Sequence record: PZ168832.1
Length of the DNA stretch: 64,000 bases
Strand: one strand, 5' to 3'
DNA from: a phage
Below are positions 1 through 64,000 of this stretch, one piece after another; the stretch's first letter is position 1, and the number at the start of each line of letters is the position of its first letter. Under the pieces are notes generated by a model. That model saw only the letters and a program-made list of their open reading frames with translations. It ran no database searches and was not told where the DNA came from. The translations under genes were made by a program, and so were the position numbers.

Positions 1-354
1 ATTATTAGAACTCATTGATGTAAAGATTTCTGCACCAGAACGGTTTTCACCAATCAGGTTAATAAAGCCGCCAGTTGAACGAGGCTGAACGAAAGTGAAA
101 CGTTGCATCCACGGAGTGCGGTTGGCACCTTTCCCTGTGAATCCTTGAATCTGAATATTCAGGCCTTCTTGCTCGTTCACACCGATGTAAGTGGTAATTG
201 TTGCGCCAGTCGTCGCTGCGGTCTTGCCGTCCATCGCTTCGCAATCGTAAACAGCGATTGAATCGGAAGTACGGACAGCGGCTTCAGTCGCTTCCATATA
301 CATGGTTCCGAGAATAGCAGTTGCGGCAAGCGCGATTCCAGTGATGCGTTTCAT
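1..354 (-). CDS. Secreted protein, partial (ATG at 354; runs off the window start with no stop)
   Basis: Open frame read by hand from ATG 354..352 to position 1 (118 codons, not in the ORF track because it lacks a stop). N-terminus MKRITGIALAATAILGTMYMEA is signal-peptide-like. Confidence 0.45.
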   Translation of the reverse strand, partial: MKRITGIALAATAILGTMYMEATEAAVRTSDSIAVYDCEAMDGKTAATTGATITTYIGVNEQEGLNIQIQGFTGKGANRTPWMQRFTFVQPRSTGGFINLIGENRSGAEIFTSMSSNN

Positions 355-419
355 TTTCGTTTCCTCTATGATTTCTGCTTCAATGATTAAAGTATACGCC
401 CATTGAAGCAGAAAGCAAA

Positions 420-1415
420 TTATTTATTAGCAATATAAGCAAATTTTTGATAGTTATTTGCTTTGATGAGTTTTTCAACTTCAACAAGGTCATGAGCTAC
501 GTCATCAAGCAAGATGTTGCGCCATGTAGCGAATCGGCCAACACTGAATACGTTCAAATCCATAGTCAGCTGGAGCAGTAAGGCGTGTCGCAAGTCTTTC
601 GGAATGTCGACAATCTTGCCATATTTCTGGTCGACCTTTTCAACTTCTTCAAGAGCAATGTCACTCCATGAGAGGCCAAAGGCTGTCAATACTTCGTCAA
701 CTTCTGCACGCAACTTAATGTCACGGTAACGAGTGATGCCGCCAGCGGCTTCAATTGCGGCTTCACTTACGCTAACCAAAGGAATTGTTTCAATGATCAA
801 TGTGTCGCCAGTGATTGATGCGCGGTAAGTTCTGACGGAGTAGTCAGGAAAGTAAATGGTTTGATACAGTTCACACTTGCGTTTAATCTTAAAGCGGTAA
901 ACACGAATGTTTGCCTTGTCGAATGAGAAATCAATCTTTTGATCAATCCCAGCAAGCTTCATTATGACTGGCAGCGGCGATGTGTTGATGATTGGCGTCT
1001 CGCTATAGCCGCAAAGAGTATCAACAGGAGTATTAAAGAATATGCGGTCACCCAGTTTGTCGACAAGCTGATCATAAAAGTCATCAGGCGCAATATAACG
1101 CGTTGCAGTTTTAAGCTTCATGATTGAACGGCTGCCAAACTGATTGGTGACCTTCATGGAATACATGTTGGCAAGGTTGATTGGGCAATGGTCGTGGTAG
1201 TAGTTGCCGCGAAAATACACAGCCTTGTCAACTGTCACTGCCTTAAAAGGGATTCCGGTAATACGGCTTACTTCTTCGCCGCGAAAGCGTAGCAGCGCCT
1301 TGTGCTGTGGCGCTCGCTCCCCTGCTTCGTACACAATAGAGTTCGGGAAGTGACACGCGGTAATAAGTCCTGCCAAACCGCCGCCGATAATCATTACAGG
1401 TTGTTTCATGTTCAT
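420..1415 (-). CDS. FAD/NAD(P)-binding oxidoreductase, UDP-galactopyranose-mutase / amine-oxidase-like
   Basis: N-terminal dinucleotide-binding motif MIIGGGLAGL (GxGxxG) and C-terminal GRFATWRNILLDDV resembling the GR..Y..MD flavoenzyme motif. ATG at 1415 and 1409; AAGGA RBS is better spaced for 1409. Confidence 0.6.
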   Translation of the reverse strand: MNMKQPVMIIGGGLAGLITACHFPNSIVYEAGERAPQHKALLRFRGEEVSRITGIPFKAVTVDKAVYFRGNYYHDHCPINLANMYSMKVTNQFGSRSIMKLKTATRYIAPDDFYDQLVDKLGDRIFFNTPVDTLCGYSETPIINTSPLPVIMKLAGIDQKIDFSFDKANIRVYRFKIKRKCELYQTIYFPDYSVRTYRASITGDTLIIETIPLVSVSEAAIEAAGGITRYRDIKLRAEVDEVLTAFGLSWSDIALEEVEKVDQKYGKIVDIPKDLRHALLLQLTMDLNVFSVGRFATWRNILLDDVAHDLVEVEKLIKANNYQKFAYIANK

Positions 1416-1439
1416 TTGTCCTTTGTGGGTGATATGAGA

Positions 1440-1468
1440 AGTATAATAGCTAAATTATTTTACAGCAA
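1440..1468 (-). promoter_or_regulatory. Sigma70-like promoter for the oxidoreductase / secreted-protein unit
   Basis: On minus strand TTGCTG, 17-nt spacer, TATACT, between the upstream terminator and the ATG at 1415. Confidence 0.35.
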
Positions 1469-1494
1469 CAAGTCATTTCTATTTAGTACAGACG

Positions 1495-1521
1495 AAAAAA
1501 GACCCACAACAAGTGTGGGTC
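1495..1521 (-). terminator. Rho-independent terminator after the Lys/Ala/Glu-repeat gene
   Basis: Perfect 8-bp stem GACCCACA/TGTGGGTC with 5-nt loop, followed on the minus strand by TTTTTT. Confidence 0.5.
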
Positions 1522-1549
1522 AATTACCGCTATATAACCGTCCTACAGG

Positions 1550-2389
1550 TTATTCCGCTTGATCACCGTCTTCGGCATTGTCGTTGGATTCAACATCGAC
1601 AAACTCGATGTGTCCCATCTCTTCCAGCTTGCTCAGGTAGGAGCGAACGGAAGCGCCAAACAGTTGATCTTTAACTTTCTCGCCCAGCTCATCGATAGAC
1701 TGTGCCACGCCAACTTCGCCTTCTTTGATCGCCGCCAGAACGCGTCCACGGGTGGAATGCTCTTGCGGCTGGCTCAGGCCATTGCCAGTGTAGATGAAGT
1801 GAGTGGCTTTTGCACGACGCTGACCGTTTGCCTTTTTAGCAGCCTTGCGCTCTGCGATAGCTTTGCGACGTTCTTCAGCTTCTTTCTTACGCTGTTCTTT
1901 CTGCTGTTCCGCAGCTTCTTTCGCCGCAATCTTAGCAGCTTCACGCTCTGCCTTGCGTTTCGCCTTGGCTTCTTCTTTGGCCTTCTCTTTTTCGGCCTTC
2001 GCTGCAGCACGGGCTTGATCACGCTCTGCTTTCTTAGCAGCAGCCTGCTCTGCTTTCAGGCGCTTGGCTTCTTCTTTAGCCTTTGCCTTTTCGATTTCTT
2101 TTGCTGCTTTAGCGGCTTCACGCTCTGCTTTCTTAGCAGCAGCCTTTTCTGCACGCTCTTTAGCTTTCTTAGCTGCTTCTTCAGCACGCTTCTGAGCCTT
2201 CTCATCAGCAGCCTGTTTGCGCTTCAGCGCGGCTTCTTCACGCTTGGCTTGTTTTTCCTGCTCACGCTTCTGGCGTTTTTCTTCGGCTTCTTTCTTTTTA
2301 GCCAGGCGTTTTTCTTCAGCCACGCGACGACGTTCTGCTGCGGCTGCTTGTTTTTCTTCTTTAGATAATACTTTGATTGCTTCGGCCAT
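1550..2389 (-). CDS. Lys/Ala/Glu-rich low-complexity protein with a C-terminal globular domain (histone-H1-like / nucleoid-associated candidate)
   Basis: About 200 aa of KAE repeats (AEKAAAKKAEREAAKAAKE...), then a roughly 80-aa non-repetitive C-terminal region. ORF-track start at 2395 is GTG; ATG at 2389 has an AAGGA RBS 8 nt upstream. Confidence 0.6.
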   Translation of the reverse strand: MAEAIKVLSKEEKQAAAAERRRVAEEKRLAKKKEAEEKRQKREQEKQAKREEAALKRKQAADEKAQKRAEEAAKKAKERAEKAAAKKAEREAAKAAKEIEKAKAKEEAKRLKAEQAAAKKAERDQARAAAKAEKEKAKEEAKAKRKAEREAAKIAAKEAAEQQKEQRKKEAEERRKAIAERKAAKKANGQRRAKATHFIYTGNGLSQPQEHSTRGRVLAAIKEGEVGVAQSIDELGEKVKDQLFGASVRSYLSKLEEMGHIEFVDVESNDNAEDGDQAE

Positions 2390-2548
2390 ATTCACAGTCC
2401 TTAAATAAATTAGTTTATTTTATATTCCCCGTTTGGGATAACTTAATTATGCCTTCAGTCGCCGCCAGTAGCAACTAAAAACTATGGCGGCAATGCCACT
2501 TTAATTAAACTGATTTTCAGTTTTATTTTTCGTAAATTTACGTCAACA

Positions 2549-3733
2549 TTAACGCGCTTTCAAATCACGGTACACGGTCAGATTCTTCTTAGCACGGGTG
2601 ATAGCGGTGTACATCATCTTGGAGTACGGAACGCCGCGCAGGATTTCTTCCAGCACGCACACGTTGTCCCACTCGCTGCCTTGCGATTTGTGGACCGTGA
2701 TTACATAGCCATAGTCCATCCCGCCAACAGCGCGTTGAGCCTCTTTGCGCACTTCCTGATCAGTAGAGAAGGAAAGAGGATTAATCTTAACCTTTATATC
2801 TTTGCCATCGGTAAGCGAGCGCAAATTGACATACATGATTTCATTGGACTCGTCTTCGTCCCTTTCAAAGTCCGGCACTGGCTCATAGCTAATAACAATC
2901 CCTTGCTCGCCATTACAGAATCCTGGGCCGTGTTGGTTGAAGGTGCAAATAACCTTCTCGCCGATTCCTGGCATTGGCGTTATACGTCCGCTCACTTGCC
3001 GTAATAATGAATTCCATTTGTCTTTGGTGCTATTATAGGAGCAAATAATTTGATCATCTTCGCCCATGAATTTCTTCAATGCAGTAACGCGCGGCGATTC
3101 TGCCAACACTTTGACGTCATCATATTCACGCGGAGGAAGGCGGTTGCCTTGGCGCACGAAGAAGGAGGCGCGGATAATGTTGGACTCTTTCCCTTGCCGC
3201 ATGATTTCTGTTAACAGTACGTCAACGGCTTCTTCGGTAAAGTAGGCGGCGGCTTTTACCGGAGGGACTTGTCCAATGTCGCCTAATGCCAGGACAGGGA
3301 TGCGGTGATCAAGAAGGCGCTCTGTGTCCCACTCGCCAACCATCGACGCTTCATCGAGTACAACAAGGTGCGGCCTTTCATCCAGCTTTGACTTTCTCGA
3401 AAAGATTGGCTCATTGTCGTCATTTACGCCGCGCACGTTATAGATGAACTGGTGAAGGGTCTTAGCGCCACGACAGCCTTTTTGCTTTAATCGGCTTGCA
3501 GCCTTTCCGGTCGGCGCAATATAGATAGCGCCGTACTCACCGACACAGCGGCGCACAATCTCGCGAGCAATAGAGGTTTTACCAGTCCCTGCATAGCCAG
3601 CGATGAAAAACACGCGCTTCGTCGTTTTACCGTCCTGCAATCGCTTGTACCATGCAACGGCTTTCTCGATGGCGTCGATTTGTTGCGCGTTAAACTGAAT
3701 CACTGGCTCATCATTAAATTCTGGAATGTTCAT
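2549..3733 (-). CDS. dda: Dda/RecD-like SF1 DNA helicase
   Basis: Walker A GYAGTGKT, DEAS-like LVVLDEASM, C-terminal VITVHKSQGSEWD motif; 394 aa. Confidence 0.8.
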   Translation of the reverse strand: MNIPEFNDEPVIQFNAQQIDAIEKAVAWYKRLQDGKTTKRVFFIAGYAGTGKTSIAREIVRRCVGEYGAIYIAPTGKAASRLKQKGCRGAKTLHQFIYNVRGVNDDNEPIFSRKSKLDERPHLVVLDEASMVGEWDTERLLDHRIPVLALGDIGQVPPVKAAAYFTEEAVDVLLTEIMRQGKESNIIRASFFVRQGNRLPPREYDDVKVLAESPRVTALKKFMGEDDQIICSYNSTKDKWNSLLRQVSGRITPMPGIGEKVICTFNQHGPGFCNGEQGIVISYEPVPDFERDEDESNEIMYVNLRSLTDGKDIKVKINPLSFSTDQEVRKEAQRAVGGMDYGYVITVHKSQGSEWDNVCVLEEILRGVPYSKMMYTAITRAKKNLTVYRDLKAR

Positions 3734-4059
3734 TATAACTCCACTACGCTTTCAAGGTCCAGATATACTGGAATAAAATGGCAATCTTCTTTTCGTTCAA
3801 ACATCTCACCATCAACATGGCTGAAGAAAACAGTTGTGTTTGGTATCTTCCATCCTTTCTCGTCGCGCACTAAGTACGCCATGGATTCAACAGGGATGTA
3901 CAGCGATACCGGATTCGCGGCAAAAATAAATTTGATTCTGTCTGGTTGACCCAGGAATCGCATGATTGTTAGGCTTGAATTCAATCTTGTATTAAGGAAG
4001 GACTCAACGATTCCGACGTGTGTTGCACGCTCGCGTTGCTTCGTCTCTTTTTCGTTCAT
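3733..4059 (-). CDS. Hypothetical protein
   Basis: 108-aa ORF with AAGGT RBS; its stop overlaps the helicase start (TAATG), suggesting translational coupling. Confidence 0.5.
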   Translation of the reverse strand: MNEKETKQRERATHVGIVESFLNTRLNSSLTIMRFLGQPDRIKFIFAANPVSLYIPVESMAYLVRDEKGWKIPNTTVFFSHVDGEMFERKEDCHFIPVYLDLESVVEL

Positions 4060-4162
4060 TTCAGGCGACCTTTGTTAGTGCGGAAATATTTTTTGATAGT
4101 ATAATTGCAGATATAGTATAAAGCAAAGTAAATCGAAATTGTGAACTAAATGGTAAATATTG

Positions 4163-4190
4163 TTGACTTTGTATCACTCAATATTATACT
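4163..4190 (+). promoter_or_regulatory. Sigma70-like promoter upstream of the primase-polymerase gene
   Basis: TTGACT (4163-4168), 16-nt spacer, TATACT (4185-4190), in the divergent intergenic region. Confidence 0.45.
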
Positions 4191-4219
4191 GCAGGTATTG
4201 ATTACCGAAGGAAAGAAAG

Positions 4220-5302
4220 ATGGCTAGTTTAAGAGAAGAAGCAAAAATAATTGAAGAGTTTTTAACAGAACTCCAAAGAGGCATCCCAGAAGATGAGCGC
4301 GTCATGACGGTGTTTGCTCCTGAAGCAACGGTACAGACCGACGAGCGCGGCAAGAAGATCAACAGCAGCTTCTGGCCTAAGCCTTGGAAGTTGGGCAAGC
4401 CGCTCATGCAGCACCAAAACGGCTATGCGTGCATCAGTTCAATGCGTAAGTCTCCCAACCCAAAGACGGGTGAGATGCGATACTGGCGTACAGAGTCGGC
4501 CTTTGGTCACGGTATGGCGATGATGGTCGACGACATCGGCCACGGTAAAGGGTCCAAAGGCGATTTAGATTTGGAATTCTTTTTCGAGCGACTGAAGCCG
4601 ACTGTCATTGTCGAGACGTCACCGAACAACCACCAGCTTTGGTACTTCTTTAAAGAGCCGATTGACCATCTTATTCAGTTCAAAGCATTCCTTGGGTCTT
4701 TCGTAAACATGGTACTCAAGAAGGGCGGCGACAATACGATTAAAGACGTGACGCGCGTGGGCCGTGTTCCTGGGTGCATCAACAACAAGCGTGTGACTCA
4801 CGACGGCCCCTATAAATATGTCGATGAGAACGGCGACCCGTTCCGCTGCCGACTTGTCCATGCAGACTACTCCTTGCGCTACACCATCGAAGACATCTGT
4901 CAGGCATTTGGCTTTCACGTCGTTATGTCGCAAAAGCGTGAGATTCAAATTGACGTCGATGAATACAAGTACGATGCTGTTTGGTATAAAATAGCCCAGC
5001 AGATTCTAGCGCGCAACAAAATGGGTGAAGGGTCTGATGGCGACGTCATCGAGAACATGTCAGGCAAGTGCCGCATAATCTGTCCTTGGGGTGAAGAACA
5101 CACCAACGGCGACCCGTATGGCGCTTATTTTCGCGGCCCCATCCCTGGTGCTGAACATGAATTCGTTTTCGGTTGCGCTCACGACTGTCACCGGAAAGGG
5201 GAAGGCAAGAAAGGTTGGACCGCTTTTGTTGAAGCAGTAGTCATGCCTTATATTGAGAATCAACTTGATATGATAAATCGTCGCGCAGGTGGCATAAAAT
5301 AG
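4220..5302 (+). CDS. Primase-polymerase (archaeo-eukaryotic primase superfamily, Prim-Pol type)
   Basis: Motifs consistent with Prim-Pol: acidic MVDDIG, SPNNHQLWYF (sG.G.H-like), DVTRVGRVPGCINNK (D...R.PG..N.K); Cys/His-rich C-terminus. Confidence 0.6.
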   Translation: MASLREEAKIIEEFLTELQRGIPEDERVMTVFAPEATVQTDERGKKINSSFWPKPWKLGKPLMQHQNGYACISSMRKSPNPKTGEMRYWRTESAFGHGMAMMVDDIGHGKGSKGDLDLEFFFERLKPTVIVETSPNNHQLWYFFKEPIDHLIQFKAFLGSFVNMVLKKGGDNTIKDVTRVGRVPGCINNKRVTHDGPYKYVDENGDPFRCRLVHADYSLRYTIEDICQAFGFHVVMSQKREIQIDVDEYKYDAVWYKIAQQILARNKMGEGSDGDVIENMSGKCRIICPWGEEHTNGDPYGAYFRGPIPGAEHEFVFGCAHDCHRKGEGKKGWTAFVEAVVMPYIENQLDMINRRAGGIK

Positions 5303-5360
5303 TTTGCTTTTATTTTCATAGCAACTATAATCATTTTATGAACTGAAGCAGAGGTGATTT

Positions 5361-5507
5361 ATGCAAAGCGAAGAATTGAACATCGAGGTTGAATGTCTGT
5401 TAAAGTCGTTAGAACATAAACCAGTAGAGCTTCCGACCCTTCAAGGAGTCATGGCTCACCATCAAGCGGCTGCGGCCAAACACTACTCTGAATTTGTTAA
5501 GGAATAA
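5361..5507 (+). CDS. Small hypothetical protein (48 aa)
   Basis: GAGGTG RBS then ATG at 5361; below the ORF-track length cutoff; fills the gap before 5510. Confidence 0.3.
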   Translation: MQSEELNIEVECLLKSLEHKPVELPTLQGVMAHHQAAAAKHYSEFVKE

Positions 5508-5509
5508 AA

Positions 5510-5800
5510 ATGAACGAACCAAAAATGATGACCGTTGAAGAAGCGCAAAAGCTTCGTGTTGAAAACGAGCTTAAGCTTGTCAACCAGATTCTCCCCTTGT
5601 TTGCAGGCTACGCAGTGGAGGAAGTTGTTGGGGCAATCCTTAACGTATCCACACATGTCGCTATGAATCTTCAGGCCGAACGATTCAATACGCTGCTGAC
5701 TATTAAAAACCTTACGGTCAGTGCAACGTTCACCGTTGAGCCAGTCAATTTTGACGAAGCTGCAGCCGCGATTCAACAACAGCGAGATCAAGAGGTGTAG
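5510..5800 (+). CDS. Hypothetical protein
   Basis: 96-aa ORF in a coupled gene array. Confidence 0.5.
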   Translation: MNEPKMMTVEEAQKLRVENELKLVNQILPLFAGYAVEEVVGAILNVSTHVAMNLQAERFNTLLTIKNLTVSATFTVEPVNFDEAAAAIQQQRDQEV

Positions 5801-5801
5801 C

Positions 5802-6065
5802 ATGGGTGCTTTCCGTAACGAGTTCACCTGGAACGTTACCAGAAATCTCTCGACTTGTCCTAACTGTGCAAGCGATGTTATCAAGGTGCGGCAGCATCGC
5901 AACGCGGAGGAAGGTGCCTGGGAAGATGGCGACCTTGTAGAGTGCCAGTGCTGCTCTCATGAAGGCGTTGTGGAGCTTTACGCTGGCGAAGGTTGCCCAC
6001 CAGCAGAGCGCACAGCACGCGTTGAATGGGATGCAACAGACTCCATTGGTGATCCTCAACAGTAA
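5802..6065 (+). CDS. Cys-rich (zinc-ribbon-like) small protein
   Basis: AGAGGTG RBS then ATG at 5802; CPNC ... CQCCSHEG pattern. Confidence 0.5.
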   Translation: MGAFRNEFTWNVTRNLSTCPNCASDVIKVRQHRNAEEGAWEDGDLVECQCCSHEGVVELYAGEGCPPAERTARVEWDATDSIGDPQQ

Positions 6066-6083
6066 ATTTAGGTATAGATACTT

Positions 6084-6188
6084 ATGAAAGCCGTAAAGAA
6101 ATACACATTAATCATTTCCCTTGTCATCATCCTGGGGCTATTATATGTATTGGATATGGCATATTATTTGGCAGGGGTGAGTGGATGA
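6084..6188 (+). CDS. Small hydrophobic peptide (34 aa)
   Basis: MKAVKKYTLIISLVIILGLLYVLDMAYYLAGVSG; stop overlaps the next ATG (ATGA). Confidence 0.3.
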   Translation: MKAVKKYTLIISLVIILGLLYVLDMAYYLAGVSG

Positions 6189-6475
6189 ATATTGTAATTC
6201 TTTATGGTGAAAATATCAGCGATGACGACATCGAAGTTGCCGTTGATGTTTACGGTATCGATGAGGTGAAACGTGTTGAAGAAATTAGTGGCGCAAATCT
6301 CAATGAGATTGTCAAAGAAGCTGGCTGCCCTTCGGAAGAGATTCTGGTGGTTACTAACGATGACCTGTCTTCTATGGATCATTTGCGCCGCATCTTCACC
6401 GATTGCCAATACCTTCATGCTGTTCAATCAGTAAACAAATTGAGAAAGGCATACGCCAACCAATTTCCTTGCTGA
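6185..6475 (+). CDS. Hypothetical acidic protein
   Basis: 96-aa ORF. Confidence 0.5.
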   Translation: MNIVILYGENISDDDIEVAVDVYGIDEVKRVEEISGANLNEIVKEAGCPSEEILVVTNDDLSSMDHLRRIFTDCQYLHAVQSVNKLRKAYANQFPC

Positions 6476-6525
6476 TAGTTCACCAGTTATATTGCTTTAA
6501 ATTGAGTTTTACTATATTAATATAC

Positions 6526-6550
6526 AACGCCAGATTTCTGGCGTTTATTT
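6526..6550 (+). terminator. Rho-independent terminator
   Basis: Stem AACGCCAG/CTGGCGTT, loop ATTT, followed by a T-rich tract. Confidence 0.5.
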
Positions 6551-6611
6551 ACCGCACCCTGAAAGGATATATCCATGCAACAATATAACAAAGCCGTATC
6601 AGGAGGATTAA

Positions 6612-8282
6612 ATGTCAATTGAACATGACAATCTTCCAGAGGATACAGGTGATGAATTTGGTGCAATCTTTGACGAAATTCAAGACGCTGGTGTTTCAGA
6701 AGAAATGCAAGCAGCAGAGCAGCAAGGCACCAGAGCTAAAATAAGCCTTCAGCACAAGGCTGTTGAGAAAGATGCAGAGCGCATGGAATGCTACGGTGAA
6801 GAAGACTTGGTTGAAAGGGCACGTTTGCTCGCCTCACTTCAGGTAATCAAGTTCCCTCACTATAAACCGACGAAAGATGATTTTGTTCTTCAGGCGGACC
6901 GGACGAGTGACATGAACCGTTATGCGGTTTTCGACGCGTTGTTTGATAAGGGAAGCGGCGTTGTTCCATTCCCTCACAAAGATACTTTTCGTGGGCGCTT
7001 AGTCGACCATCGCGGCGAAACATTCACCGACCGGACGTTGGAAGTCACAGAGATAGTTGCCGCTGTCGACGCAGCAGGCCTGTCCAACCCAAACTCACGG
7101 CAGGTCGCTCAATCCTATAAGGAATGGGCCATGCGTTATCAGCGCGACGACCTGATGGACTTCTTCTACAAGAAGCTGCCTGAATGGGACGGTACTGCGC
7201 GCATTGAGAAATACCTTATCGAGCTATTCCGACCGTTCGATACAGAGTTAAACCGACAAATCGGTGTGTATTTTTGGCTATCGCTCTATAACCGCCTGAC
7301 CAACCCTGGCTGTCAAGCGCCAATATCCATTGCGCTCATCGGCGGCCAGAACGCAGGGAAGAGTTATTTTAGTAAGCTGCTTTGCGAAGCTATTATGAAC
7401 GACCGCCACGCAACACCGATTCCGTTGAACTTGGCCGCGCAAAACTTCAACCCGTTCTTGCGAGCTATTACGGGTCGCTCAATTATCGCGAACGTTGGCG
7501 AGATGACAGGCTTTAAAAAGGCCGACATCGAAAACATGAAAGCATTCCTGACTAAGACGGAAGATGACCTGGACTTCAAATTTGAAGACACGCAGGTTAA
7601 ACCACGCCAGTGGATTGCGATCATGGACGGCAACGAATACGCAGGCATGCAGCGTGACGACACGGGCAACCGTCGTGTTTACCCTATCTTTGTTGGCCAA
7701 CTTGCTGACAAGGACGGGCAACCGAACTGGTCTAAAGACTTCCAAGCTGACCTTTCCACTTTGAAAGAAGATGTTTGGCAGCTTATGGCTGAGTGCGCTG
7801 CGTGGATGGAGAAGCACGGCGAAGCAGGTTACAACGCCTTTGTTGGTGAAACGTCTCGTATGCTTACTGAGTTCAGCAAGAATGAAATGGAACGCGCTCG
7901 CGGCGTTATCCGTGATGAGATGGTCGACAACGACCTTGTTGAAGTCGTCATTACTGCGCCTTATGACCGACATCACAGCGGACGCTGGCACATCACCAGT
8001 GGTGCAATCGCTATGGGATTCAGAGCTAAGTGCGGCAAGTCGCCTTTCTCACGTACCCTTGCGCCGCACATGTCGAAACTTGGATTTGAGCCTGCAACCT
8101 ATCGCAACCAGCGTGGTTACTTTACGCCGCTGATTAAGAATGAAGCAGGGGAATACATTTCTGACTTGATGACTATCTTGGCGTATCTTATCCGCGACGA
8201 GTCTGACCCTGAAGATATTGAATTCTTGAAGAAGGTTATTGAACGCAAACGTTCTTTAGGAAGAGATAAGGATGAATTCTGA
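6612..8282 (+). CDS. Primase-associated P-loop helicase (VirE / D5-like, SF3-type)
   Basis: Walker A GGQNAGKSYFSKLL; 556 aa; sits downstream of the Prim-Pol gene, giving a split primase-helicase arrangement. Confidence 0.6.
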   Translation: MSIEHDNLPEDTGDEFGAIFDEIQDAGVSEEMQAAEQQGTRAKISLQHKAVEKDAERMECYGEEDLVERARLLASLQVIKFPHYKPTKDDFVLQADRTSDMNRYAVFDALFDKGSGVVPFPHKDTFRGRLVDHRGETFTDRTLEVTEIVAAVDAAGLSNPNSRQVAQSYKEWAMRYQRDDLMDFFYKKLPEWDGTARIEKYLIELFRPFDTELNRQIGVYFWLSLYNRLTNPGCQAPISIALIGGQNAGKSYFSKLLCEAIMNDRHATPIPLNLAAQNFNPFLRAITGRSIIANVGEMTGFKKADIENMKAFLTKTEDDLDFKFEDTQVKPRQWIAIMDGNEYAGMQRDDTGNRRVYPIFVGQLADKDGQPNWSKDFQADLSTLKEDVWQLMAECAAWMEKHGEAGYNAFVGETSRMLTEFSKNEMERARGVIRDEMVDNDLVEVVITAPYDRHHSGRWHITSGAIAMGFRAKCGKSPFSRTLAPHMSKLGFEPATYRNQRGYFTPLIKNEAGEYISDLMTILAYLIRDESDPEDIEFLKKVIERKRSLGRDKDEF

Positions 8283-8929
8283 TGAATAAAGCAATCAACA
8301 TCGCTAAATTCTTTCAAAATCTCGGTGAACTGAACAAAGAGAGTGACGTTCACGGAGAAGAAATGAACCGGATGATTTCAACCGTGTTGCGTGGTTTTGG
8401 GTACGATAAGGACTCCATCAACTGTAAGCGCACGAAGCTTGTCGATGAGACATACCTTTACTACGTTGAATTGCGCGTAGGGAAAGAGTTGATGATCATC
8501 GACCCTAAATTGGAAGGGGCGCACTGTTTTGGCGCTCACCCTCGTGCGAGTGAATTCAAGGGTCGCGGTCGCAACCGACTCCAGAAGCTTGATGATGCAG
8601 GCGACTTGAACATCTCGATGTTCCTCAAAGAGTTCCTTGCGCTGCCGAAGGTTGCATCCTCAACGGGCCGTGATGACCTGTGCAAGATTGGATTCAGAAC
8701 TAAAGATTTGCGCAATGCGCTACGCAAGAAGGGATTTGTACCTTCTTATGATAACGTCGCCGCGCTGATGGCTTCCATGGAGGAAGCTGAAGCAATGGAT
8801 AAAGTGCGCGGCTATTTCCTGAATACAGGCTACACAATGTATGAGTGGCACACCAAAGGATTGACTGTCGCCGACTTCATCTATTCATTAGAGCAGAAGT
8901 ATGTACGCAATATGCAGGCCACAGGATAA
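8282..8929 (+). CDS. Hypothetical protein
   Basis: 215-aa ORF, start overlaps upstream stop. Confidence 0.55.
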   Translation: MNKAINIAKFFQNLGELNKESDVHGEEMNRMISTVLRGFGYDKDSINCKRTKLVDETYLYYVELRVGKELMIIDPKLEGAHCFGAHPRASEFKGRGRNRLQKLDDAGDLNISMFLKEFLALPKVASSTGRDDLCKIGFRTKDLRNALRKKGFVPSYDNVAALMASMEEAEAMDKVRGYFLNTGYTMYEWHTKGLTVADFIYSLEQKYVRNMQATG

Positions 8930-8968
8930 TTATCATCAAAATATTTGCTTTTCTGACGAGGTGATATT

Positions 8969-9193
8969 ATGATTAACTTAGACAGGATTGAGTTAGCACT
9001 TAGTACCTTAATCAAATATTACCAGTTTGCTTTTAAGGCTAGTTTGTTCGGCTTGTTCAATCCTCATCAAGCAGCAAAGGCGCGAAGCAATGCCAACCGC
9101 CTGCGCTGTACTGGTATAGTTATCCACGACCGGATATTGACAGAGGGTAGATTCAGCCATGAATACACAAGGGAGAATAACAAATCAACGTAG
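8969..9193 (+). CDS. Hypothetical protein
   Basis: GAGGTGA RBS then ATG. Confidence 0.4.
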   Translation: MINLDRIELALSTLIKYYQFAFKASLFGLFNPHQAAKARSNANRLRCTGIVIHDRILTEGRFSHEYTRENNKST

Positions 9194-9368
9194 GGCTTTA
9201 CAAGTCCTCATCCACTACCTGTCACGCCTTTATCCAACGGCGCACGAGCAGAATCCATCAACGGGTCACCTGTTTAAGCGCCGTAACCTTTCGTTAAAAA
9301 CATTTGCTTTAATCCAATATGACCGCTACCTGGACGGGCGCTACTGCGGCCCGAAGGATTCTCTATGA
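9159..9368 (+). CDS. Hypothetical protein (doubtful)
   Basis: Overlaps the previous ORF by 35 nt; no clear RBS. Confidence 0.25.
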   Translation: MNTQGRITNQRRALQVLIHYLSRLYPTAHEQNPSTGHLFKRRNLSLKTFALIQYDRYLDGRYCGPKDSL

Positions 9369-9643
9369 TTACTACATACAAAGTATTCTTTGTCAAGTGC
9401 ACATCATCTATTGATGACCAATTTACTGCTGGCAAGAATTATCCCGTGATTTCTGAGTCAAGGCTAGATATAATCTTGAACGATCATGAAATCTATGAGC
9501 CGATGCCAGCGACTGCGTTTGATGTTATCGGTCATGTTCGGATTAAGACGAATGTTGAAACGATGCATGACCCGTTGTTCAAGAAGCAAATCAAGAATGC
9601 CATGCAAGACTTTTGCGCGGCCATGTTTAAATATTATAAGTGA
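9365..9643 (+). CDS. Hypothetical protein
   Basis: 92-aa ORF. Confidence 0.45.
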   Translation: MITTYKVFFVKCTSSIDDQFTAGKNYPVISESRLDIILNDHEIYEPMPATAFDVIGHVRIKTNVETMHDPLFKKQIKNAMQDFCAAMFKYYK

Positions 9644-9650
9644 GTTGAAG

Positions 9651-9872
9651 ATGAGCAAGAAAACCCTTAAGGCTGGCGACCGTATCCGTTGGGTGTCAGG
9701 ACAGCATATGCGCGCAGGCACCATCCTTGAGCTGGATGAATACCTTACCGATTCGCGCGGTCGCAATCATTACCGTGTAAGAATCGATACAGTAAAAGAA
9801 GATGACAAGTCACTGGTTGGTGAAGTCGTCATCGTAACTCCACGTCAAATCAAGGCGGCTTGTGAAGCATGA
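9651..9872 (+). CDS. Hypothetical protein
   Basis: In-frame ATG at 9651 within ORF-track entry 9486..9872. Confidence 0.45.
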   Translation: MSKKTLKAGDRIRWVSGQHMRAGTILELDEYLTDSRGRNHYRVRIDTVKEDDKSLVGEVVIVTPRQIKAACEA

Positions 9873-10024
9873 ATAAATATCAATTTAGCGATAATAAAAT
9901 CAGTAAGGCAGATGCAATCAAGCAGCTTCGCCGCGTACTTGAAGCCAGCGGCCATACGAAAGAGCGCGCACGCGTCCTGGCCAAAGAGCATTATAAACGT
10001 TTTGTGTCACAAATCAGAGGTTGA
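9869..10024 (+). CDS. Small hypothetical protein (51 aa)
   Basis: ATGA overlap with the upstream stop; below ORF-track cutoff. Confidence 0.3.
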   Translation: MNKYQFSDNKISKADAIKQLRRVLEASGHTKERARVLAKEHYKRFVSQIRG

Positions 10025-10026
10025 CC

Positions 10027-10374
10027 ATGGCTCATGTTAAAGACGAAGTGTTGTATGGCGCAGAAATTAAGAAGCGCGTGCGTGAGATGGCTTCCGGTGG
10101 CACGCTGCTGCCGCCGCGCGTTCGATGCGACCATGTGATTGGCGTATCCGGCACGAAAGAGATGGGTGTGTTGGTAAAAGACATTCGCGTTGGCGATGTC
10201 ATGGTCATAGACCGACAAGCACGCGTCGTTATCCAGGTGCAACCGAACGATGATGAAGGCTGTGTTCTATTGAAGCTGAAGAAGCTTTCATCCAGCCCAG
10301 CGAAGGCCGTCATCAAGAAGGTGTGGCCCGAAGGATTACGCAAACTCATTCGTCGACCCGTGGAGAATGTATAA
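10027..10374 (+). CDS. Hypothetical protein
   Basis: GAGGT RBS then ATG at 10027 (track start 10021 is TTG). Confidence 0.5.
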   Translation: MAHVKDEVLYGAEIKKRVREMASGGTLLPPRVRCDHVIGVSGTKEMGVLVKDIRVGDVMVIDRQARVVIQVQPNDDEGCVLLKLKKLSSSPAKAVIKKVWPEGLRKLIRRPVENV

Positions 10375-10610
10375 TGGAAGATTATATCAACGCTATGTAT
10401 ATGGCATTCTATGTCGTGCAACTTCCCAATGGCGCGGTATTCTATGGCGAGTATACCTTTGACGTTCAATATGACGTTTCAGAGCGTACAGTGTTAACAA
10501 GGGAGTTAATCGCGGACCTTAAGGACGACATCAAACGCGTCGCGCGGCAGCAGTTCAATTTGGATGACACCGTCATCGTTCGAATTACCGGAATAACAGA
10601 GGTGCAGTGA
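10374..10610 (+). CDS. Hypothetical protein
   Basis: ATG at 10374 overlapping the upstream stop. Confidence 0.5.
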   Translation: MEDYINAMYMAFYVVQLPNGAVFYGEYTFDVQYDVSERTVLTRELIADLKDDIKRVARQQFNLDDTVIVRITGITEVQ

Positions 10611-10939
10611 TGACCCGTGATCAGATACTCGCCGCGCATGAGCGTGGATTGATAAAGGAAGTTTGGAAGAAGGCCAATGTCTTTGCTGATTCTTATTACT
10701 TCTTAAAGAAGTGCATAAAAGAAAATGCAAGAATGGGCAACACAGTATTGACTTTTAATCTTCTATCTTATGGCGAAAAGCTTAATGCAATATATGCTTG
10801 TCGACTAGCCAGCATGAAGTTCGATAGAGGAAACGACGGAGAGTTGACCATCTATCGATTCTCTCACCGGACGGGTGATACAAAGATAACAAGGACACGT
10901 GACCAGATAGAGATTGACCTACTCCACTATGTAAAATGA
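10610..10939 (+). CDS. Hypothetical protein
   Basis: ATG at 10610 in a GTGATGA overlap. Confidence 0.5.
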   Translation: MTRDQILAAHERGLIKEVWKKANVFADSYYFLKKCIKENARMGNTVLTFNLLSYGEKLNAIYACRLASMKFDRGNDGELTIYRFSHRTGDTKITRTRDQIEIDLLHYVK

Positions 10940-10945
10940 ATATCA

Positions 10946-10978
10946 AAAGGTGAGCTAAATGCTTGCCTTTTATTTTAT
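10946..10978 (+). terminator. Rho-independent terminator (copy 1 of a duplicated element)
   Basis: AAAGGTGAGC-TAAAT-GCTTGCCTTT hairpin (10 bp including 2 G-U pairs) plus T-tract; identical to 12199-12223. Confidence 0.55.
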
Positions 10979-10991
10979 CAATACTTATACT
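10963..10991 (+). promoter_or_regulatory. Sigma70-like promoter overlapping the terminator tail
   Basis: TTGCCT (10963-10968), 17-nt spacer, TATACT (10986-10991). Confidence 0.35.
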
Positions 10992-11023
10992 ATTTTCATC
11001 AAGACAAACAAGTGAGGCGAATT

Positions 11024-11341
11024 ATGATTTACTTAGGCATCGACCAGGAACAAGACGAGCGTTTAGGAAGCGTGTTAAACGTAGACTTAAACACAGCTGT
11101 ACACATCAAGCCTTGGCCAGAGGACCACGGCGACGTAGTTGTACCCGTTGCGCCTTGGACGCGTTACGTGGCCATTGACAATGACGGCCTTGTACATTGT
11201 TATTCAGAAAAGCCGACCTACTTCGAAAAGTATCACCAATGGCTCATGACTGGTTGGGCATTGGTACGCTGTTGCGGCGAAGTCGGTCTGGATGGCTGGA
11301 GCTTCGAGGCTAGTGAATCGTGTGTCGAGGTGCGATTATGA
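11024..11341 (+). CDS. Hypothetical protein
   Basis: TGAGGCG RBS then ATG at 11024; the ORF-track start lies inside the terminator. Confidence 0.5.
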   Translation: MIYLGIDQEQDERLGSVLNVDLNTAVHIKPWPEDHGDVVVPVAPWTRYVAIDNDGLVHCYSEKPTYFEKYHQWLMTGWALVRCCGEVGLDGWSFEASESCVEVRL

Positions 11342-11556
11342 ATGCCGCGCTGGGTAAGCTGTCTTTCAACAAGCGCAACGAGTTGCGTATGGTGTCGCGC
11401 TTTCAACAAACGCATTTATCACTAATCAAGATTGCAAACAAGGCCTACTCTCTAAATTGTCCTGAAGAAGAATGGAAAGAATTGAATGAGCGTCGTAAAC
11501 AATTACAAAAGGCTGCGTTTAAGCTGCAGCAATATGCCATGGAGTATGCAAAATGA
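11338..11556 (+). CDS. Hypothetical protein
   Basis: ATGA overlap with upstream stop. Confidence 0.45.
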   Translation: MNAALGKLSFNKRNELRMVSRFQQTHLSLIKIANKAYSLNCPEEEWKELNERRKQLQKAAFKLQQYAMEYAK

Positions 11557-11936
11557 GAATGAAGCGTTGCCCTTACTGCCACGATGTAATGCACCTTCCA
11601 CACGAAGAGTTTGTGCAGCACATGACTAACTGTGATAAGAATCCTAAGAGCGAAAGCCAACTTGAAGAAAGAATGTTCTTGGTGTCATTCAAAGCTTCTG
11701 CTTATGAAGTGCAACGTTCTTACGGCGCACCAAGTACGATTTACTGCCCAACAACATTGAGAAGCGACATCGACTCAATTCAGCTTGCGGCCTGGATTAA
11801 CGTTAAGGAAGGAGTCACGCCGCACTTTATTGCGCGCCTCCAATCTCAGATTCTACAAATGAAGCGCGAATACAACCGTGACATAACTGAAGTGAAGGTG
11901 TTGTCTATCACGCCTATGAATAAGGAGTTGCCGTGA
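11553..11936 (+). CDS. Hypothetical protein with Cys/His cluster
   Basis: N-terminal CPYCHDVMHLPHEEFVQHMTNC. Confidence 0.5.
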   Translation: MRMKRCPYCHDVMHLPHEEFVQHMTNCDKNPKSESQLEERMFLVSFKASAYEVQRSYGAPSTIYCPTTLRSDIDSIQLAAWINVKEGVTPHFIARLQSQILQMKREYNRDITEVKVLSITPMNKELP

Positions 11937-12193
11937 ACAAGGGTCCGATGACGAAGTTGGCCGTTGCCGCGCGGAAGCTTCGACAAGCCGTTAATGGGTC
12001 GCGGCCCGTGGCGTTAACACTCGACGATGCAAAGGCACTGGTAGAGCTGCTCGACGAGCACAACCGACGCAAGAATCTGGAGAACACATTACGCTGGCGC
12101 GTTACTCCGAAAGGGCGGGAGAGCGAAAAGAAAGCTTACTTGCGGCGCAAACTAAGGTCGGTCGGCCTTCACGAAGAGGCGAAGAATATTTAA
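11933..12193 (+). CDS. Hypothetical protein
   Basis: TAAGGAG RBS 5 nt before a GTG start. Confidence 0.45.
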   Translation: MNKGPMTKLAVAARKLRQAVNGSRPVALTLDDAKALVELLDEHNRRKNLENTLRWRVTPKGRESEKKAYLRRKLRSVGLHEEAKNI

Positions 12194-12198
12194 TTCAA

Positions 12199-12230
12199 AA
12201 AGGTGAGCTAAATGCTTGCCTTTTTATTTG
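12199..12230 (+). terminator. Rho-independent terminator (copy 2 of the duplicated element)
   Basis: Same hairpin sequence as 10946-10970, followed by TTTTTATTT. Confidence 0.55.
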
Positions 12231-12243
12231 CCTGTATTATACT
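12216..12243 (+). promoter_or_regulatory. Sigma70-like promoter overlapping the terminator tail
   Basis: TTGCCT (12216-12221), 16-nt spacer, TATACT (12238-12243). Confidence 0.35.
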
Positions 12244-12265
12244 TAGTTCATCAAGCAAAGGAGAA

Positions 12266-12574
12266 ATGATTATGAGTTACGACGAAAGGTTTGGCAGAAG
12301 CGGATTATTTCATGACGCTGTACACAAAGACAGCAAAGATGTTGTCTGCGCATTCAAGGTTGATTCTTACGGTACACTGAAACCTTTTAAGGTCGGCGAA
12401 ACATACAAGCTGTTTCACGGCTGGTTGACGCGTCGCAACAACTTGCCTGACGTGGAGGTGTGGTGGATAGAATACAAGGGTCAGGCTCATCGGTGCAAGG
12501 TTGTAGAGATGCACGGCGTCAAATACTATCAATCGATCATCAGCGGCTTTGTTTTTAAAGAGGGTGAGCTATGA
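12266..12574 (+). CDS. Hypothetical protein
   Basis: AAAGGAG RBS then ATG at 12266; the ORF-track N-terminus is a terminator artefact. Confidence 0.5.
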   Translation: MIMSYDERFGRSGLFHDAVHKDSKDVVCAFKVDSYGTLKPFKVGETYKLFHGWLTRRNNLPDVEVWWIEYKGQAHRCKVVEMHGVKYYQSIISGFVFKEGEL

Positions 12575-12876
12575 GTACAGAAGCGATGAAGAAAAAGATT
12601 TTGAACGCTTTGCAAGAAGGCGTGAACTGTGGTGCTATCAAAGAGTTTAATGAGGCGCAAGTCAGCGGAGAGAATGCAATAGGATTTAGTAATAATAAAG
12701 GCGGCATCGCCGCAATCCTTTTGTTAAACAACACCGATGATAAGTTTATACTTTACGTCGGAGGGTATGAGCTTGTTGTTGATGATTTATTCATCACTTG
12801 TGCCGACGGCCTTAACCCTATGTTGACATTTGAACGTTGCGGAATTCGTGTTGCAACGTTTGGAGGGAATTTATGA
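12571..12876 (+). CDS. Hypothetical protein
   Basis: ATGA overlap. Confidence 0.5.
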   Translation: MSTEAMKKKILNALQEGVNCGAIKEFNEAQVSGENAIGFSNNKGGIAAILLLNNTDDKFILYVGGYELVVDDLFITCADGLNPMLTFERCGIRVATFGGNL

Positions 12877-13058
12877 GTACCGAAGTCCATAACGCTTCAG
12901 CACTGGTGAGCTTTTACCGCAACAAAGGCGTGTCACTCGTTAAAACGCCGCAAGGCATGCTGTTCTTTGGCACGCGCTTCCTTAAGGCTTCGGAGCGTGA
13001 AACGCTGTCCAAGTTTGACCAGAAAACATTGCACGCAGTTTGGAGAAGACAACAATGA
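12873..13058 (+). CDS. Hypothetical protein
   Basis: GGAGGG RBS then ATG at 12873. Confidence 0.45.
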   Translation: MSTEVHNASALVSFYRNKGVSLVKTPQGMLFFGTRFLKASERETLSKFDQKTLHAVWRRQQ

Positions 13059-13291
13059 CATCCAATCTTAAAGCCCGTTTGTTATTCATCAAGCCGCATG
13101 TGCCTTATAAGATTAGTAAGCGCACCTGGCTTAACATTTACAACCGCAGCGGCGACCGTTGTTTGTACAAGGCAAAGCGACGCAAGAAGGTATATTTAAA
13201 GGCTGTGGTGTCGCATCCTGTTGATGCATTCCTCGTCGGCGAAAATGAATTATCAATCGGCTATCAAATTGAATTAGGAGTAAAGAAATGA
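13055..13291 (+). CDS. Hypothetical basic protein
   Basis: ATG at 13055 overlapping the upstream stop. Confidence 0.45.
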   Translation: MTSNLKARLLFIKPHVPYKISKRTWLNIYNRSGDRCLYKAKRRKKVYLKAVVSHPVDAFLVGENELSIGYQIELGVKK

Positions 13292-13614
13292 AAATCGAAC
13301 AACTCGAAGCATTATTGGAAATGGCTGTAAAGGCAGGCGCAATAAAAAGCTATCGCCGCGAGAAGTCTGACGATGCTGCGCACTTTTGTCGCAACTTCTA
13401 TATTGTCGGCAACCTTAACGACCACTACACCATCGAGTGGTATACTAATATGATGACGCTTAAGTCGCGCACCATGGAGCTTTGGTGCGATGACGTTTGT
13501 CTTTCTCATAGCCACCCGTGCTACGACGTTGCGCTTGGATTCTTTTACAAAAGCAACCAGCCAATCGCCCACATCGGAGAGAAGTACGACCACTTGAAGG
13601 AGAAGGTTGAATAA
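13288..13614 (+). CDS. Hypothetical protein
   Basis: ATGA overlap. Confidence 0.5.
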   Translation: MKIEQLEALLEMAVKAGAIKSYRREKSDDAAHFCRNFYIVGNLNDHYTIEWYTNMMTLKSRTMELWCDDVCLSHSHPCYDVALGFFYKSNQPIAHIGEKYDHLKEKVE

Positions 13615-13955
13615 TGGAAGAGCAAGAAGGTCGTGAGCTAACGTTCGACGAGCAAATGAAAGAGCTTCAGCGCACATCGCCGCTGCGCGGTAAGATTGTT
13701 GACATCGAGGCGAGCGAATCCAATCTCACCCAGTGGCGGCTCAAGTGCACCAGCACAAGCAAGGATATGTTAAGCTTCAAAGTCGGTCATACTTATTTGC
13801 TTTATGAGGCAAAAGGACTTATTATTGATGGAAGGCAAATTGTCTTCACCGTCGTCAACGGCATGCGTTGGTTCGTGAAGCGTGATGTCGAGGGCCGTGA
13901 CATGTTTGTCGCAGGCTTTCTAGAAACAAGATTCCAATTGGAGAAGGTTAAATGA
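13614..13955 (+). CDS. Hypothetical protein
   Basis: 113-aa ORF. Confidence 0.5.
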   Translation: MEEQEGRELTFDEQMKELQRTSPLRGKIVDIEASESNLTQWRLKCTSTSKDMLSFKVGHTYLLYEAKGLIIDGRQIVFTVVNGMRWFVKRDVEGRDMFVAGFLETRFQLEKVK

Positions 13956-14284
13956 AATTGAAATGGTATGTGGACCCTGAGCCGACAGGCCAATACAGGT
14001 CATTCCAACGTCGCGGCTGGCCGACTTGTTACAGCGGCAATCCCGATAAAGAAGACTGCGAGCTGCTTGCCGCTATCGTAAGCCTCGACCATCACGGCTA
14101 TGAAGGCCACTACGCGAGAGCAACCAACCTTCGGCTCAAGGTGCGCATCCATTTCAAGGTCGCAGGCGAGGACCGCACCGGACTCTCCAAGGAAGAGTTC
14201 AGCAGCATCGCCGACGCAAAGGCGTGGCTCAAGGCTTTCTATAAGAACAACCCTAAATTCTATCCAACTAAGGATGCATCATGA
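13952..14284 (+). CDS. Hypothetical protein
   Basis: ATGA overlap. Confidence 0.5.
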   Translation: MKLKWYVDPEPTGQYRSFQRRGWPTCYSGNPDKEDCELLAAIVSLDHHGYEGHYARATNLRLKVRIHFKVAGEDRTGLSKEEFSSIADAKAWLKAFYKNNPKFYPTKDAS

Positions 14285-14772
14285 CTAATAAAACTCAGCG
14301 CATCAAGTTCGAAGGCAAAGAATACAAAATAGACGTTCGTGCAAGATTCATTGCGCGCGATTCCAATGGCGGCATTTGGTTGTATGAGTCAAAACCTGTA
14401 TGGGAAGAGCGGCGCGGCCAGTGGTTGTACGAGACTTGTGGTTCGGTTTGGTGCGAGCGCATCGACCAAGTGAAGACGTTGAAAAAGAACCGACCAGCAT
14501 CACGAGATTCTCTGCAAGAAGTCGAATCAATCAAAATCCAAGACCCAGCAACGTCGACCGATAAACAATACGCAGTCGGGCAACGTGACATCGAGCAACT
14601 CGACGAGGGTGGCTATTATACGCGCCACATCTATGCCATGACTCATGAAGGACTTTACAGCAAGTCAGACATCGCCGCTGAACTGGCTCACCGTGACTTG
14701 CAAATTGACCTTCTCAAGATAGAAGTGCAAAACTTACGCAACACCCTGTTAAATACTTGGAGCTTAAAATGA
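14281..14772 (+). CDS. Hypothetical protein
   Basis: 163-aa ORF. Confidence 0.5.
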   Translation: MTNKTQRIKFEGKEYKIDVRARFIARDSNGGIWLYESKPVWEERRGQWLYETCGSVWCERIDQVKTLKKNRPASRDSLQEVESIKIQDPATSTDKQYAVGQRDIEQLDEGGYYTRHIYAMTHEGLYSKSDIAAELAHRDLQIDLLKIEVQNLRNTLLNTWSLK

Positions 14773-15194
14773 TACAACGTTACGACCTGACATATGATGT
14801 GGTATCAGAAGATTGCGCCATCACTCCCGTTCCAGAGAGTCATGAAGGACGTTTTGTTGAATATGAGGACTATGCTGCGCTGGAAGCGAAATATAGTGAA
14901 GCGCAACGCGAGTTGGTTGCATTACGCTCACAGGTCCGTGATGCGTCGGCGCTTGTTAAGCAGTTGCACGACGTCGTTGCTACTATAGGCGTGGATGATG
15001 ATGCACCGAAGGAGGAAGCGTGGACCGTGTGGCTTGGTGGAGATAATCCGGTGCCTGGGAAGATGGTTGAGTTTGAATTACTCAACGGTTATAAATCAAA
15101 AGCTGCCGTTCCTTCGGACAGTTTGACATGGGATAAAGTCACAAGCCCGACTGGTGCAAAGATTATTGCCTATCGGGTCGTTAAGGAGGGGTGA
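14769..15194 (+). CDS. Hypothetical protein
   Basis: ATG at 14769 overlapping the upstream stop. Confidence 0.5.
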   Translation: MIQRYDLTYDVVSEDCAITPVPESHEGRFVEYEDYAALEAKYSEAQRELVALRSQVRDASALVKQLHDVVATIGVDDDAPKEEAWTVWLGGDNPVPGKMVEFELLNGYKSKAAVPSDSLTWDKVTSPTGAKIIAYRVVKEG

Positions 15195-15643
15195 TGGGTA
15201 AAAAGCTTATCGCCGCTGGTTGGGCCATCCCGAAGTGGGCTCATCGTGCGCACTACTTTGATGAAGGAGAAGTGCAAAGCCTTTGTGGTCGCGCAACTTA
15301 TTTCGGTGATGAGCGCGTCAGCGGCGATTACATCGACTCGCTTTTAGGCAAAGGTGATTGCAAGAAATGTCAGGATATATTAAGAGATATTCTTACGCAA
15401 AGAGGATTGCTTGAGCTTGATGAATCGGAGGAAGTAATTGAACTTAAGCTTGAAGCGAATTACCTTATTTATACGTTCAAGAACTATTACGCAACTAATA
15501 TGCGCTCAAAAATGAGCGAGGAAGTAATAGAAAAGGTGTTCACCTACAATCCGCTAAGGATGAATAAAACTAAATTGAAGAAGTTTAATATAATGTTAAG
15601 GAAAGAATTTAAAAGGCTTGGAGTGAAGAATTTTATATTTTAA
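15194..15643 (+). CDS. Hypothetical protein
   Basis: AGGAGG RBS then ATG at 15194; last gene before a strong terminator. Confidence 0.5.
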   Translation: MGKKLIAAGWAIPKWAHRAHYFDEGEVQSLCGRATYFGDERVSGDYIDSLLGKGDCKKCQDILRDILTQRGLLELDESEEVIELKLEANYLIYTFKNYYATNMRSKMSEEVIEKVFTYNPLRMNKTKLKKFNIMLRKEFKRLGVKNFIF

Positions 15644-15660
15644 TAGTGATTAATGTTAAG

Positions 15661-15684
15661 AGGGCCGATTGGCCCTTTTTGTTT
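15661..15684 (+). terminator. Rho-independent terminator ending the plus-strand early array
   Basis: AGGGCC-GATT-GGCCCT hairpin followed by TTTTTGTTTG. Confidence 0.6.
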
Positions 15685-15798
15685 GCCTGTGGAATGTGAG
15701 GCTTTTGTGGTTATTTACGATTCAAGGCTGTAATTTAAGAGAGCGAAAATATTATAATAATTTATCAAGATTATTGCATATTGTGGCAATCAACGTTT

Positions 15799-16499
15799 AT
15801 ACGTATTTATGACAGTTTAATCCACTAAATAATACGGATAGAACAGTGAGGAAAATACAGCGGTGTATTTTAGTGTAAATATTGAATCAAAAATAAATAA
15901 TTATGGTGCTATTATATACGCAGATTGTTTGTAATTTATAGGATATTTTATCGTGGAGTATTGGCTAACGGTGCGTTAGCCGTGGGTCTTGGTGCTTGTG
16001 GTGTTGATGCTCAGAATTTTAATAATGTTTTAGTTTTAGTAATCGTAGTCAATGATGATACGTATAAGAAAATGAGAGTCACCCCTTCACAGGATATTGT
16101 ACCGTGGCCCTGTGGTGCGCCGCGCCTGGGATTGCTGGTATACACTGGTGCTATTTTGCCGCGAAGGCAGTCATTCATACGTATCATGACGTATCATTGG
16201 GCTATTGATTTATAAGGAAAAATACGCTGATACGGATGATACGGGTGCAAACATAATATATATAGAATTCCAGAAAATTAATTAACTCCATTTTGAATTA
16301 ATTTAAATTAATTTTTTTCTACATCCTCATACTTATACTAAACTTATATTTATACGTATCATCCGTAAGATATAAGTAAAAACAAAGACTTGCGGCAATA
16401 CGGATGATACGTCATGATACGCTTCAACCAGCCATCTGCGGCTAAGTCATTGATTTGCATAACAAGCGGCGAAAGGGATGGATTTCTTTTATACGTATC
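15799..16499. repeat. Iteron cluster A: 9-10-bp CGTATCATC / GATGATACG units in both orientations around an AT-rich core
   Basis: Units at about 16057-16065, 16176-16200, 16229-16245, 16353-16369, 16398-16422, 16491-16499; AT-rich core 16261-16316; 8-bp palindrome GGCTAACG..CGTTAGCC at 15962-15980. Confidence 0.6.
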
Positions 16500-16635
16500 A
16501 AACAGTACACCACGCACCACGGTCCGCAATCCACGCAGCATTATGATTTGTGTACATTTATAGCCATAATGAACATCAATCTGCACTTGAATATAATGTC
16601 CATCCATTGTATAATTCACACTATTAATTTGCACT

Positions 16636-17124
16636 ATGGGATTTTGCACTATGAGTCAAGACTATGTAGCGATGCCTGAAGACTTTGAAGACCCGCGATT
16701 TGCAGAGCACAATCAGGCTTTATTCGATGAGTTCATTGACCTTGTTATTCAGGGCCATGACATGCGCGCAGCTTTTGCACTAGTATTTGGAATGGAAGTT
16801 GCAACGGATAACTACACTGGACAGCGAATCCTTTGCGCGCAACGCAACCCATACTACAAAATGCGCTTCAAAAAGCGTATGGAAGAGATGCCACTCAAGG
16901 ATTTGTGGAGCGTAAAAGGTGCAATTCACAATTTGGTTAAGCTTGTGCGTGATCCAGAAGTCGCGGCGTCAGCCAAGCTTAATGCTATTCGCGAACTGAA
17001 TATCATCTACGGCATCACGATGATTGATGAAAACGGCAATAGTAAAATGGGCCGTTCCATGGACGATTTCTACAAGGATTTTGGAGAGGCAGCCAAAGAA
17101 GGCGAGCAATTCTCCCGCCACTAG
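16636..17124 (+). CDS. Terminase small-subunit-like DNA-binding protein (tentative)
   Basis: N-terminal FDEFIDLVIQGHDMRAAFALVFG and QRNPYYKMR resemble the small-terminase HTH pattern (F..EY..d.n...AA..AGYS ... LL.NP.V), by recall only. Alternative starts at 16651 and 16672. Confidence 0.4.
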   Translation: MGFCTMSQDYVAMPEDFEDPRFAEHNQALFDEFIDLVIQGHDMRAAFALVFGMEVATDNYTGQRILCAQRNPYYKMRFKKRMEEMPLKDLWSVKGAIHNLVKLVRDPEVAASAKLNAIRELNIIYGITMIDENGNSKMGRSMDDFYKDFGEAAKEGEQFSRH

Positions 17125-17142
17125 CCAATTTGCACTATAAAA

Positions 17143-17178
17143 CGGCCCTAGAACACATCTTCTCCACTTCTAGGGCCG
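17143..17178 (+). other. 11-bp perfect inverted repeat (stem-loop) just after the terminase-small-like gene
   Basis: CGGCCCTAGAA, 14-nt loop, TTCTAGGGCCG; no T-tract follows. Confidence 0.3.
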
Positions 17179-17523
17179 TCGGTAATACGACGGGGAAGGT
17201 TGCAACCGTAAACGCGTTAGAAAGTGTATTATTATAAGTCATCTTTTAGTCACCTTACGTAACAATTTACGACCTTCAGCCGTCCAATCGAACGACTCCA
17301 CCAGCAGATTCGCACTATAACCTAAGATGATGCGCCCTTTCTCGTTATCGACCCGCCAACAAGTCTCGAATAGCATTCGATTTGCACTATTAACTATCGC
17401 CGCAACGCGCGTAGGGTAAACGCAATTTGCACTATGGTCATAAAGGGATAAGGTGCGACCACTTCCGATGGACAACGTAGCGATGAGAATGAGCGTATTC
17501 ATAAGCCACCAATTTGCACTATG

Positions 17524-17546
17524 AAAAGCGACCCCGAAGGGCCGCC
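17524..17546 (-). terminator. Rho-independent terminator ending the minus-strand arm of the cassette
   Basis: On minus strand GGCGGCCC-TTCG-GGGTCGC (7-bp stem with one G-U, TTCG tetraloop) followed by TTTT. Confidence 0.45.
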
Positions 17547-17552
17547 ATTCGA

Positions 17553-18179
17553 TTAGATAATCTGGAAGGTGTAGGACTTGTTGCCGAACTCGAAGTTCAA
17601 GCGCCCAGCTTCCTTAAGCTTCATGCGGAAGCGAATATGTTTGCTATCCGGTAAGCCCAGCGCGGCGAACGCTACGCGGACCGATTTGAACTCTCCTACA
17701 CCCTCGACCATAACGCCGTTACGGGTAAGACGCTTTTGCGCCACTTCCTTATTATCCCAACTTTTTGCAATGCCTTCGCTATTCGAACGGCGATGGGAAG
17801 GAGTTCCGTTTTGCACTACGCAATTTGCACTATCGTTTAAACCGCTCTTAACGAAGGCTTCATACTCTTCGTCGGTCATCGCGTCGAGTTCTTCCTGCGT
17901 CGGCTCGGCCTTTTTAACGACCGCACGCGCCTTATGCGTTTTTACATCGCTGGACACTTCCTCGCGCGGCTTCGCGTCGGGGATGGGCGATTCGTTGGAC
18001 GGCTCATCGAGCGCGTTTAAGGACTCGATTAACGCGATTACGCGAGTCTCGGCGGTCCGGCGGTCCGAAAACTTCTTAATCGGTTTTGAGCCGGAATTTG
18101 CATTATAGAATGCAACGAGGTCGGCGGTCTTAGTTGCGATAACGTCGCCGCTAGTCGAGAAGCGATTTAAGCTAACCAT
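17553..18179 (-). CDS. Hypothetical protein (208 aa), cassette gene
   Basis: Strong third-position bias with abundant CGC/TCG/GCG/TTA codons unlike the rest of the window; the antisense ORF 17578..18108 is Ser-rich low complexity. Confidence 0.55.
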   Translation of the reverse strand: MVSLNRFSTSGDVIATKTADLVAFYNANSGSKPIKKFSDRRTAETRVIALIESLNALDEPSNESPIPDAKPREEVSSDVKTHKARAVVKKAEPTQEELDAMTDEEYEAFVKSGLNDSANCVVQNGTPSHRRSNSEGIAKSWDNKEVAQKRLTRNGVMVEGVGEFKSVRVAFAALGLPDSKHIRFRMKLKEAGRLNFEFGNKSYTFQII

Positions 18180-18259
18180 AATAAACTCCTATTTGTTAGG
18201 GCGCTAGGCGCGAAAGAATTTTATTAAAGCGCCGCGCACGACGCTCTAAAAATCCTCTC

Positions 18260-18544
18260 TTACGCTTCGACGAGGGAGAAGGTTTCAAATTCTTCTTCTC
18301 CCATAACGAGTAAAATATTCCCGATTTCGACCGCTTCGAAGAAGTATCCGTTAACGTTTACTTCGAATGATTCGCGGTCCGATTCCGGTAACGCCGCGTA
18401 AAGTTTAAAAGCCTCGGCGACCGTTACCCCACCCGCTTCAATAGTTTGATCTACGTTCGCGGCGTAGACTTCGGATAAATTTTGTTTTACGCCGTAGTTC
18501 TCGACGATAGCGTTACGGATAGAAGAAACGTTAAGAATAGCCAT
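18260..18544 (-). CDS. Small acidic protein, paralogue of 19176..19466
   Basis: Aligns by eye with 19176..19466: SIRNA/SAIRAA, LSEVYAANVDQTIE vs LESVYLSNVDATIE, VNVNGYFFEAVEIG vs VTINGFVYTITEIG. Confidence 0.55.
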   Translation of the reverse strand: MAILNVSSIRNAIVENYGVKQNLSEVYAANVDQTIEAGGVTVAEAFKLYAALPESDRESFEVNVNGYFFEAVEIGNILLVMGEEEFETFSLVEA

Positions 18545-18612
18545 TTTAAACTCCTAGTTGGGATAGGCGTTAACGACCTATTCGTTAACTCATCCCGTCC
18601 CGATATGAGTAC

Positions 18613-18640
18613 ATTATAATATAGTGTAGAAAAAAGTAAA
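18613..18640 (-). promoter_or_regulatory. Cassette promoter P1 (sigma70-like)
   Basis: On minus strand TTTACT, 16-nt spacer, TATAAT, followed by a conserved TATCGGGACGGG block. Confidence 0.5.
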
Positions 18641-18684
18641 GCACTTTTTCGATAAAAATGCGATAAATTATTTTATCTTTTTTC

Positions 18685-18712
18685 TTTACTTCTTCGTACA
18701 CTCGCGTATACT
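18685..18712 (+). promoter_or_regulatory. Cassette promoter P2 (sigma70-like)
   Basis: TTTACT (18685-18690), 16-nt spacer, TATACT (18707-18712), then conserved GTTTATATCGAGACGG. Confidence 0.5.
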
Positions 18713-18767
18713 TGTTTATATCGAGACGGGCGATGGCCTTTCTTCTACTAGCATCGGGAGCTTTATT

Positions 18768-19070
18768 ATGACTACTTTGATCTCTTCCATCCTTACTTAC
18801 GACGAAGACCGCTTAACCGTTCGCTCTCTTATCGCCGCCGTTAACGCGGAACTAGAATCTAGCGCCATTAAGGTCCGCGCGGTCGCCTTCATCGGCCTTT
18901 CCTTCGACGATATGAAGTACGCCGAACGTAGCGCCATCCGCTTCACGAAGACCGACGACGAAGCCGTTACCCTTATCGAGACGGTTACGCCGCGCGACGA
19001 AGCGTTAATTATCATCGAGTATATCGATATAGAAGGTGATAAAGCTTATAAATATTTTATCGCAAAATAA
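18768..19070 (+). CDS. Small acidic protein (100 aa), cassette gene
   Basis: ORF with GGGAG RBS; same codon bias as the other cassette genes. Confidence 0.55.
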   Translation: MTTLISSILTYDEDRLTVRSLIAAVNAELESSAIKVRAVAFIGLSFDDMKYAERSAIRFTKTDDEAVTLIETVTPRDEALIIIEYIDIEGDKAYKYFIAK

Positions 19071-19081
19071 CGAAAAATTGC

Positions 19082-19110
19082 TTTACTTATTCGTACACTA
19101 AGACTATAAT
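19082..19110 (+). promoter_or_regulatory. Cassette promoter P3 (sigma70-like)
   Basis: TTTACT (19082-19087), 17-nt spacer, TATAAT (19105-19110), then conserved GTTTATATCGAGAGGG. Confidence 0.55.
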
Positions 19111-19175
19111 GTTTATATCGAGAGGGATGAGGAAGCGAATAGGTCGCTACCCTCCCGACTAACTAGGAGAATATT

Positions 19176-19466
19176 ATGATTACTTTATCCGCTATCCGCG
19201 CCGCTCGCGTCGAAACTTCCGAAAACTCTAATGTATTTGGCGAAACCTTAGAGAGCGTTTATCTCTCTAACGTAGACGCGACTATCGAGTCTATTTATGA
19301 ACCGATCAACTTCCTCGACCTTTACAAGTATCGCGACGAGGACGTAGCATCCTACCGCGTAACGATTAACGGCTTCGTCTATACGATTACCGAAATCGGC
19401 GGCGAATATCTCGCGATCCCGCAACTCGGCGGAGAAGTGACTTATTTTAAAATCGTAAGCCTTTAA
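19176..19466 (+). CDS. Small acidic protein, paralogue of 18260..18544
   Basis: See alignment under 18260..18544; TAGGAG RBS. Confidence 0.55.
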   Translation: MITLSAIRAARVETSENSNVFGETLESVYLSNVDATIESIYEPINFLDLYKYRDEDVASYRVTINGFVYTITEIGGEYLAIPQLGGEVTYFKIVSL

Positions 19467-19477
19467 GGAGAAGAAAA

Positions 19478-19687
19478 ATGACTAATATGAATAACTCTCT
19501 TAACGCGCGCGCCCATCGTACCGCCGTCATCGATATGTTCCGCGAACTTAAGGAATTATGCGATAATATGAACGCGATGTTATCCATCGGCGGCTGGGGA
19601 TACGAAGAAGAGGTTAAATACGCGGTTATGCGTCGTAAGCGCGATAACGTCCTGGGACAAATTAAACGCGCCGGATTATTCCTTTAA
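19478..19687 (+). CDS. Small hypothetical protein (69 aa), cassette gene
   Basis: GGAGAAG RBS then ATG; followed by a terminator. Confidence 0.45.
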   Translation: MTNMNNSLNARAHRTAVIDMFRELKELCDNMNAMLSIGGWGYEEEVKYAVMRRKRDNVLGQIKRAGLFL

Positions 19688-19713
19688 TTATAATTACCCA
19701 CCGTTACTAATAG

Positions 19714-19739
19714 GCCGCGCTTAGTCGCGGCTTTTCTTC
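19714..19739 (+). terminator. Rho-independent terminator ending the plus-strand arm of the cassette
   Basis: GCCGCG-CTTAGT-CGCGGC hairpin followed by TTTTCTTCG. Confidence 0.55.
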
Positions 19740-19857
19740 GTCCCTATTTCGATGCGCTTCTCCGCGAAAACTCCTTTATCCTTCCCTTCGTCGTCGCATA
19801 ATCTTCTTCGAGATGCTCCTTAGTTCGCATAACAGGTATTACGTTAAATGGAGAACA

Positions 19858-19931
19858 TCGCGTAAGTCCTTGTTTTATATAGACACCTATATCGGACCGT
19901 TAGGGCGGGTCGCGTAAGTCGTTGTTTTATA
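19858..19931 (+). repeat. Direct repeat pair TCGCGTAAGTC(C/G)TTGTTTTATA
   Basis: Copies at 19858-19879 and 19910-19931, 52 bp apart, in a non-coding stretch. Confidence 0.5.
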
Positions 19932-20056
19932 AAGGCGCAAAACTTTCCCTTCGTTCCGAACTAAAACGAGGAATATGCCGACCCTTCGTCCGAAAATAGT
20001 ACGCATGCGAAATTACATGCATCTAGAATAATCCCCACCGATATTATCCTACACGC

Positions 20057-20120
20057 AATCATTCGCTTTCGAATCATTATGCTTCATATTGTTATGCGTC
20101 AAATCATTCGCTTTCGAATT
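20057..20120 (+). repeat. Direct repeat pair of an internally palindromic unit AATCATTCGCTTTCGAAT
   Basis: Copies at 20057-20075 and 20102-20120; each contains the inverted repeat ATTCG..CGAAT. Confidence 0.5.
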
Positions 20121-20391
20121 GTAACGCTGGAAACTGTAACGGCTATTGATTATTGCGTTCGTGTGGTTTTTATGGCATGGGTCTTTTGGTGCGTTTTGGT
20201 ACTTGATGGAATTTGCGGTACACTAATCAAAATACGACACATTTGGTCCACTAACTTTTCAAAGAAAAAGTCCCAGACAGTACCGTACTATTTTGTACCC
20301 ACAGTAAATTTGCAGTACACTCCTGCGCGGCAGGCAAAATAAAGGGCCGCCACAGCGACCCACGATTCACGGTTAAATCAACAAGCACCCA

Positions 20392-20772
20392 CTATTCACT
20401 CTTATGGGCATCACCAAAGCCATCCGCAATCTGGCTGATCAGCGATTCAATGGACACAGTTTTACCAATTGATCGAGCGGTAATAGCAAGCATATTATCA
20501 ATCAAACCATGATTGGATGCATATGATCCAGGTTTTGAATCATCTTCAGAACAACCAAAAAGCTGGTCGCGCAGACTTTCAAGAGAACGCTCAATATTTT
20601 CCAACTTCTCTTCTAAATCGGATTGGCGACGTAAAACCCACGTCAAGTCACGGTTGCCAACTTCCAATCCATCAGAATAGCAAGGTGGAGCGTCAATTTT
20701 GATGCTGGAACCAAAAGCAATGCCGCTGCCTTTAGTATATGTGTGACTCATAGAATCATTTTTATTTGACAT
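20392..20772 (-). CDS. Hypothetical protein downstream of the tail fibre (possible fibre assembly factor)
   Basis: AAGGT RBS then ATG at 20772 (track start 20838 is TTG). Confidence 0.45.
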   Translation of the reverse strand: MSNKNDSMSHTYTKGSGIAFGSSIKIDAPPCYSDGLEVGNRDLTWVLRRQSDLEEKLENIERSLESLRDQLFGCSEDDSKPGSYASNHGLIDNMLAITARSIGKTVSIESLISQIADGFGDAHKSE

Positions 20773-20847
20773 ATCGTTACCTTCAATATTTGGGTGATTA
20801 ACAATAAGTATAATAAAGCCGCATAGCGCGGCATTCAAATCGATTTA

Positions 20848-21096
20848 TTAATTGTGACGATTGGATTCATCAATCGATACCAATTGTGCAGGGTCGCCGG
20901 ATACAGTTGCGCCGATGATGCCCATCTGAGAGAAAAATTCTGAATAAACTTCCTTCCAGTACTTACGCGCTGCTTTCTGGGCTTGTCCTTTGCGCTTGAA
21001 GCTTTTGCCTTGAAAGATGAAACGGTCTTTTGGCGCGGAATACTCCACCACACCTTCCAGCCATTGTAAGAATGCTACTGATTCATTTTGATTCAT
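20848..21096 (-). CDS. Hypothetical protein
   Basis: GAGGA RBS 5 nt before the ATG. Confidence 0.5.
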   Translation of the reverse strand: MNQNESVAFLQWLEGVVEYSAPKDRFIFQGKSFKRKGQAQKAARKYWKEVYSEFFSQMGIIGATVSGDPAQLVSIDESNRHN

Positions 21097-21103
21097 ATAA
21101 TCC

Positions 21104-21505
21104 TCAATATTTTAATAAGAAAGCGCCCAACCAACTTTCCTCAATCTCGCGGCCAGTAGCCACACGGTCGGTCTTTGCTATGGGTCTGGATTCGCCGCAG
21201 GGTAATCCGTCTTGTAGCTGTGTACTATTGCCAATTCTCACCAAAACCTTTCCATCAGGGTCGATATAAGCGCGACAACCCATGATTTCGAGTCGCTGTA
21301 GACACTGGCGAATCGTTTTCAGCTTCTCACCGGACCGGATAGAGCGTGGTCGCGACCGCGACCGCTGACCGTTCTTATTCACTGTACGCTTGAAAACCGG
21401 AATATCATTGGTGCGTTGTGGCTTGGGTCGGTAGTAGGCTTCTTCACCAGGAGTTGCGCCTGGTGTCAGTTCGCGCTTAAGCGCCTTTTCGATATCGATG
21501 ATCAT
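21104..21505 (-). CDS. Hypothetical basic protein
   Basis: 133-aa ORF, Arg/Lys-rich; no clear RBS. Confidence 0.45.
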   Translation of the reverse strand: MIIDIEKALKRELTPGATPGEEAYYRPKPQRTNDIPVFKRTVNKNGQRSRSRPRSIRSGEKLKTIRQCLQRLEIMGCRAYIDPDGKVLVRIGNSTQLQDGLPCGESRPIAKTDRVATGREIEESWLGAFLLKY

Positions 21506-21506
21506 A

Positions 21507-21607
21507 ATTCATGCCGCAGCAGCATGGATGATTGCGTAAACAATTCCAAACAGGGCGACAACACAAACAGTGCCCCAAAATGCAAAGCGTCGTGACTCTT
21601 TATCCAT
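21507..21607 (-). CDS. Small hydrophobic peptide (32 aa)
   Basis: MDKESRRFAFWGTVCVVALFGIVYAIIHAAAA, bridging two genes with overlapping start and stop. Confidence 0.25.
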
Positions 21608-21809
21608 TGTCCACCGCCCCAATATCAGTTAAGAACTCGTGCAACGCGCCTTTCTTATTGAGTCTTTGCATAGTTTTGATATCATCAAGCGATATACTCT
21701 GATCACTTTGCTGTTTATCTATGCAGACAAGGCCGCCTTTCTTAGCCTTGATTGTCATGCCTTTGGCTTCAATACTTTTTACGAAATCGGACAATAATTT
21801 AATTTCCAT
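21600..21809 (-). CDS. Hypothetical protein
   Basis: GAGGTG RBS then ATG at 21809. Confidence 0.45.
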   Translation of the reverse strand: MEIKLLSDFVKSIEAKGMTIKAKKGGLVCIDKQQSDQSISLDDIKTMQRLNKKGALHEFLTDIGAVDNG

Positions 21810-21890
21810 AATACACCTCACTTGTTAACGTATAATGAGTATAACTTAATAGCCCATAAAGTAAAGGCGCTTTTCAGCGCCTTGAGTGAA

Positions 21891-24248
21891 TTATTTCGCT
21901 GCTTTCAGCGCGGCTATCTCTGCCTTGAGTTCATCTATCTGATCCATCAATGCAAGAATAGCCTCGTGGTGCAGTGCTGCTGCTACACCTGGTGTGTTGA
22001 CAGATTTTATGTTATCCAACGTCGAACCGTCGCGCAGAGTAACAGGCGATGACTGTGTTTCAGATACTGCTTCAGGAAAGTCTTTCTCTACATCCTGGGC
22101 GATGAAGCCAAAACCGACGGAGCCATTAGTTTCCAGAGTCCATGCCACGCCTCTGATGTTGCGCATCTTGACAAGTGGATCAGTGATCCGCTCAATGTTA
22201 CTTTTAATACGTTCATCAGATATACTCCGCCACTCCTGACACCTTGCTATTCCATCGGAGCCAAAAAGATAAGAGGCCGCGCCGCCTGTCCCGCTGTAAA
22301 CGTTCAATTGCGCGCGGTCCAGCGTGGTCGTGCTACTCCTTATGCCTCCGAGAATCCAGCTTCCACTGTACCAGTCACCGCTGATTGAGTTTACAAAATT
22401 TCCTTCTGGAACGTTGGCATAGTTTTGAATCCTTATGGCGTTGTTTTCTGCAGCAGCAACGCCTACTGAATTAACTGGGGATGCAACAAGGTCTTTAGAC
22501 CGGATATATGCATCAACAACTATTGTCCCATCAGGGCGCAGAGTTCCAATCTGGGATGTGGAATTCGGCAACACCAATTTGCCATCTTGGTTAAATGCCC
22601 ACTCTTGCACCCCATTAGATATCACAGCACCTTGTTCAGACGTCAATCCATCAATTTTGCCGTATGCCTGCAAGAATGCTTGATACGCGATGTTCGTGCC
22701 AATCTTATATTCAGATTTTACACTACCGCCTCTGACAAGCATTCCGGCTGCAGGTTTTACTGCGTCGCCGTTAATCACACTCCAAGAAGTATTCGCGGCA
22801 ACAAATCCACCCGATGCACGAATCACCCAAACGCCAACAAAGTTGCGACCCATGATTTCGTCAGTTGCCGCTCCATAAATCGGGCTTGATCTGGATGCAT
22901 CAATATTTATTGTATTGAGACGCCCCTCTACTGCCCCGCTTCCAACAGGTATGGTGTCGCCAGCGCCTTGGGGGTACAAATCGTTGTTTGTGTAAAAAGC
23001 ACCTCGGACGGCTGTGCCAAAGATTTGCGCATAAGTGCCTGCCGATACACCAGCGGCTGAGCCTGTGATGTTTGGTGCAGCAGATTCAAATATTTGACCG
23101 TTCGCAGTGGAGTTGCCGCCATCACCGCGCCCGTAAAGCGCCCGTACAGAGCCTGTCTGAACACCGTTAAGGTCTGGGACACGGAATGTCGTTGTGCCGT
23201 TACCTGAAGAATATTTTGCACGTTTGAACTTATCCGCAAGCCAGTCGGCATCTGCGATGGGCGAAAGCATTTGCGCATACGCCCAAAGTTCAGGCCAGTC
23301 AGCACGGTTTAGCAATTGCCCGTCTGCAACGACTTCGTATGGCTGAATATATGATCTACTATTGCGAAGATGGAAATCGCCAACACCATAGTTCATGACG
23401 CCGTTCATACTTGGACCAACGGTGCCTGTGTTTACTAAGTTTTCAACCCAACGCTTAGTCGCGGCATCATAATCATTTACAGGGTCGCCAGCGAGCGGCG
23501 TTGATCCTTGTGGACGGATGTTTAGCCACGCCTGAGCATTATCTGCAGAGCCTGTGCCGCCCATTGAAGTTGGAACGATGCTCTGATCAGCAACAGGGCC
23601 GAATCCAAAAGCAGACTTCATCCCTTGGATGGTAGTTTGCCCTGTGCCGCCGTTGGCGACTGGGATGACAGATTTACTGTTGTATAATTGCGCCCATTGA
23701 CTCCAAACCCCATTTACCGCGTTGTAAGTCCTTTGGTATGTAACATTGTTGTAATATGTTGAGTATCTTTGGACGCAACTTTCTATTGATGGTCCAGTTT
23801 TTAGGACTTCAAGGACTCCTGCTTGTGAAACTGGGTAATTAAGAACAGTCTGAGCATCTGCATTGAAGTCTTGGAAATAATTTCCAAACCAAGAGCCTGT
23901 CAGAAAGTTGAGATTTATCCCAGAAGGAAGTTTGCCATAATTTCTTACAACCCCTGTTAAGGTCGCAGCAGTGTTACGAATAGAAAGCATGTCACCAGCA
24001 GACCATGCACGCGCTGCCGTACCTTCTTGTGCGCGCTGCACGGTCAGGACGTCTCCAACCACGGCTGTCACTGTGACAATTTCGAATTGGCGGCCTGTTG
24101 CAGCGTCGACGATTGTCGCCACTACACGCTCGTTCGCGCCCAAGGTCGGAAATCCCGACCCTGAGCGAATTGTGATTGTGGTGTCTGAAGTCGTCGTTGG
24201 TTGAGCCAGCGCGACCTCAAAGTTGTTTTTGAATATTAGCCTTGGCAT
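21891..24248 (-). CDS. Tail fibre / tailspike protein with C-terminal intramolecular chaperone (peptidase S74-like) domain
   Basis: 785 aa; Gly/Ser/Thr-rich beta-type body; collar-like FRVPDLNGVQ...GRG; C-terminus SDERIKSNIERI ... GFIAQDVEKDFPEAV ... ALMDQIDELKAEIAALKAAK typical of auto-cleaving chaperone domains; GAGGA RBS. Confidence 0.75.
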   Translation of the reverse strand: MPRLIFKNNFEVALAQPTTTSDTTITIRSGSGFPTLGANERVVATIVDAATGRQFEIVTVTAVVGDVLTVQRAQEGTAARAWSAGDMLSIRNTAATLTGVVRNYGKLPSGINLNFLTGSWFGNYFQDFNADAQTVLNYPVSQAGVLEVLKTGPSIESCVQRYSTYYNNVTYQRTYNAVNGVWSQWAQLYNSKSVIPVANGGTGQTTIQGMKSAFGFGPVADQSIVPTSMGGTGSADNAQAWLNIRPQGSTPLAGDPVNDYDAATKRWVENLVNTGTVGPSMNGVMNYGVGDFHLRNSRSYIQPYEVVADGQLLNRADWPELWAYAQMLSPIADADWLADKFKRAKYSSGNGTTTFRVPDLNGVQTGSVRALYGRGDGGNSTANGQIFESAAPNITGSAAGVSAGTYAQIFGTAVRGAFYTNNDLYPQGAGDTIPVGSGAVEGRLNTINIDASRSSPIYGAATDEIMGRNFVGVWVIRASGGFVAANTSWSVINGDAVKPAAGMLVRGGSVKSEYKIGTNIAYQAFLQAYGKIDGLTSEQGAVISNGVQEWAFNQDGKLVLPNSTSQIGTLRPDGTIVVDAYIRSKDLVASPVNSVGVAAAENNAIRIQNYANVPEGNFVNSISGDWYSGSWILGGIRSSTTTLDRAQLNVYSGTGGAASYLFGSDGIARCQEWRSISDERIKSNIERITDPLVKMRNIRGVAWTLETNGSVGFGFIAQDVEKDFPEAVSETQSSPVTLRDGSTLDNIKSVNTPGVAAALHHEAILALMDQIDELKAEIAALKAAK

Positions 24249-24286
24249 TTTACGGTCCTCGTTTTGTCGACAACCGTATTATAACC

Positions 24287-24628
24287 TTAATTTCTTTTGA
24301 GAGGAATATGACGGTGGCTGCCATTATTTGGTTTAATAATGAGCATAAAAACGATTAGAAAGATGATGGCTGATATACTTAATTCAATCAGCGCGGCTTG
24401 AGATATGGATTGGTCTTCGTGATACTGCTTTTGCATTTCCGCTTTCTTCTGAGCGCAAACTTCAGGTGATATATAATCGCCTTTTGAGTTGCCATAATAA
24501 ATCTCGCCATTCTCAGAAATAAGTCTGCCGCAAATATCAGTTTCAGCCTTTGCGCTTGACATCATAATGACGGTGCCGATGATAGCGGCAATTGTCCAGA
24601 TTAGCAGTTGTGATAAAGTGTTGTTCAT
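24287..24628 (-). CDS. Membrane/secreted protein (N-terminal signal or anchor, C-terminal TM)
   Basis: AAAGAGG RBS then ATG at 24628; MNNTLSQLLIWTIAAIIGTVIMMSSAKA ... AALIELSISAIIFLIVFMLII. Confidence 0.45.
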   Translation of the reverse strand: MNNTLSQLLIWTIAAIIGTVIMMSSAKAETDICGRLISENGEIYYGNSKGDYISPEVCAQKKAEMQKQYHEDQSISQAALIELSISAIIFLIVFMLIIKPNNGSHRHIPLKRN

Positions 24629-24824
24629 GATGACCTCTTTAAATTCCCTTCCCACATCGGGAAGGGTGAATATTATTTTAAACGAAAGAATAGGCGCGTG
24701 CCACACAGAGAGTCCCAACGGCCTTCGCCGTCCCATATCGAACCAACGCCAGCAGTGATTGGGCCAGCAGAATTGGCGGCATTGGCCCAAGCGAGACGTT
24801 TCAACTTCCAACTGCACCAACGAT

Positions 24825-25058
24825 TCACAGTTCACCTCCAGATTGCAAAACAAGTCCCGCATAGAGGATTGCTAAAGCTAAAGGCGCACCACTTCCAGCT
24901 TCTCTATTCTCTTTGATTTGAAGAGTGTCCTTAAGGAATTGCAGCTGAACGTTGAATTCATTTTCAATTCCAAGCACTCCAGCTAATTCTTTTACAGAAT
25001 CTGCATATGCCTTGTCTAGCACTTCTTTTGGTACTGTTAAAGTCAATTCATTTGCCAT
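24825..25058 (-). CDS. Hypothetical protein
   Basis: In-frame ATG at 25058 (track start is GTG). Confidence 0.4.
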   Translation of the reverse strand: MANELTLTVPKEVLDKAYADSVKELAGVLGIENEFNVQLQFLKDTLQIKENREAGSGAPLALAILYAGLVLQSGGEL

Positions 25059-25269
25059 TTTCTTTCCACTCCACAAATGTGCTGCCACTTGTTTCTCTAT
25101 TTAGCAGGTATCTGCCGCGCATTCCATGAAGGCTGAATTCAACCGTCGATGGATTAGATTTTGAAAGCCACATCGCTTGACCGTCGAATGGTCCGCCAAC
25201 GCATGTGTATTTGGCTTTTGGCTCACTCCTTTTGGGCCGTTTTGCCCGCTCTTTGATTGATAGTCTCAT
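25048..25269 (-). CDS. Hypothetical basic protein
   Basis: 73-aa ORF with ATG. Confidence 0.4.
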   Translation of the reverse strand: MRLSIKERAKRPKRSEPKAKYTCVGGPFDGQAMWLSKSNPSTVEFSLHGMRGRYLLNRETSGSTFVEWKENGK

Positions 25270-25484
25270 CAGTCTTCACCTTGAGATTCAAGACAAGTAA
25301 GAACAAGCCATGTCATCGGAAGAATCAAAACCAGAGAAATAAGGGACCAGATGGACCAGCACAAGATGACAGACTTGAATGTGTGAACGTCGCCAAACGC
25401 AGCAGTGAAACAAAATCCCATCACGAAAGCAAGCGCGGTGGAGTGGTTATCAATGGCTTTGATGGCACGGTCGATGAGTTTCAT
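25269..25484 (-). CDS. Two-TM small membrane protein (holin-like candidate)
   Basis: GGAGG RBS 5 nt before ATG; two hydrophobic segments TALAFVMGFCFTAAFG and VILCWSIWSLISLVLILPMTWLVLTCL. Confidence 0.45.
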   Translation of the reverse strand: MKLIDRAIKAIDNHSTALAFVMGFCFTAAFGDVHTFKSVILCWSIWSLISLVLILPMTWLVLTCLESQGED

Positions 25485-25573
25485 ATTACCTCCGGTTTTG
25501 AGTTAATATGATTATAACGCAGAGCTTCAGAAAGGCAAACTTTTTGTGAATTTATGCCGTCCATGGCAAATGA

Positions 25574-25804
25574 TTAGTGAGAAGACACGACTAATGTGCC
25601 GCTTCCTTTCGCGAAAATCTCAACACCTGGCGGGATTGTGACCGTGCCAACCACTGCGATTCCGATCAACTTGTCATCGGCTTTTTCTTCGAAACAGATC
25701 TCTGCGGCACCGCCGCGAACTTGAATAAGTGCGCCTGATACGTTTTCAGCAACAGAAAGAACGGAAGTGTAAGATGGAGTGAGTTGAATATTTACTAGGG
25801 CCAT
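25574..25804 (-). CDS. Hypothetical protein
   Basis: AGGAG RBS 7 nt before ATG. Confidence 0.4.
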   Translation of the reverse strand: MALVNIQLTPSYTSVLSVAENVSGALIQVRGGAAEICFEEKADDKLIGIAVVGTVTIPPGVEIFAKGSGTLVVSSH

Positions 25805-25818
25805 GATTTACTCCTGAT

Positions 25819-25845
25819 AAAAAAATGGCCAGAAAGAATCTGGCC
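25819..25845 (-). terminator. Rho-independent terminator on the minus strand, directly upstream of the RBS of 25574..25804
   Basis: On minus strand GGCCAGA-TTCTT-TCTGGCC followed by ATTTTTTT. Confidence 0.4.
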
Positions 25846-25922
25846 GAAAAGATCACCCTTTATCCACTACTAAGCTGGAATCATAATTTTACTTGATATA
25901 GCTGTCGCAAGCAAACTATAAT

Positions 25923-27383
25923 ATGAATAAAATATTAACACATAATTGGAAAGTCATGTACCAGTTGAATCCTGCTTTAAGAGAAGTCTGGAAGACGAAA
26001 GCGCGATACAAAGTAATATACGGCGGTCGTGCATCTTCCAAATCGCATGATGCCGCTGGTTTTGCTATTTATTTGGCGGCAAACTTTAAATTAAAATTCC
26101 TTTGCGTTCGACAATTCCAGAACAAGATTTCTGAATCAGTATATACGCTATTAAAAGACAAAATAGAAATTTCTGATTTCAAAGATGAGTTCAACTTGTT
26201 AAAGAACTCCATTGAACACAAAAGAACAAAATCTGAATTCTTATTTTACGGTATCGCACGCAACGTTGACGAAATCAAATCAACAGAAGGCGTTGATGTT
26301 CTTTGGCTTGAAGAAGCGCACGCACTTACTGAAGAGCAGTGGGACATCATTGAGCCGACAATTCGTAAGGAAGGGTCCGAAATATGGATCATATTTAACC
26401 CTGATGAAGAGGCTGATTTCGTCTACCAGAACTTTGTTATGCGACCGCCTAAAAATGCCATCGTTAAGAAGATTAACTGGCAGGACAATCCATTCTTGTC
26501 GCAAACAATGCTGGACGTTATCGCTGGCATGTATGAGCGCGACCCGAAAAAGGCAGAACACGTTTATGGCGGAGTACCGAAGACAGGCGGCGACAAGTCG
26601 GTCATCAACCGTGCATTCGTCAAGGCCGCACTAAACCTCCACAAACACCCTACGTTGGGATGGAGCTTGTCAGGGTCTAACCGTATAGGCTTTGACGTGG
26701 CAGACGACGGCGACGACTTAAACGCCACAGCATTTGTCACGGGCAACGTATTGCGCGGCATAAAGACATGGGAAGGTCTGGAAGATGAATTGCTTAAGTC
26801 CGCAAGCGGAGTTTGGAAAGATGCATTAACATTCGGCGCATCAATTACCTATGACGCCATCGGTGTTGGTGCATTTGCTGGTTCAAAATTTGATGAGCTT
26901 AATGAGTATGCAATCCATGAAAATCCAACATTCCCAAGAATCGAATTTAATGCGTTCAACGCGCAAGGTGCTGTTGATGATCCTGATGACGTCTTCCTTG
27001 AGTTACCACACGTTGAAATACTCAATAAAGACCATTTCGCAAACATAAAAGCGCAAAAATGGACTGAGATTGCCGAACGATTCAGGAAGACATATGAGTA
27101 TGCAACAGGGCAGGCCGTATACCCGACTGATGAGCTGATTTCCATCGACACAGACGGCATTCCAGAACTTGGGATTCCTGCTTGGTCTGCGGAAGAAATT
27201 GAGACATTTCTTTTTGAGATGTCAGCGCCGCGCAAAGACACGTCTGTGCTTGGTAAGTTTAAAGTTGAATCGAAAAAGGATATGGCAAAGCGTGGAGTCA
27301 AATCGCCTAACAAAGCGGACGCAGCAATCATGGCGTTGATGAAACCAATTGTTGCAGCATCCGGCTTCTTCTCTAACCTTTAA
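25923..27383 (+). CDS. terL: Terminase large subunit
   Basis: P-loop KVIYGGRASSKSH, Walker B-like VDVLWLEEAH, acidic nuclease-type C-terminal half; 486 aa. Confidence 0.85.
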   Translation: MNKILTHNWKVMYQLNPALREVWKTKARYKVIYGGRASSKSHDAAGFAIYLAANFKLKFLCVRQFQNKISESVYTLLKDKIEISDFKDEFNLLKNSIEHKRTKSEFLFYGIARNVDEIKSTEGVDVLWLEEAHALTEEQWDIIEPTIRKEGSEIWIIFNPDEEADFVYQNFVMRPPKNAIVKKINWQDNPFLSQTMLDVIAGMYERDPKKAEHVYGGVPKTGGDKSVINRAFVKAALNLHKHPTLGWSLSGSNRIGFDVADDGDDLNATAFVTGNVLRGIKTWEGLEDELLKSASGVWKDALTFGASITYDAIGVGAFAGSKFDELNEYAIHENPTFPRIEFNAFNAQGAVDDPDDVFLELPHVEILNKDHFANIKAQKWTEIAERFRKTYEYATGQAVYPTDELISIDTDGIPELGIPAWSAEEIETFLFEMSAPRKDTSVLGKFKVESKKDMAKRGVKSPNKADAAIMALMKPIVAASGFFSNL

Positions 27384-27386
27384 CAA

Positions 27387-27626
27387 TTAAAGCATTCCGT
27401 GCTGAAGGTCGAGTTTTCTTGCGGCAAACGACCTGGCACGGAATCGCTTACCCGCCCTTACTGCCTGTCGAATCTTCTTTTGCAAACACTTACGATCAAA
27501 ATCGTTGCGGTCGACGGCTTCGAGTAAATCACGACGCAAAGCACCCAGTGTCGACTTTTCAGAGACTTCAACGCCCAGCGCCGCTGCAACGTCTTTCAAA
27601 ACATCGAGTTCGGTTAAAGTTCTCAT
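27387..27626 (-). CDS. Small basic protein
   Basis: 79 aa; N-terminal TLTELDVLKDVAAALGV looks helix-hairpin-helix / SAP-like; basic C-terminus. Confidence 0.45.
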   Translation of the reverse strand: MRTLTELDVLKDVAAALGVEVSEKSTLGALRRDLLEAVDRNDFDRKCLQKKIRQAVRAGKRFRARSFAARKLDLQHGML

Positions 27627-28039
27627 TTGATAATCCCCTTGATGTCTGATTCTGCCATAAAGATTGGAGTTCCGCCGCCAGGAACAATCGAGCGCGTGAC
27701 TTTATCAAACATATCGTTTTCTTCAACTTGAATACGATAGAATTTATTTTTGGATGAAGATGGGCACAATCCCATAAATTTGCCGATTCCGCGAACGCAT
27801 TCATCTTCAAAGTATACTGTTTCACCTTGAATGGAGTCGATGTTGTCTACTGGATAGACTTTGCGACCCAACAACCACTCATCCAAAGTAGCTTGCAAGA
27901 CGTTTCGCGCATCTAAAATCCACGGGTCAATAATAGCACCTTCATATCGCGCAGCAGTGGCTTTTGCCAGCTCTTCATATTCGCATACGTTTACCACTTC
28001 GCCTTGATGAAGGACGACAAATACAATTGTTGTGCTCAT
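27623..28039 (-). CDS. Hypothetical protein
   Basis: AAAGGAG RBS 6 nt before ATG; 138 aa. Confidence 0.5.
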   Translation of the reverse strand: MSTTIVFVVLHQGEVVNVCEYEELAKATAARYEGAIIDPWILDARNVLQATLDEWLLGRKVYPVDNIDSIQGETVYFEDECVRGIGKFMGLCPSSSKNKFYRIQVEENDMFDKVTRSIVPGGGTPIFMAESDIKGIIK

Positions 28040-28201
28040 TTCAATCTCCTTTCGTTTGGTTAACTAAAATATAACTCAAAATGATACAAAAGCAAAATAT
28101 TTTATGAACTATTTATGATTACTATACATATCATTTGCTTACAAACACATGAATATTTATAATATAGATTGATTCCCTTTCACTGTCAGGTGGCGTTAAC
28201 A

Positions 28202-30577
28202 ATGAAAATTCTTGGCATAAAACTCTGGGAGAAGACGCAACCAGAAGCCGAACCAGCGGAGATGCCGCCAGGCGACCCATTGGCACCGTTTGAACGCCTT
28301 GAAAGGCGCGGCAGCGGTCAACGCTGGGAAAAGACTGAAAGCAATCGACCGACCTTTAAAACGGTTGATGACTTCCCTTTATATGAGCCTGATATTAATG
28401 GCGATGGTGTTGCAATCATAAAAGGTCGTTCAGTCGATTCCGCAACAGTATCCAAAAAGGTTATGGATAATGCCTTAAAGAACATCAGTTCAGAAGGGCA
28501 AGTCAACCCATACACAGTACCTATTCAACTTCAAAACTGGTATTTGTCACAGTCATTTATCGGCTATCAAGCTTGTGCCATCATCGCACAGCATTGGCTG
28601 GTGAACAAGGCTTGCTCTATGGTAGGCCGTGATGCAGTGCGTAAAGGTTGGGAAGTAAAATCAAGCTCTGAATCAGAATTGTCTGTGCAGGCCAGCGAAC
28701 GCTTAAAGCAAATTGATAAAGAATTTAATATCAAAGAGCACTTAGTTGAAGCCGAACGATTCAAAAATATTTTTGGTATCCGCGTCATCATATTTGATGT
28801 GCGTAGCGATGATCCAGAATACTACAGCAAACCTTTTAACATTGATGGTGTGACAAAGGGGTCTTATAAGGGAATCATTCAGGTTGACCCTTATTGGATG
28901 ATGCCATTTTTGACGTCTGAAAACACCGCCGACCCTGCATCACAGCACTTCTATGATCCAGAATACTGGGTGATCAGCGGACAACGTTATCATCGAAGCC
29001 ACCTGATCATTTTGCGAAACGATGAGCCAGCTGATATTCTCAAGCCGACTTATATTTACGGCGGCATCCCTCTGACTCAGCAGATTTATGAACGCATCTA
29101 TGCCGCTGAACGTACCGCTAACGAAGCGCCATTGCTGGCGATGTCCAAGCGTACAACCACGCTGCGGACCGACGTTGACAAGGCGATTGCCAATGAGCGG
29201 TCTTTTGCTGAACGTCTGATGATGTGGATTAAGTACCGCGACAACTATGCAGTCAAAGTGCTTGGTCAAAAAGAAGAGATGGACCAGTTCGACATCAACT
29301 TGTCAGACTTCGACAGCATCATCATGAACCAGTACCAGCTGGTGGCCGCAATCGCAAAAGTTCCGTCGACCAAACTTCTTGGGACTTCGCCAAAAGGCTT
29401 TAACGCCACTGGTGAATTTGAGATGGTCAGCTATCACGAAGAGTTGGAAACGTGCCAGCAGCATGACCTGACAAAAATTCTCGACCGCCATTACAAAATC
29501 CTTCTCAAATCAGAAGGGGTGGAAGTCGACGTTAAGGTTGCATGGGAACCAGTTGGCTCACTTACTGCTACTCAACTTGCAGAAATCAACGACAAGCGAG
29601 CTAACACTGGCAAAACTCTCATTGATGCTGGCGTCATTTCTCCTGATGAAGAGCGCGACCGCATCAAAGACGACAAAAACAGCGGCTACAACCGTCTGCC
29701 GGAAGACGCAGCAGAAGAAACCCCAGGGATGTCTCCAGAGAATATGGCATTGCTTGGCAAGTCTGCTGGTGAAGTCCTGCAAGGTAAGGCCGATATTGAA
29801 CAGGCGAAAGTTGATGTCGTTAAGATGGGCGGCCAGTTCTATAGCGAAACAGGTATTATGCCAGAGGGTGCCGCGCGTGGTGAGTTGGCGGAAAACCCTG
29901 ACAAAGCGCCTGTCGAAATCAACATGGACGATACCGATGATGAATCAAGCCATCAGGTTGATGTCCTAACGCAGTTGAAAGAAGGGCTGGAGGGTATTGC
30001 GGATTACTACCTGAAAGAAGGTCAGGATGTGGATTTTGACCCTCAAAAAGATTCACGGTCGGTGCAACCGTCTACCCTTCCAAGCGTTAAAGGACACGTC
30101 GTCAACTTACGCCACAACGTGGGTAAAATGGACGCAGCATCATTACCTAAGATGAAGTTGCACGGAATGATTCTTGGCATTGAGAATCCGCGAAACAGCA
30201 TTCGTAGAGGAAACAGCCTTGACGGTGAATGGGCCGTGAAGATGCCGCACCACTACGGATTCATCAAGGGCACCAAGGGCGCAGACGGTGATGAAGTCGA
30301 CTGCTTTGTGGGTCCAAATCTGAAGTCGCCGAAAGTCTTTATCGTGAACCAAAACGATAACTACTCTGGCGAGTTTGATGAACACAAGTGTATGCTTGGA
30401 TTCGATTCAGCAGAAGAAGCGAAAGAAGCTTATCAAGCATCATTTGGTAACGGTTGGAACGGATTCGACTCAATCCACGAATTAGATGTGAACTCATTCA
30501 AGGAGTGGTTGAAGGGTGATTGCTCTCAAGCATACGGAGCACTCAATAATCCTACTAATTCACCGAAGCAAGGTTGA
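28202..30577 (+). CDS. Portal protein with an unassigned C-terminal extension (tentative)
   Basis: Position directly after terminase and before a Mu-F-like head morphogenesis gene; AGGTGG RBS then ATG at 28202; about 790 aa, larger than typical portals. Confidence 0.6.
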   Translation: MKILGIKLWEKTQPEAEPAEMPPGDPLAPFERLERRGSGQRWEKTESNRPTFKTVDDFPLYEPDINGDGVAIIKGRSVDSATVSKKVMDNALKNISSEGQVNPYTVPIQLQNWYLSQSFIGYQACAIIAQHWLVNKACSMVGRDAVRKGWEVKSSSESELSVQASERLKQIDKEFNIKEHLVEAERFKNIFGIRVIIFDVRSDDPEYYSKPFNIDGVTKGSYKGIIQVDPYWMMPFLTSENTADPASQHFYDPEYWVISGQRYHRSHLIILRNDEPADILKPTYIYGGIPLTQQIYERIYAAERTANEAPLLAMSKRTTTLRTDVDKAIANERSFAERLMMWIKYRDNYAVKVLGQKEEMDQFDINLSDFDSIIMNQYQLVAAIAKVPSTKLLGTSPKGFNATGEFEMVSYHEELETCQQHDLTKILDRHYKILLKSEGVEVDVKVAWEPVGSLTATQLAEINDKRANTGKTLIDAGVISPDEERDRIKDDKNSGYNRLPEDAAEETPGMSPENMALLGKSAGEVLQGKADIEQAKVDVVKMGGQFYSETGIMPEGAARGELAENPDKAPVEINMDDTDDESSHQVDVLTQLKEGLEGIADYYLKEGQDVDFDPQKDSRSVQPSTLPSVKGHVVNLRHNVGKMDAASLPKMKLHGMILGIENPRNSIRRGNSLDGEWAVKMPHHYGFIKGTKGADGDEVDCFVGPNLKSPKVFIVNQNDNYSGEFDEHKCMLGFDSAEEAKEAYQASFGNGWNGFDSIHELDVNSFKEWLKGDCSQAYGALNNPTNSPKQG

Positions 30578-30578
30578 T

Positions 30579-31430
30579 ATGGCTTTTAAAGCTTCGAAAA
30601 AACGTGAACGCCGCTCACCCGATAGAATCGGACGCGGCAGTCCGATAATCCCATCAAACGCTATTGCGATGGCCTACCGTCGTGAGATGAAAGGTCTTTG
30701 CTATGCGATGATTGATGACTATCAGGCAGGCATTTCAGAATGGCTTGACAAGAAGCAGGTGCAGAAGTTTTTTGCGCAAGACTCTGCTGATTCGACATTC
30801 CAGACCCTTATGAAACGGCTGCAACTGAAATGGGCAAAGGCGTTTGCACGTGTTGGGTCGAAGATTGCCGCTGATTTTATCAAATCGGTCGAAAAGGGTG
30901 CCACTTCTGCTACATTCGCAAGCCTTAAGTCCGCAGGCATAGAAGCGCCAAAGGCCACATATAACAAATTCGTTGAGAACACTCTTAGAACAAGCGAGAA
31001 GTTTAACACGACTCTAGTGACTAAGGTCGGCGAGGATATTCACAACAGGGTGTACGAAGCGGTGATGCTTTCGCTGACTTCGCCAGACCCAGCACAGCAA
31101 GGCGCATCCGGCATTCAGGCGGCATTAAGAAATGTCAAACACTTCTCTGCAAAACGCGTAGACCTTATCGCCAAAGACCAAACGAGCAAACTTTATTGCG
31201 TATTAAGTGATGAAAGGATGCGACAGAATGGCGTGGAGGAATTTGAGTGGGCGCATTCAGGAGCAGGCAAAGAGCCGCGAATATCACATGAGCACGTCGA
31301 CGGCATGAGATTCAAGCTTGATGACAAACGCTTATGGGAAGTAGGTGGAGAACTTAAGTTCAAAAAGGGTGACATCGGTCCTCCTGGATGGGCAATACAC
31401 TGCAAGTGCAGAAAAATACCAATTATCTGA
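30579..31430 (+). CDS. Head morphogenesis protein (Mu gpF / SPP1 gp7-like)
   Basis: C-terminal HEHVDGM ... PPGWAIHCKCRKIPI, characteristic of this family. Confidence 0.7.
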   Translation: MAFKASKKRERRSPDRIGRGSPIIPSNAIAMAYRREMKGLCYAMIDDYQAGISEWLDKKQVQKFFAQDSADSTFQTLMKRLQLKWAKAFARVGSKIAADFIKSVEKGATSATFASLKSAGIEAPKATYNKFVENTLRTSEKFNTTLVTKVGEDIHNRVYEAVMLSLTSPDPAQQGASGIQAALRNVKHFSAKRVDLIAKDQTSKLYCVLSDERMRQNGVEEFEWAHSGAGKEPRISHEHVDGMRFKLDDKRLWEVGGELKFKKGDIGPPGWAIHCKCRKIPII

Positions 31431-31502
31431 ATTAAGATAGTTGTAAATAAGCGCAATTTAAACTGTGCAATTATTAATTTGATATGAACTAAAGAGGAAG
31501 TT

Positions 31503-31640
31503 ATGCAAAAGATTATTCAGTCACGTTATGTTAAAGTGCGAAATATTAATTGCAACTCTTTGCTTTCTTGGAAATGGGCTGTTTATGACTCAATGCTGAT
31601 TGGCGTTTTAGTTGCTGGAGTGCTTTTTAATATTCACTGA
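31503..31640 (+). CDS. Small hydrophobic peptide (45 aa)
   Basis: AGAGGA RBS then ATG; hydrophobic C-terminus MLIGVLVAGVLF. Confidence 0.3.
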   Translation: MQKIIQSRYVKVRNINCNSLLSWKWAVYDSMLIGVLVAGVLFNIH

Positions 31641-31672
31641 ATCGCCTGGCAATGGATTGCCGCAGGATTTCA

Positions 31673-31950
31673 CGCGTATAATGACGTATCATCCGTATCA
31701 AGTAAGTAGTTGTTTTCAAAAGAATCTTACGGATGATACGGATGATACGCGTTGCCGCGATACTTTATAGGAATTCAAATAAATTAATTTAAAATTATAT
31801 ATCTAATTTAATTTTATTTTTTTATAAACTCTTATATATGAAAAGTATCCGTATCATCCGTATCATCCGTAGCACACCAGTGATAGCGCGGCTTATACAC
31901 CGATACGGATAAAAATACGCCTCATTTTATCCGTATCATCCGTATCACAC
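31673..31950. repeat. Iteron cluster B: same 9-bp CGTATCATC / GATGATACG units and a homologous AT-rich core
   Basis: Units at 31681-31700, 31727-31750, 31845-31873, 31901-31920, 31925-31950; AT-rich core 31767-31824 shares TATAG(G)AATTC and AATTAATTTAAA with cluster A. Confidence 0.6.
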
Positions 31951-32062
31951 TAATTAAGGCGCGGCTATATCGGTTGTTATACATATTCAAACCATAATTA
32001 TTGTTTGCCTAAGTTTTTTTCATTAGATATAATACACAATACTTATTTGAGGGTGGATGCGA

Positions 32063-33475
32063 ATGCAAACGGCACGCGAAATTGACAAAAATGGATTCTT
32101 GACGATTGTGGGTTGTCCCATTTCGTCATTTGGCATTTTTGATTATTCTGCAGGTCAGGTTGGACTTGATGGTGATCCGAATCGCATCGTAAAAGTTTAT
32201 CGCCCAGAGTCAGCGGTGAAAGACCCCGAAGCGATAGATTCATTCAAAAATATCCCTTTCATCGACAATCACGAAATGCTTTCTGGATTCGAAGGTGATG
32301 AGGATAACACAGCACCCGAAGAGTATGGAGTTGATGGCGTTCTGACTGGCAATGTTTATTATGACAAGCCATGGATGCGCGGCGACCTTAAAGTGTTTAG
32401 CCGTCGTCTGAAGAAGGCCATTGATTCTGGAAAGGTTGACTTGTCTTTGGGCTATGACTGTGAATTCATCATACAGTCTGGAGAGTTTGACGGGCAGCCG
32501 TATGAAGTGGTGCAGACAACTCTTCGCGGCAACCACATTGCTCTCGTGGACGTTGGTCGAGTACCAGGTGCACGGGTGCTGGATGGTCGTTGCTTTGACC
32601 ATCTTTGTTTGACGACTGTAACACCATCCAACGAGGATTTAGACATGCCAAAACCGTTAAAAGGTAAAGCGCGTGATAATGCTGTTGAACAGCTGAAATC
32701 ACTGATCCCTGCGCTCGAACAATTTCTGAATGAAGAGAGTACTGAAGCTGCTCATCAGGACGAAGTTGAAGTGAAAGCAGAAGAGAAGGACTCAACCGAA
32801 AATCGTGAAGAAGTAATGGTTGATCCAGAAGTCAAGGCAGAAGCAGAAGAAACCCCAGAAGGTGAAGAGAAGTTTGAAGTTGAAACTGAATCTAACGCTG
32901 GCGGCGAACTTCCGCAATTGATCAGCCAAATCGAAGCACTTATTGCAAAACTGAAAGGTGGCGCGGTAGGTGATGAAGAAGAAGTTGAAGCCGAAGTCAA
33001 AGACGAAGAAGTTGAAGTCAAGGCTGAAGATGTATCACCTTGCGACAAAGCTGAAGATGTGGTTAGCGGCCTGCAAAACAGCAACGTAAAGGGGGCTTCG
33101 GTCGAAAAAGATGACAAACCGACAAAAGCGGCGAAAGCGTCGCCAGGTCCAGCAAAAGGGGAACACTCAATGGCATCTGATTCAGCAGTTGCTGCTTTCT
33201 ACGCTGATTCTGCTCGTAAGAATAGCCTCTACCAGCGCCTGTCTAAAGTTGTTGGTGCCTTTGATCATGCAACTATGGACTCCAAGTCCGTAGCGAAATA
33301 TGGCGCTAAAAAGTTAGGCTTGAAGTGCGTTGATGGTGCTGAGTTTGACGTGGTGGATAATTATCTGCGTGGCGTTGAACACGGTCAAAAACAGCGTGTA
33401 GTCGCAAAACAAAAGGCCGCTGCGGATTCTGCAGCAACTGACGAAGCATTTGAAGCTTGGTTGAAAGGGGAATAA
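32063..33475 (+). CDS. Prohead protease / scaffold-like protein with acidic repeats (tentative)
   Basis: Lies between the head morphogenesis gene and the capsid gene; central region of EVEVKAEE-type acidic repeats. Confidence 0.5.
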   Translation: MQTAREIDKNGFLTIVGCPISSFGIFDYSAGQVGLDGDPNRIVKVYRPESAVKDPEAIDSFKNIPFIDNHEMLSGFEGDEDNTAPEEYGVDGVLTGNVYYDKPWMRGDLKVFSRRLKKAIDSGKVDLSLGYDCEFIIQSGEFDGQPYEVVQTTLRGNHIALVDVGRVPGARVLDGRCFDHLCLTTVTPSNEDLDMPKPLKGKARDNAVEQLKSLIPALEQFLNEESTEAAHQDEVEVKAEEKDSTENREEVMVDPEVKAEAEETPEGEEKFEVETESNAGGELPQLISQIEALIAKLKGGAVGDEEEVEAEVKDEEVEVKAEDVSPCDKAEDVVSGLQNSNVKGASVEKDDKPTKAAKASPGPAKGEHSMASDSAVAAFYADSARKNSLYQRLSKVVGAFDHATMDSKSVAKYGAKKLGLKCVDGAEFDVVDNYLRGVEHGQKQRVVAKQKAAADSAATDEAFEAWLKGE

Positions 33476-33477
33476 AT

Positions 33478-34095
33478 ATGACTTTCCAAACTAGTGTAGG
33501 CCGTCAATATACAACTGGCTTTCCTGGCGACATCGTTCGCGACGGCCCACAGCGTGGGAAGCCAGGTCGAATTGCCAACGCCAACGAAGGCGCAAACGTA
33601 AACGCCATCAGCCGTGTGTTCGGTTTTAAGGCTGACGTATCCTTAATGGGTACTGGTCAAACCAAAACTTTGGGCGCGCAGGACTTTGAAGTTGAGCTGG
33701 GCGGCACCAACTACTACGGCATCCTCGGCAATAGCAAGCGTTACGCGCTGTATGGCAACTCTACTGGTCCTTTGGGCGCCAGCATGGTTCTGCCTCAATA
33801 TAGCGAAGGCGAGTTCTACGACATGTGCACGGGCCTCGTAGTTGAAGTATTCAACCCAAGCACCAGCCCGCAGACGCTTAACTATGGCGATTTGCTCGCT
33901 TATGTACCTAAAGGCATCTCCAGCACGGATAACCCGAACAACTTGCCTATTGGTGCAATTATCGCCTATACTGGCTCACTGCCAACTGGCATGGTTGCCA
34001 TTCCAGGCGGTATCGTGATTGACCCGACTGCTATTGCCCTTTCCGGCCCAAGCGTCCAGTCTTCCACTTATACCATTGTACAATTGACTCGTTAA
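33478..34095 (+). CDS. Capsid-associated structural protein (decoration or scaffold candidate)
   Basis: Immediately upstream of the major capsid gene; Gly/Thr-rich. Confidence 0.45.
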   Translation: MTFQTSVGRQYTTGFPGDIVRDGPQRGKPGRIANANEGANVNAISRVFGFKADVSLMGTGQTKTLGAQDFEVELGGTNYYGILGNSKRYALYGNSTGPLGASMVLPQYSEGEFYDMCTGLVVEVFNPSTSPQTLNYGDLLAYVPKGISSTDNPNNLPIGAIIAYTGSLPTGMVAIPGGIVIDPTAIALSGPSVQSSTYTIVQLTR

Positions 34096-34109
34096 TAGGC
34101 AGGTGAATA

Positions 34110-35249
34110 ATGACTCGCATTAGCCAAACACACTCTCGCCTCCCAGCGAGCAAGGTGCGCCCTTTTGATATGCAATCCGTCACCGACGCGGCTGTTTCCC
34201 AGCTTGCTCGTATCGGTATTGTGTTTGATTCCGCGATTGTGCGTGATCAGATTGAGCACTTAAACCGTGCAGGCGCTTTCCGCGTAGGTGATGCCGCGTT
34301 TACTGCGCCGCAGACTACTCCGTCAATCCCGACCCCGTTGCAGTTCCTGCAGCAGTGGTTGCCTGGCTTCGTCAAAATCATGACAGCTGCTCGTAAAATC
34401 GACGAGCTGGTTGGTATTGATACCGTTGGTCAGTGGGAAGATGCAGAAATCGTTCAGGGCATCGTTGAACCAGCTGGCACCGCAGTTGAATATGGTGATT
34501 TCACCTCTATTCCTCTGGCAAGCTGGAACGTAAACTTTGAACGTCGCTCTATCGTTCGCGGTGAAATGGGCATGGCAGTTGGTATGCTGGAAGAAGGCCG
34601 CGCGTCTGCGATGCGTCTGAACTCCGCAGAAACCAAACGCCAGCAGGCTGCTGTATCTCTGGAAATCATGCGTAACGCAATCGGCTTCTATGGTTGGTAC
34701 AACGGGAACAACCGCACGTTCGGCTTCCTGAATGATCCAAACCTGCCAGCGGCGATGACTTCCACCACCACTTCCGGCTGGGCCACTGCGACTTTCCAAC
34801 AGGTGACTGCAGACATCCGTTTGATGGTTCGTCAAATTCGTGTGAACTCTCAGGACCAGATTGATCCAGAGAAGGTTGACATGACTCTTGCGCTGCCGAC
34901 TAACTCTATCGATTGGCTGTCCAACACCACTGACTTCGGTATTTCTGTACGTGACTGGATCACCCAGACTTATCCGAAGATGAAGATCAAGTCTGCACCG
35001 GAACTCAACGGCGCACTTGGCAGCGACCCGACTTTCTTGAACGTGGCATACCTGTACGCTGATCACATCGATTCCTCAATCGATGGTTCAAGCGATGATG
35101 GTTCCGTATTCAGTCAGCTGGTTCAAACCAAGTTCATGACTCTGGGCGTTGAAAAGCGTGCTAAGAGCTACGTTGAAGACTACGCAAACGCAACAGCAGG
35201 CGTTCTGCTCAAGCGTCCGTTCGCAGTCGTCCGTATGACTGGTATTTAA
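34110..35249 (+). CDS. Major capsid protein (tentative)
   Basis: 379-aa ORF in the canonical position; AGGTG RBS; followed by a stem-loop. Confidence 0.55.
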
Positions 35250-35364
35250 TTGCTGTGATTACACAGTAAAACACATGGGGCGTGGTCGAAAGGCTTCGCC
35301 CCATATCAATAGACCTCAAGGGCTGTAGGGGCTTATCTGAGGCTTATATAAATAGGACTACAAA

Positions 35365-35829
35365 ATGCCAAAATACATCGTTTCAACTATGTCTATGTCA
35401 GTCAACTACACTTTCTATACGGAAGTGAAAGAAAACCCGAATGCAAAAGCTGGTTCAGGCGCTCTTCCAAATATTCGCAAACAGATTCTGATCAAGGGCG
35501 GTGCTGGTCTTACTTCGGCAACTTCCGGCTTTGGTGAAATGGCAAAAGGCGCTGATGGTGCACCTTTGTGGACTCCTGAAGGAATCGTCACCGTTGTAAG
35601 CGATGCTGATTTTGAACATTTAAAAGATCATCACGTATTCAAGCAGCACCTTGAAAAAGGTCTGGTTAAAGTGGTTAACCACGACATCGTTGGCAATCAT
35701 AAAGCTGTCGCTAAAGAAGTGCGCGGCATGTCAGATGACCCGTTCGCACCTATGACGCGTGAGACGGCTGACAAGCGCATCAAGGTTAAATTGAGCGGCG
35801 AACAAGAAGATGATTTGTTCCGCGTTTAA
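35365..35829 (+). CDS. Virion structural protein, unknown function
   Basis: 154-aa ORF in the head-tail joining region. Confidence 0.5.
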   Translation: MPKYIVSTMSMSVNYTFYTEVKENPNAKAGSGALPNIRKQILIKGGAGLTSATSGFGEMAKGADGAPLWTPEGIVTVVSDADFEHLKDHHVFKQHLEKGLVKVVNHDIVGNHKAVAKEVRGMSDDPFAPMTRETADKRIKVKLSGEQEDDLFRV

Positions 35830-35843
35830 ATAAGGTGAATGCC

Positions 35844-36299
35844 ATGTCATTAGATTACGAAAAGTTCAGAATAAAATTTCCACAGTTTGCTGATCAGGTA
35901 AAATTCCCTGACACAACGCTTCAAGTATTCTATGACATGGCATGTGAATTTATTGAATCACAAGACAGTCCTTGTCGTGTTTTAAATGGCAGTAAATTGG
36001 AGCTGGCATTGGAATATATGACGGCTCATCTTTTATGCATAGCCACAGACCAACAGGTGTCTGTGTCTTCTGGTGACGGAGTCGAACAAGGCGGCTTCGT
36101 GACTGGTGCAACAATCGGTGACATCACCGTGAATAAGGTAGCGCCGCCTGCAAGTGATGGTTGGGAATACTGGCTTTCAAGCACTCCTTATGGCATGGCG
36201 CTTTGGGCGCTTCTGCAAGCACTGGCTGTCGGCGGCTTGTCGTTTGGCGGTCTTCCAGAGCGCGAAGGATTTCGTAAAATTGGTGGGGTATTCTGGTGA
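35844..36299 (+). CDS. Head-tail connector candidate
   Basis: AAGGTG RBS then ATG at 35844. Confidence 0.45.
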   Translation: MSLDYEKFRIKFPQFADQVKFPDTTLQVFYDMACEFIESQDSPCRVLNGSKLELALEYMTAHLLCIATDQQVSVSSGDGVEQGGFVTGATIGDITVNKVAPPASDGWEYWLSSTPYGMALWALLQALAVGGLSFGGLPEREGFRKIGGVFW

Positions 36300-36682
36300 G
36301 GATTCCTGGCGTAAACTTATATCGAGTTGCGACAAAGGTCATCGGTCGCCAACCGATTCAATATTACATGTACAAGGGGCGCACTCTTGATAAAATGCGC
36401 AACTACGTTACCACTTATGAAGAACCAATCACGCTACTTGCTTCGGTGCAGGCTGTTCTTCGAAATCAATACGTCGAGCTTGGATTGGAGCTTCAAAAGA
36501 ACTATGTCAAAATATGGGTAGACAAAGACATTGTTGACCTTGACCGCGACGCTTCCGGCGACTATTTTGTGTTTGGTGGGAAAACGTATAAAATGGAAGA
36601 TGAAACGACATGGTTTGACCAAGATGGTTGGACTACTTGCCTTGCCGTGGAAATAAAACAAAGCTTTCCAGTGTCTACTTGA
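36296..36682 (+). CDS. Hypothetical structural protein
   Basis: GTG start overlapping upstream stop. Confidence 0.45.
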   Translation: MRIPGVNLYRVATKVIGRQPIQYYMYKGRTLDKMRNYVTTYEEPITLLASVQAVLRNQYVELGLELQKNYVKIWVDKDIVDLDRDASGDYFVFGGKTYKMEDETTWFDQDGWTTCLAVEIKQSFPVST

Positions 36683-36689
36683 GGTGTAT

Positions 36690-37265
36690 ATGACAGATGT
36701 CGACCTGATTGACATGCTGGCAACGCGAATTGAAGAAGGTCTGGCGGCGTATAGTCGTGCAGACCTTTCTGCTGTTCCGGTCCAGAAAAAGTATCAACCG
36801 ACTCAACAGGGTATTCCGACTGGTGACCAAATTTGGTTTAACCTTTTATTCTCAGTTCCGTTTGGATGGTCCATGAGGAAAAGTGAATTTGTCAATGATG
36901 AGTCTCAATTTGTAAACGGAAAATTCAAAGATATTGAAGATCAAATATACGCTACACGTTTTCAAATCAGCGGCTTATTTCCAGAAGTTCCTGGCAATCC
37001 AGAAAAGCCTACTGCTAATGACGTATTGACTTATTTGGCAAGATTCATAACTCATAAAGCGAATTTGAGGGATTGGTTCAAAAAGCATCAGGCATCAGTA
37101 TATCGAATCGACATGAATAATAATGAAAAGTTTTATGATGACATGTCGCAATTTGAATCATTCCCTTCTTTTGATTTGGTAATACTTCACAGAAACGCAA
37201 TTTCAATTGATACTCCTGCTGTTGCAAGAGCTGTTAATAATGATTTGGGTGATATTCCGGTGTAA
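36690..37265 (+). CDS. Hypothetical structural protein
   Basis: GAGGTG RBS; ATG at 36690. Confidence 0.5.
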   Translation: MTDVDLIDMLATRIEEGLAAYSRADLSAVPVQKKYQPTQQGIPTGDQIWFNLLFSVPFGWSMRKSEFVNDESQFVNGKFKDIEDQIYATRFQISGLFPEVPGNPEKPTANDVLTYLARFITHKANLRDWFKKHQASVYRIDMNNNEKFYDDMSQFESFPSFDLVILHRNAISIDTPAVARAVNNDLGDIPV

Positions 37266-37266
37266 T

Positions 37267-37752
37267 ATGACAAAATCAAAAATGATAGAAAAACAGATTA
37301 AGGCGCTTCAGTCTATGAAGGGTCTTACTGTTGAGGCAGGATGGTTTGATTCTACCAGATACCCTTCAGAAACTGGTGGAGAAGGAATACTGGTGTCAGA
37401 AGTCGCGCGGCTTAACGAGTTTGGTCACATAGCCGTTTTGAACTTTGGACAAGGACCAGTCAGGGTAGAAGTGCCACCCAGACCATTCATGAGATATGCC
37501 TATGAATTATTCGTTAGTGAGCGCAGTGAAATAGAGAATAAAATTGCTAAAAAGATTTTTTCCGGTAAAATAGACGCTAGACAGGCATTGGGTCAAATTG
37601 GGCTTGCGATGGAAGCAAAGATTGTCGAATCAATTAAAAACGGACCGTGGCAACCAAATGCCAGATATACTGTACGTGTGAAGGGATTCGACAAGCCTTT
37701 GATTCACACTAGCCTCATGTGGCAATCTGTCAGCAGCCAAGTCATTAAATAA
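37267..37752 (+). CDS. Neck / tail completion candidate
   Basis: ATG 1 nt after upstream stop; immediately precedes the sheath gene. Confidence 0.5.
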   Translation: MTKSKMIEKQIKALQSMKGLTVEAGWFDSTRYPSETGGEGILVSEVARLNEFGHIAVLNFGQGPVRVEVPPRPFMRYAYELFVSERSEIENKIAKKIFSGKIDARQALGQIGLAMEAKIVESIKNGPWQPNARYTVRVKGFDKPLIHTSLMWQSVSSQVIK

Positions 37753-37764
37753 GAGGACACCGAC

Positions 37765-39303
37765 GTGATCAGTCAATCTCGTTATATTAAAATTGTATCA
37801 GGGGTCGGAGCAGGCGCGGCTGTTGCAGTTCGCAAACTGTCGCTTCGCATCATGACTTCCAATACAGTTCTGCCGCCAGGCATTGTAGCAGAATTTTCAA
37901 CTGCTGATGCCGTTGGATCATATTTCGGTTTTTCTTCCGAAGAATACAAGCGTGCAGCACTGTATTTTGGATTCATCAGCAAGCAAATCAACTCGCCTGA
38001 TTCAATCAGTTTTTCTCGCGTTGTATCCACGGCGATTCCTGCAATGGTTATCGGCGATACTGAGCCTAAAACACTTGCTACTTTTCAGGCATTCACTGGC
38101 GCTATCTTAAGCATCACTTATGACGGCACAGACTACCTGACCGACGCAATCAACCTTTCAGCGGCAACAAGCCTTGCCAACGTAGCGGAACTTTTGGAAA
38201 CGGCAATCAACACCAAGTTTGCAGCAGAAGGTGGGACATCGGTGCCTGCACTTGCTGATGCAGAAGTGTATTGGAACGCCAACACCCAGCAGTTCACTTT
38301 GGAAGCCGCGCCGTCGACCGCTGGCGCTGGCAACCTTTCGATTAACGTTACAGGTCAACCGACAGACCCATCTCAGGCGCTTGGTTGGACGACTACTGGC
38401 ACCGTTACGGTCGATGGTCAGGGCGTAGCAAGTCCGGTAGAAGCCATCGCGGCATCTGTAGAGATTTCCAACAACTTTGGCTCATTCCTTTTCGCTGGAG
38501 CAGACCGAACGCTGGAAGAAATCACCGCTGTTGCAGCTTGGACTCACTCGCAGAACAATATGTACATGTATCTGTTCTCGACTGCATTCGCCAACATCGG
38601 CTCATACTATACCGCGCTGAAAGGTTACTCAGGCGTTGGCATGATGATCCGTGCAACCAACCTCGCGAATGATTACATCGACCAGGCACCTGCTGAAATT
38701 CTTGCGGCAACAAACTATAATACTGTAAACGCAACTCAAAACTACATGTATTATCAGTTTGACACGCGAAATGTTACTGTATCGACTGATTCACGCGCAG
38801 ATACTGCTGATCAAAACCGTGCAAACTATATCGGCGCTACTCAGCAAGCTGGTCAAACGCTCGCATTCTTCCAGCGTGGCGTTCTGATGGGCGGGTCTAC
38901 CGCAGCAGTTGACATGAACACTTATGCCAACGAGATGTGGCTTAAATCTGCTATCACTTCTCAATTGTTCAGCATGTTCTTGAATCTTGGTCGCGTGCCT
39001 GCAAACGAAGAAGGCAAAGCGACTGTACAAGCCATGATTCAAGTTGCTGTTGACAATGCGAAGGTTAACGGCACCATCTCTGTCGGTAAGGCGCTGACGG
39101 AAATCCAGAAACAGTACATCACGCAAACTTCCGGTGACAACACTGCTTGGCGGCAGGTTGAGACTATCGGCTATTGGTTGACTGTCGATTTTGACACTGA
39201 AACCACTTCCGATAACCGAACCGAATACTATGCAACATACACGCTAATCTACTCTAAAGATGATGCTGTGCGTCGCGTTGAAGGTCGTGACGTTCTTATT
39301 TAA
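37765..39303 (+). CDS. Tail sheath protein (tentative)
   Basis: 512 aa, directly upstream of the tube gene; AAGAGGA RBS then GTG start. Confidence 0.55.
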   Translation: MISQSRYIKIVSGVGAGAAVAVRKLSLRIMTSNTVLPPGIVAEFSTADAVGSYFGFSSEEYKRAALYFGFISKQINSPDSISFSRVVSTAIPAMVIGDTEPKTLATFQAFTGAILSITYDGTDYLTDAINLSAATSLANVAELLETAINTKFAAEGGTSVPALADAEVYWNANTQQFTLEAAPSTAGAGNLSINVTGQPTDPSQALGWTTTGTVTVDGQGVASPVEAIAASVEISNNFGSFLFAGADRTLEEITAVAAWTHSQNNMYMYLFSTAFANIGSYYTALKGYSGVGMMIRATNLANDYIDQAPAEILAATNYNTVNATQNYMYYQFDTRNVTVSTDSRADTADQNRANYIGATQQAGQTLAFFQRGVLMGGSTAAVDMNTYANEMWLKSAITSQLFSMFLNLGRVPANEEGKATVQAMIQVAVDNAKVNGTISVGKALTEIQKQYITQTSGDNTAWRQVETIGYWLTVDFDTETTSDNRTEYYATYTLIYSKDDAVRRVEGRDVLI

Positions 39304-39309
39304 ATAATT

Positions 39310-39327
39310 GCCGCCGTAACTGGCGGC
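39310..39327 (+). other. Stem-loop between the sheath and tube genes
   Basis: GCCGCC-GTAACT-GGCGGC, no T-tract. Confidence 0.3.
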
Positions 39328-39350
39328 CATCTCTCTGAGAGGAATCTGTA

Positions 39351-39818
39351 ATGATTAACGTTTCCGGTTTTGGCGCTTCGATTCGTTTGGTAGCATCAAA
39401 CACTTTTCCGAATGGTGTGACTCTTTCTGATTTTGCAGATGATGCTGATCCGATTGACGCGCCGGACCTGCAAATCTCTGAGGCCGCAATGGGCCTTAAC
39501 GGTGACCTAGTAGTATGGAACCGTGCAAACCCACTTGAAGTAGGTGTGAACATCATCCCTACTTCTGAAAGTGATGTCAACTTGGACGTTCTTGCAGCTG
39601 CAAACCGCGTAGGCAAGCGTAAGAACTCCGCAAAAGACGTGATCACACTTGTGCTGACTTATCCTTCTGGAATGGTTATCACGCTAAACAAAGGCACCTT
39701 GACAACTGGTTCAGTAATTCCTGGCATCCAGTCTCAAGGTCGTGTGAAAACACGTCAATATCGCTTCAAGTTTGAGAACGTAGTCAAAACTGGCGTGAGC
39801 AACCAAGAGATTTTATAA
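39351..39818 (+). CDS. Tail tube protein
   Basis: 155 aa directly after the sheath gene; paralogous to 40769..41266 (MINVSGFGASIRLVA vs MVNISGFGTSIRIVA). Confidence 0.55.
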   Translation: MINVSGFGASIRLVASNTFPNGVTLSDFADDADPIDAPDLQISEAAMGLNGDLVVWNRANPLEVGVNIIPTSESDVNLDVLAAANRVGKRKNSAKDVITLVLTYPSGMVITLNKGTLTTGSVIPGIQSQGRVKTRQYRFKFENVVKTGVSNQEIL

Positions 39819-40147
39819 TGTATCAAATACCACTTGACAGCGTACCTAACCAGAATATCAGCTTTAACGTTGACGGTGCATATTGGCAGTTGCACATTTT
39901 TGCCGCTATCGAGCATATGTGTGCCGACGTATATCGCAATGGTGAACTTTTGATTCAAGGGGTGCGCTGTTTTGGTGGTATCCCAATGGTGCCTTATAAG
40001 TATCTCATGATTGGGTACGGTAATTTCATTTTCGACAGCGTACCTGATTATGAAAGTTTTAACTCTGGCGGCTGTAATCTATATTACATGTCAGAATCTG
40101 AGTTGGCTGAATTCCAGGCCACTGCTGAAGCGGAGTTTGCAATTTGA
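39818..40147 (+). CDS. Hypothetical tail protein
   Basis: 109-aa ORF. Confidence 0.45.
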   Translation: MYQIPLDSVPNQNISFNVDGAYWQLHIFAAIEHMCADVYRNGELLIQGVRCFGGIPMVPYKYLMIGYGNFIFDSVPDYESFNSGGCNLYYMSESELAEFQATAEAEFAI

Positions 40148-40500
40148 CAACTCTAACCATTGAAGTGAACGAAAATAATGACCTTTTTCTACCTGATGGA
40201 AGAAACTTAAATATTCTTTCAGGAGAAAAAGCAATGGTGCAAGTAATCAAGGCCGCGCATCAGATGCGACTTGGTGAAGACTTGTACGATATAGAAAACG
40301 GGGTCGATTATTTGGGGACCGTTTTCAAGTCGCCCGTTGACGAAGACGGTGCGCGAAAGTCGATTGCAGATGCTATTCTGAAGAAAGCAGACGTTGCCGG
40401 AATCGACTCATTGACTGTCACCATCCAAAACGGTATCCTTGGATTCACTGCAGAAGTGGTGACTATTTATGGCGAACGTATAAAGGTGAGTAATCAATAA
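40144..40500 (+). CDS. Hypothetical tail protein
   Basis: TTG start with GGAG RBS, overlapping upstream stop. Confidence 0.4.
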   Translation: MTTLTIEVNENNDLFLPDGRNLNILSGEKAMVQVIKAAHQMRLGEDLYDIENGVDYLGTVFKSPVDEDGARKSIADAILKKADVAGIDSLTVTIQNGILGFTAEVVTIYGERIKVSNQ

Positions 40501-40766
40501 TGGCACAAGTAATTCATTTTGCAAATGGCGTCATGAAATTTGGCGAAAAATTTGAAGACGCATCAGAGCTGTTTAATAAGAAGGTTGAGCCTGTTACAGA
40601 AATCAAAGAGCAGGTCGAAGAAAAGTCCGTTGAACAAAAACTCGATTTTGATTCCATGAGCGTTTCAGAATTGAAGTCTTATGCCAAAGAAAATGGCATC
40701 GACATCAAGGGTCTTTCTTATAAGGATGAAATTCTTGCTGCAGTTAAATCTGCATCTGCGGAGTAA
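40500..40766 (+). CDS. Small protein with SAP / Rho-N-like helix-extension-helix motif
   Basis: MSVSELKSYAKENGIDIKGLSYKDEILAAV. Confidence 0.45.
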   Translation: MAQVIHFANGVMKFGEKFEDASELFNKKVEPVTEIKEQVEEKSVEQKLDFDSMSVSELKSYAKENGIDIKGLSYKDEILAAVKSASAE

Positions 40767-40768
40767 AC

Positions 40769-41266
40769 ATGGTCAATATTAGTGGATTTGGCACAAGCAT
40801 TAGAATTGTCGCTCTTCAATCTTTTCCTGTTGGGCTGAATATCAGTTCTTTGTCTGATGACCAGGATTCGCTAATTATTGAGGAAGTTGAATCAGTAGGT
40901 TATCAACTTACTTACGACGGCGGCATTTGCATATACGACAAAGCCGCCGTCGTTCGCGTATCCATTGCGGTCATTCCAAACACTGAAGATGACATAAATC
41001 TTAAGCTTTTATTATCTGCCCGTAAAGGTGGATTCAAGTGGTTGCCAATTCAGGATGTGACATCAATGCTTATTACATATCCTGACGGTGGAAGGGTGGC
41101 ATTCTCTAACGGAACAATAATCAGCGGTCCGCTTGGTGACTCCATAGAGCAATCAGGCCGTCGCAAGACAAACCGATACACATTTGTGTTTGCCAGCTAC
41201 GGTGGCGCACAGAGCACGTCTCAAATTGCCAAGGGCGTGGTGCAAAGCATATTGGGGTCCATTTAA
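40769..41266 (+). CDS. Tail tube protein paralogue
   Basis: Aligns along its length with 39351..39818 (shared KGTL/NGTI ... QSGR.KT.RY.F). Confidence 0.55.
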   Translation: MVNISGFGTSIRIVALQSFPVGLNISSLSDDQDSLIIEEVESVGYQLTYDGGICIYDKAAVVRVSIAVIPNTEDDINLKLLLSARKGGFKWLPIQDVTSMLITYPDGGRVAFSNGTIISGPLGDSIEQSGRRKTNRYTFVFASYGGAQSTSQIAKGVVQSILGSI

Positions 41267-41799
41267 TGGCTATCGATTTACTGTCATATAGTCTATCAAA
41301 CAGAAGCTTCACGATAAAGAGCTTCAACCTTGGAGAAGTATCCACGCTTGGATGGGCCATAGTCAACGTCAAAATAAGACTCCAAGCGAAGATATTCAAA
41401 AACCAAAGGGAAGACGGCAGCTATATTGTCGATGGCAGAGTAAAGATGCCGCGAATACTCACTGTCACCGTGATAGCTCAGACGAAAAGCGCATCAGACG
41501 CAATAGCTAAGATGTTGCAAAACAGGTCGACTATATACACAATTAATTCCCGTGGTCTAATATTCGAACGTATGGTGCTGCAAAATAACAACTTCAGCCA
41601 GGACGCTGACAATATAACGTCTCAGCCCATACAATTGGTCTTCCATGAGATATTAACACAGCAGGATGTGTCTATTCAAACAGCGCAGGCAGGCGACTCA
41701 ACAGTAATAGAGCGCGGCATTGCATACATAAAAGAAACTTCTGCCAGCGTCACTGGCGTCGCTACAAAGGTGATGAATGGTATCAAGGGGATGTTCTGA
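41266..41799 (+). CDS. Hypothetical tail protein
   Basis: 177-aa ORF. Confidence 0.5.
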   Translation: MAIDLLSYSLSNRSFTIKSFNLGEVSTLGWAIVNVKIRLQAKIFKNQREDGSYIVDGRVKMPRILTVTVIAQTKSASDAIAKMLQNRSTIYTINSRGLIFERMVLQNNNFSQDADNITSQPIQLVFHEILTQQDVSIQTAQAGDSTVIERGIAYIKETSASVTGVATKVMNGIKGMF

Positions 41800-42359
41800 T
41801 GGACTTCGTTTCGATTCTGCTTTCTGGTCAATCTTTGACCATAACGAATGAGTCAACAGGTCTTCCTGTCTGGACAAGGCTTTCACCTGTTTCTGCAGAA
41901 ATAACATCCCCAGCAGAAACAACTCAATTCCCTCTTGCTGGTACAGCCATGCAGGTTGTCGAAGTATCAAGCACGTCATCAGTAAGCAATTTACAGGCGG
42001 CAAAGGTTGTAATGCCAGCCCATATGGCGTTAAACGTAATTTGCAATGACCAGTCTACAATTGAAAATATCATAAATTCATTTGATGATGACGAAGTCAC
42101 ATTTTCAATAACTTCTCGAAGCATCATTGCCAGTAAAATGTCGATGTCCGACGTTGAAATAACCCAGTCAGAAGAAAACTTGAATGGAGTCTCAATAGTA
42201 ATAACTTTCGAGCAAACGTCATTTAGCATTCAAGGAAGCTTCGACCCTAAACAATCTGCAGACGAATCATCAAATGGTGTTGCTATTAAAGAACCAGTCA
42301 GTTTGACTACAACTGTGAGTTCGTTATATAATAAAATAAAATCAACAGTAGGAATATAA
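41799..42359 (+). CDS. Hypothetical tail protein
   Basis: 186-aa ORF. Confidence 0.5.
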   Translation: MDFVSILLSGQSLTITNESTGLPVWTRLSPVSAEITSPAETTQFPLAGTAMQVVEVSSTSSVSNLQAAKVVMPAHMALNVICNDQSTIENIINSFDDDEVTFSITSRSIIASKMSMSDVEITQSEENLNGVSIVITFEQTSFSIQGSFDPKQSADESSNGVAIKEPVSLTTTVSSLYNKIKSTVGI

Positions 42360-42360
42360 A

Positions 42361-42777
42361 ATGAAGATCACCAACAAACAAACTGGTCGTACAGTAGAAA
42401 TTAAAATCAGCAAAATGACTGCGATGGAAGGCTGGAATATTCAGCGTCGCTTTGTCGAATTTGCAATGTCGAAGGACCCTGCGTTTCGTTCAGAGTATAC
42501 GATGGAAGTGTTGAGCTTCGCAAAAGTCGAGCTTGATGTTGGCCAAGAAATCCCATTAAGTACTGGTGCACTAATTGACAACCATCTTGGTGACTGGGAA
42601 AACCTTAAAGAAGTCTTCGAAGCAGTCCTCATGGAGAACGGTATAAACCCAGATACTCACGCCGAGCGTGAAGGCTACTGGGAACAAGCTGGCGGCGAAA
42701 TGGCTGCAGCATTCATCGGCGAATCGATGCGATTAATCGCGCCATTCCTCAGCGGCGAGACTCCAAACAAGGGGTAA
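42361..42777 (+). CDS. Tail assembly chaperone candidate
   Basis: 138-aa ORF immediately upstream of the tape-measure gene. Confidence 0.45.
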   Translation: MKITNKQTGRTVEIKISKMTAMEGWNIQRRFVEFAMSKDPAFRSEYTMEVLSFAKVELDVGQEIPLSTGALIDNHLGDWENLKEVFEAVLMENGINPDTHAEREGYWEQAGGEMAAAFIGESMRLIAPFLSGETPNKG

Positions 42778-42780
42778 ACT

Positions 42781-44961
42781 GTGTCTGACTCATTAGAAAA
42801 ATTTGTGCTTCAATATACGGTGGACTTGAAAGAGTCCATCAATCGTCTTGAGCAATTGCAAGATAAGGTTGATCAGACAAACAAAAAGGCAAAATCCGCT
42901 GGCAAAGATTTCTCTGGAGCATTCAAAGATGTTTTTGGCGAGCTAAAGCCGCTTACTGGTGAGCTAGGGTCAATTGACGGAATACTTGCGCGGCTGACAT
43001 ATCGTTTTGCCGCGCTCGTCCCTGTTGTCGCAGGATTGGCAGTCGTCGTCAAATCCATCGTTGATGTTCGAAAAGAATACGAAGCGCAAAGAAAGCTTGG
43101 TTTTGAAGCCGGACTCTCTCCAATGGGTGTCGAACAACTACAACGACAGTTGAATGAAAGTTCAGGTGGCATCCTTGGCGCACAGGGGTCGCGAGACTTA
43201 ATCAGCAAAGCTTCTAATCTGGCATTCAATGCATACACCAACCCCGATGTGATGAACAAGGACAACTTGTTGTTGAACAAGATGGGGACAAGTCCTTTCA
43301 ACAGTAACGGCGGCATCAAAGACACGAATCAGCTGCTTGATGAAATTGGAACAAAGCTGAGAAGTGTGAATGAGCAAACCGCTCGTGCTATTGGTGCTCT
43401 GGCAGGTTTTACCGCCGATGAAGTCCGCGCCCTTCGCGAGCGCAACCAGTCTGTGAAAGAAAGCACACGCATAAGCGATGAGGAAACGGCAAAGCTGCAG
43501 CGCCAACAAGCTGCTCTTGAGACTATACGAAATAGTATGGGGCAAATTCAAGAAGATTGGCGGCGTATTGAGCTGGTTATCGGTGAAAACGTTATGCCTG
43601 CATTCTCGACGCTTGTCAGCAAAACCGCCGATACAGTCGAAGGATTCCAGATGATGTTCCAAAGAATGTCTGACGGATGGAGCGAATTTGTCGACAATTT
43701 CATCGCTGACTTGAAACACCCGTTTGATAAACAGGCGGCTGTTAACGAGCGTCACGAGCGTGCCGTTGATAGATGGATCACGCAGATGGCCGAAGGCGAT
43801 GTGAAACGCCAGAGGAACCAGGAGCAAAACGCAGCTGAACAACGTTCTGCGCAAGCACTTTTCACTCGCGATATAAACCTGTTTTCAAGCGCCGTTTCAA
43901 CATTTGCTGGCGTCATTGATGAGCGACAAGCATGGGCTGCATGGGCTGGTGAAATAGGACGAAGCGCAGGTCAATCTGCCATGCCTGGAACACCAGCACT
44001 AAGTACTGGCGCGACCGTAGGCAACAACTTGGGATCAGGCAATCCGACCGCTTACGACTCAATATATGAGGAAGCATCCAAGCGTTATGGAATCCCTGTT
44101 GCGATGATGAAGGCCGTAACAGAAGTCGAATCTGGATTCAACCCCAATGCCGTAAGCGGAGCAGGTGCGACCGGACTGATGCAAATCATGCCTTCCAACT
44201 TCAAGGGCCTTGGTATCACAGACGGCAACGACCCTAGACAAAACATTATGGGCGGCGCTCAACTGTTGAAAGAGTATTTAAACGCTGCCAACGGCGATTG
44301 GAATCTTGCGCTGACGATGTATCACGGCGGCTACGACCGCAGCGGCTGGGGCAAGAATACACGCGCTTATCCTGGAAAGGTCATGGCCGCTCTCGACCGA
44401 CAATCCAATGGTGAGTATGCCACGGCAGCGCCGCAAGGTGCACCAGTTACTCCAGTACTTAGCGGTAGCGGAGCGGAAGCACCAAAGGGCAGCTATGCAC
44501 CAGTACAAGGCCAATCGCGCCAAACGGTGCAATACAGGCAATTGCAAGAAGCCATTGCAGGATACCTGAACGTACCAGTTGAGCAGTTGATGCAGGGACA
44601 AGTAAACAAAGGTGATATTGACTTTGCTCAAACTTACCTTAAGCTTGGAACGCAAAGGGATTATATTAAAAATATGCAGCTGGCTTCAACTCCAGGTGTA
44701 AGACCGAACATTCAAGCCGAAGCGATGAAAAACGCTCGTCTTGCTGCATTCCAACTTGAAGCATTCCAGAAATATGGCGGCGACCTTTCCGCGAATAGTC
44801 GACCTGGTGGGCGTGATATTACTATGGGTCAGAAAAACGTTGTCATCAACGTAAACGGCGCTCAAGACCCACGCAGCACGGCGTTCGAAACGAAACGGGT
44901 GCTTGAACAAGATGATATCAACGACATAAACAACCTTACTGCTACACCTTTGAAGTGGTGA
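42781..44961 (+). CDS. Tape measure protein with lytic transglycosylase (SLT) domain
   Basis: Coiled-coil-rich N-terminal half; SLT motifs EVESGFNPNAVS ... GLMQIMPSNF ... LTMYHGGY; GTG start with AAGGGG RBS. Confidence 0.7.
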   Translation: MSDSLEKFVLQYTVDLKESINRLEQLQDKVDQTNKKAKSAGKDFSGAFKDVFGELKPLTGELGSIDGILARLTYRFAALVPVVAGLAVVVKSIVDVRKEYEAQRKLGFEAGLSPMGVEQLQRQLNESSGGILGAQGSRDLISKASNLAFNAYTNPDVMNKDNLLLNKMGTSPFNSNGGIKDTNQLLDEIGTKLRSVNEQTARAIGALAGFTADEVRALRERNQSVKESTRISDEETAKLQRQQAALETIRNSMGQIQEDWRRIELVIGENVMPAFSTLVSKTADTVEGFQMMFQRMSDGWSEFVDNFIADLKHPFDKQAAVNERHERAVDRWITQMAEGDVKRQRNQEQNAAEQRSAQALFTRDINLFSSAVSTFAGVIDERQAWAAWAGEIGRSAGQSAMPGTPALSTGATVGNNLGSGNPTAYDSIYEEASKRYGIPVAMMKAVTEVESGFNPNAVSGAGATGLMQIMPSNFKGLGITDGNDPRQNIMGGAQLLKEYLNAANGDWNLALTMYHGGYDRSGWGKNTRAYPGKVMAALDRQSNGEYATAAPQGAPVTPVLSGSGAEAPKGSYAPVQGQSRQTVQYRQLQEAIAGYLNVPVEQLMQGQVNKGDIDFAQTYLKLGTQRDYIKNMQLASTPGVRPNIQAEAMKNARLAAFQLEAFQKYGGDLSANSRPGGRDITMGQKNVVINVNGAQDPRSTAFETKRVLEQDDINDINNLTATPLKW

Positions 44962-44965
44962 TAAT

Positions 44966-45838
44966 TTGAAAAAGAGAATCCTTAAAGTCACCTTATCTAT
45001 GCCGGATGGCACAAGCCAAGTGCTTGATGAAGGATTGATGCTTAGATGCCGAATCAAAAAGGCAGCACTTTCCGTGCAAAATAAGGCCACAATCGAAGTC
45101 GCAGGATTGACAGGGTACTTGAGAGAGCACCTGCTTTCCAACTTCACCGCATTCAACAAACGTCTGCGTGATCAAGGCCAATTGGCGGCGAATTACGTCA
45201 ACGTAACAATTGAAGCTGGATATAGAGAAGGCAACGTTGTTAGCAGCAACTTAGTCTACAAGGGGCAAGTCACAACGGTCGAGATAACAGCGCCGCCGCC
45301 GAACATCGTCATACGCATCACTTGCTACACCAACCAGATAAACAGGACTAAGTTCATCACTCAAGCTGCACCGTCAAACCCAACATTCAAAGAGTTTGTG
45401 GAGTGGTCGGCAAAGCAAATGGATATTGATACTGTTATCTGCGATACTTCGATTAACAATCAGCGTCTTGTTAACCCAGGCCGCACAACATATGTTGCAG
45501 CCGCCTTGCTGCTTGAGATTCAGAACTATCAAAGGAACTCTATTGCGGCATATATCGATGATGATACGCTCATCGTCAAGGATAAAGACAAAATTCTGAA
45601 TCCAGAACAGATAACGGTGATTGAGGAATTTGTCGGAATACCGATGTGGAACGAGTGGGGCGCTGACTTCACTTGCATGTATAACGCGGATTTGAAGCTT
45701 GCCCAAGGTGTGAAATTCAAATCAGTCTTAAACCCAAGCTTGAACGACACCACATTCGTCATCATGCAACTTGAATATGATTTAGCAAGTCGTGATGACA
45801 TATTTACGGTGACGGGCGGCGTTGCACCATCGGCCTAA
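44966..45838 (+). CDS. Tail / baseplate hub-associated protein
   Basis: 290-aa ORF between the tape measure and baseplate genes; TTG start. Confidence 0.45.
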   Translation: MKKRILKVTLSMPDGTSQVLDEGLMLRCRIKKAALSVQNKATIEVAGLTGYLREHLLSNFTAFNKRLRDQGQLAANYVNVTIEAGYREGNVVSSNLVYKGQVTTVEITAPPPNIVIRITCYTNQINRTKFITQAAPSNPTFKEFVEWSAKQMDIDTVICDTSINNQRLVNPGRTTYVAAALLLEIQNYQRNSIAAYIDDDTLIVKDKDKILNPEQITVIEEFVGIPMWNEWGADFTCMYNADLKLAQGVKFKSVLNPSLNDTTFVIMQLEYDLASRDDIFTVTGGVAPSA

Positions 45839-45840
45839 AT

Positions 45841-46362
45841 ATGAGAAAGAATAAAGTAATTGAGTTGTTTGGAGTTACTTATGAAATACATCAATTCAGC
45901 GCAATAGATGCGTTTGAAATGGTTGATGCGATAAGCATATTAACTCCACTTGAATTATTAAGTGAATGTCATGTTATTAAATATGACGGAACTAAAGTCA
46001 GGTTAAACTCTGAGAAGGCCATAAGTGAAGAAGTGAAAAGTGTGCCAAATCACTTGCCGCCAAACCTTGTATTGAAAGTTCTAATGGAAGCGGTAAAGAA
46101 GCACAATTTTGGATTCCTCAGTGATTGGAAAGGCACTAAGATTCCAAATAGATTCTTGGCTGACGTTCCGACCGTGGAGCCTAATTATCTTGAGCCGATG
46201 GTTGCAAGCCTAATAAACAATGGTCTTGCTTCGTTAAAAGAACTGGAAGAATATTATTCATTGCGTGATGCATTCGCCATGTTTGATGGACTAATAGCAA
46301 AATCACTTAATGAAGCCTACTCAAACGAAGCTGCCATTAAAGAATCAAAGTCAAATCGCTAA
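45841..46362 (+). CDS. Hypothetical baseplate protein
   Basis: 173-aa ORF. Confidence 0.5.
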   Translation: MRKNKVIELFGVTYEIHQFSAIDAFEMVDAISILTPLELLSECHVIKYDGTKVRLNSEKAISEEVKSVPNHLPPNLVLKVLMEAVKKHNFGFLSDWKGTKIPNRFLADVPTVEPNYLEPMVASLINNGLASLKELEEYYSLRDAFAMFDGLIAKSLNEAYSNEAAIKESKSNR

Positions 46363-46373
46363 AATATTGCTTA

Positions 46374-46420
46374 TAGACTCCTTATAGATTATAATTTGTT
46401 GATCAGATATAAGGAGTCTA
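46374..46420 (+). promoter_or_regulatory. 13-bp perfect inverted repeat pairing with the RBS of the next gene
   Basis: TAGACTCCTTATA (46374-46386) and TATAAGGAGTCTA (46408-46420); the second arm contains AAGGAG just before ATG 46420; spacer contains TATAAT. Confidence 0.35.
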
Positions 46421-47148
46421 TGATGGCAGAAAAGTTAACCCAACTTACAAGCCCCAACCAAACTGACAAATCAAGTATGTTTGCCGCGCTGCAGGGAATG
46501 CTGGACCGTGGCAAGTATACCACTGACGGCATGATTCCTGCACAAGTAATATCTTATGACCGCAAACAGAATTTAGCAGTCATAAAGCCTGTTATTCATT
46601 TCGTAAGTCTTGATGATAGACCAGTGGAGCGTCAACCACTGGTGTCAATTCCTGTATTGGCAATCGGCGGCGGCGGCTTCGTAATCAACTTTCCTCTGAA
46701 AGAGGGTGATTTGGGCTGGATATTCGCTGGCGACCGCGAGTTGTCGACATTCCTTGAAGAATTGAAGCCGACCGCGCCTACCAATGGCCGCGCGAAAACT
46801 TTCGCTGATGGACTGTTCATACCGGATGTATTTCGAAAATACACCATAAGCGGAGAGGATGCAGGCTCAATGGTAATCCAGTCACTCAGCGGAGCTGTCC
46901 GCATCGCATTAAGTGATGACTCGATAAACATAACTGCATCGGCTGGAGTAAATGTGAAAACACCAATAACCACTATCGACCAACAATTGATAGTTAATGG
47001 AAAGGCAACGTTCAATGGTGGTATAGAAGGGAAAGAAGGAACGACGGCAACGCTTCCGACTGGCACAACAATCGGCGGCACAAATGTATCCACTCACGGT
47101 CACATAGGTAACGGACCTGGAAACAGAACTGGGGATATGATAGAATGA
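46420..47148 (+). CDS. Baseplate spike / hub protein (gpV-like, tentative)
   Basis: About 240 aa with a Gly-rich beta-type C-terminus, upstream of a gpJ-like gene. Confidence 0.45.
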   Translation: MMAEKLTQLTSPNQTDKSSMFAALQGMLDRGKYTTDGMIPAQVISYDRKQNLAVIKPVIHFVSLDDRPVERQPLVSIPVLAIGGGGFVINFPLKEGDLGWIFAGDRELSTFLEELKPTAPTNGRAKTFADGLFIPDVFRKYTISGEDAGSMVIQSLSGAVRIALSDDSINITASAGVNVKTPITTIDQQLIVNGKATFNGGIEGKEGTTATLPTGTTIGGTNVSTHGHIGNGPGNRTGDMIE

Positions 47149-48416
47149 GTGCACAATATTCTTACATAGTAAGCACTGGTGTAATAACCATCGACACAGC
47201 CGATTTGCTGGCTGACGTTCAAAGTGAATGGATTGAGTCATTAGGGGTCGGGCTTGACGTTGATGCCTCGACACCGCAAGGCACCCTAATCGCGACAGAG
47301 ACTTTGGCAAGAACTTCAGTCATGAAGAATAACGCCGAGCTGGGAAGTCTCATCAACCCTAATTATTCATATGGCGTATACCTTGATGCCATCGCGGCGT
47401 TGCTTGGTATTGAGCGAACGAAAAACATCAGCACGATGTTGAAAGGCATTACCGCAGAAGGAACGCCGCTGTTGGAAATTCCTGCTGGAAGTTTGCTGAC
47501 GGATTCAAATGGCACATACTGGTATGTTTTGGAAGACGTTCAAATCACTTCGACTGGCAAGACAAGCAATATGACTCTTGCATCAAAAGAGTATGGCTCA
47601 TTTACTGTTGCACCTGATGAAGAGTTTACCGTGGTGCAAGGATATGACGTCATCGGATGGTCAAGAACGTATTCAACATCAGCAACGACGACCGTACCAG
47701 GTACGCAATACATGGGCGACGGAGCGTTAAAGGCCGCTCGCGTTAAGCGCCTTTACCAGCAGGGAATTGCATCGCTTGGTGCTATTCGCGCTCGCGCCAT
47801 GTCGGTCGACGGCGTGGAATCGGTGATGGTAGTGGAGAATGACACGGGATTGCCTGGAACGGTGCGCGGCATCACCTTTTCAACGCCTAACGGTGTCTGG
47901 GTGTGCGCAAGCGGAACGTTCGATAAGCAAGTTTTTGCTGAGACTATTTTCAAGGCAAAGATGGGCGGCCAACCGTGGGACTTTGGTGCTACCAACCAGG
48001 GTGATCCAGTCAACTCGCCTGATGGAATAGAAGTTGTCGACGAAGAATCGCAACTGTCTTATTTCGTAAAGTTCAACACTGCTGTCATATATGACTTGTA
48101 TGTCGACATTACTGTTGTAAGAGGCACCGCAACCGCCGATGCCGAATCTATTATTGCCGCTGTGTTGAATTACGGTAATGGAAATTTTAACGGCGAGCAA
48201 GGATATGCAGTGGGTCAATCTCAATCTTCTTTTGAGATTGCTTCATCAGTGTCTTGCGAGTATCCAGGTCTGTACATTAAAGATTGCAAAATTGCAGCAG
48301 TTAAAAGCGGACAGGCAGCGCCAAATTATCCATCCGATTACGGCAGCGAGTGGATTGCCAATCCTTGGGATAAGGCTAATACTATGCGCGGCTTCATCAA
48401 CGTTAAATTTGTGTGA
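47145..48416 (+). CDS. Baseplate wedge protein (gpJ-like, tentative)
   Basis: 423 aa, positioned between the spike and fibre genes. Confidence 0.45.
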   Translation: MSAQYSYIVSTGVITIDTADLLADVQSEWIESLGVGLDVDASTPQGTLIATETLARTSVMKNNAELGSLINPNYSYGVYLDAIAALLGIERTKNISTMLKGITAEGTPLLEIPAGSLLTDSNGTYWYVLEDVQITSTGKTSNMTLASKEYGSFTVAPDEEFTVVQGYDVIGWSRTYSTSATTTVPGTQYMGDGALKAARVKRLYQQGIASLGAIRARAMSVDGVESVMVVENDTGLPGTVRGITFSTPNGVWVCASGTFDKQVFAETIFKAKMGGQPWDFGATNQGDPVNSPDGIEVVDEESQLSYFVKFNTAVIYDLYVDITVVRGTATADAESIIAAVLNYGNGNFNGEQGYAVGQSQSSFEIASSVSCEYPGLYIKDCKIAAVKSGQAAPNYPSDYGSEWIANPWDKANTMRGFINVKFV

Positions 48417-48422
48417 GGAACT

Positions 48423-51161
48423 ATGCAAAAGTTTGACACAAACCTGTTGCAAAACCTTAAGTGGATGCAGAACAATGCGCCAAACATCACATCTTTGGTG
48501 CAAAAGAAAAGTGACTGGTATGAAAGATACCAAGATCAGTTTTGGACTGACTGGTACAATAACATTTTTAACATTGACACTTGTGATGCAATGGGCATTT
48601 ATATTTGGTGCGACATCCTTTGCATACCAAGAGACTTTGTGGACTTAAGCAACTATGAGCACAACTGGGCGTTTGGACCCACACGCGACAATTTCGAAGG
48701 GCCGGACAATATCGGCGGCAACTTCTTTGGTGCTGGCGGAAAGGTTGTGAAAAACATCGAAGAAGCCCGCATCCTTCTGAAGCTTCGTTATCTGACGCTT
48801 ACAAGTGATGGCCGCATAGAAAGCATCAACCGTATGCTTAAGTGGATTTTCAACCGTGGAGAAGATTGGGATTACTCTTCATCGCGCTACGCATATGTGA
48901 CAGATAATACTCAAGGCGCGGTGTCTTCTTCTGAAGCAACAAACGGCTCATTCCTTCTGTACGACTGGCAGGGGTCAACTGAGATTCAGCACGATTATAA
49001 ACAAGTTCTTTTGAGCCACGGCAACAACGCAGGACTTACCATAAGTGGGGTGGCAGGGACCGTTTCGCGAATGGCACACCCAGACTGGTATTCATGGGGT
49101 AATGGTTCCGGCGCTGGTATTGTCGGTGGCGACACCAGACAGTACGGCGGCCCTGATTACTATGGACAGTTGTGTGGCGATTACCCAGGTGAGGCAATAG
49201 AGAATTTTGCCAACGCAGTAAGGGTCGTCAAGACGGCTTCAAGCGGTGAGCCTGTGTATTCTTTGGCTAATAATCCAAGCGCACAGTCAATTGCCCTTCC
49301 TTCGCAGGCTGGCGTTAACGTTTGCTATAGCTTCTACATAAAGGTGCTTTCTGAAAACGTCGCTTCTGTTTCTGTTACAGAGAATAGTGATGCATCGAGC
49401 AATGGAAAGCTGTTTGACCCCGTCACCGGCCAGTTCAACTTGGACCCGTCATTGAGCTATTTCATCAAAGGCAAATTCGATGGAGTAAGAAGGGAATCAA
49501 ACCGTGGTGGCATAAAAGCAATTGGCGGCGATTGGTATCGAATCTGGATTGTAGAGCAGACGGCAACCGCTGCTTCTGGAGTAAGTACCAGCTTTTCAAT
49601 AGAGTTGAAGGCGACTGCCGCTGGATCAACTCAAACTCGTGAATTGCCTGAAGGGTCTGATGCACTTCTTTTTGGATACTCGATTTGCGTCTGCGACCCT
49701 GTTCAGAATCCAAATGGGCCTGAGCCTTATTTTTATGGAACGCAAAACCCTCCTTCTGACGGAACAGCAATACTGTCTGTAACGGCGGGAACGCTCAACA
49801 ACATCTCCTGTGCAAACGGACCGCTGACGACAAGAAACGGTGTGGTTGGCGAGTCATTCATGCAACCTGGCTCATCACTTGCATACTCTGGCTCAATCGG
49901 CGGCTACCCGTACCCAGGGAACGCCACATTGATTGCAGAGACTGACGGCATCAGACGCTCATGGAACGTTAGCAGGCTTGATGGAGTACCGCCGCCGCCG
50001 ACCGCTGACTATTACATGGAATACGTCATCGGACCTTATTTCGCCAACAACCTGTCAGACAACTTTAAGACGCTAGTTGGCGACAGGAATGAAGGATTCT
50101 TGCCAGCAAATGCCGGAATACGTTGGCAGCTTTACCAAGAAGTCGCAGACTTATCTGATATTGATTTGACCGTCAGCAACATAACAGACACGCGAGTAGG
50201 ATTCGAAACGGAAGGTGTCGCATGGATTAACACTGACGGCATCATCAGAGTTGGCGGCATAAACGAGTGGCCGTTGAACAACTTCAAAGGTGTTATACGA
50301 CAGCTTGAATCTTTGAAAGGTGTGAACCAAGTTATCGACGGCGCACTTGTCAACGACTATTCAATCTCAAAAGCATCAAGAGATGACTTTGGTCGTGAAA
50401 TCCCACGTGCCGCGATCACAAACTACTGGCGATACACACAGCCCAATGACGGCACATCTTTTGGAAATATCGTCAAGGACGGAGATAACACGGTAACGGC
50501 GACGCCAATCAGCGGTGTGCCCAACCAGTTCCCATCATTCAAGCTTTCCGCTACAATAGGGACTGTGCCAGCGTCCGGCTATGCACGTGCTGTACTTGCT
50601 ACTAAATACACTGGCAACCTGACTGGTCCTTTGTCATTTATCGCAATAGTTAAAAACAACACGGTAAACGGTCAAAAACTTTTCGTAACCGTACCGGATG
50701 GTATGGGCGGCTATATCCCTAAATTCTACAGCATAGGCGCAGGTGATTTGCAACGTATCGAAATTGACCTTGCCGCTGAGATTGTTGCAGGAACGACTTG
50801 GGATGGTTCGACAGGTGGAATCAGCATTGGTTTGATATCAGGGAAAGACTTGCCGACCGAAGTTGGTACGACTCTTGAACTTGATATTTTAAGCTTGATG
50901 CTTGTTTCTGGTAATACGATGAATGCTCTTGCGATTTCAACAAGCGAAGATTTTGCAAAGAAAACTGCAACTTCTATATACATCAAAAACCCAGGGTCAC
51001 TGGCGACTGGAGTTCAATTGATAGCTTCGAATGGGGATGTTGTAGCGACAGTAAACTTTCCAAGAAGTGCTGCTGGCGGTTATGTTTCAAGCATGAATAT
51101 AACTGACTTGACTGGTGATTGGGCATCGACCCTTTTATCAAAAATTAAATACATCGTGTAG
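48423..51161 (+). CDS. Large tail fibre / baseplate-attached protein
   Basis: 912 aa, Gly/Ser/Thr/Asn-rich; GAGGAA RBS. Confidence 0.55.
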   Translation: MQKFDTNLLQNLKWMQNNAPNITSLVQKKSDWYERYQDQFWTDWYNNIFNIDTCDAMGIYIWCDILCIPRDFVDLSNYEHNWAFGPTRDNFEGPDNIGGNFFGAGGKVVKNIEEARILLKLRYLTLTSDGRIESINRMLKWIFNRGEDWDYSSSRYAYVTDNTQGAVSSSEATNGSFLLYDWQGSTEIQHDYKQVLLSHGNNAGLTISGVAGTVSRMAHPDWYSWGNGSGAGIVGGDTRQYGGPDYYGQLCGDYPGEAIENFANAVRVVKTASSGEPVYSLANNPSAQSIALPSQAGVNVCYSFYIKVLSENVASVSVTENSDASSNGKLFDPVTGQFNLDPSLSYFIKGKFDGVRRESNRGGIKAIGGDWYRIWIVEQTATAASGVSTSFSIELKATAAGSTQTRELPEGSDALLFGYSICVCDPVQNPNGPEPYFYGTQNPPSDGTAILSVTAGTLNNISCANGPLTTRNGVVGESFMQPGSSLAYSGSIGGYPYPGNATLIAETDGIRRSWNVSRLDGVPPPPTADYYMEYVIGPYFANNLSDNFKTLVGDRNEGFLPANAGIRWQLYQEVADLSDIDLTVSNITDTRVGFETEGVAWINTDGIIRVGGINEWPLNNFKGVIRQLESLKGVNQVIDGALVNDYSISKASRDDFGREIPRAAITNYWRYTQPNDGTSFGNIVKDGDNTVTATPISGVPNQFPSFKLSATIGTVPASGYARAVLATKYTGNLTGPLSFIAIVKNNTVNGQKLFVTVPDGMGGYIPKFYSIGAGDLQRIEIDLAAEIVAGTTWDGSTGGISIGLISGKDLPTEVGTTLELDILSLMLVSGNTMNALAISTSEDFAKKTATSIYIKNPGSLATGVQLIASNGDVVATVNFPRSAAGGYVSSMNITDLTGDWASTLLSKIKYIV

Positions 51162-51171
51162 AGGAACGGCA

Positions 51172-52959
51172 ATGCCAACACTTATTAACAGACCTTTCGC
51201 GCAAAGCGGTGATGTATCCGTGGTGCCGGATGCAAGCCCAAGTGGTTATGTGAACTTCCAGCGCGGATACACCCCTGACTATGCGCTTGCTCTGGCGGCT
51301 GGAAACGTCTCCGCGAAAGCTGTTGAGCGCGAATCGATGAACTGGTTGTTGAATCTGATTACAGACAACCTTATGTTTATTCAAGATCATGGCGCTCAAC
51401 AATATTTCTCTTCTGACTTGAAGCCGGATGGATACCCGAAAAACGCCATCGTAGTAAGCAACTCTGGAACTCCTTCAGCGCCTGAATGGCGCATTTTCCA
51501 GAGCGTAGTTGACGGAAACACAAGCGCCGTCCCGGCCAACGGAGAAACGGAATCTTGGCAGGAATTAACACTGCCCAGCGAAGCGCGAAAATACATTCCT
51601 ATGCCTGCTGGCGGCGATGCGCAAAACCCGTATTTTGTTCGCGGATTGATTTCAAGTGTTGTTGACTTTGACAATATCACGACTTCCACAACTATCGTGA
51701 TTCAATCCGATGCCGTTGCCGCTCTGTGCTCTAACATACCGAATGCTGTTGGCGCAACGAAGGTTGCAGGTCGGCTGCAGGTATGCGCTTGGCAGGTCGA
51801 TGAACAAACCTTTGCCTTGCAGCAATATACATCAATGAATGGCTATTTGTTTACTCGCTCTTATACTTCTGGTGCTTGGAGTGCTTGGATTCAAAATGCC
51901 ACTGTTCAAGACGTTCAAATTGGAACGCCGAATCTTGCATCAGGTAAAGGAGCGCAAGACATAATCCTTACCGTCCCAGCAGGTTATTCATGGCCTCCGT
52001 CAGCAGGTAGTCGCCTGACAATCGTCAATGATGTGACGACTACCGGACCTGTCACTGTGACCATTGGTGTAAACAAAGTTGCCGTTCTTGGATTCGACGG
52101 CAGCGAGTTGCCAGCTGGCGCTATCGTAGGCCTGTTGCCATTCACCATCATCTATGACGGCACTGTTTGGCGTCTTCTTCAGGCATTCGGCGCGGCGCAA
52201 ATCGGCGTTGATGCTACGGAGCCGCAGCAGTTTGTTACCAAAAGGCAACTTGACGCGCTTGCCGCGAAGTTGATTACCATGGGTGACGTATTCGAAGTCG
52301 GTGAGACTCGATTCCTTACCAACGGGACCAACCCGAATACTAAACTGGGCGCTTACGGCCAGGTATGGACACGACTGCCTGATAACATGGTGATTCGCAC
52401 GTCCGGCGCTGCGCGAAACGGTCTTGATACAGGCGGAGCAGACTCTGTTACTCTCACCGCCGCCATGCTTCCTCTCCATAATCACAGCGTGAACATTACC
52501 ACGCGACAAAGTGGTCCATGGTCCAATACCACTGGAGACGCAGGCAACCATAACCACACAGGCGATACCAGTCAAAACGGCGCTCACGTGCACGGAATGG
52601 ACACGGCAGGCAACCACCATCATGACAGTAGCTGGGGTGAAGCGAATACGAACGATGCACGATACGGCGTTTATGATGGAACACACAACAACTTCGGAAG
52701 TCGAAAGGGCGGCGACTGGGACAACTACAAATACAACACTTCAACCAACGGCAACCACGTCCATAATATTCAGTCGTCTGGATCACACACCCATGGGTTG
52801 AATATAAATTACGCTGGCAATCACAGCCATAGCTATACCCTTCCCGCTCACACTCACGATGTGGTCGGTAACACTGGCAACGCAGGGCAGTCCGTTCCAA
52901 CGGCTGTTTCAACCCTGCCGCGATATGTCGTCTTGAACGGCTGGTACAGAAGCGCATAA
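51172..52959 (+). CDS. Tail fibre protein with His-x-His repeat tip
   Basis: GAGGA RBS then ATG at 51172; C-terminal region has seven HxH motifs (NHNH, AHVH, NHHH, NHVH, SHTH, NHSH, AHTH). Confidence 0.65.
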   Translation: MPTLINRPFAQSGDVSVVPDASPSGYVNFQRGYTPDYALALAAGNVSAKAVERESMNWLLNLITDNLMFIQDHGAQQYFSSDLKPDGYPKNAIVVSNSGTPSAPEWRIFQSVVDGNTSAVPANGETESWQELTLPSEARKYIPMPAGGDAQNPYFVRGLISSVVDFDNITTSTTIVIQSDAVAALCSNIPNAVGATKVAGRLQVCAWQVDEQTFALQQYTSMNGYLFTRSYTSGAWSAWIQNATVQDVQIGTPNLASGKGAQDIILTVPAGYSWPPSAGSRLTIVNDVTTTGPVTVTIGVNKVAVLGFDGSELPAGAIVGLLPFTIIYDGTVWRLLQAFGAAQIGVDATEPQQFVTKRQLDALAAKLITMGDVFEVGETRFLTNGTNPNTKLGAYGQVWTRLPDNMVIRTSGAARNGLDTGGADSVTLTAAMLPLHNHSVNITTRQSGPWSNTTGDAGNHNHTGDTSQNGAHVHGMDTAGNHHHDSSWGEANTNDARYGVYDGTHNNFGSRKGGDWDNYKYNTSTNGNHVHNIQSSGSHTHGLNINYAGNHSHSYTLPAHTHDVVGNTGNAGQSVPTAVSTLPRYVVLNGWYRSA

Positions 52960-52967
52960 GGTGATTT

Positions 52968-53612
52968 ATGATTAATGCAAACGTAATATCTAAAGGGACC
53001 GGATGCAGCATGGATGTCGCAGAGAAATGGGTGGACCCTTTCAAGCAGGCTTGTGAGCACTACGGAATCAAAAGCAAGAATGCCATCGCGGCATTCCTTG
53101 CAAACGTAGGAGTAGAGACAGGCAGCTTGAGAACATTTGTGGAAAATCTCAACTACTCTGCACAGGGTCTTGCCAACACGTGGCCTAGCCGTTACAGCGT
53201 CAGCGGTCGTTTCGGTGGCGCACCAAACTCCTTGGCGTTGTCGATTGCCCGTAAACCAATGGAAATCGCCAATAATACATATGCAAACCGAATGGGAAAT
53301 GGTTCGGTAGCATCTGGCGACGGTTGGAAGTACCGTGGCCGTGGTGCCATTCAGCTGACTGGAAAGGACAACTATGCAGAGTATTCAAAGCAATCAGGGT
53401 ATGACGCCTTGAATAACCCTGACATTTTGACTGAGCCGAAATACATCGCTGACAGCGCGGCGTGGTTCTTCAAGAACAGCGGTTGCATTCCACTTGCCGA
53501 TGCGGGTGCATTTGATTCGACCGTGAAGCGGATTAACGGGGCCGCGCCGAATACGGCTAACCATGGGGATTTGCGACGGAAGCGTTACAAGGATGCACTA
53601 GCAGTTATGTAA
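52968..53612 (+). CDS. Endolysin, glycoside hydrolase family 19 (chitinase-like)
   Basis: AAFLANVGVETGSL and YRGRGAIQLTGKDNY match GH19 catalytic signatures; no signal peptide or TM. Confidence 0.8.
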   Translation: MINANVISKGTGCSMDVAEKWVDPFKQACEHYGIKSKNAIAAFLANVGVETGSLRTFVENLNYSAQGLANTWPSRYSVSGRFGGAPNSLALSIARKPMEIANNTYANRMGNGSVASGDGWKYRGRGAIQLTGKDNYAEYSKQSGYDALNNPDILTEPKYIADSAAWFFKNSGCIPLADAGAFDSTVKRINGAAPNTANHGDLRRKRYKDALAVM

Positions 53613-53615
53613 GAA

Positions 53616-53635
53616 AAAGGCCCATATGGGCCTTT
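53616..53635. terminator. Bidirectional rho-independent terminator between convergent units
   Basis: 20-bp perfect palindrome AAAGGCCCATATGGGCCTTT flanked by T-rich sequence on both strands. Confidence 0.55.
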
Positions 53636-53637
53636 GT

Positions 53638-53850
53638 TTATTTCACGGCTTCAACCTGGACTGGCGGCGCGGAACTTGTATCAATGTCTGGCAAGTCGAA
53701 GTAATACCCCGCCATGCCAATCACGCCAACAATCGCGGCCCGTGCCACCTTGTTGCTAATTGACTCCCCAATAAGCTTTACCAACAGGGACAAGATTTGA
53801 GACGTCAAAGCCTTTTTCAGCCTTTTGTTTTCTTCCAAATCTTTCTGCAT
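53638..53850 (-). CDS. Small single-TM membrane protein
   Basis: GGTGG RBS then ATG at 53850; hydrophobic VARAAIVGVIGMAGYYF. Confidence 0.4.
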   Translation of the reverse strand: MQKDLEENKRLKKALTSQILSLLVKLIGESISNKVARAAIVGVIGMAGYYFDLPDIDTSSAPPVQVEAVK

Positions 53851-53864
53851 AACTACCACCCATG

Positions 53865-54407
53865 TCAACGCACATCCTGTGTCTTAACATTACCTGAAGC
53901 ATCTCTTAAGGGCAGTGGATAGTAGGCCATTTGGTAGTCTGATACGCCTTCAACATGATAAAACACGATTACGTCTTTGCTGTTGATGAGCATGTTAACG
54001 ACATCTGATTTATCTTCTGGAGTGAGTATGAGTGCGCCGCCTGTCCTGCTGTCTACTGCAACAGGGTATGTCTTGTCGACAAGGCCGCTGTCCAATGTAT
54101 TATACCTGACAACGATTTCAGCGGCATCAACTTTTGCAATTGACATTCCGAACACAAACGACACGACTTGGCGACCGCGATCATTCATTACGCACATCTT
54201 TTCCTTATCAAACCTTTCCTTTATCACATCATATTTGTTCCAGCAAAATTCGAACGATTGGCCGTTGTTAAAATATCTCGTTAACACTTTGGCATTACTA
54301 TTTGGCGGCGTAAACATACTTTCAGCCGCTGCACTTTTGGTGAAGAACAAGACTGTCAGCATAGCCATGATGGTGATCAAAACAATCTTTAAAGTTTTCG
54401 ATTTCAT
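53865..54407 (-). CDS. Secreted / periplasmic protein, unknown function
   Basis: N-terminal MKSKTLKIVLITIMAMLTVLFFTKSAAA; AAAGGTG RBS. Confidence 0.5.
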   Translation of the reverse strand: MKSKTLKIVLITIMAMLTVLFFTKSAAAESMFTPPNSNAKVLTRYFNNGQSFEFCWNKYDVIKERFDKEKMCVMNDRGRQVVSFVFGMSIAKVDAAEIVVRYNTLDSGLVDKTYPVAVDSRTGGALILTPEDKSDVVNMLINSKDVIVFYHVEGVSDYQMAYYPLPLRDASGNVKTQDVR

Positions 54408-54438
54408 TATAATTCACCTTTTGATTACGAATATTAAT

Positions 54439-54466
54439 AGTATAGGCCGAAGGTTTTGAAAGTAAA
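54439..54466 (-). promoter_or_regulatory. Sigma70-like promoter for the 54407-53638 two-gene unit
   Basis: On minus strand TTTACT, 16-nt spacer, TATACT. Confidence 0.3.
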
Positions 54467-54480
54467 TAAGGCGAAAGGTA

Positions 54481-54511
54481 AATAAAAGAAAAGCCGGAGA
54501 TTTCCGGCTTT
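54481..54511 (-). terminator. Rho-independent terminator after the ligase gene
   Basis: Stem AAAGCCGG/CCGGCTTT, 6-nt loop, followed on the minus strand by a T-rich tract. Confidence 0.5.
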
Positions 54512-54583
54512 ATGTATACACTGTATATTAAATTCTATAAAACGACGCGATAGATTATCCGCACCAATTATTTATCTAGTGTC

Positions 54584-55546
54584 TTAAAAATACTCCATAT
54601 CGGTAATATCACGGAAGCATTTATACAAAGCAGAGCGCGGCACATCAACGATGCCAAAGTTAAAGAATTTATACGTTAGATATTTATCGCGATAGTTCTC
54701 GCGATTCTCCCAAAGCATTTTTCTCTCTGCCATAGGCATTGAACCAGCGGATACGCGGAAAGGAATCATTTCACCTTTTTCATCCACATATTTTGGATTG
54801 ACGACTACGAATGAGCCAAGGTGTCCTTTCGCAACTAAACCTTCAGCCTCTTTTGAACGCTTGGTGCGACCCAATTCGTCAATGAATGCTTCGTTGTTGT
54901 TCTCCATCATCTCAACGAAGTCTATGATCAATCCTTCTTCATCCGTCCACGGCTTGTCCTTCCACACATCACGTGACTTCGGCGTCGCGCGGCCATGCTT
55001 GTATTTGCCCGTCCAAGACTTGCCATACAAGCCTTCATATCCAAGCTGGTCTGCTTCGATTTGCATCGCCGCGTACTGTTCCATATTTTCGATGTTTCGA
55101 TATTCGAGAGCGCGAAGGAATGGGCGTCGACCATGGTTGATGAGATGTTGATTAACTTCAGCAACTCTGGCTCGATAGTTTGCATAACGCTTTTCAAAAG
55201 GCAGATCAGGGTCGCTGAAGTCATCAAACACCCACCATGTAAAGTTAGTTATTGCGTCAGTATTCATGCATGCAGTATAGGCCTGTTGCATTACGTTCTT
55301 ATCATTTGGATTGCCGTCGATTAGCTCTCCATCAAGTCCGTGAATTAGTTCACCCAAAAAGAGGAACTCTTTTTTGATTTGAACGTTGCGCAACGGCATG
55401 CCGGAAGTGCCCATTGGCAAGTTGTCATACGCCATTGCACGTATGCCATCGACCTTGAATGACAGTCCGCAAGGCAGCGGCACGTCTTCGCCGCGCTCGA
55501 TAATCTGCTTACGTTGGCAACCCTTCATTGGTTTTAATGCTGTCAT
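54584..55546 (-). CDS. ATP-dependent DNA ligase
   Basis: Nucleotidyltransferase motif I KVDGIR (KxDG); 320 aa, similar in size to small phage ligases. Confidence 0.7.
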   Translation of the reverse strand: MTALKPMKGCQRKQIIERGEDVPLPCGLSFKVDGIRAMAYDNLPMGTSGMPLRNVQIKKEFLFLGELIHGLDGELIDGNPNDKNVMQQAYTACMNTDAITNFTWWVFDDFSDPDLPFEKRYANYRARVAEVNQHLINHGRRPFLRALEYRNIENMEQYAAMQIEADQLGYEGLYGKSWTGKYKHGRATPKSRDVWKDKPWTDEEGLIIDFVEMMENNNEAFIDELGRTKRSKEAEGLVAKGHLGSFVVVNPKYVDEKGEMIPFRVSAGSMPMAERKMLWENRENYRDKYLTYKFFNFGIVDVPRSALYKCFRDITDMEYF

Positions 55547-55548
55547 AA

Positions 55549-56172
55549 TTATTGTCCTGTAACTTCTCTGATCACACGGTCTTCAAGTTCCAGCTTCTTT
55601 ACCATTTTGCAGGAGTGCTCATAAGCTGGATCAGTCGATTTGATAAACGTGCCGTTGTACATGACACCTTTGCGGTCCTTGATGTCTTCGTAGGCCGCTT
55701 GCGCACAGTCGGATAATCGAAGGCCATAATCATGAGCTACGCCGGAAAGGTAATCGACTGCGGCCATGATAGTGACGTCAATATCCATGGCCTGATTCTT
55801 GGCAATAGCATCACCAAGTCGTCCAAGGGTCTTTGCCAGGCGAAGGATAAATGAATGAGGGTGAGCGCCCTTATCAGCGCAACCGCCGCCATTAATGTTT
55901 TCGATTTCAGTACCGTTTTGCGCTGCCAGGATGGCCAACACAACAAGGCAATCGCCGATGTCGTCCTTAATTGCCGCCTGCAAGTCACAGATGGCCTGCT
56001 CTGTATATCCAATTTCAGGGTCAAAGAACACAAGGTCATGGAGTTGATCAACGTGGTCGGTTAACTCCCCAAACTCGCTGATAAGCTTCGGATATTGGTC
56101 TTTAAGGTCGCAACCTTGGATGATGTTACGGTCAGAAGCCCACTGGCGAATGTTTGCATAAATCTGGTTCAT
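55549..56172 (-). CDS. MazG-like nucleoside triphosphate pyrophosphohydrolase
   Basis: EFGELTDHV and IGDCLVVLAILAAQNG fit the MazG helical EExxE / D motif pattern. Confidence 0.6.
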   Translation of the reverse strand: MNQIYANIRQWASDRNIIQGCDLKDQYPKLISEFGELTDHVDQLHDLVFFDPEIGYTEQAICDLQAAIKDDIGDCLVVLAILAAQNGTEIENINGGGCADKGAHPHSFILRLAKTLGRLGDAIAKNQAMDIDVTIMAAVDYLSGVAHDYGLRLSDCAQAAYEDIKDRKGVMYNGTFIKSTDPAYEHSCKMVKKLELEDRVIREVTGQ

Positions 56173-56687
56173 TTATTTTCCTTTGATGCATTTAATTGAT
56201 CGATTTTTATTTTAGCCTGATTATAAGTATCAATCAAGCTATTAACTTTCTCTTTTAATCGGTTTGTTTCTGCGGCGAACTGAACAAGAAATCTGACATC
56301 CTCTTCTGATAGTCCACAGTTTCCTTCTGGGATAGAGAGGCGTCCAGTGGTCGCAGAGTCGGGCACACTCCTGAGTAACTCACGGGAGCAGCTGAGTTGC
56401 TCGCGCAGCTTGATATTCCCAGACTTGTAACGAGCAATAGTGTCATCAGCAACCAGTTGCGCTTCCTGGCGACCCTTCTCATATGCCGATGCCGATTCAA
56501 CCTGTAAAGTTGCAATTTGCTCTTCGAGTGCATTTATCTTGTCCTTACGCTCATTAAGCGATGTCAGATATTGATTATCCTTGGCCAGTGATGCGTTGGT
56601 TTGCTGCAGGTCTTCAACGTATGATCCAGCGGCAAACGCACCAACAAGGGCCAGAATCTTCAGGAGCGGTACAATTCTTTCTATCAT
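56169..56687 (-). CDS. Inner-membrane spanin (Rz-like)
   Basis: N-terminal TM LLKILALVGAFAAGS, long coiled-coil region, embedded +1-frame lipoprotein gene; GGTG RBS. Confidence 0.6.
   Translation of the reverse strand: MIERIVPLLKILALVGAFAAGSYVEDLQQTNASLAKDNQYLTSLNERKDKINALEEQIATLQVESASAYEKGRQEAQLVADDTIARYKSGNIKLREQLSCSRELLRSVPDSATTGRLSIPEGNCGLSEEDVRFLVQFAAETNRLKEKVNSLIDTYNQAKIKIDQLNASKENK
56255..56482 (-). CDS. Outer-membrane lipoprotein spanin (Rz1-like), fully embedded in the Rz frame
   Basis: MRRVARKRNWLLMTLLLVTSLGISSC: positive n-region, hydrophobic core, lipobox ISSC; Pro-containing mature part. Start ambiguous (ATG at 56533, 56482, 56446). Confidence 0.5.
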   Translation of the reverse strand: MRRVARKRNWLLMTLLLVTSLGISSCASNSAAPVSYSGVCPTLRPLDASLSQKETVDYQKRMSDFLFSSPQKQTD

Positions 56688-56744
56688 GATGCACCAGATA
56701 AATAAAAGGCCGCCAAACGGCAGCCTTGTTGATTTGATTGTCGA

Positions 56745-57605
56745 TTAAAACTCTTCTGCGTCGGTCGGAGTTTCATTGACAGGACCAGCGGCACCGCTTG
56801 CTTCTTCCTGCTTGCTGCGGTCGATGTTAACGTTACCGCCAACTACGTCGTTGTGGAATGCCTTGGCGACTTCGTACAGGCCTTTGTCCTGCACCAGACC
56901 TTCCAGCTCAAACTTCAGAACAGACCAGGTGTTGCCGTCTTTGGACTGGGATGCAGTACCCATGCGAACGATGTTCATAAAGGTCGGCGGCGTTTTCAGA
57001 CCCTGCGGAGTCTGAACTTTCTTCTGCTGCAGCGCGGTCATCAGCATGCGAGACGGCTTGATCATGGAAGAAGTCAGAGACAGCATTGCGCTACCAAATT
57101 CACCAGTTTCTTCGTTCAACAGAATCACAAAGTGGTTGCGTGTATCTGCGTAGTAAGGCGATTTCTTCTCGTGCACCTTGCCGTTTTCGTCTGGCACAAA
57201 CACCTTACCGTTGATCTCAACAGCGCGGCCTGCCGCGACTTCTGCATCAACGTGCTCTTTGGTGAATTCACCTTTAAAGCCTTTATCGTCGGACTCGCGA
57301 CCGCCCCAAAGAATGAAGGTGCGTTTGAATGCGCAAGGGATGATCTGCACGCCTTTCTTGCCGTCATACAACTCACCAGTAACGGTGTTGTAAAGCATGC
57401 CAGCTTTTGCGCCAGGAACGTGTTTTGGATCATCTTCGTCGACCATAGGAGACATCTTCTGCAGTACGACGATAAAAGGAATGGCATACGCATCGGCATC
57501 GGCACCTTCAAAACCAGCGCCAAAATCGGTCATGTCGACAAAATCAGCCATAGCGGACATCTGGGTGTTTTTCACTGCAACTTCGGTGGTTTCTTTCTTA
57601 GACAT
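56745..57605 (-). CDS. Putative ssDNA-binding / recombination protein (product uncertain)
   Basis: 286 aa; acidic C-terminus ending in Phe (ETPTDAEEF), a feature of T7 gp2.5-type and bacterial SSBs. Confidence 0.45.
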   Translation of the reverse strand: MSKKETTEVAVKNTQMSAMADFVDMTDFGAGFEGADADAYAIPFIVVLQKMSPMVDEDDPKHVPGAKAGMLYNTVTGELYDGKKGVQIIPCAFKRTFILWGGRESDDKGFKGEFTKEHVDAEVAAGRAVEINGKVFVPDENGKVHEKKSPYYADTRNHFVILLNEETGEFGSAMLSLTSSMIKPSRMLMTALQQKKVQTPQGLKTPPTFMNIVRMGTASQSKDGNTWSVLKFELEGLVQDKGLYEVAKAFHNDVVGGNVNIDRSKQEEASGAAGPVNETPTDAEEF

Positions 57606-57664
57606 TTGATATTTTCCTATAGTATCAAGTTTCGTGGCAACCTGATTTCAAGATAAAGGTTAAA

Positions 57665-58222
57665 TTACTTTTTGCTTTTAGGCAAGGTTATTTTAGCTTC
57701 TTTGTATTCAAAAACGCTAATATCTTCACTAACTGGATTGCCCGCTTCCAGCTGTTCTTTTACAAACGACTTCAGTGTAGCAGAATGAACGCCTTGTTTC
57801 AACGTGGCTTCAACACCATCTTCACGCAGCGCGGCAACAATCTCTTGCGCCTGTTCGATTTCTTCGCGACCGAACTCAGCCGTGACGCTGGACTTGATCA
57901 AGCCGCCGTAACCGTTGTTGACAAGCCAATCGAAAACTTTTAATTCGTTTTCTTTCTTGATTGAAGCGTTCACCTTGGACTCGACCTTGATTTTGGTCTT
58001 GTCCTCAAGCTTGATTTCGGACACGCCAAGCTCATCCATAACGCCAGGAAGCAGAACAGTTTTGATTTCACTGATGCGCTGCTTTTGCATATCAGCTTCA
58101 TCTTCAAGCTTTGTCAAAACTTCTTGTCGTTCTGCCAGTTCAGACACTAAGCGCGCAAGGCGCTCTTGAATGCTCTCAGGAGCAACCTGCGGCAAATCAT
58201 CTTCCCAATTAATATTGCTCAT
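57665..58222 (-). CDS. Hypothetical coiled-coil protein
   Basis: 185-aa ORF, ATGA overlap with the upstream gene. Confidence 0.5.
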   Translation of the reverse strand: MSNINWEDDLPQVAPESIQERLARLVSELAERQEVLTKLEDEADMQKQRISEIKTVLLPGVMDELGVSEIKLEDKTKIKVESKVNASIKKENELKVFDWLVNNGYGGLIKSSVTAEFGREEIEQAQEIVAALREDGVEATLKQGVHSATLKSFVKEQLEAGNPVSEDISVFEYKEAKITLPKSKK

Positions 58223-58482
58223 ATTTTACCTTCTTGCATTAGCCCTTCAACACGGGTCATTTGATAACGTTCAGGCTTCCAAGCCGCCAAAGCCTTCTCA
58301 GCGCCTTTTAAGGTTTTATATGCCTTGATGCCAGGCATAATAACGGTATTCACCCCAGCACCGTTGCCATAATCAAACTCTTTAACAACGCGGAACATAC
58401 CGTCAATTTCTTTGACCAAAAGACGTTTGAAAGCGATTGCGCCAGTAGCTTCATTTTTGTAACGTTCAAGGATGCGTACCAT
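58219..58482 (-). CDS. Hypothetical protein
   Basis: AGAGGA RBS 7 nt before ATG. Confidence 0.5.
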   Translation of the reverse strand: MVRILERYKNEATGAIAFKRLLVKEIDGMFRVVKEFDYGNGAGVNTVIMPGIKAYKTLKGAEKALAAWKPERYQMTRVEGLMQEGKI

Positions 58483-58556
58483 TTTGTGTTCCTCTGTTTC
58501 GTTTCGATGAAGTAATTATGACTCATCTTCCATGACAAGTCAAATTATTTTTGATA

Positions 58557-60080
58557 TTAATTCATCTTTTTGCCGTCGAGGATGTGATCAGCAAGCATAG
58601 ATTTCATGCTCAGTGAACGCTGAATTTCTTCGTCGATGGTATCAACGCCAATAAAATCAACATACAACACGCTTGATTTGGTGCCGATGCGGTGATTTCG
58701 GTCTTCGGATTGCTTGCGCAACTCGTTGTCATAGTTGCAAGAATAATAGATTGCCAAGTCGGCGGCTGTAAGCGTGATTCCGATGCCTGCCGCTGCAGCG
58801 TGACAAACAAGCACTTGCGTCCCACCGTTCTCGACTGTGTTCTTCTGGAAGTCATCAATCAAGAACTCACGCTGCTCTTTTGACGTCTCACCGTTATATA
58901 AACCAGTGACCACTCCTTCAGACTCAAGCCAATCCTTAATCTGGTTCATCTCTTCCTTAAAGATGGCCCAAACAATGAATTTGCGCTCTGGGTCGTCTTC
59001 CAGCACCCCTTCCACATAGTCCTTAAAGGCCGTGAATCGTGGGTTGTCTTCCATGTAGACCATCTCATCATACACCTTAACAAAGCCTGATGTAACCTGC
59101 TTCATCTTAGTGCGAGATGCGATCATCTCAAACTTAACGTTTTCTTCTTCGCCCTTGTATTCCATCAAATAGTTGTACTCATTCTTGAGTTCATCGTAGA
59201 CATCGCGTTGTTTAGGCGACAGCTCGAAGTCGATAAACTTATACACCTTCTCTGGAAGGTCAGGCAAGTATTCCGCTTTTGTCGCACGAAAATAGTGCGG
59301 TTCCATCAGCCGGATAAGCTTGTCAAGGTTTTTGTACATCGGTCGGCCAAACTGGTCTTTGCGCGGCACTTGCGGAATCCCATGGCCATTGCCGCCGATT
59401 TTCTTGAGAATGGCCTGCATCTCTGGGTCGTGCGCTTCAAGCAGCACCGTGAATTCAGAATTGAATGCACGGAACGATTTTGTGCCAAGCAAGCCAGCTT
59501 CAAGGAAGTGATACTGCATGTAAATATCAGCAGGCGAGCGCGGCAGCGGCGTACCGGAAAGGATTCGACGGGCCTTTGCCAGCCGTCCCAATTCCACAAC
59601 CTTGATGGAGCGTTTGGCTGTGTTATTTTTGATACGCGTCGATTCATCAATGATCATCAAACAGCGGTACTTCTTCAGGACGGACTCAATGTGTTGATAA
59701 CCGACTGGCGTATTCACCGTATCAATGTTGAATGAGAAGATGCGCGCAGGCACTTCACCTTCAGGGTAGTGATCAGCAAACATCTTCTCCCAAAGCGCCT
59801 TGCCCTTTTTAGTCTTCATCTTGTCATTGCCGCGCCAGTAATGCCCAATCCACTTGATGGAAAGGTGTTCTGGTGCTTCACGACGAATCCAGTTTGAGTG
59901 CACACCGTTAGGAGCGATGACAACCATGGCATCAAATGCGCCAGCGGCGAAGTGTTTTTCAAACTCTGCCAAAGCAGTCCAGGTTTTGCCAAGACCCTGC
60001 TCCATGAAATAAGCAAAGTATTTTCTGCGGCCTGCTTTATCAAGCGCCAATAATTGGTGGCGCATTCCTTGTGTTTTCAT
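58557..60080 (-). CDS. SNF2-family (SF2) helicase / ATPase
   Basis: Walker A MEQGLGKTW, DEAH-like MIIDESTRIK, helicase C-terminal motifs. Confidence 0.8.
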   Translation of the reverse strand: MKTQGMRHQLLALDKAGRRKYFAYFMEQGLGKTWTALAEFEKHFAAGAFDAMVVIAPNGVHSNWIRREAPEHLSIKWIGHYWRGNDKMKTKKGKALWEKMFADHYPEGEVPARIFSFNIDTVNTPVGYQHIESVLKKYRCLMIIDESTRIKNNTAKRSIKVVELGRLAKARRILSGTPLPRSPADIYMQYHFLEAGLLGTKSFRAFNSEFTVLLEAHDPEMQAILKKIGGNGHGIPQVPRKDQFGRPMYKNLDKLIRLMEPHYFRATKAEYLPDLPEKVYKFIDFELSPKQRDVYDELKNEYNYLMEYKGEEENVKFEMIASRTKMKQVTSGFVKVYDEMVYMEDNPRFTAFKDYVEGVLEDDPERKFIVWAIFKEEMNQIKDWLESEGVVTGLYNGETSKEQREFLIDDFQKNTVENGGTQVLVCHAAAAGIGITLTAADLAIYYSCNYDNELRKQSEDRNHRIGTKSSVLYVDFIGVDTIDEEIQRSLSMKSMLADHILDGKKMN

Positions 60081-60499
60081 GACAATTCCTCTAAATACTT
60101 GATGATGTGATGAATAGTTCCCTTCACGATTATCTCACGTTGAACGTCTGCAGTATTATAACGCTTTAATTCAATAGAAGGGTGGACTAAATAAAACATC
60201 TTCTCAGAATCAACCTTAAGCAAAACGAATGATGGGTATCGCCAATCATTCCACGAAGAAAGGAAGCTGCACTGTCCTTTCTCAAATGCATTTCTGAAAG
60301 GTGCAGTGGTTGCCCTTGCAGGCCACGATTCAAAGAACTTCATTTCAAGCCAAAAGCCGCGCCCTTTCCGGTTGGTGCCGATTACGTCCGGCACGCCATC
60401 ACCAGTCATTGACTCGATTCGTTGAAGCTTCAATACCGATTCTGAATGCTTCTTCAAAGGCACGAATATGTATTTCTGCTCACGGTTATTTGTTGCCAT
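60077..60499 (-). CDS. VRR-NUC domain nuclease
   Basis: GDGVPDVIG ... GFWLEMK fits the PD-(D/E)xK pattern of VRR-NUC. Confidence 0.6.
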   Translation of the reverse strand: MATNNREQKYIFVPLKKHSESVLKLQRIESMTGDGVPDVIGTNRKGRGFWLEMKFFESWPARATTAPFRNAFEKGQCSFLSSWNDWRYPSFVLLKVDSEKMFYLVHPSIELKRYNTADVQREIIVKGTIHHIIKYLEELS

Positions 60500-63383
60500 C
60501 TGGATACACCTGTTTGATCACGTCAACGATGAACATGTCAATGCCTTCAAGCTTACGACCTTTCATCAGGAAGAATGCGCCGTTCCCGACGTTTTCAGCA
60601 ATGTACTTCCCGTACTTCTGGAACTTCTCTGGACGAATCCTGAAGCGCATTGGCGAGTCGGTCGAGTCGTCTTTGCACATAAGGTCGATGAACTGAGTCT
60701 CAAGCTTGTTCCCGTACTGGTCAAACTCTGCGTAGCGGCCATCAGCTTGAAGACCCTTTTTAAGCTTTCCGTACTTTGTATAAATGCCGCGCTCAAGACG
60801 TTTGCGGATGCGTGTTGCTTCGTTCTCGTCTGCAAGCACTTTCTTTGTCAACTTGCCGATTACTATTGCGCGCTCGTCATCACCGACTTCCTTCATCTGG
60901 CGTATTGAAGCGCCGGACGTCACGCCAATAAGATAAGGGTCATTATACGCCCAGCCAAACTTTGTGTGCATCTCTGTAAGGTCGCCGTATTTGACTTCAG
61001 CATTGGCCAATGCATCCTTTTGCTTTTGCGTTAAGGTTCCGGCTTCACGTGCTTCGATATACTTCATCGCCTTCACCATTCCGTACCCTTTCGCGTTCAT
61101 GATGCCGCCGATTAGCTTTCCGTTCGCGATGGTCCAGTTCATTGAAGAGTGATCAGGGTCGATTGGCACATAATCCACGCCTTCCTTCGCAAGTTCACGT
61201 AATATCGCAATCGTCTGGTCTTCATCCTTGGCAGCGCGTAAGCAGGCAGCGGCAAATTCCAACGGGTAGTGTCGCTTAAGCCACAAGGTCCAGTAGGTCA
61301 CGACCGCGTATGACACGGAGTGTGATTTGTTAAAGCCCCATGACCCGAACGTAGCCATCGCTTGCCAAAGCTTTCTTGCATCCGCTTCCGGTACGCCGTT
61401 ATTGATTGCGCCTGCAACAAAGTCCTCGCCAAGCTTGTTAAAGTATTCTTCACCCTTACGGCCTGACATCGCCTTACGGACAGCGGACGTTTTCGCCCAG
61501 TCAAATGAACCAATCTCTTTAACCACGGCCATGATTTGCTCTTGGTAAAGAAACACGCCGTAAGTCTCTTTTAAGTACGGCTCAAGCTGCGGCACGTCGT
61601 ATTCAATCGGCGCACGCCCTGCCGCGCGTTCAATGTATTTCTGGGCCATACCGGATGACAACGGGCCAGGTCGACCCAAAGCCGTCAGGTTGTCGATTTT
61701 GTTAAAGTTATCGACGTGCACAAAGTTTGTTACTGAGCGTACAGCGTCGCCTTCAAACTGGAAGATGCCTGACATCTTGTTTTCGTTAAGAATGTCAAGG
61801 ACGCTTTGATCATCAAGCTTGATGCCGTAGAGCGTTTCAGCATCAATAACGCCTGTATCAGAAATAATGCCGAGAGTACGAAGGCCCAGCGCATCAAGCT
61901 TCAAAAGGTTAAGGTATTCGCTGTCAGGCTTATCGATTTGTGCAATCCCTTCTGCAGTTACAGTACAGTAATCAGAGATTGGGTCATTACACACAATGAT
62001 TCCCGCTGCGTGAACACCTGTGTGGGACGGGTGAATCTCAAGGTCACCCATGCAACGCGCGGCGTCAGGATATTTCGCCACGAACTCTTGGCCCGTGGTC
62101 GTTGTTGCAAAGGTATCCTCCAGGCCGTGACCATAACGGGCGTCACCGGATGAGTATTCAAGCAGTGCGTTTTTAATGTTGGCCGTTTCGTGGTATCCAA
62201 TGTTGAACTTCTTACCAACCTGCGCCATTACTGAGTTGGCCTTAAGCGTGTTGATGTTGCCAAGCTTTGCAACGTTCATTTCGCCGTATTTCTCTTTAAG
62301 GTAATCAAACACCATGTAGCGTTTGGTATCTTCAAAGTCGATGTCGATGTCAGGAAGGTCGGCGCGGCTTACGTCGATGAATCGGGCAAACAGCAGCTTA
62401 TACGGGATTGGGTCCACTTCCGTGATGCCGAGGCAATAGCAAACAAGTGAACCAGCCGATGAGCCGCGAGCAGGACCGACGAGCATTTTTGTTTTTGCGA
62501 ATCGTACAAGGTCCGCTACTACCAGAAAGTATGAGTCGAAATCTTTCAGCTGAATCTGGTGAATTTCTTCGTTGAAGCGGTCCTCATATTCCTGAGTCCA
62601 TTCTTTGATGTGACCTGCTTTGAGACGGTACTCCATCCCCTCACGCGCAAGCTTTACCATATCACCAGCAAGGTGAATAATCGGTGCCTTGCGTAATTTC
62701 AGGTCAAGTCCGACTATGCCGTTTGCTATGTCAACAGCATTGGCCGTTGCCTGATTCAGCTCATCTTCCGTCAAGATGCCTTTAAGCTGTTTGCGCAAGT
62801 CTTCCGCGTCAACGATGCAGTGCGGCTTGACCGTGTCGCGCACTTCCCAAGCATAAGCAAAGTCAACGTGCTCAGGTGAAGGCATGTGGTTGTATCCGGT
62901 TAAAACCAGCGGCCTTCCACCGCTACGATGAGCCAATGCCTGGCGCTTTGCCAAAAGGAACGATGATGGGTTGACGTCTATATAGTCGTAGTCCTCTGGC
63001 CGCAGCAACTCCACGGCACCGCCACAGAATTTAACGACGCCATCGAGCGCACCGAACTCTGCACGGGTAAGCCCACCGCGCTGCGTTGAAAGTGTTGTCG
63101 CGTTGTAAAAAGATTTTAAGTCAAGGGCCAATATCCAAGCCTTCGGTTTGAATCCCTTTTTAGGGTCCGCATCAGGGTCGATGATTGGAATCTCCATCCC
63201 AAACATAGGCTTAATATCATTTTTCTGGCATTCCTTTTCCCAGCGAACGTGACCCCATGTGTTGTTATCAACTAATGCCGCGACTTCGCAGCCCAACTCT
63301 TTGAGCCGTGCTATAATTTCAGGATGCCGTCCATAAACTTCTTTGAACGTGTAACCGCTGCAAACTCTCAATTGTGGAAACAT
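60486..63383 (-). CDS. dnaE: DNA polymerase III alpha-like (DnaE family) with N-terminal PHP domain
   Basis: 965 aa; PHP-like N-terminus; core motif GPARGSSAGSLVCYCLGITEVDP typical of DnaE. Confidence 0.85.
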   Translation of the reverse strand: MFPQLRVCSGYTFKEVYGRHPEIIARLKELGCEVAALVDNNTWGHVRWEKECQKNDIKPMFGMEIPIIDPDADPKKGFKPKAWILALDLKSFYNATTLSTQRGGLTRAEFGALDGVVKFCGGAVELLRPEDYDYIDVNPSSFLLAKRQALAHRSGGRPLVLTGYNHMPSPEHVDFAYAWEVRDTVKPHCIVDAEDLRKQLKGILTEDELNQATANAVDIANGIVGLDLKLRKAPIIHLAGDMVKLAREGMEYRLKAGHIKEWTQEYEDRFNEEIHQIQLKDFDSYFLVVADLVRFAKTKMLVGPARGSSAGSLVCYCLGITEVDPIPYKLLFARFIDVSRADLPDIDIDFEDTKRYMVFDYLKEKYGEMNVAKLGNINTLKANSVMAQVGKKFNIGYHETANIKNALLEYSSGDARYGHGLEDTFATTTTGQEFVAKYPDAARCMGDLEIHPSHTGVHAAGIIVCNDPISDYCTVTAEGIAQIDKPDSEYLNLLKLDALGLRTLGIISDTGVIDAETLYGIKLDDQSVLDILNENKMSGIFQFEGDAVRSVTNFVHVDNFNKIDNLTALGRPGPLSSGMAQKYIERAAGRAPIEYDVPQLEPYLKETYGVFLYQEQIMAVVKEIGSFDWAKTSAVRKAMSGRKGEEYFNKLGEDFVAGAINNGVPEADARKLWQAMATFGSWGFNKSHSVSYAVVTYWTLWLKRHYPLEFAAACLRAAKDEDQTIAILRELAKEGVDYVPIDPDHSSMNWTIANGKLIGGIMNAKGYGMVKAMKYIEAREAGTLTQKQKDALANAEVKYGDLTEMHTKFGWAYNDPYLIGVTSGASIRQMKEVGDDERAIVIGKLTKKVLADENEATRIRKRLERGIYTKYGKLKKGLQADGRYAEFDQYGNKLETQFIDLMCKDDSTDSPMRFRIRPEKFQKYGKYIAENVGNGAFFLMKGRKLEGIDMFIVDVIKQVYPDGNK

Positions 63384-63925
63384 TATTTACTCCAGATGTC
63401 ATATATGCCAATTTGTTGGCAGACTTTGTGCAGTAATATTACGTCGTCTAATGCACGGTGTTTCTGTTCATATTTTCCGAAATATAATTCATACAGCTCT
63501 TGAAGCTTAACTCTTCGGCCAAAAATAGGCAAGGTTTGCTCAACTGTACAAATGTTTATTTCTGGAAAATTAACATCATCAAGCGTAAGTCCTTCGCGCT
63601 GTAGTGCATAATCAAGAATGTTTTTATCGAACGCATGGTTGTGCGCGATAGTGGCATCCGTCTTCTTGAAGATTTCTTTTAGCTGCGGGACAAAATTGAT
63701 GAATGGTGGATTGCACTCAAGGTCTTCATTTGTTAATCCGGTAATCTTTGTGATAATTTCTTCAATCACGATTTCAGGATTAATTATGAATTCAAACGTT
63801 TCAAGAATCTCTTTGCCGTCTGTCAACAGACCTGCAAATTCAATAGGGCGCGGCTGCATCCCAAGCGGCGCTTTCGGGTGCACGGTCAATCCGGTTGTTT
63901 CGAAGTCATAAGGGAGAAATAACAC
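63383..63925 (-). CDS. DnaQ-like 3'-5' exonuclease (proofreading epsilon-like)
   Basis: Exo I motif YDFETTGL; 180 aa; GTG start 7 nt after AGGAGG; stop overlaps the polymerase start. Confidence 0.75.
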   Translation of the reverse strand: MLFLPYDFETTGLTVHPKAPLGMQPRPIEFAGLLTDGKEILETFEFIINPEIVIEEIITKITGLTNEDLECNPPFINFVPQLKEIFKKTDATIAHNHAFDKNILDYALQREGLTLDDVNFPEINICTVEQTLPIFGRRVKLQELYELYFGKYEQKHRALDDVILLHKVCQQIGIYDIWSK

Positions 63926-63936
63926 ATTAGCCTCCT

Positions 63937-63963
63937 ACAAAAAGGCCGCCCATTAGGACGGCC
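63937..63963 (-). terminator. Terminator-like hairpin directly upstream of the exonuclease RBS
   Basis: On minus strand GGCCGTCC-TAAT-GGGCGGCC (one mismatch) followed by TTTTTTG, then AGGAGG. Confidence 0.35.
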
Positions 63964-64000
63964 ACAGATTCACGATTTGTTATACAGTGTACGGAGTACC

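Follow-up and report, generated by a model that had tools for sequence, protein, structure and literature searches.

The window, a stretch of 64,000 nucleotides (sequence record PZ168832.1), is part of the genome of a Wifcevirus, a 68-kb myophage of E. coli. It carries five open reading frames on two divergent arms, as an earlier note on this DNA had described, and the whole cassette lies within a direct terminal repeat (DTR). The repeat was delimited by comparison with that of phage Mansfield (positions 1–3673, called by PhageTerm), which served as the reference; the repeats of phages WFC and WFH measure ~3.7 kb. The features of the region are as follows.

16290–20187, no strand: DTR of ~3.9 kb, from blastn against Mansfield; holds the whole cassette
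16627–18106, + strand: array of nine ATTTGCACTAT motifs, all on the + strand (1.8 expected)
16636–17124, + strand: small terminase subunit-like gene (terS in Mansfield; phrog_4783)
17118: near-Chi sequence CCACTAGC
17239–17502, − strand: g87, basic ORF of 87 aa, conserved in position, weakly depleted of CA/TG
17298–17305, − strand: Chi site, CCACCAGC on the + strand; the one perfect copy in the window
17524–17550, − strand: intrinsic terminator of the leftward arm (−18 kcal/mol, z = −4.2); annotated in WFC
17553–18179, − strand: g208, 208 aa, basic, partly purged of CA/TG
17900–19740, no strand: core of the purged island, CA/TG observed/expected (o/e) 0.27–0.39
18260–18544, − strand: g94, 94 aa, acidic (pI 4.05), paralogue of g96
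18613–18640, − strand: promoter P3, TTTACT-16-TATAAT, predicted to drive g94 and g208
18685–18712, + strand: promoter P1, TTTACT-16-TATACT, predicted to drive g100
18768–19070, + strand: g100, 100 aa, acidic (pI 4.58)
19082–19110, + strand: promoter P2, TTTACT-17-TATAAT, predicted to drive g96 and g69
19176–19466, + strand: g96, 96 aa, acidic (pI 4.23)
19478–19687, + strand: g69, 69 aa, basic accessory gene
19712–19733, + strand: intrinsic terminator of the rightward arm (8-bp stem and U-tract, −12.7 kcal/mol); annotated in WFC
19858–20137, + strand: non-coding repeats near the right DTR boundary, a 25-nt unit twice (19858, 19910) and a 36-nt unit three times (20057–20137)

The signals proposed for transcription are present in the sequence. 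Predicted hairpins flank the cassette on both sides, and the sigma70-type promoter word TTTACT-N6-TACAC-N5/6-TATAMT occurs exactly three times in the 64 kb, where shuffled sequences predict none; the three copies have the leader ATATCGRGA(C)GG in common. A promoter nearly identical to P1 is present in the metagenomic relative L012, and the promoter is conserved across lineages from E. coli, Pantoea and metagenomes. Matches to the promoter word in IMG/VR comprised Wifcevirus and three chance occurrences without islands, and Rfam covariance models returned no match at E ≤ 1 between positions 15500 and 20500. The description of the cassette as self-contained has to be given up: a larger module of the terminal repeat is conserved, and the cassette forms its variable portion.

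The suggestion that g94 and g96 are paralogues encoded on opposite strands was borne out by BLASTP (E = 2e-7, 34% identity over 82 aa), the promoter, 5′UTR and gene having been duplicated as one unit in inverted orientation. These two proteins and g100 are indeed the small acidic proteins that the note had pointed out. The note recognized no family for any of the five, which stands for g94, g96 and g100; g69 matches phrog_10377, annotated as a transcriptional regulator (E = 1e-37), and g208 matches phrog_4730, a family whose function is not known. None of the five proteins had a match in Pfam, NCBIfam, PADLOC or the sequences of the PDB. The basic and conserved g208 comprises two folded domains and is probably DNA-binding; g96 has an alpha+beta fold with no informative match, and an exhaustive search for its kin yielded two true relatives and no others, marking a very small family. 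The small acidic genes are swapped, gained or lost among close relatives: g94 is replaced or absent in some Wifcevirus genomes, and homologues of g100 were found in L012 and L014. The accessory g69 occurs in a subset of Wifcevirus and has homologues in Webervirus phages of Klebsiella. Because g208 is a core gene (98–100% identical in >100 contigs, in a search dominated by near-identical Wifcevirus copies, with further homologues in Pbunavirus), the cassette is partly but not wholly accessory.

The excess of CpG that the note had pointed out is real: CpG o/e is 2.05 in the cassette and 1.14 in the window as a whole. In a scan of the 64 kb with a sliding 2.1-kb frame, all the segments richest in CpG overlap the cassette. 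The accompanying claim of codon enrichment is correct for CGC, GCG and TTA and fails for the TCG codon (0.14 vs 0.12), although TCG as a trinucleotide is enriched 2.3-fold. The G+C content is unchanged (46.7% in the cassette vs 46.3%). The primary anomaly is a depletion of CA/TG, and the CpG excess is secondary to it. CA/TG o/e falls to 0.27–0.39 in the island, as compared with 1.18 ± 0.07 elsewhere, with CG and TA raised to compensate for the loss. By codon-aware synonymous resampling, 242 ± 10 CA/TG steps are expected and 113 are observed (z = −12.4). The most depleted word is CAG/CTG, at 0.05 of background (20-fold down), and no context dependence beyond the CA/TG ban was found. TAA and TAG are enriched 2.3-fold, and the island is rich in TCGA, CGCG, TTAA and GTTAAC. 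Substitutions that create CA/TG number 27, against 52.5 ± 5.6 expected, a deficit which indicates that selection against these steps is ongoing. So strong is the purge that it shows in protein composition, with Met, Trp, Cys, His and Gln, the five amino acids avoided, making up 2.0% of the acidic island proteins vs 10.5% in the background (P = 2e-31).

The purge has its centre at the promoters and tapers off across g208; partial depletion flanks the core at 17250–17900 and 19740–20000. The left 1–1.6 kb of the DTR, including the terS-like gene (CA/TG o/e 1.25), and its last ~190 bp have normal CA/TG levels. Since parts of the DTR are thus spared, being the first DNA to enter the cell does not on its own define the purge. 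Several other causes were set aside. An effect at the level of mRNA or codons was discounted: CA and TG are depleted to the same extent when the sense strand of either arm is read, and the depletion holds for each codon phase and between genes. A desert of primase sites (5′-CTG) leaving single-stranded ends was discounted because the purge reaches neither end of the repeat, and avoidance of CRISPR PAMs was set aside with AAG/CTT and CC/GG at normal levels.

The earlier note had taken the codon usage to indicate horizontal acquisition, the composition being the signature of a donor, still unameliorated. The composition of the cassette is the most deviant in the window, the nearest outside homologues of g69 lie in Webervirus, and gene content differs between strains, all of which would fit. 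The anomaly follows the locus, however. The G+C content matches that of the remaining genome, every gene family found at the locus is purged, and so are promoters and intergenic DNA. In g69, CA/TG o/e is 0.51 vs 1.44 for the Webervirus homologue; of 30 steps expected it has 13, and 10 of those are unavoidable. A gene whose homologue elsewhere is CA/TG-rich thus keeps almost only its unavoidable steps, and has therefore adapted to the locus. In WFC a different gene stands in place of g94, and it is purged to the same degree (CA/TG o/e 0.23). The vertically inherited g208 is purged here and not in Pbunavirus, and of the g208-like copies in phage SMP, the one inside the island stands at 0.22 and the one outside at 1.06. 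As judged from these sequence comparisons, the purge is a feature of the locus and does not travel with the genes. The purge has also been kept in five lineages, and we know of no genome with a CA/TG o/e of ~0.1–0.3 that might have been the donor. We therefore give the donor explanation almost no credence.

Those five lineages, in which the same architecture and purge recur, are Wifcevirus, Myosmarvirus (Serratia phages), Kylevirus (Kyle being a Pantoea phage) and the metagenomic relatives L012 and L014; the island is confined to phages of Enterobacterales. A 1,127-bp segment of L012 (5927–7053) has only four CA/TG steps in total, three of them ATG start codons and the fourth in a promoter spacer. 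The order of the module is as follows: left genome end, terS, Chi sites interspersed with ATTTGCACTAT, g208, divergent TTTACT/TATAAT promoters and small acidic genes. Exact copies of ATTTGCACTAT are kept in L012, beside the Chi sites; the motif was considered as a sigma54 element and rejected on inspection, as it has no −24 element. Pbunavirus was considered as a further bearer of the feature with a Chi of its own and was likewise rejected, having neither the island nor a GCTGGCGC cluster.

Chi sites are a further part of the module. Against an expectation of ~0.03 per 2 kb, there are nine sites in 2 kb in Kyle, six in L012, five in SMP and two in L014; the window has one, together with the near-Chi. 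The site at 17298–17305 is oriented for RecBCD arriving from the left genome end, and in all five lineages Chi is one-sided, in the same orientation, and ends where the purge starts. Terminal Chi clusters are documented in phage P1 and in LLS-type lambdoid phages, where, as here, many octamers of one orientation lie near the genome end or terminal redundancy. The array in the present lineages differs in being short (1–9 sites, ≤2 kb), in belonging to virulent myophages with exact terminal repeats, and in adjoining a CA/TG-free island. With this precedent, and with Chi in active orientation directly upstream of the purge in every lineage, the island might be a recombination substrate: RecBCD would enter from the left, Chi would activate it, RecA would be loaded on the island, and the strand would invade the other repeat, circularizing the genome or starting recombination-dependent replication, as proposed for P1 and the Chi-rich lambdoid phages. 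The composition would then serve that reaction, or shield both strands from the RecB nuclease, and not be a matter of anti-defence; a strand-specific cleavage preference combined with attack from both ends could produce a dinucleotide ban on two strands. The single perfect Chi of the Wifcevirus window fits this poorly, and the promoters, the acidic genes and the restriction phenotype are left unexplained. We know of no preference of the RecBCD nuclease for TG or CA. RecA favours GT-rich DNA, so that a TG-free tail would be a worse substrate. We consider this explanation unlikely.

As for restriction sites, the DTR contains no site for EcoRI, EcoRV, EcoKI or EcoAI, and none for CACAG, which we take to be the recognition sequence of EcoCFT_II (a count match of 92); EcoBI and PstI sites are also absent, there is one EcoP15I site, and there are 5–6 sites for EcoP1I. 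For EcoRI, EcoRV, EcoKI and EcoAI, the lack of sites from a stretch of 3.9 kb (~2.2 expected) does not reach significance taken singly. Wifcevirus phages resist all tested restriction systems except EcoP1I, which alone among those systems has sites in the DTR; the distribution of sites thus correlates with the published phenotype, the EcoCFT_II site being provisional. The purge might have built up as the phages evaded one host motif after another, be it of restriction, BREX or DISARM systems: among the adenine-methylating Type I, IIG and III systems found in enterobacteria, a large share read words containing CAG/CTG or TG/CA, and a dinucleotide purge would pre-empt many specificities together. 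The extreme depletion of CAG/CTG, the lack of EcoKI, EcoAI, EcoBI, PstI and CACAG sites from the DTR with its one EcoP15I site, and the restriction of the island to phages of Enterobacterales are in keeping with this. The economy of the explanation is poor, however: a near-absolute dinucleotide ban is far costlier than deleting specific sites, and CA/TG occurs in only ~65% of the Type I motifs that we counted and in 25% of palindromic hexamers. A ban that removes about one quarter to one half of possible restriction motifs is therefore an inefficient means of generic site avoidance. The island's wealth of TCGA, CGCG, TTAA and GTTAAC and its retained EcoP1I sites also speak against it, and we rate such avoidance as decidedly unlikely.

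Two further explanations were weighed. If virion DNA were modified at TG/CA, blocking restriction at the price of hindering the host RNA polymerase, early genes would shun the modified target. Resistance to restriction without a known mechanism invites this idea, and enzymes resembling thymidylate synthase, polynucleotide kinase, MazG and FabG are encoded in the genome. Enzymes of these four kinds occur in thymidine-hypermodification pathways. Modification of TG/CA fails to explain resistance to EcoRI and EcoRV, because GAATTC and GATATC contain neither step; Pbunavirus shares the enzymes and has no island, DpdA, Mom and methyltransferase genes are absent from the annotation, and DNA past the terminators is also purged. 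We regard this explanation as very improbable. The second is control of expression noise, in which the loss of every NTG (all start codons), every CAN (their complements) and all TTGACA-like −35 and TG-extended −10 elements would confine activity, whichever strand is read, to the promoters and start codons meant for use, for very fast and clean early expression. The −35 element TTTACT is TTGACA minus its TG and CA, the few remaining TGs of the 1.1-kb L012 segment are its three start codons and one copy in a promoter spacer, TAA and TAG are enriched, and the infection cycle is reported to be very short. Selection on spurious initiation is not known to be other than weak where measured, and would hardly drive five amino acids out of proteins; the enrichment of TA creates additional −10-like sequences, and the purge extends to non-transcribed DNA past the terminators. 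No other very fast phage with a CA/TG purge is known to us, and the chance that noise control accounts for the island seems equally slim.

Taken together, the anatomy of the locus, its conservation, the locus-specific purge with its effect on protein composition, the orientation of Chi and the match between sites and phenotype are best read as a T5-like, first-expressed anti-defence module written in CA/TG-purged "stealth" DNA, the cassette being the variable core of a conserved DTR module in Wifcevirus and related enterobacterial myophages. We put the probability of this reading at about one in two. The earlier proposal, in which host RNA polymerase transcribes the cassette as an early module for anti-defence or host takeover, receives circumstantial support from the DTR location, the promoters, the turnover of acidic genes and the EcoP1I sites. 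The proposed order of events would be as follows: the island DNA would be exposed first and transcribed first, by unmodified host RNA polymerase; the acidic g94, g96 and g100, together with g208 and sometimes g69, would neutralize host defences (restriction, RecBCD); and these early products would protect the remainder of the genome, whose entry we infer to be delayed and which would become vulnerable only later. Having to function before any protection is in place, the island would be under direct selection at the level of its DNA: Chi would shield it against RecBCD from the left end, restriction sites within it would be costly, and CA/TG would be purged on both strands in favour of CG and TA.

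The closest parallel is the first-step-transfer region of T5, which also has small genes in a long DTR, arranged in divergent arms with promoters of the host type, and repeats where the DTR meets the rest of the genome. T5 resists restriction despite sites in its later genome, a protection attributed to functions of the early-injected region. The repeat is 3.9 kb here and 10 kb in T5, and here it includes terS; the repeats at the DTR boundaries may hint at an injection stop signal. No homologues of dmp, A1 or A2 were found, the island proteins matching only the two PHROGs given above. First-step-transfer DNA is also compositionally odd, but unlike the island it is not depleted of CA/TG (o/e 0.93), and a purge signature shared with T5 was rejected on this count. 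The host-takeover module of SPO1 resembles the island in having small early genes with strong host-type promoters in a terminal repeat; it differs in host, in having no sequence kinship, and in that no dinucleotide ban is reported for it. T7 gene 0.3 (Ocr), ArdA and gp5.9, acidic DNA-mimic anti-restriction proteins, are of ~100 aa and pI ~4, much like g94, g96 and g100 (pI 4.05–4.58), and in both cases the genes come first near an end of the genome, downstream of strong promoters of the host type. No similarity of the island proteins to Ocr, ArdA or other known mimics was detected in sequence or fold.

Viruses are known to avoid particular oligonucleotides, as with restriction sites and GATC in phages and CpG and UpA in vertebrate RNA viruses. 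There, as here, selection acts on words whatever they encode, presumably as an escape from a sequence-reading host factor. The present case differs in being local (1–3 kb) and not spread over the genome, in concerning a DNA dinucleotide, and in being near-absolute to the point of altering amino-acid usage. Such a pattern tentatively suggests an activity that cuts or reads bare CA/TG in the first seconds of infection, with phages writing their first-expressed genes in a restricted alphabet that excludes Met, Trp, Cys, His and Gln; we see this as possible, with the odds leaning against it. Our favoured guess for the agent, itself a doubtful one, is a nuclease active while only island DNA is in the cell. 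If the restricted-alphabet reading were true, the activity could be the host's or the phage's own means of destroying host DNA, the island would be a negative image of its specificity, and the composition of T5 first-step-transfer DNA could be a second case with another forbidden set.

Terminal repeats that carry early modules, as in T5 and SPO1, are a known kind of feature, and so are Chi clusters near genome ends. In our searches of the literature, CA/TG depletion in phages was not reported, nor was a local, near-absolute dinucleotide ban that overrides protein composition. The ban implies that phage DNA, while naked in early infection, is exposed to a strong force, for which a nuclease or defence specificity new to the host's repertoire is a candidate. 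It could also answer the old question from T5 of how the DNA that enters first escapes the destruction of host DNA. A CA/TG o/e of <0.4 beside oriented Chi provides a genomic signature for finding pre-early anti-defence loci. For Wifcevirus itself, the module gives a testable account of resistance to all tested restriction systems except EcoP1I, and makes g94, g96, g100 and g208 candidates for broad anti-restriction or anti-RecBCD functions. Candidates of this kind are relevant to the therapeutic use of phages of the Wifcevirus group and their Pbunavirus relatives.

Twenty-nine phage records match the cassette region at 93-96% identity, and all 29 belong to Wifcevirus, the ~68-kb myophages of E. 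coli and Shigella that include WFC, WFH, ECML-117, Mansfield and Bas98-101. The cassette genes are annotated as 'hypothetical' throughout, save for an occasional 'transcriptional regulator' label on the 69-aa gene (g69). In Mansfield, the homologous DNA sits within a 3,673-bp direct terminal repeat, a PhageTerm call that was transferred to the window by blastn; the repeats of WFC and WFH are ~3.7 kb each. The features were located as follows:

Window 16290-20187: direct terminal repeat, placed by blastn with the Mansfield repeat
Window 17298 (near-Chi at 17118); metagenomic relatives L012 4096-5333 and L014 792 and 1272; island-bearing relative L006 1616-2794; Pantoea phage Kyle (L041) 255-1972: Chi, GCTGGTGG
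Window 16627-18106, + strand; also L012 4168-5132 and Kyle 580-1476: array of the 11-nt motif ATTTGCACTAT

The left repeat boundary at 16290 is spanned by a non-coding, AT-rich stretch (15650-16630; G+C 0.33-0.37), dense in direct and inverted ACGTATCA/TGATACGT repeats, which is a candidate region for the terminase cut, an injection stop or an origin. Near the right boundary, on its inner side, lie two 25-nt direct repeats, TCGCGTAAGTCSTTGTTTTATAWAG (19858-19934), and three 36-nt repeats (20057-20137).

The earlier note's observation of a divergent five-gene cassette was confirmed. All five ORFs were found where it had placed them, and the promoter it had seen in three copies (TTTACT-N6-TACAC-N5/6-TATAMT) has exactly three matches in the window, always within the cassette, and never appears in 100 shuffles; the leader ATATCGRGA(C)GG is common to all three. 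The terminators proposed on both flanks form good folds and are both also annotated in WFC. The suspected paralogy of g94 and g96 is borne out by alignment (E = 2e-7; 34% identity, 82 aa), and the inverted repeats I1 and I2 show a joint duplication of promoter, 5'UTR and gene as a single inverted unit. Three proteins (g94, g100 and g96) are indeed acidic, with pI 4.05-4.58; g208 and g69 are basic. The CpG excess is likewise real (o/e 2.05 vs 1.14), all CpG-richest sliding windows overlapping the cassette, and G+C is unchanged relative to the window. The stretch that separates the divergent promoters P3 and P1 contains GCGATAAATTATTTTATC (18659-18676), a sequence similar to the H-NS high-affinity motif tCGATAAATT. 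Words of the form TTAACG/CGTTAA are enriched 6- to 9-fold in the CA/TG-depleted DNA around the cassette, hereafter the island.

Depletion of CA/TG was measured as symmetrised dinucleotide odds. Observed/expected CA/TG is 0.44 across 17239-20000 and 0.27-0.39 across 18000-19700, as against 1.18 ± 0.07 (minimum 0.93) in the rest of the window; CG rises to about 2.0 in the depleted region and TA from 0.67 to about 1.2. The dinucleotides are still scarce at 19740-20000, past the terminator. Trinucleotides containing CA or TG stand at 0.22-0.30 of background, except for CAG/CTG at 0.05 and ATG/CAT at 0.6, the latter because Met is needed. CA and TG are depleted to an equal extent in the sense strands of the two arms, and the intergenic pieces of the island are depleted as well (0.21-0.43), so that it is duplex DNA, and not mRNA or codons, that is constrained. 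When synonymous codons were resampled with the phage's own usage, 242 ± 10 CA/TG steps were predicted for six genes and 113 were seen (z = -12.4); those remaining in the small genes fall mostly in unavoidable Met, Trp, Cys, His or Gln codons. With the ban allowed for, no further trinucleotide deviated in the islands, and among tetranucleotides it was mainly GATC that was low, at 0.23 of Markov expectation in the pooled islands (window 17900-19740; L006 2950-4650; L012 5500-7050; L014 1750-3200). GAAC/GTTC and CTAG stand at about 0.5 in the same pool.

The composition had been read as a sign of horizontal transfer, a reading that we reject. CA/TG is 0.51 in g69 and 1.44 in its Webervirus (KP36) homologue; Serratia phage SMP carries two g208-like genes, with 0.22 inside its island and 1.06 outside, and the g208 homologues of Pbunavirus and XcP1 have 1.0-1.2. 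In WFC, g94 has been replaced by an unrelated acidic 104-aa gene, itself purged (0.23). Among five Wifcevirus genomes, CA/TG-creating substitutions in the island core number 27, half of the 52.5 ± 5.6 expected; the left part of the repeat shows no such shortage. Because homologues elsewhere are normal, a replacement gene is purged and CA/TG-creating substitutions are scarce, acquisition from an odd donor fails to explain the composition: the purge follows the locus, not the gene family.

The Wifcevirus-type architecture and the purge are also present in other lineages. CA/TG is 0.12-0.33 in Myosmarvirus (SMP, MyoSmar) and 0.18-0.5 in Kyle, which has four TTTACT promoters and a 3.6-kb repeat. 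A search of 1.84 billion representative proteins returned only two true homologues of g96, which led to two metagenomic contigs with purged islands. One of these (L012 5927-7053) holds just four CA/TG steps, namely three ATG starts and one in a promoter spacer, and both acidic proteins encoded there lack any internal Met, Trp, Cys, His or Gln. Pooled over lineages, these residues make up 25 of 1,237 (2.0%) in acidic island proteins vs 10.5% in background (P = 2e-31). No island was found in 15 loci of relatives with G+C 0.54-0.66, Pbunavirus and XcP1 among them.

All lineages with an island have their Chi octamers clustered on the side of the small terminase subunit-like gene, terS (Kyle 9, L012 6, SMP 5, L014 2, and the window 1 plus the near-Chi), and the array ends exactly where the purge starts; the other side has none. 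The arrays are one-sided and oriented so as to be active on RecBCD coming in at the left genome end. Terminal Chi clusters are already known in P1 and LLS-type lambdoid phages. Interspersed among the Chi sites is ATTTGCACTAT, with nine copies in the window (1.8 expected), lying on either side of terS and then antisense through g87, a neighbouring ORF, and g208. In L012, a ~50%-identical relative, exact copies are kept, often immediately beside Chi. The motif is possibly a terminase or RecBCD-related site.

The window repeat and that of Bas99 (L004 8822-12500) contain no sites for EcoRI, EcoRV, EcoKI, EcoAI, EcoBI, EcoR124I or PstI, and no CACAG; EcoP1I (AGACC) has five and six sites, respectively. 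This pattern of sites agrees with the published Wifcevirus restriction phenotype. CACAG is the putative EcoCFT_II site, and the 92 copies in Bas99 equal the count in the S2 table.

The cassette proteins matched no defence or anti-defence family, and the region no Rfam family. g69 matches phrog_10377 ('transcriptional regulator') and occurs in just nine Escherichia records, vs 308 Klebsiella phage records; homologues of g100 were found in L012 and L014 only. The PHROG match of g208 is phrog_4730, and the protein is conserved at 98-100%. In its AF2 model (pLDDT 67), a helical domain at the N-terminus gives weak SAP-like and Rho-N-like matches, and an alpha/beta domain at the C-terminus shows HTH-like features; this suggests, at low confidence, a DNA-binding protein. 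The g96 model (pLDDT 76) is a small alpha+beta protein, and structure comparison gave no informative match. Elsewhere in Bas99 (L003), adjoining thymidylate-synthase-like, polynucleotide-kinase-like and FabG-like reductase genes (0048-0050; 39634-42061) and a MazG-like pyrophosphatase (0036; 30456-31079) form a set that recalls thymidine-hypermodification pathways; these phages are not reported to carry any modification.

The anti-defence or takeover role proposed in the earlier note gains circumstantial support, and the best-supported reading is a first-expressed module of both kinds within the leading terminal repeat. The Chi sites would act as its shield against RecBCD, and the module DNA itself would be under direct selection. 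Chief among the findings is a dinucleotide ban, conserved and specific to the locus, that reaches into protein composition; our literature search found no earlier report of a CA/TG ban of this kind. Unlike the island, the first-step-transfer DNA of phage T5 (NC_005859; 1-9200 compared with 10300-30000) shows no CA/TG depletion. It has a skew of its own, with CGC/GCG up 3.9-fold, CCG up 2.4-fold, AGA/TCT at 0.47 and no CAGAG (27 in the comparison stretch), a hint that 'stealth' through composition may not be peculiar to this island but a wider trait of first-entering DNA.

Follow-up and report, generated by a model that had tools for sequence, protein, structure and literature searches.

Right boundary of the terminal repeat and a candidate end-formation region in a gene-free stretch of a Wifcevirus-type phage

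The stretch 19740-20390 of the window (the whole 64,000-nt piece of DNA that was analysed) very probably contains the right boundary of the direct terminal repeat (DTR) of the phage genome. We consider it rather likely that this stretch is a cis-acting end-formation region, comparable to a pac or cos region, of a phage with a long DTR; the role given to its repeats was deduced from sequence. A conserved element of about 45 nt lies directly outside the boundary, and several families of short repeats are distributed on both sides of it.

On sequence grounds, the window belongs to an E. coli myophage of the Wifcevirus type. Over the whole stretch, 29 phage records matched at 89-97% identity, and the family Lindbergviridae was stated in the record of one relative. 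The terminal repeats of two relatives had been predicted with PhageTerm. Mansfield (MK903282) has a DTR at 1-3673 (PMC6753283), and Ro157lw (MH051335) has a terminal repeat of 3,533 bp (PMC6454146). Position 3673 of Mansfield aligned to window position 20186. The records of WFH (MK373776), Ro157lw and SP13 hold both copies of the repeat; in them, 16290-20186 was present at both genome ends, and the repeats all ended at window position 20186. On the other side, position 1 of WFH, Mansfield and Ro157lw corresponds to window position 16290. The alignments of WFC and SP13 started at their position 12 (window position 16301), which fits the same left start. Because the left starts map to 16290 and the right ends to 20186, the direct terminal repeat was assigned to 16290-20186. 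The boundary was transferred to the window from relatives that are 94-97% identical to it at this stretch. The comparison with related phages proposed in the first-pass annotation thus revealed a boundary, that of the terminal repeat and not one of recombination.

Two differences were observed among the mapped ends. In WFC alone, the repeat extends a further 81 nt to the right and stops at window position 20267. In the Serratia phages MTx (Myosmarvirus, MK618717) and MyoSmar (Myosmarvirus, MN062189), the PhageTerm boundaries of the former are 14 nt inward of those of the latter at both ends, which we suspect to be an effect of read trimming. Because of the WFC end and of this offset, the precision of the boundary is not guaranteed at the level of single bases. 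The features that define the repeat and its right end are as follows.

16290-20186: inferred DTR, 3,897 bp, mapped from related records; a single collapsed copy in this assembly.
16636-17124, + strand: small terminase (TerS) gene, within the DTR, about 350 nt from the left terminus.
20186/20187: right DTR boundary, the inferred right physical end of the virion DNA (...GGCATGGGTCTTT / TGGTGCGTTTTGG...).
20187-20234, + strand: conserved right-end element TGGTGCGTTTTGGTACTTGATGGAATTTGCGGTACACTAATCAAAATA, which includes the repeat copy D4a; from alignments with MyoSmar and Pantoea phage Kyle.

The product of 16636-17124 was matched by phmmer to the small terminase of phage E217 (PDB 7UXE, E=6e-34). 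It belongs to phrog_4783 and is annotated as TerS in Mansfield.

The first-pass annotation had reported three pairs of direct repeats in the stretch 19740-20390, here called D1, D2 and D4, and all three were recovered at the positions that it gave. The repeats and the related short boxes are listed below.

19858-19882, + strand: D2 copy 1, TCGCGTAAGTCCTTGTTTTATATAG, in the best-conserved part of the spacer (pi 0.019-0.031).
19910-19934, + strand: D2 copy 2, TCGCGTAAGTCGTTGTTTTATAAAG.
20057-20074 and 20102-20119, + strand: D1 unit pair, two exact 18-mers AATCATTCGCTTTCGAAT, 45 nt apart.
20057, 20072 and 20102, + strand: three AATCATT boxes in the D1 region (20057-20119).
20120-20141, + strand: two TGTAACG boxes, 15 nt apart, which are two of the five forward copies in the window.
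20307-20321, + strand: D4b, the second AATTTGCAGTACACT box, 121 nt outside the right DTR boundary.

D2 has the form TCGCGTAAGTC(C/G)TTGTTTTATA, with 23 of 25 positions identical between the copies and 52 nt from start to start. D4 reads AATTTGC(G/A)GTACACT, and its first copy, D4a, is at 20210-20224. The three repeat pairs are far beyond chance. We compared the stretch with 100 dinucleotide-preserving shuffles of 19740-20390 and found three pairs of 15-mers with at most one mismatch, against none in the shuffles; the longest exact direct repeat was 18 nt, against at most 12 nt. Allowing up to three mismatches, D1 and D2 had no other copies across the 64-kb window. For D4, just one match with three mismatches was found elsewhere in the window, which is at the level of chance.

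As the first-pass annotation had also stated, the stretch has no credible ORF. In 13 of the 15 relatives that were aligned, stops or frameshifts interrupt the largest ORF (20079-20342, 87 aa). This ORF shows no excess of variation at third codon positions (14, 14 and 8 variable sites at the three positions), and the remaining ORFs in 19740-20390 have 31-45 aa. The GC content is 0.37-0.47 in the stretch and 0.46 genome-wide. A terminator scan gave three features.

19712-19733, + strand: intrinsic terminator that closes the + strand genes of the DTR; annotated in Mansfield, WFH and WFC.
20001-20022, minus strand: terminator-like hairpin, unconserved.
20344-20361, minus strand: intrinsic terminator that closes the minus-strand operon coming from the tail-fibre side; annotated in WFH and WFC.

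Because convergent terminators bracket it, the stretch is a gap between two convergent operons and a promoter region for neither. It is presumably silent in transcription. Annotation of this gap varies in GenBank, where the records of relatives call differing small 'hypothetical protein' ORFs in it, or none. The Kyle record has a small hypothetical ORF annotated across its right boundary.

Within the genus, diversity was surveyed in an alignment of 15 Wifcevirus sequences. Nucleotide diversity (pi) was 0.02-0.03 over 19820-19999, which holds D2, and over 20120-20299, which holds the boundary and D4a. The flanking protein-coding genes had higher values than these two segments (0.04-0.25). The right-end element itself (20187-20234) had a pi of 0.03. 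Conservation was lowest in the spacer at the D1 region and the hairpin at 20001-20022 (pi 0.08-0.11). The second repeat had been described as a hairpin. Both D1 copies do contain ATTCG-N4-CGAAT, but the ATTCG/CGAAT palindrome is disrupted by one-sided substitutions in many relatives. In the stem at 20001-20022, an ATG->CGA substitution disrupts the pairing in about half of the relatives. Neither structure is conserved, as one-sided changes break both the hairpin and the D1 palindrome. In addition, the viable phage Bas100 has an exact deletion of 45 bp that removed one D1 unit, and the neighbouring gene at 19478-19687 is an indel among relatives, missing in 10 of the 15.

More distant relatives with mapped repeats were chosen through homologues of TerS. 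Kyle (Kylevirus, MN038177) has a TerS that is 43% identical to that of the window, and its record contains two DTR copies of 3,603 bp, one at each end, with no mismatches. TerS is 36% identical in both MyoSmar and MTx, whose repeats by PhageTerm are 3,559 bp and 3,566 bp, respectively. In all three phages, the repeat has TerS close to one of its ends, and no convincing gene is present at the right boundary. The order and orientation of genes from TerS to the boundary are as in the window in Kyle only.

The strongest similarity among these phages was found immediately outside the boundary. The element there runs from TGGTGCGTTTT to GTACACTAATCA and includes the first AATTTGCGGTACACT copy. Read from +1, it is TGGTGCGTTTTGGTACTTGATGGAATTTGCGGTACACTAATC in the window, TGGTGCGATTTCACACAAAATGGATTGGCACGTACACTAAAT in MyoSmar and GACCGCGATTTAGTACCTGGTCCAATTTCACAGTACACTAAT in Kyle. 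Comparing the window with MyoSmar, we found 27 identities in 42 ungapped positions when the two termini were placed at offset 0. This was the best of 600 offsets; the runner-up had 20 identities, and the binomial probability of 27/42 is about 1e-6. The best local alignment between the window and Kyle (700 x 700 nt) joined +5..+47 to +5..+48 with a Smith-Waterman (SW) score of 36, whereas shuffled sequences scored 21.0+-2.2 with a maximum of 28. The boundaries of MyoSmar and Kyle thus fall at the base homologous to the window boundary. The rest of the spacer gave no cross-genus alignment outside this element of about 45 nt. Sequence around the cut is therefore conserved, in register, among phages with homologous terminases.

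Some of the boxes also recur around the boundary. A second GTACACT box is present outside it in every genus, as ATTCACGCGTACACTGG at +372 in Kyle and as AACGTACACTGG at +78 in MTx and MyoSmar. Inside it, three AATCATT boxes fall within 200 nt in the window, where 0.07 would be expected (P=5e-5); in Kyle, four AATCATT/AATGATT boxes were counted (P=4e-6). A spacing of 45 bp between boxes of this type is common to the window and Kyle. The Kyle boxes TGTTACGG/TGTTAGGG resemble the TGTAACG boxes of the window. In Myosmarvirus, TAAGTGGTT repeats are found inside the boundary in place of AATCATT boxes. Over the final 100-200 nt of the repeat, the top strand is rich in G+T in all three genera (0.65 in the window, for the final 100 nt).

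D2 matched the TAAGTGGTT repeats of Myosmarvirus at 19 of 22 positions with a 3-nt gap, which is suggestive but no better than shuffled sequences, and no clear counterpart was found in Kyle. A similarity between the D2 part GCGTAAGTCGTTG and the Myosmarvirus repeats GTAAGTGGTTG was also considered; its SW score of 24 was not significant (shuffles, 21.1+-2.6).

To see how widely the element is distributed, we scanned IMG/VR and metagenome contigs for its pattern. In IMG/VR, the exact pattern CRGTACACTAATCARAAT occurred in Wifcevirus and Kyle only. MTx was missed by this pattern because it has GGACAC at that position, and its element still aligns. The degenerate pattern TTAGTGTAC-N15-17-GTNNNAAAWCGC added one IMG/VR contig and 25 metagenome contigs. 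Neighbouring genes were present on five of these 25 contigs, and all five are Wifceviruses. The remaining twenty, like the additional IMG/VR contig, are without the neighbouring genes and so appear to match by chance. Overall, these scans placed the element in Wifcevirus, Kyle and MyoSmar only. It was absent from five further IMG/VR loci found through TerS (L044-L047 and L050). Neither the element nor the spacer was found in Pbunavirus Ab27 or in Salmonella phage PCSE1; Pbunaviruses are reported to be circularly permuted headful packagers.

At the left terminus (16290), no copy of the right-end element was found at a comparable distance, and loose GTACAC boxes at about +200 were the only resemblance. 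Short-word BLAST and in-register identity scans for a motif common to both cuts gave nothing above chance. Elsewhere in the window, the right-end element was matched best by D4b (score 25). The next was an inverted GTACACAAATCATAAT at 16540-16555 (14/16), which tied with unrelated matches. The segment 15982-16020 was tried as a second copy of 20177-20214 and rejected, since its score of 28 (shuffles, 23.7+-2.3) is at chance level; it is also missing from WFH, WFC and SP13. Since the left terminus is without the right-end element, a single recognition site for both cuts is unsupported. The left end has a repeat set of its own, made up of GATACG boxes and of nested inverted repeats with their centre near 16299. 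This difference suggests that recognition is not the same at the two ends.

The boundary, the convergent terminators and the conservation in register together lead us to infer a cis-acting signal for the right end. As some of the repeats keep their positions around the DNA end in two other genera, they are probably genome-cutting signals. We propose that the concatemer would be cut or nicked at 20186/20187, which would give the packaged genome its right end. Within the virion DNA, the same site in the left-hand repeat copy would be the junction between the repeat and the unique sequence. The element of about 45 nt that abuts the cut, together with the outer GTACACT box, may position the cleavage or nick. 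Inside the cut, the AATCATT boxes phased at 45 bp and the TGTAACG boxes may be accessory binding sites. The binder might be the terminase, whose TerS gene is in the same repeat, or another partner. The element and the boxes would be bound by the packaging machinery and would determine the cut. One repeat copy per concatemer junction implies that a second event at 16289/16290 would be needed, followed by duplication of the repeat.

We hold it about as likely as not that the repeats and the element have a part in end formation. Against a role of D1, one AATCATTCGCTTTCGAAT unit is dispensable, as Bas100 shows, and its palindrome drifts. D2, although the best conserved of the repeats, is given no role in this proposal. 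TerS as the binder is weakened by the behaviour of the homologous TerS of E217, which showed no appreciable DNA binding in vitro (PMC9611059).

A wider reading, to which we give somewhat less than even credence, is that a portable right-end signal sets the end of a long (3.6-3.9 kb) exact repeat in three Lindbergviridae genera. Its parts would tentatively be TGGTGCG(W)TTT-N20-GTACACTAA at the cut, an outer GTACACT box, and genus-specific phased boxes inside. Pbunavirus, with a homologous TerS, might then package by headful as a phage without the signal, a suggestion that we hold with the same reserve.

Other explanations of the stretch were weighed against end formation. The GTACACT boxes, and perhaps D2, might be operators of a phage regulator that also controls early promoters of the repeat, with their position at the boundary being incidental. 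This idea arises because GTACACT is also found in the spacers of a pair of sigma70-like promoters that are nearly identical (18685-18712 and 19082-19110). Of the six GTACACT/AGTGTAC occurrences in the window, five are on the + strand and four are within 18696-20321, and the gene at 19478-19687 encodes a small 'transcriptional regulator' (phrog_10377). However, the boxes at 20218 and 20315 are enclosed by the convergent terminators, where no promoter shows that geometry, and inspection by eye found no fitting sigma70 geometry at D2 or D4. The regulator gene is missing in 10 of 15 relatives that keep the boxes. Promoters of the corresponding Kyle genes do not contain the box, which nevertheless keeps its distance from the terminus there. 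We regard the operator reading as unlikely, and the term regulatory region, suggested in the first-pass annotation, applies only if any cis-acting DNA site is meant by it. A T5-like injection stop or early control region, in which the repeat-rich inner end halts DNA entry after a first-step transfer of early genes, would agree with the non-coding, repeat-rich character of the last 450 nt or so of the repeat. It would also agree with the promoters, as four of the five best sigma70-like ones (10/12) in a 5.5-kb scan are in the repeat, which fits early genes. The DnaA box TTWTNCACA, on the other hand, has three matches in 64 kb, is under-represented in the window and does not occur within 2.5 kb of the stretch, and the products of seven ORFs from 16636-20772 (six of them in the repeat) gave no named Pfam family above threshold. 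End formation fits better than an entry stop because the best-conserved element is outside the repeat and in register with the cut, and we judge the entry stop to be quite unlikely. The lack of DnaA boxes also makes an iteron-type replication origin or primosome loading site between the convergent operons very unlikely in our view. Direct repeats of 18-25 nt, spaced by 52 nt in D2 (about five helical turns) and by 45 nt in D1, and the strand-asymmetric, G+T-rich composition before the boundary would suit an origin. Nevertheless, there are only two copies per repeat family, no adjacent initiator gene and no marked AT-rich unwinding element, and the extremes of the cumulative GC skew of the window are located elsewhere.

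Two further possibilities were considered. It is highly improbable that the stretch is a functionless spacer or recombination scar with repeats left as debris of slippage or duplication. The 45-bp deletion in Bas100, which was mediated by repeats, the indel of the neighbouring gene and the drifting palindromes would be expected from such debris. Against it, diversity is below that of the adjacent genes over most of the stretch, conservation across genera is in register with the terminus, and the same 7-mer box and spacing recur in a genus with a TerS of just 43% identity. The recombination junction envisaged in the first-pass annotation is indeed a junction, one between the DTR and unique sequence and not a scar; recombination survives as an idea in two details, the Bas100 deletion and the indel of gene 19478-19687. 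A non-coding RNA locus had been suggested as well, and a small RNA from the minus strand of 19950-20120 now seems scarcely credible. Weak promoter-like sites (9/12) on the minus strand at 20102-20073 and 20072-20043 are followed by the hairpin at 20022-20001, and the minus-strand folding z-score is -2.2 to -2.4 (19950-20119), with ordinary z-scores otherwise. However, the best Rfam match reached 16 bits against a gathering score of 40, the hairpin is lost without compensation in about half of the relatives, and the consensus fold (alifold) gave -19 kcal/mol against -44 kcal/mol for the single sequence. The candidate region is also the least conserved part of the spacer, where Bas100 has lost 45 nt.

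How long exact repeats arise is described as unknown (PMC6454146, citing Casjens & Gilcrease 2009). If the portable-signal reading is correct, it would provide a defined cis element with which to dissect the generation of long repeats and the switch between headful packaging and exact ends. The element, in register with the terminus in three genera, is a candidate end-formation signal that can be mutated. The finding as a whole explains a gene-free, repeat-rich stretch that is annotated inconsistently across GenBank, and shows where Wifcevirus assemblies should be opened. The BASEL collection now includes Wifceviruses, which are also candidates for phage engineering. An end signal would be useful in practice, because the rebooting of synthetic genomes needs correct ends.

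A genome end in non-coding, repeat-bearing DNA is expected for exact-repeat phages and is not surprising in itself. The boundaries of Wifcevirus, Myosmarvirus and Kylevirus (Mansfield, Ro157lw, WFH, MyoSmar, MTx and Kyle) have a similar layout, with TerS near the left end and repeats of 3.5-3.9 kb. The boundary is already annotated in these six records and papers, which supply its coordinates only; the end element, the repeat boxes and a mechanism of end making are absent from them.

Among better-known systems, the injection stop signal of T5 is similar in that the inner end of its long terminal repeat is also untranslated and holds palindromic units and direct repeats. Eight DnaA boxes define the T5 region, whereas the window stretch has none, and the phages compared here are not known to take up their DNA in two steps. 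T7 and T3 produce exact, non-permuted terminal repeats from concatemers with one repeat per junction, and their maturation requires cis elements beside the repeat boundary. T7 has a repeat of 160 bp, the processing of which is linked to the phage RNA polymerase. Comparatively, the repeat here is about 25 times longer, and the ORFs examined in and beside it do not include a phage RNA polymerase.

Terminase recognition boxes flank the cleavage site in lambda, where cosB (R-sites) is beside cosN, and in SPP1, where pacR is beside pacC. The window stretch resembles lambda cos and SPP1 pac (pacL-pacC-pacR) in its short repeated boxes beside a defined cut, its non-coding character and the nearby TerS gene. 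The window element has no sequence similarity to either of them, and the likeness would be one of analogy. Lambda cos and SPP1 pac make cohesive ends or start a headful series, whereas the cut proposed here would bound an exact repeat of 3.9 kb, and a second cut or nick 3.9 kb away, together with duplication of the repeat, would be needed.

The left terminus of the inferred direct terminal repeat (16289|16290) lies in another non-coding stretch, roughly 1 kb long (window 15644-16635), which has a repeat set of its own. The features of the left terminus and of the repeat interior are as follows.

Within 15644-16635: GATACG/CGTATC boxes of the left-terminus repeat set
16105-16130: 26-nt sequence TGGCCCTGTGGTGCGCCGCGCCTGGG
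16180-16197 / 16404-16421: perfect 18-nt inverted repeat, centre near 16299
16231-16243 / 16355-16367: 13-nt pair, centre near 16299
18260-18544 (-): gene for a 94-aa product
18685-18712 and 19082-19110: sigma70-like promoters, nearly identical to each other, TTTACT-N5-GTACACT-N4/5-TATAMT followed by GTTTATATCGAGA
19176-19466 (+): gene for a 96-aa product
19478-19687: 69-aa gene, phrog_10377, 'transcriptional regulator'

Positions 15706-16227 varied among the relatives, and the Wifcevirus WFH had no outer arm of the left-terminus inverted repeats. The 26-nt sequence was not found in WFH, WFC, Ro157lw or SP13. It was 23/26 identical in the Serratia phage MyoSmar (score 37, compared with 22±2.4 for shuffles), and the equivalent terminus there is flanked by an inverted pair of similar 26-mers (MyoSmar locus L031, 3345-3370 on the + strand and 3634-3659 on the - strand). 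Its TGGTGCG core is shared with the right-end element, the conserved sequence just outside the right boundary of the repeat.

The strand composition at the right boundary was alike in three genera. We compared window 20087-20186, positions 3400-3603 of the locus from Pantoea phage Kyle (L023), and the last 100-200 nt of the repeat in MyoSmar and MTx. Just inside the boundary, the G+T fraction of the top strand was 0.61-0.74 (about +3 SD in the window) and the GC skew was positive in all three genera, reversing directly outside. Further left, at 19700-19850, a tract rich in C and poor in G follows the + strand terminator; it may represent a rut-like site. This terminator, at the start of the gene-free stretch, is immediately adjoined by the 69-aa gene, which is an indel missing in 10 of the 15 aligned Wifcevirus records.

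Inside the repeat, the two promoters precede two small + strand genes, and their GTACACT heptamer is that of the boxes at the repeat boundary. The two genes encoding the 94-aa and 96-aa products are oppositely oriented, and the products resemble paralogues that have diverged. They have motifs in common (e.g. VY..NVD.TIE and ING.....EIG), tblastn with one of them found the locus of the other in a related contig (33% identity), and the DNA upstream of their genes is similar in inverted orientation.

The MTx (L032/L034) and MyoSmar (L031/L033) records were deposited in opposite orientations. The PhageTerm termini of MTx lie 14 nt inward of those of MyoSmar at both ends, an offset that points to read trimming and not to a biological difference. 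The WFC record (L004, MK373777) ends at the equivalent of window 20267, with its terminal repeat ending 81 nt further right than in the four other Wifcevirus records; therefore, the deposited WFC repeat takes in the conserved right-end element. The 4,253-bp metagenome contig OFPW01000008.1 (L073) is essentially the terminal repeat alone of a near-identical phage, with a 100% identical small terminase, as would be expected if a repeat with doubled coverage assembles separately.

Follow-up and report, generated by a model that had tools for sequence, protein, structure and literature searches.

The 785-aa open reading frame (ORF) on the minus strand between the terminase genes of this phage (record PZ168832.1, of which we analysed a stretch of 64,000 nucleotides, hereafter the window) very probably encodes the variable lateral fibre of the Wifcevirus myoviruses, the main host-range determinant, carried at a long-standing locus and altered by the swapping of receptor-binding segments. 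We attribute to this reading a probability of roughly 0.88. The protein is the already described host-range fibre of the genus, and its exact allele is new. The window can be assigned from its sequence to a Wifcevirus-type E. coli phage, ECML-117 being 93.5% identical to it in nucleotides over 95% of 12 kb.

Identity and domain layout of the variable fibre

The ORF with a C-terminal S74 domain listed in the initial annotation was found at 21891..24248 (minus strand; Pfam Peptidase_S74, PF13884, E=1.9e-11). Its product belongs to the tail fibres of PHROG 6921 (E=2.5e-257) and is 86.9% identical overall to ECML-117 gp24 and 83.5% to vB_Eco4M-7 gp27. A T-shaped fibre with two receptor-binding domains (RBDs) and an intramolecular chaperone (IMC) has been published for Wifcevirus (BASEL collection, 2025; PMC11990801). 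The position and strand of the gene, between p113 and a downstream terminator, are constant in the relatives.

Residues 1-100 (23949..24248, minus strand) form a conserved N-terminal anchor, with 92-95% identity among five Wifcevirus fibres; part of it, aa 4-97, resembles the N-terminal end of the tail fibre protein in 8JOV (E=1.3e-8). A variable knob segment, aa 104-191 (23676..23939, minus strand), matches the R2-pyocin fibre 6CT8 (E=8e-6) and, with only 44-61% identity to the five Wifcevirus fibres compared, is a novel allele. The sequence indicates a conserved stem running into RBD1. This domain, aa 233-518 (22695..23552, minus strand), is LtfA-like (DT57C LtfA 539-825, E=3.7e-115) and has been reported as Gp12-like, SSF88874 / phage tail collar (PMC11990801). 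The Pfam Collar match was recovered in 7/7 homologs at sub-threshold level (best E=2e-4, 19.9 bits for a cut-off of 24), and in a PDB profile search DT57C LtfA was the sole match, T4 gp12 not being matched. RBD2, aa 519-676 (22221..22694, minus strand), has been reported to have a T5 pb1-like fold detectable by structure only (PMC11990801); an AlphaFold2 single-sequence model of aa 466-785 reached a mean pLDDT of 36, too low to use.

The chaperone domain and its predicted release

The last residues of the fibre, aa 677-785 (21894..22220, minus strand), constitute an S74-type IMC with a predicted cleavage before S677. The PF13884 match spans aa 677-728 of 785 and scores 44.5 bits for a cut-off of 22. 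The catalytic Ser-Lys dyad motif S-[DE]-x-R-x-K comes from endosialidase and T5 pb1, and an intact Ser/Lys motif, S677-DERIK682, is found at the start of the domain; SDERIK is kept in ECML-117, vB_Eco4M-7, WFC, Bas99, FFH1 and EP335. Profile matches to this region comprise the MYRF ICA domain 7DC3 (E=2e-8), 6F45, 3GUD and the C-terminus of LtfA. The K1F endosialidase, T5 pb1 and MYRF ICA chaperones share with the fibre the PF13884 family, an S-x4-K motif and a C-terminal helical segment.

Published mass spectrometry (MS) of two relatives was re-read, and the two datasets are contradictory on chaperone release. For ECML-117 gp24, the 18 mature peptides detected reach as far as the final tryptic peptide of the mature part, against none of the 7 expected IMC peptides (Fisher p about 4e-5 to 8e-3). 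For vB_Eco4M-7 gp27, IMC coverage is 83%, with 459 PSMs per 100 aa in the IMC versus 226 in the mature part, and the dataset contains no peptide spanning the cleavage site. Because IMC peptides are abundant in vB_Eco4M-7, chaperone release is not uniformly supported. The preparations of both phages also contain non-virion proteins.

Virion presence of orthologs and probable receptor

Orthologs of the fibre are top-scoring proteins in CsCl-gradient preparations according to published MS. vB_Eco4M-7 does not infect rfbE mutants devoid of O157 antigen and complementation restores infection; the O157 antigen has been genetically shown to be its receptor. Both ECML-117 and FFH1 were isolated on O157:H7. 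By analogy with these relatives, the fibre encoded in the window most probably binds O-antigen, that of O157.

Mosaicism of the fibre

The fibre is the sole hypervariable gene of its neighbourhood, with 53-87% amino acid identity within the genus for 92-100% in the flanking genes. It shares with Bas99 (ManiWeber) Gp114, ECML-117 gp24 and vB_Eco4M-7 gp27 the same locus, anchor, stem, two variable RBDs and S74 domain, but its allele, whose knob is at most 61% identical to the five fibres compared, combines these modules anew. In the RBD1 core (aa 361-518), identity is 99% with ECML-117 and 53% with vB_Eco4M-7, whereas RBD2 is 99% identical to vB_Eco4M-7 and 73% to ECML-117, and the IMC is 96% identical to vB_Eco4M-7. 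The allele is a chimera of an ECML-117-type RBD1 with an RBD2 and a chaperone of vB_Eco4M-7 type. RBD2 is 16-18% identical to those of WFC, Bas99 and Mansfield. No copy of the exact fibre sequence was found among ~15 billion proteins; p113 was matched exactly on 44 contigs and p76 on 35.

The receptor-binding segments are common to T5-like siphoviruses and Gordonclarkvirinae (phiEco32-like) podoviruses, module identities being 70-85% to the siphovirus FFH1 (70% for RBD2) and 66-78% to the podovirus EP335. Over aa 233-772 the fibre is homologous to LtfA of the T5-like phage DT57C (E=4e-115) and 76% identical to ORF131 of FFH1, also T5-like. LtfA and ORF131 are lateral fibres that bind O-antigen and end in an IMC, as the fibre of the window is predicted to do. 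The N-terminal attachment differs: LtfA threads into an LtfC ring on the siphovirus tail tip, and no LtfB/LtfC partners are present in the window. The 8HQZ structure does not resolve the RBD portion of LtfA, so that the likeness to LtfA is one of sequence only. EP335 gp13 is 63% identical over aa 255-772 (RBD2 66%, IMC 78%) and has been reported to bind the O157 O-antigen (PMC11990801), but EP335 is a podovirus that has a separate proximal fibre as adaptor and a different N-terminus.

Terminase genes and the block between them

The gene at 16636..17124 (plus strand) is a genuine small terminase subunit (TerS) of E217 type, as first annotated. It is homologous to the structurally solved E217 TerS decamer, PDB 7UXE (PMC9611059), with phmmer aligning aa 7-152 to 6-150 (E=6.1e-34) at 41% identity, and 359 phage records, the majority Pbunavirus, contain a homolog. 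An alternative start lies at 16651; in relatives the gene is annotated as starting 15 nt farther downstream. Each end of the WFC record holds the same 3,784-bp sequence (100% identity), an exact repeat whose ends map to ~16290 and 20267 of the window; in Mansfield, a direct terminal repeat (DTR) of 3,673 bp predicted by PhageTerm starts at the same point. The region of the window that corresponds to the DTR of Wifcevirus virion DNA, 16290..20267 (no strand), includes six or seven small ORFs besides TerS, and by equivalence to these relatives TerS is predicted to lie within a ~3.8-kb DTR. In WFC, Mansfield, MTx and Kyle, TerS starts ~350 nt from the left end of the DTR; recognition of the packaging site and an essential part in packaging are putative roles of the protein, proposed from its position. 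A long DTR holding TerS is documented for Wifcevirus, Myosmarvirus and Kylevirus (two TerS copies in the record), but not for Pbunavirus.

The large subunit (TerL), also correctly named at the outset, is encoded at 25923..27383 (plus strand; Terminase_3, PF04466, E=3.2e-37, 128.5 bits for a cut-off of 23.2) and is 99-100% identical to Wifcevirus TerL, 75% to that of Kyle and 64% to that of Pa193. The two terminase genes, said to be about 9 kb apart, are separated by 8.8 kb. That TerS and TerL are not neighbours in the Pbunavirus layout (E217 / Pa193) has already been remarked (PMC9611059). A spacing of ~7.5-9 kb with mostly minus-strand ORFs between was found in Pa193, Kyle, PCSE1, MTx and TropicalSun, and the layout of TerS, ~8-kb minus-strand block and TerL also occurs in Pbunavirus, Kylevirus, Myosmarvirus and Salmonella phage PCSE1. 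In the Pbunavirus Pa193, as in the window, TerS (603-1172) and TerL (8680-10062) enclose small minus-strand ORFs, but the Pbunavirus block contains neither a fibre nor another large ORF. The 785-aa fibre is not present in any of these four groups, all of which have the gap, and Kylevirus carries a different receptor-binding protein (RBP) inside the equivalent block. The layout is common to the members of the clade and therefore older than the fibre; the minus-strand block goes back to the ancestor of the entire Pbunavirus-like clade.

Small minus-strand ORFs and transcription signals

Upstream of the fibre, p113 (24287..24628, minus strand) has a signal-peptide-like N-terminus and a C-terminal TM (hydrophobic segments aa 3-27 and 74-103). 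It is 96-98% conserved within the genus, with no homolog in the outgroups and no match in Pfam or PHROG. Next come four small ORFs, at 24673..25484 and all on the minus strand, whose start and stop codons overlap and whose conservation within the genus is 92-100%: p51 (24673-24828), p77 (24825-25058), p73 (25048-25269; PHROG 12090) and p71 (25269-25484), a membrane protein with a TM segment at aa 35-67. A further minus-strand gene, p76 (25574..25804), encodes a small soluble protein without match in WFC; MS of the two CsCl preparations revealed its ortholog in each (vB_Eco4M-7_32, score 1002 and 55% coverage; PI34_gp30). The "several small membrane proteins" of the initial annotation are reduced by this to p113 and p71, which are strongly hydrophobic, and possibly p77, which is borderline; p51, p73 and p76, the rest of the six ORFs, are not membrane proteins.

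The promoter and terminator calls in the cluster are consensus matches only. A sigma-70-like promoter candidate (TTGCCT-16-TATAAT, 10/12 consensus match) lies at 25511..25538 on the minus strand and precedes the p71 ribosome-binding site, GGAGG, by ~30 nt. An intrinsic-terminator-like hairpin with an 8-bp stem and 5 GC pairs (21864..21883, minus strand) stands 8 nt after the fibre stop, and a second terminator-like hairpin, a 7-bp stem then ATTTTTTT, is found upstream of p76 (25827..25845, minus strand). Terminators are annotated at positions equivalent to both hairpins in the WFC record.

The second fibre and the baseplate gene

Two further fibre genes, and hence up to three receptor-binding proteins, had been proposed at 48423-52959. 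The gene at 51172..52959 (plus strand) does encode a conserved second tail fibre (Pa193 gp47 tail fibre, E=2.1e-32), corresponding to the conserved fibre of PMC11990801; its ORF is open from 51115, with ATG 51172 the likely start, and eight HxH motifs are found at aa 455-581. The 912-aa ORF at 48423..51161 (plus strand) was rejected as a fibre: it has no fibre homology or domain and is a baseplate wedge or "triplex" homolog, aa 4-186 matching Pa193 gp46 (E=1.5e-41), E217 gp45 and DUF2612, and the N-terminal 186 aa matching the baseplate wedge 2 / triplex structures 9B45_v and 8ENV_K. The other ~700 aa are conserved within the genus and specific to it, with matches only to PHROGs of unknown function, and the whole protein is 97-99% conserved in 29 Wifcevirus records. 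The count is therefore two recognised fibres and a conserved baseplate protein, as in PMC11990801, and not three receptor-binding proteins.

Alternative interpretations

The arrangement had initially been taken to suggest an acquired host-range module. The term host-range module is appropriate for a hypervariable gene which is missing from Pbunavirus and has RBD segments common to other phages, including unrelated sipho- and podoviruses. These features, together with the different RBP in the same block of Kylevirus, would also suit a recently acquired mobile island consisting of the whole opposite-strand cluster, but that reading is already largely refuted and very improbable. Gene order and orientation are identical in 5/5 Wifcevirus compared (Mansfield, Bas99, ECML-117, WFC and vB_Eco4M-7), between flanks that are 92-100% identical; clade members that lack the fibre also have the terminase gap; GC is 0.47 in the cluster and 0.46 in the whole window; neither repeats flanking the cluster nor a recombinase in its neighbourhood were found; and variation in the fibre is not accompanied by variation in the small ORFs. 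Since the fibre occupies the same locus in every relative examined, the arrangement is normal for the group and not a fresh acquisition; comparison of synteny reveals it as ancestral, and it can no longer be read as a sign of acquisition in this phage. Still more remote is a host-range segment capable of inversion, as with Mu Gin / P1 Cin, suggested by the strand of the cluster, opposite to that of the flanking terminase genes: the inverted matches are short, with 72-84% complementarity and no pair bracketing the fibre, orientation is constant in all relatives compared, and the neighbourhood contains no recombinase or serine invertase. This candidate was rejected for want of flanking inverted repeats and an invertase.

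A doubtful, although less improbable, proposal is that the fibre works as a single module with the co-oriented small membrane proteins, p113 or p71 serving for example in superinfection exclusion, receptor masking, or fibre export or assembly. In T5, Llp acts in superinfection exclusion or receptor masking and its gene lies next to the RBP gene. The overlapping start and stop codons, the one candidate promoter upstream of p71 and the one terminator after the fibre suggest co-transcription; p113 has the signal-like N-terminus and C-terminal TM described above, and the small genes are genus-specific, as is the fibre. However, the small proteins remain 92-100% identical while the RBDs change completely, and are therefore not receptor-specific partners; moreover, they have no family assignment in Pfam and PHROG, are absent from the virion MS tables, and the fibre has its own chaperone domain. 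That the protein is a soluble or virion-borne endosialidase or depolymerase instead of a fibre is hardly credible. The SP13 ortholog is annotated as endo-N-acetylneuraminidase, and endosialidases are where the S74 domain was originally defined, but the match is confined to the chaperone domain, searches of Pfam, PHROG and PDB found no sialidase or beta-helix catalytic domain, and the homologs of the protein body are fibres (LtfA, R2 pyocin fibre, 8JOV).

Proposed function and evolution of the locus

Under the preferred reading of a variable Wifcevirus lateral fibre, the C-terminal chaperone would bring three fibre chains into register and then cleave itself off before S677, leaving a 676-aa mature trimer that would dock on the baseplate via its N-terminus. 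The fibre would bind O-antigen, most probably O157, ahead of the second fibre and of the action of the contractile tail. Its gene and a hairpin terminator would end a minus-strand unit, p71-p73-p77-p51-p113-fibre, situated in the minus-strand block between the putative TerS-holding DTR and TerL. The fibre gene probably joined this ancestral block when the genus arose or earlier, and since then only the receptor-binding segments would have been exchanged, by recombination.

A tail-fibre locus between the terminase genes

The minus-strand fibre cluster lying between the two terminase genes is real and correctly located. It is what Wifcevirus phages normally carry, the variable tail-fibre locus published for this genus, in the usual layout of the Pbunavirus-like clade. 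Its main gene (21891-24248, -) encodes a 785-amino acid fibre whose residues 677-728 match Pfam Peptidase_S74, the 'chaperone of endosialidase' domain (44.5 bits, threshold 22; E=1.9e-11), and both terminase assignments of the initial annotation were confirmed. ORF 25923-27383 (+) codes for a Terminase_3 large subunit (TerL; E=3e-37). ORF 16636-17124 (+), which has no match in Pfam, is the small subunit (TerS) by its similarity to the structurally determined TerS from Pseudomonas phage E217 (PDB 7UXE, E=6.1e-34; identity of the structure from PMC9611059). Homologs of this TerS were found in 359 phage records, mostly of Pbunavirus.

A 12-kb query around the fibre locus aligned over 95% of its length with Escherichia phage ECML-117, at 93.5% identity, and also matched about 30 other Wifcevirus records. 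Synteny was compared in five independently annotated relatives, namely Mansfield, ManiWeber/Bas99, ECML-117, WFC and vB_Eco4M-7. All five share the order TerS, small ORFs, minus-strand fibre, 5-6 small minus-strand ORFs and TerL, in identical orientation, which contradicts the earlier proposal that the arrangement points to an acquired host-range module. No flanking inverted repeats were found around the cluster and no recombinase in its neighbourhood, so that an invertible segment was rejected; a mobile island was likewise rejected, given the lack of a recombinase and the unremarkable GC content of the cluster.

The separation of the terminase genes extends to other genera. A stretch of approximately 7.5-9 kb (hereafter the block), made up mainly of small minus-strand ORFs, separates TerS from a following TerL in Pa193 (Pbunavirus; TerS 603-1172, TerL 8680-10062), Kyle (Kylevirus; 357-839 and 10101-11501), the unclassified Salmonella phage PCSE1 (831-1298, with an unannotated candidate TerL ORF at 9165-10727 sharing 55% amino acid identity with that of the window), and the Myosmarvirus phages MTx (377-892, assigned by position, and 8295-9677) and TropicalSun (60520-61101 and 1-1461). 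The split terminase genes are therefore a clade trait older than the fibre. Non-adjacent terminase genes were already remarked for E217, as '~58 kb' apart (PMC9611059), a distance measured the long way round.

The terminal repeat

Both ends of the WFC record consist of one and the same 3,784-bp sequence, an exact repeat that includes TerS, and a direct terminal repeat of 3,673 bp with the same start was predicted by PhageTerm in Mansfield. Mapped onto the window, the terminal repeat spans approximately 16290-20267, so that about 350 nt separate TerS from the left terminus of virion DNA. Immediately to the right of the repeat begins the fibre block; its direction is towards the repeat, out of a divergent region that it has in common with TerL.

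Several sequence elements were observed in and around this repeat. The 12-mer AATTTGCACTAT occurs in eight copies (at most one mismatch) at 16626-18106, all on the + strand and within the repeat, around TerS and downstream of it; the chance expectation is 0.57 copies, and none of 100 shuffles yielded eight. Mansfield, Bas99, ECML-117 and WFC have exact copies at these same positions; Kyle, Pa193 and PCSE1 have none. This candidate site may serve TerS/packaging or regulation. An AT-rich stretch around the inferred left end of the genome (~16290) has on its flanks several perfect copies, palindromic or inverted, of CGTATCATGACGTATCAT / ATACGGATGATACG (16050-16500); these could be packaging or replication signals. 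Towards the right boundary (~20267), and about 130-210 nt inside it, an ORF-poor segment at 20057-20137 holds three overlapping direct repeats (AATCATTCGCTTTCGAAT...). ORFs 18260-18544 (-) and 19176-19466 (+) are apparent paralogs, the first being 33% identical to the relatives' copies of the second; their upstream regions form inverted repeats of 33-55 nt that are 85% and 71% complementary. Region 18260-19466 thus resembles a promoter-plus-gene cassette that was duplicated in inverted orientation within the terminal repeat.

Modular structure of the fibre

Wifcevirus phages are described as having two fibres, a conserved one encoded in the tail locus and a 'T-shaped' one. The latter combines a conserved anchor at the N-terminus with two receptor-binding domains (Gp12-like RBD1 and T5-like RBD2) and an intramolecular chaperone (IMC) at the C-terminus; its RBDs vary and are exchanged horizontally (PMC11990801). 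This published modularity is reproduced in the window fibre, which is 53-87% identical to those of its relatives, against 92-100% for neighbouring genes. Residues 1-100 (92-95%) and 192-360 (91-98%) are conserved on either side of a variable knob (aa 104-191; 44-61% identity) that resembles an R2-pyocin fibre (E=8e-6). The RBD1 core (aa 361-518) is 99% identical to ECML-117 and 53% to vB_Eco4M-7; RBD2 (aa 519-676) and the chaperone (aa 677-785) are respectively 99% and 96% identical to vB_Eco4M-7, and share 16-33% identity with WFC, Bas99 and Mansfield. The motif S677-DERIK682 is intact at the start of the chaperone domain, from which a mature fibre of 676 aa and a chaperone of 109 aa are predicted.

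Beyond the genus, the fibres of the T5-like siphovirus FFH1 and the podovirus EP335 share 76% and 63% identity with aa 235-772. Residues 233-518 match LtfA of DT57C (E=4e-115), a likeness of sequence only, since the 8HQZ structure does not show the corresponding part of LtfA. The Gp12-like character of RBD1 appeared as a consistent but sub-threshold Collar match; PDB profile searches with RBD1 and RBD2 alignments returned only LtfA and IMC-family proteins, with neither T4 gp12 or gp37 nor T5 pb1 among the matches. An AlphaFold2 model of aa 466-785, built without alignment, was discarded (pLDDT 36).

No copy of the exact fibre allele was found in a collection of approximately 15 billion proteins, in which verbatim copies of two small proteins of the cluster, p113 (24287-24628, -) and p76 (25574-25804, -), occur on dozens of ~68-kb contigs. 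Contigs of ~68-69 kb with exact p113 or p76 appear under the name 'Escherichia coli' among NCBI and Logan assemblies, which suggests that bacterial assemblies contain hidden whole Wifcevirus genomes.

The small ORFs between the fibre gene and TerL had been described as several small membrane proteins; this holds clearly for p113 and p71, is borderline for p77 and fails for the others. Pfam and PHROGs searches gave no usable function for any of them. Start and stop codons overlap in p71, p73, p77 and p51. A TTGCCT-16-TATAAT sequence lies about 30 nt upstream of the p71 RBS (25538-25511, -), a perfect TATAAT separates the p113 stop from the fibre RBS (24283-24278), and a GC-rich hairpin follows 8 nt past the fibre stop, where the WFC annotators also put a terminator; all three are putative elements, recognised only by their match to a consensus. 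Variation in the RBDs is not accompanied by variation in the small proteins, which are thus not receptor-specific partners.

Virion proteins, receptor and fate of the chaperone

Mass spectrometry of virions, suggested earlier as a check, is already published: Necel et al. (2020) analysed CsCl-gradient preparations of vB_Eco4M-7 and ECML-117 and detected the fibre orthologs in both (PMC7048862). The vB_Eco4M-7 ortholog, gp27, had the top score, with 34 peptides and 80% coverage. The 912-aa protein and the 614-aa fibre discussed below and the p76 ortholog were also detected, and the orthologs of the membrane proteins p113, p71 and p77 are absent from the tables of that study. The p76 orthologs occur in both preparations (vB_Eco4M-7_32, score 1002, 55% coverage; PI34_gp30). 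p76 is a possible virion-associated protein that annotations have missed, yet WFC lacks the gene.

The published peptides (PMC7048862, Tables S2 and S3) were mapped onto the two fibre sequences. In ECML-117 gp24, 87% identical to the window fibre, 18 unique peptides were found, one of them the last long tryptic peptide ahead of S677; the chaperone should yield seven, and none is reported (Fisher p from 4e-5 to 8e-3, depending on assumptions). This pattern is what release of the chaperone predicts. Chaperone peptides, wholly absent there, are abundant in vB_Eco4M-7 gp27, with 83% coverage and 459 PSMs per 100 aa, twice the 226 of the mature part. The published tryptic fragments at the predicted cleavage site are too short to decide on a site-spanning peptide. 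Both preparations contain the maturation protease/scaffold, and that of vB_Eco4M-7 also traces of helicase and endolysin; neither therefore consists of pure mature virions. A HiBiT tag at the gp27 C-terminus, the chaperone end, is tolerated (PMC11074155). Formally, self-cleavage of the chaperone in the Wifcevirus fibre is a prediction from its motif.

Receptor binding has likewise been studied in a relative: vB_Eco4M-7 requires the O157 antigen, rfbE mutants lacking it being resistant and complementation restoring infection (2024, PMC11074155). As the RBD2 and chaperone of the window fibre are 96-99% identical to those of vB_Eco4M-7 and its RBD1 99% identical to that of ECML-117, both O157:H7 phages, the O157 O-antigen is probably the receptor of the window phage as well.

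Two further fibre genes had been proposed downstream. ORF 51172-52959 is indeed the conserved fibre, a homolog of Pa193 gp47 with eight HxH motifs. ORF 48423-51161 (+) instead encodes a 912-aa baseplate wedge/triplex homolog with a genus-specific C-terminal extension of ~700 aa, 97-99% conserved. Residues 563-624 of this protein match PHROG 11600, the family of Kyle gene 21 (9035-9766, -), located in the TerS-TerL block of that phage. The ORF directly after the conserved fibre gene (52968-53612, +) encodes 214 aa that match Glyco_hydro_19 (chitinase class I-like); the product corresponds to the 'lytic enzyme' that mass spectrometry found in relatives. The 802-aa portal (28169-30577, +; Phage_portal_3, E=5e-88) carries a C-terminal inorganic-pyrophosphatase-like InPase domain (aa 660-782, E=3e-46).

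Receptor-binding proteins in the block of other genera

The window fibre has no match in Pa193 or in Pbunavirus generally. No receptor-binding protein could be recognised in the block of Pbunavirus, PCSE1, BcepF1 (Bcepfunavirus), MTx or TropicalSun, the Myosmarvirus block holding a 344-356-aa ORF. At the corresponding position in Kylevirus, Pantoea phage Kyle encodes a 611-aa WceF-like EPS depolymerase (5701-7536, -; PDB 6TGF, E=4e-81; PHROG 4250, E=2e-149), with only about 25 residues before the WceF-aligning region and no obvious virion anchor. Homology between this protein and the fibre was rejected (E=0.14), so the shared slot is positional only; the small genes flanking the two are not orthologous. 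Together, the lack of a recognisable receptor-binding protein in the Pbunavirus and Myosmarvirus blocks and the unrelated Kyle ORF indicate that the fibre gene is a lineage-specific addition fixed in the genus, and no recent island. A broader joint reading seems doubtful to us: the block would be a recurrent landing site for an additional receptor-binding protein in enterobacterial Pbunavirus-like phages, the ~700-aa wedge extension a docking adaptor for a second fibre on a Pbunavirus-type baseplate, and the knob a third specificity module.

Conclusions

For close relatives, the literature already covers the fibre type and its locus as well as its occurrence in virion preparations and the O-antigen receptor, and separate terminase genes are familiar from the Pbunavirus-like clade; new here are only the chimeric allele with its new knob, the positional parallel to the Kylevirus depolymerase and the question of the chaperone's fate. 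The value of the finding lies in annotation practice more than in discovery: TerS, hypothetical in most records, deserves annotation, and genome maps are best opened at the terminal repeat. For the phage itself, an O157-type O-antigen target becomes predictable, and its fibre is a natural chimera between the fibres of two characterised O157 phages; the clear borders of its modules make it useful for fibre-swap engineering.
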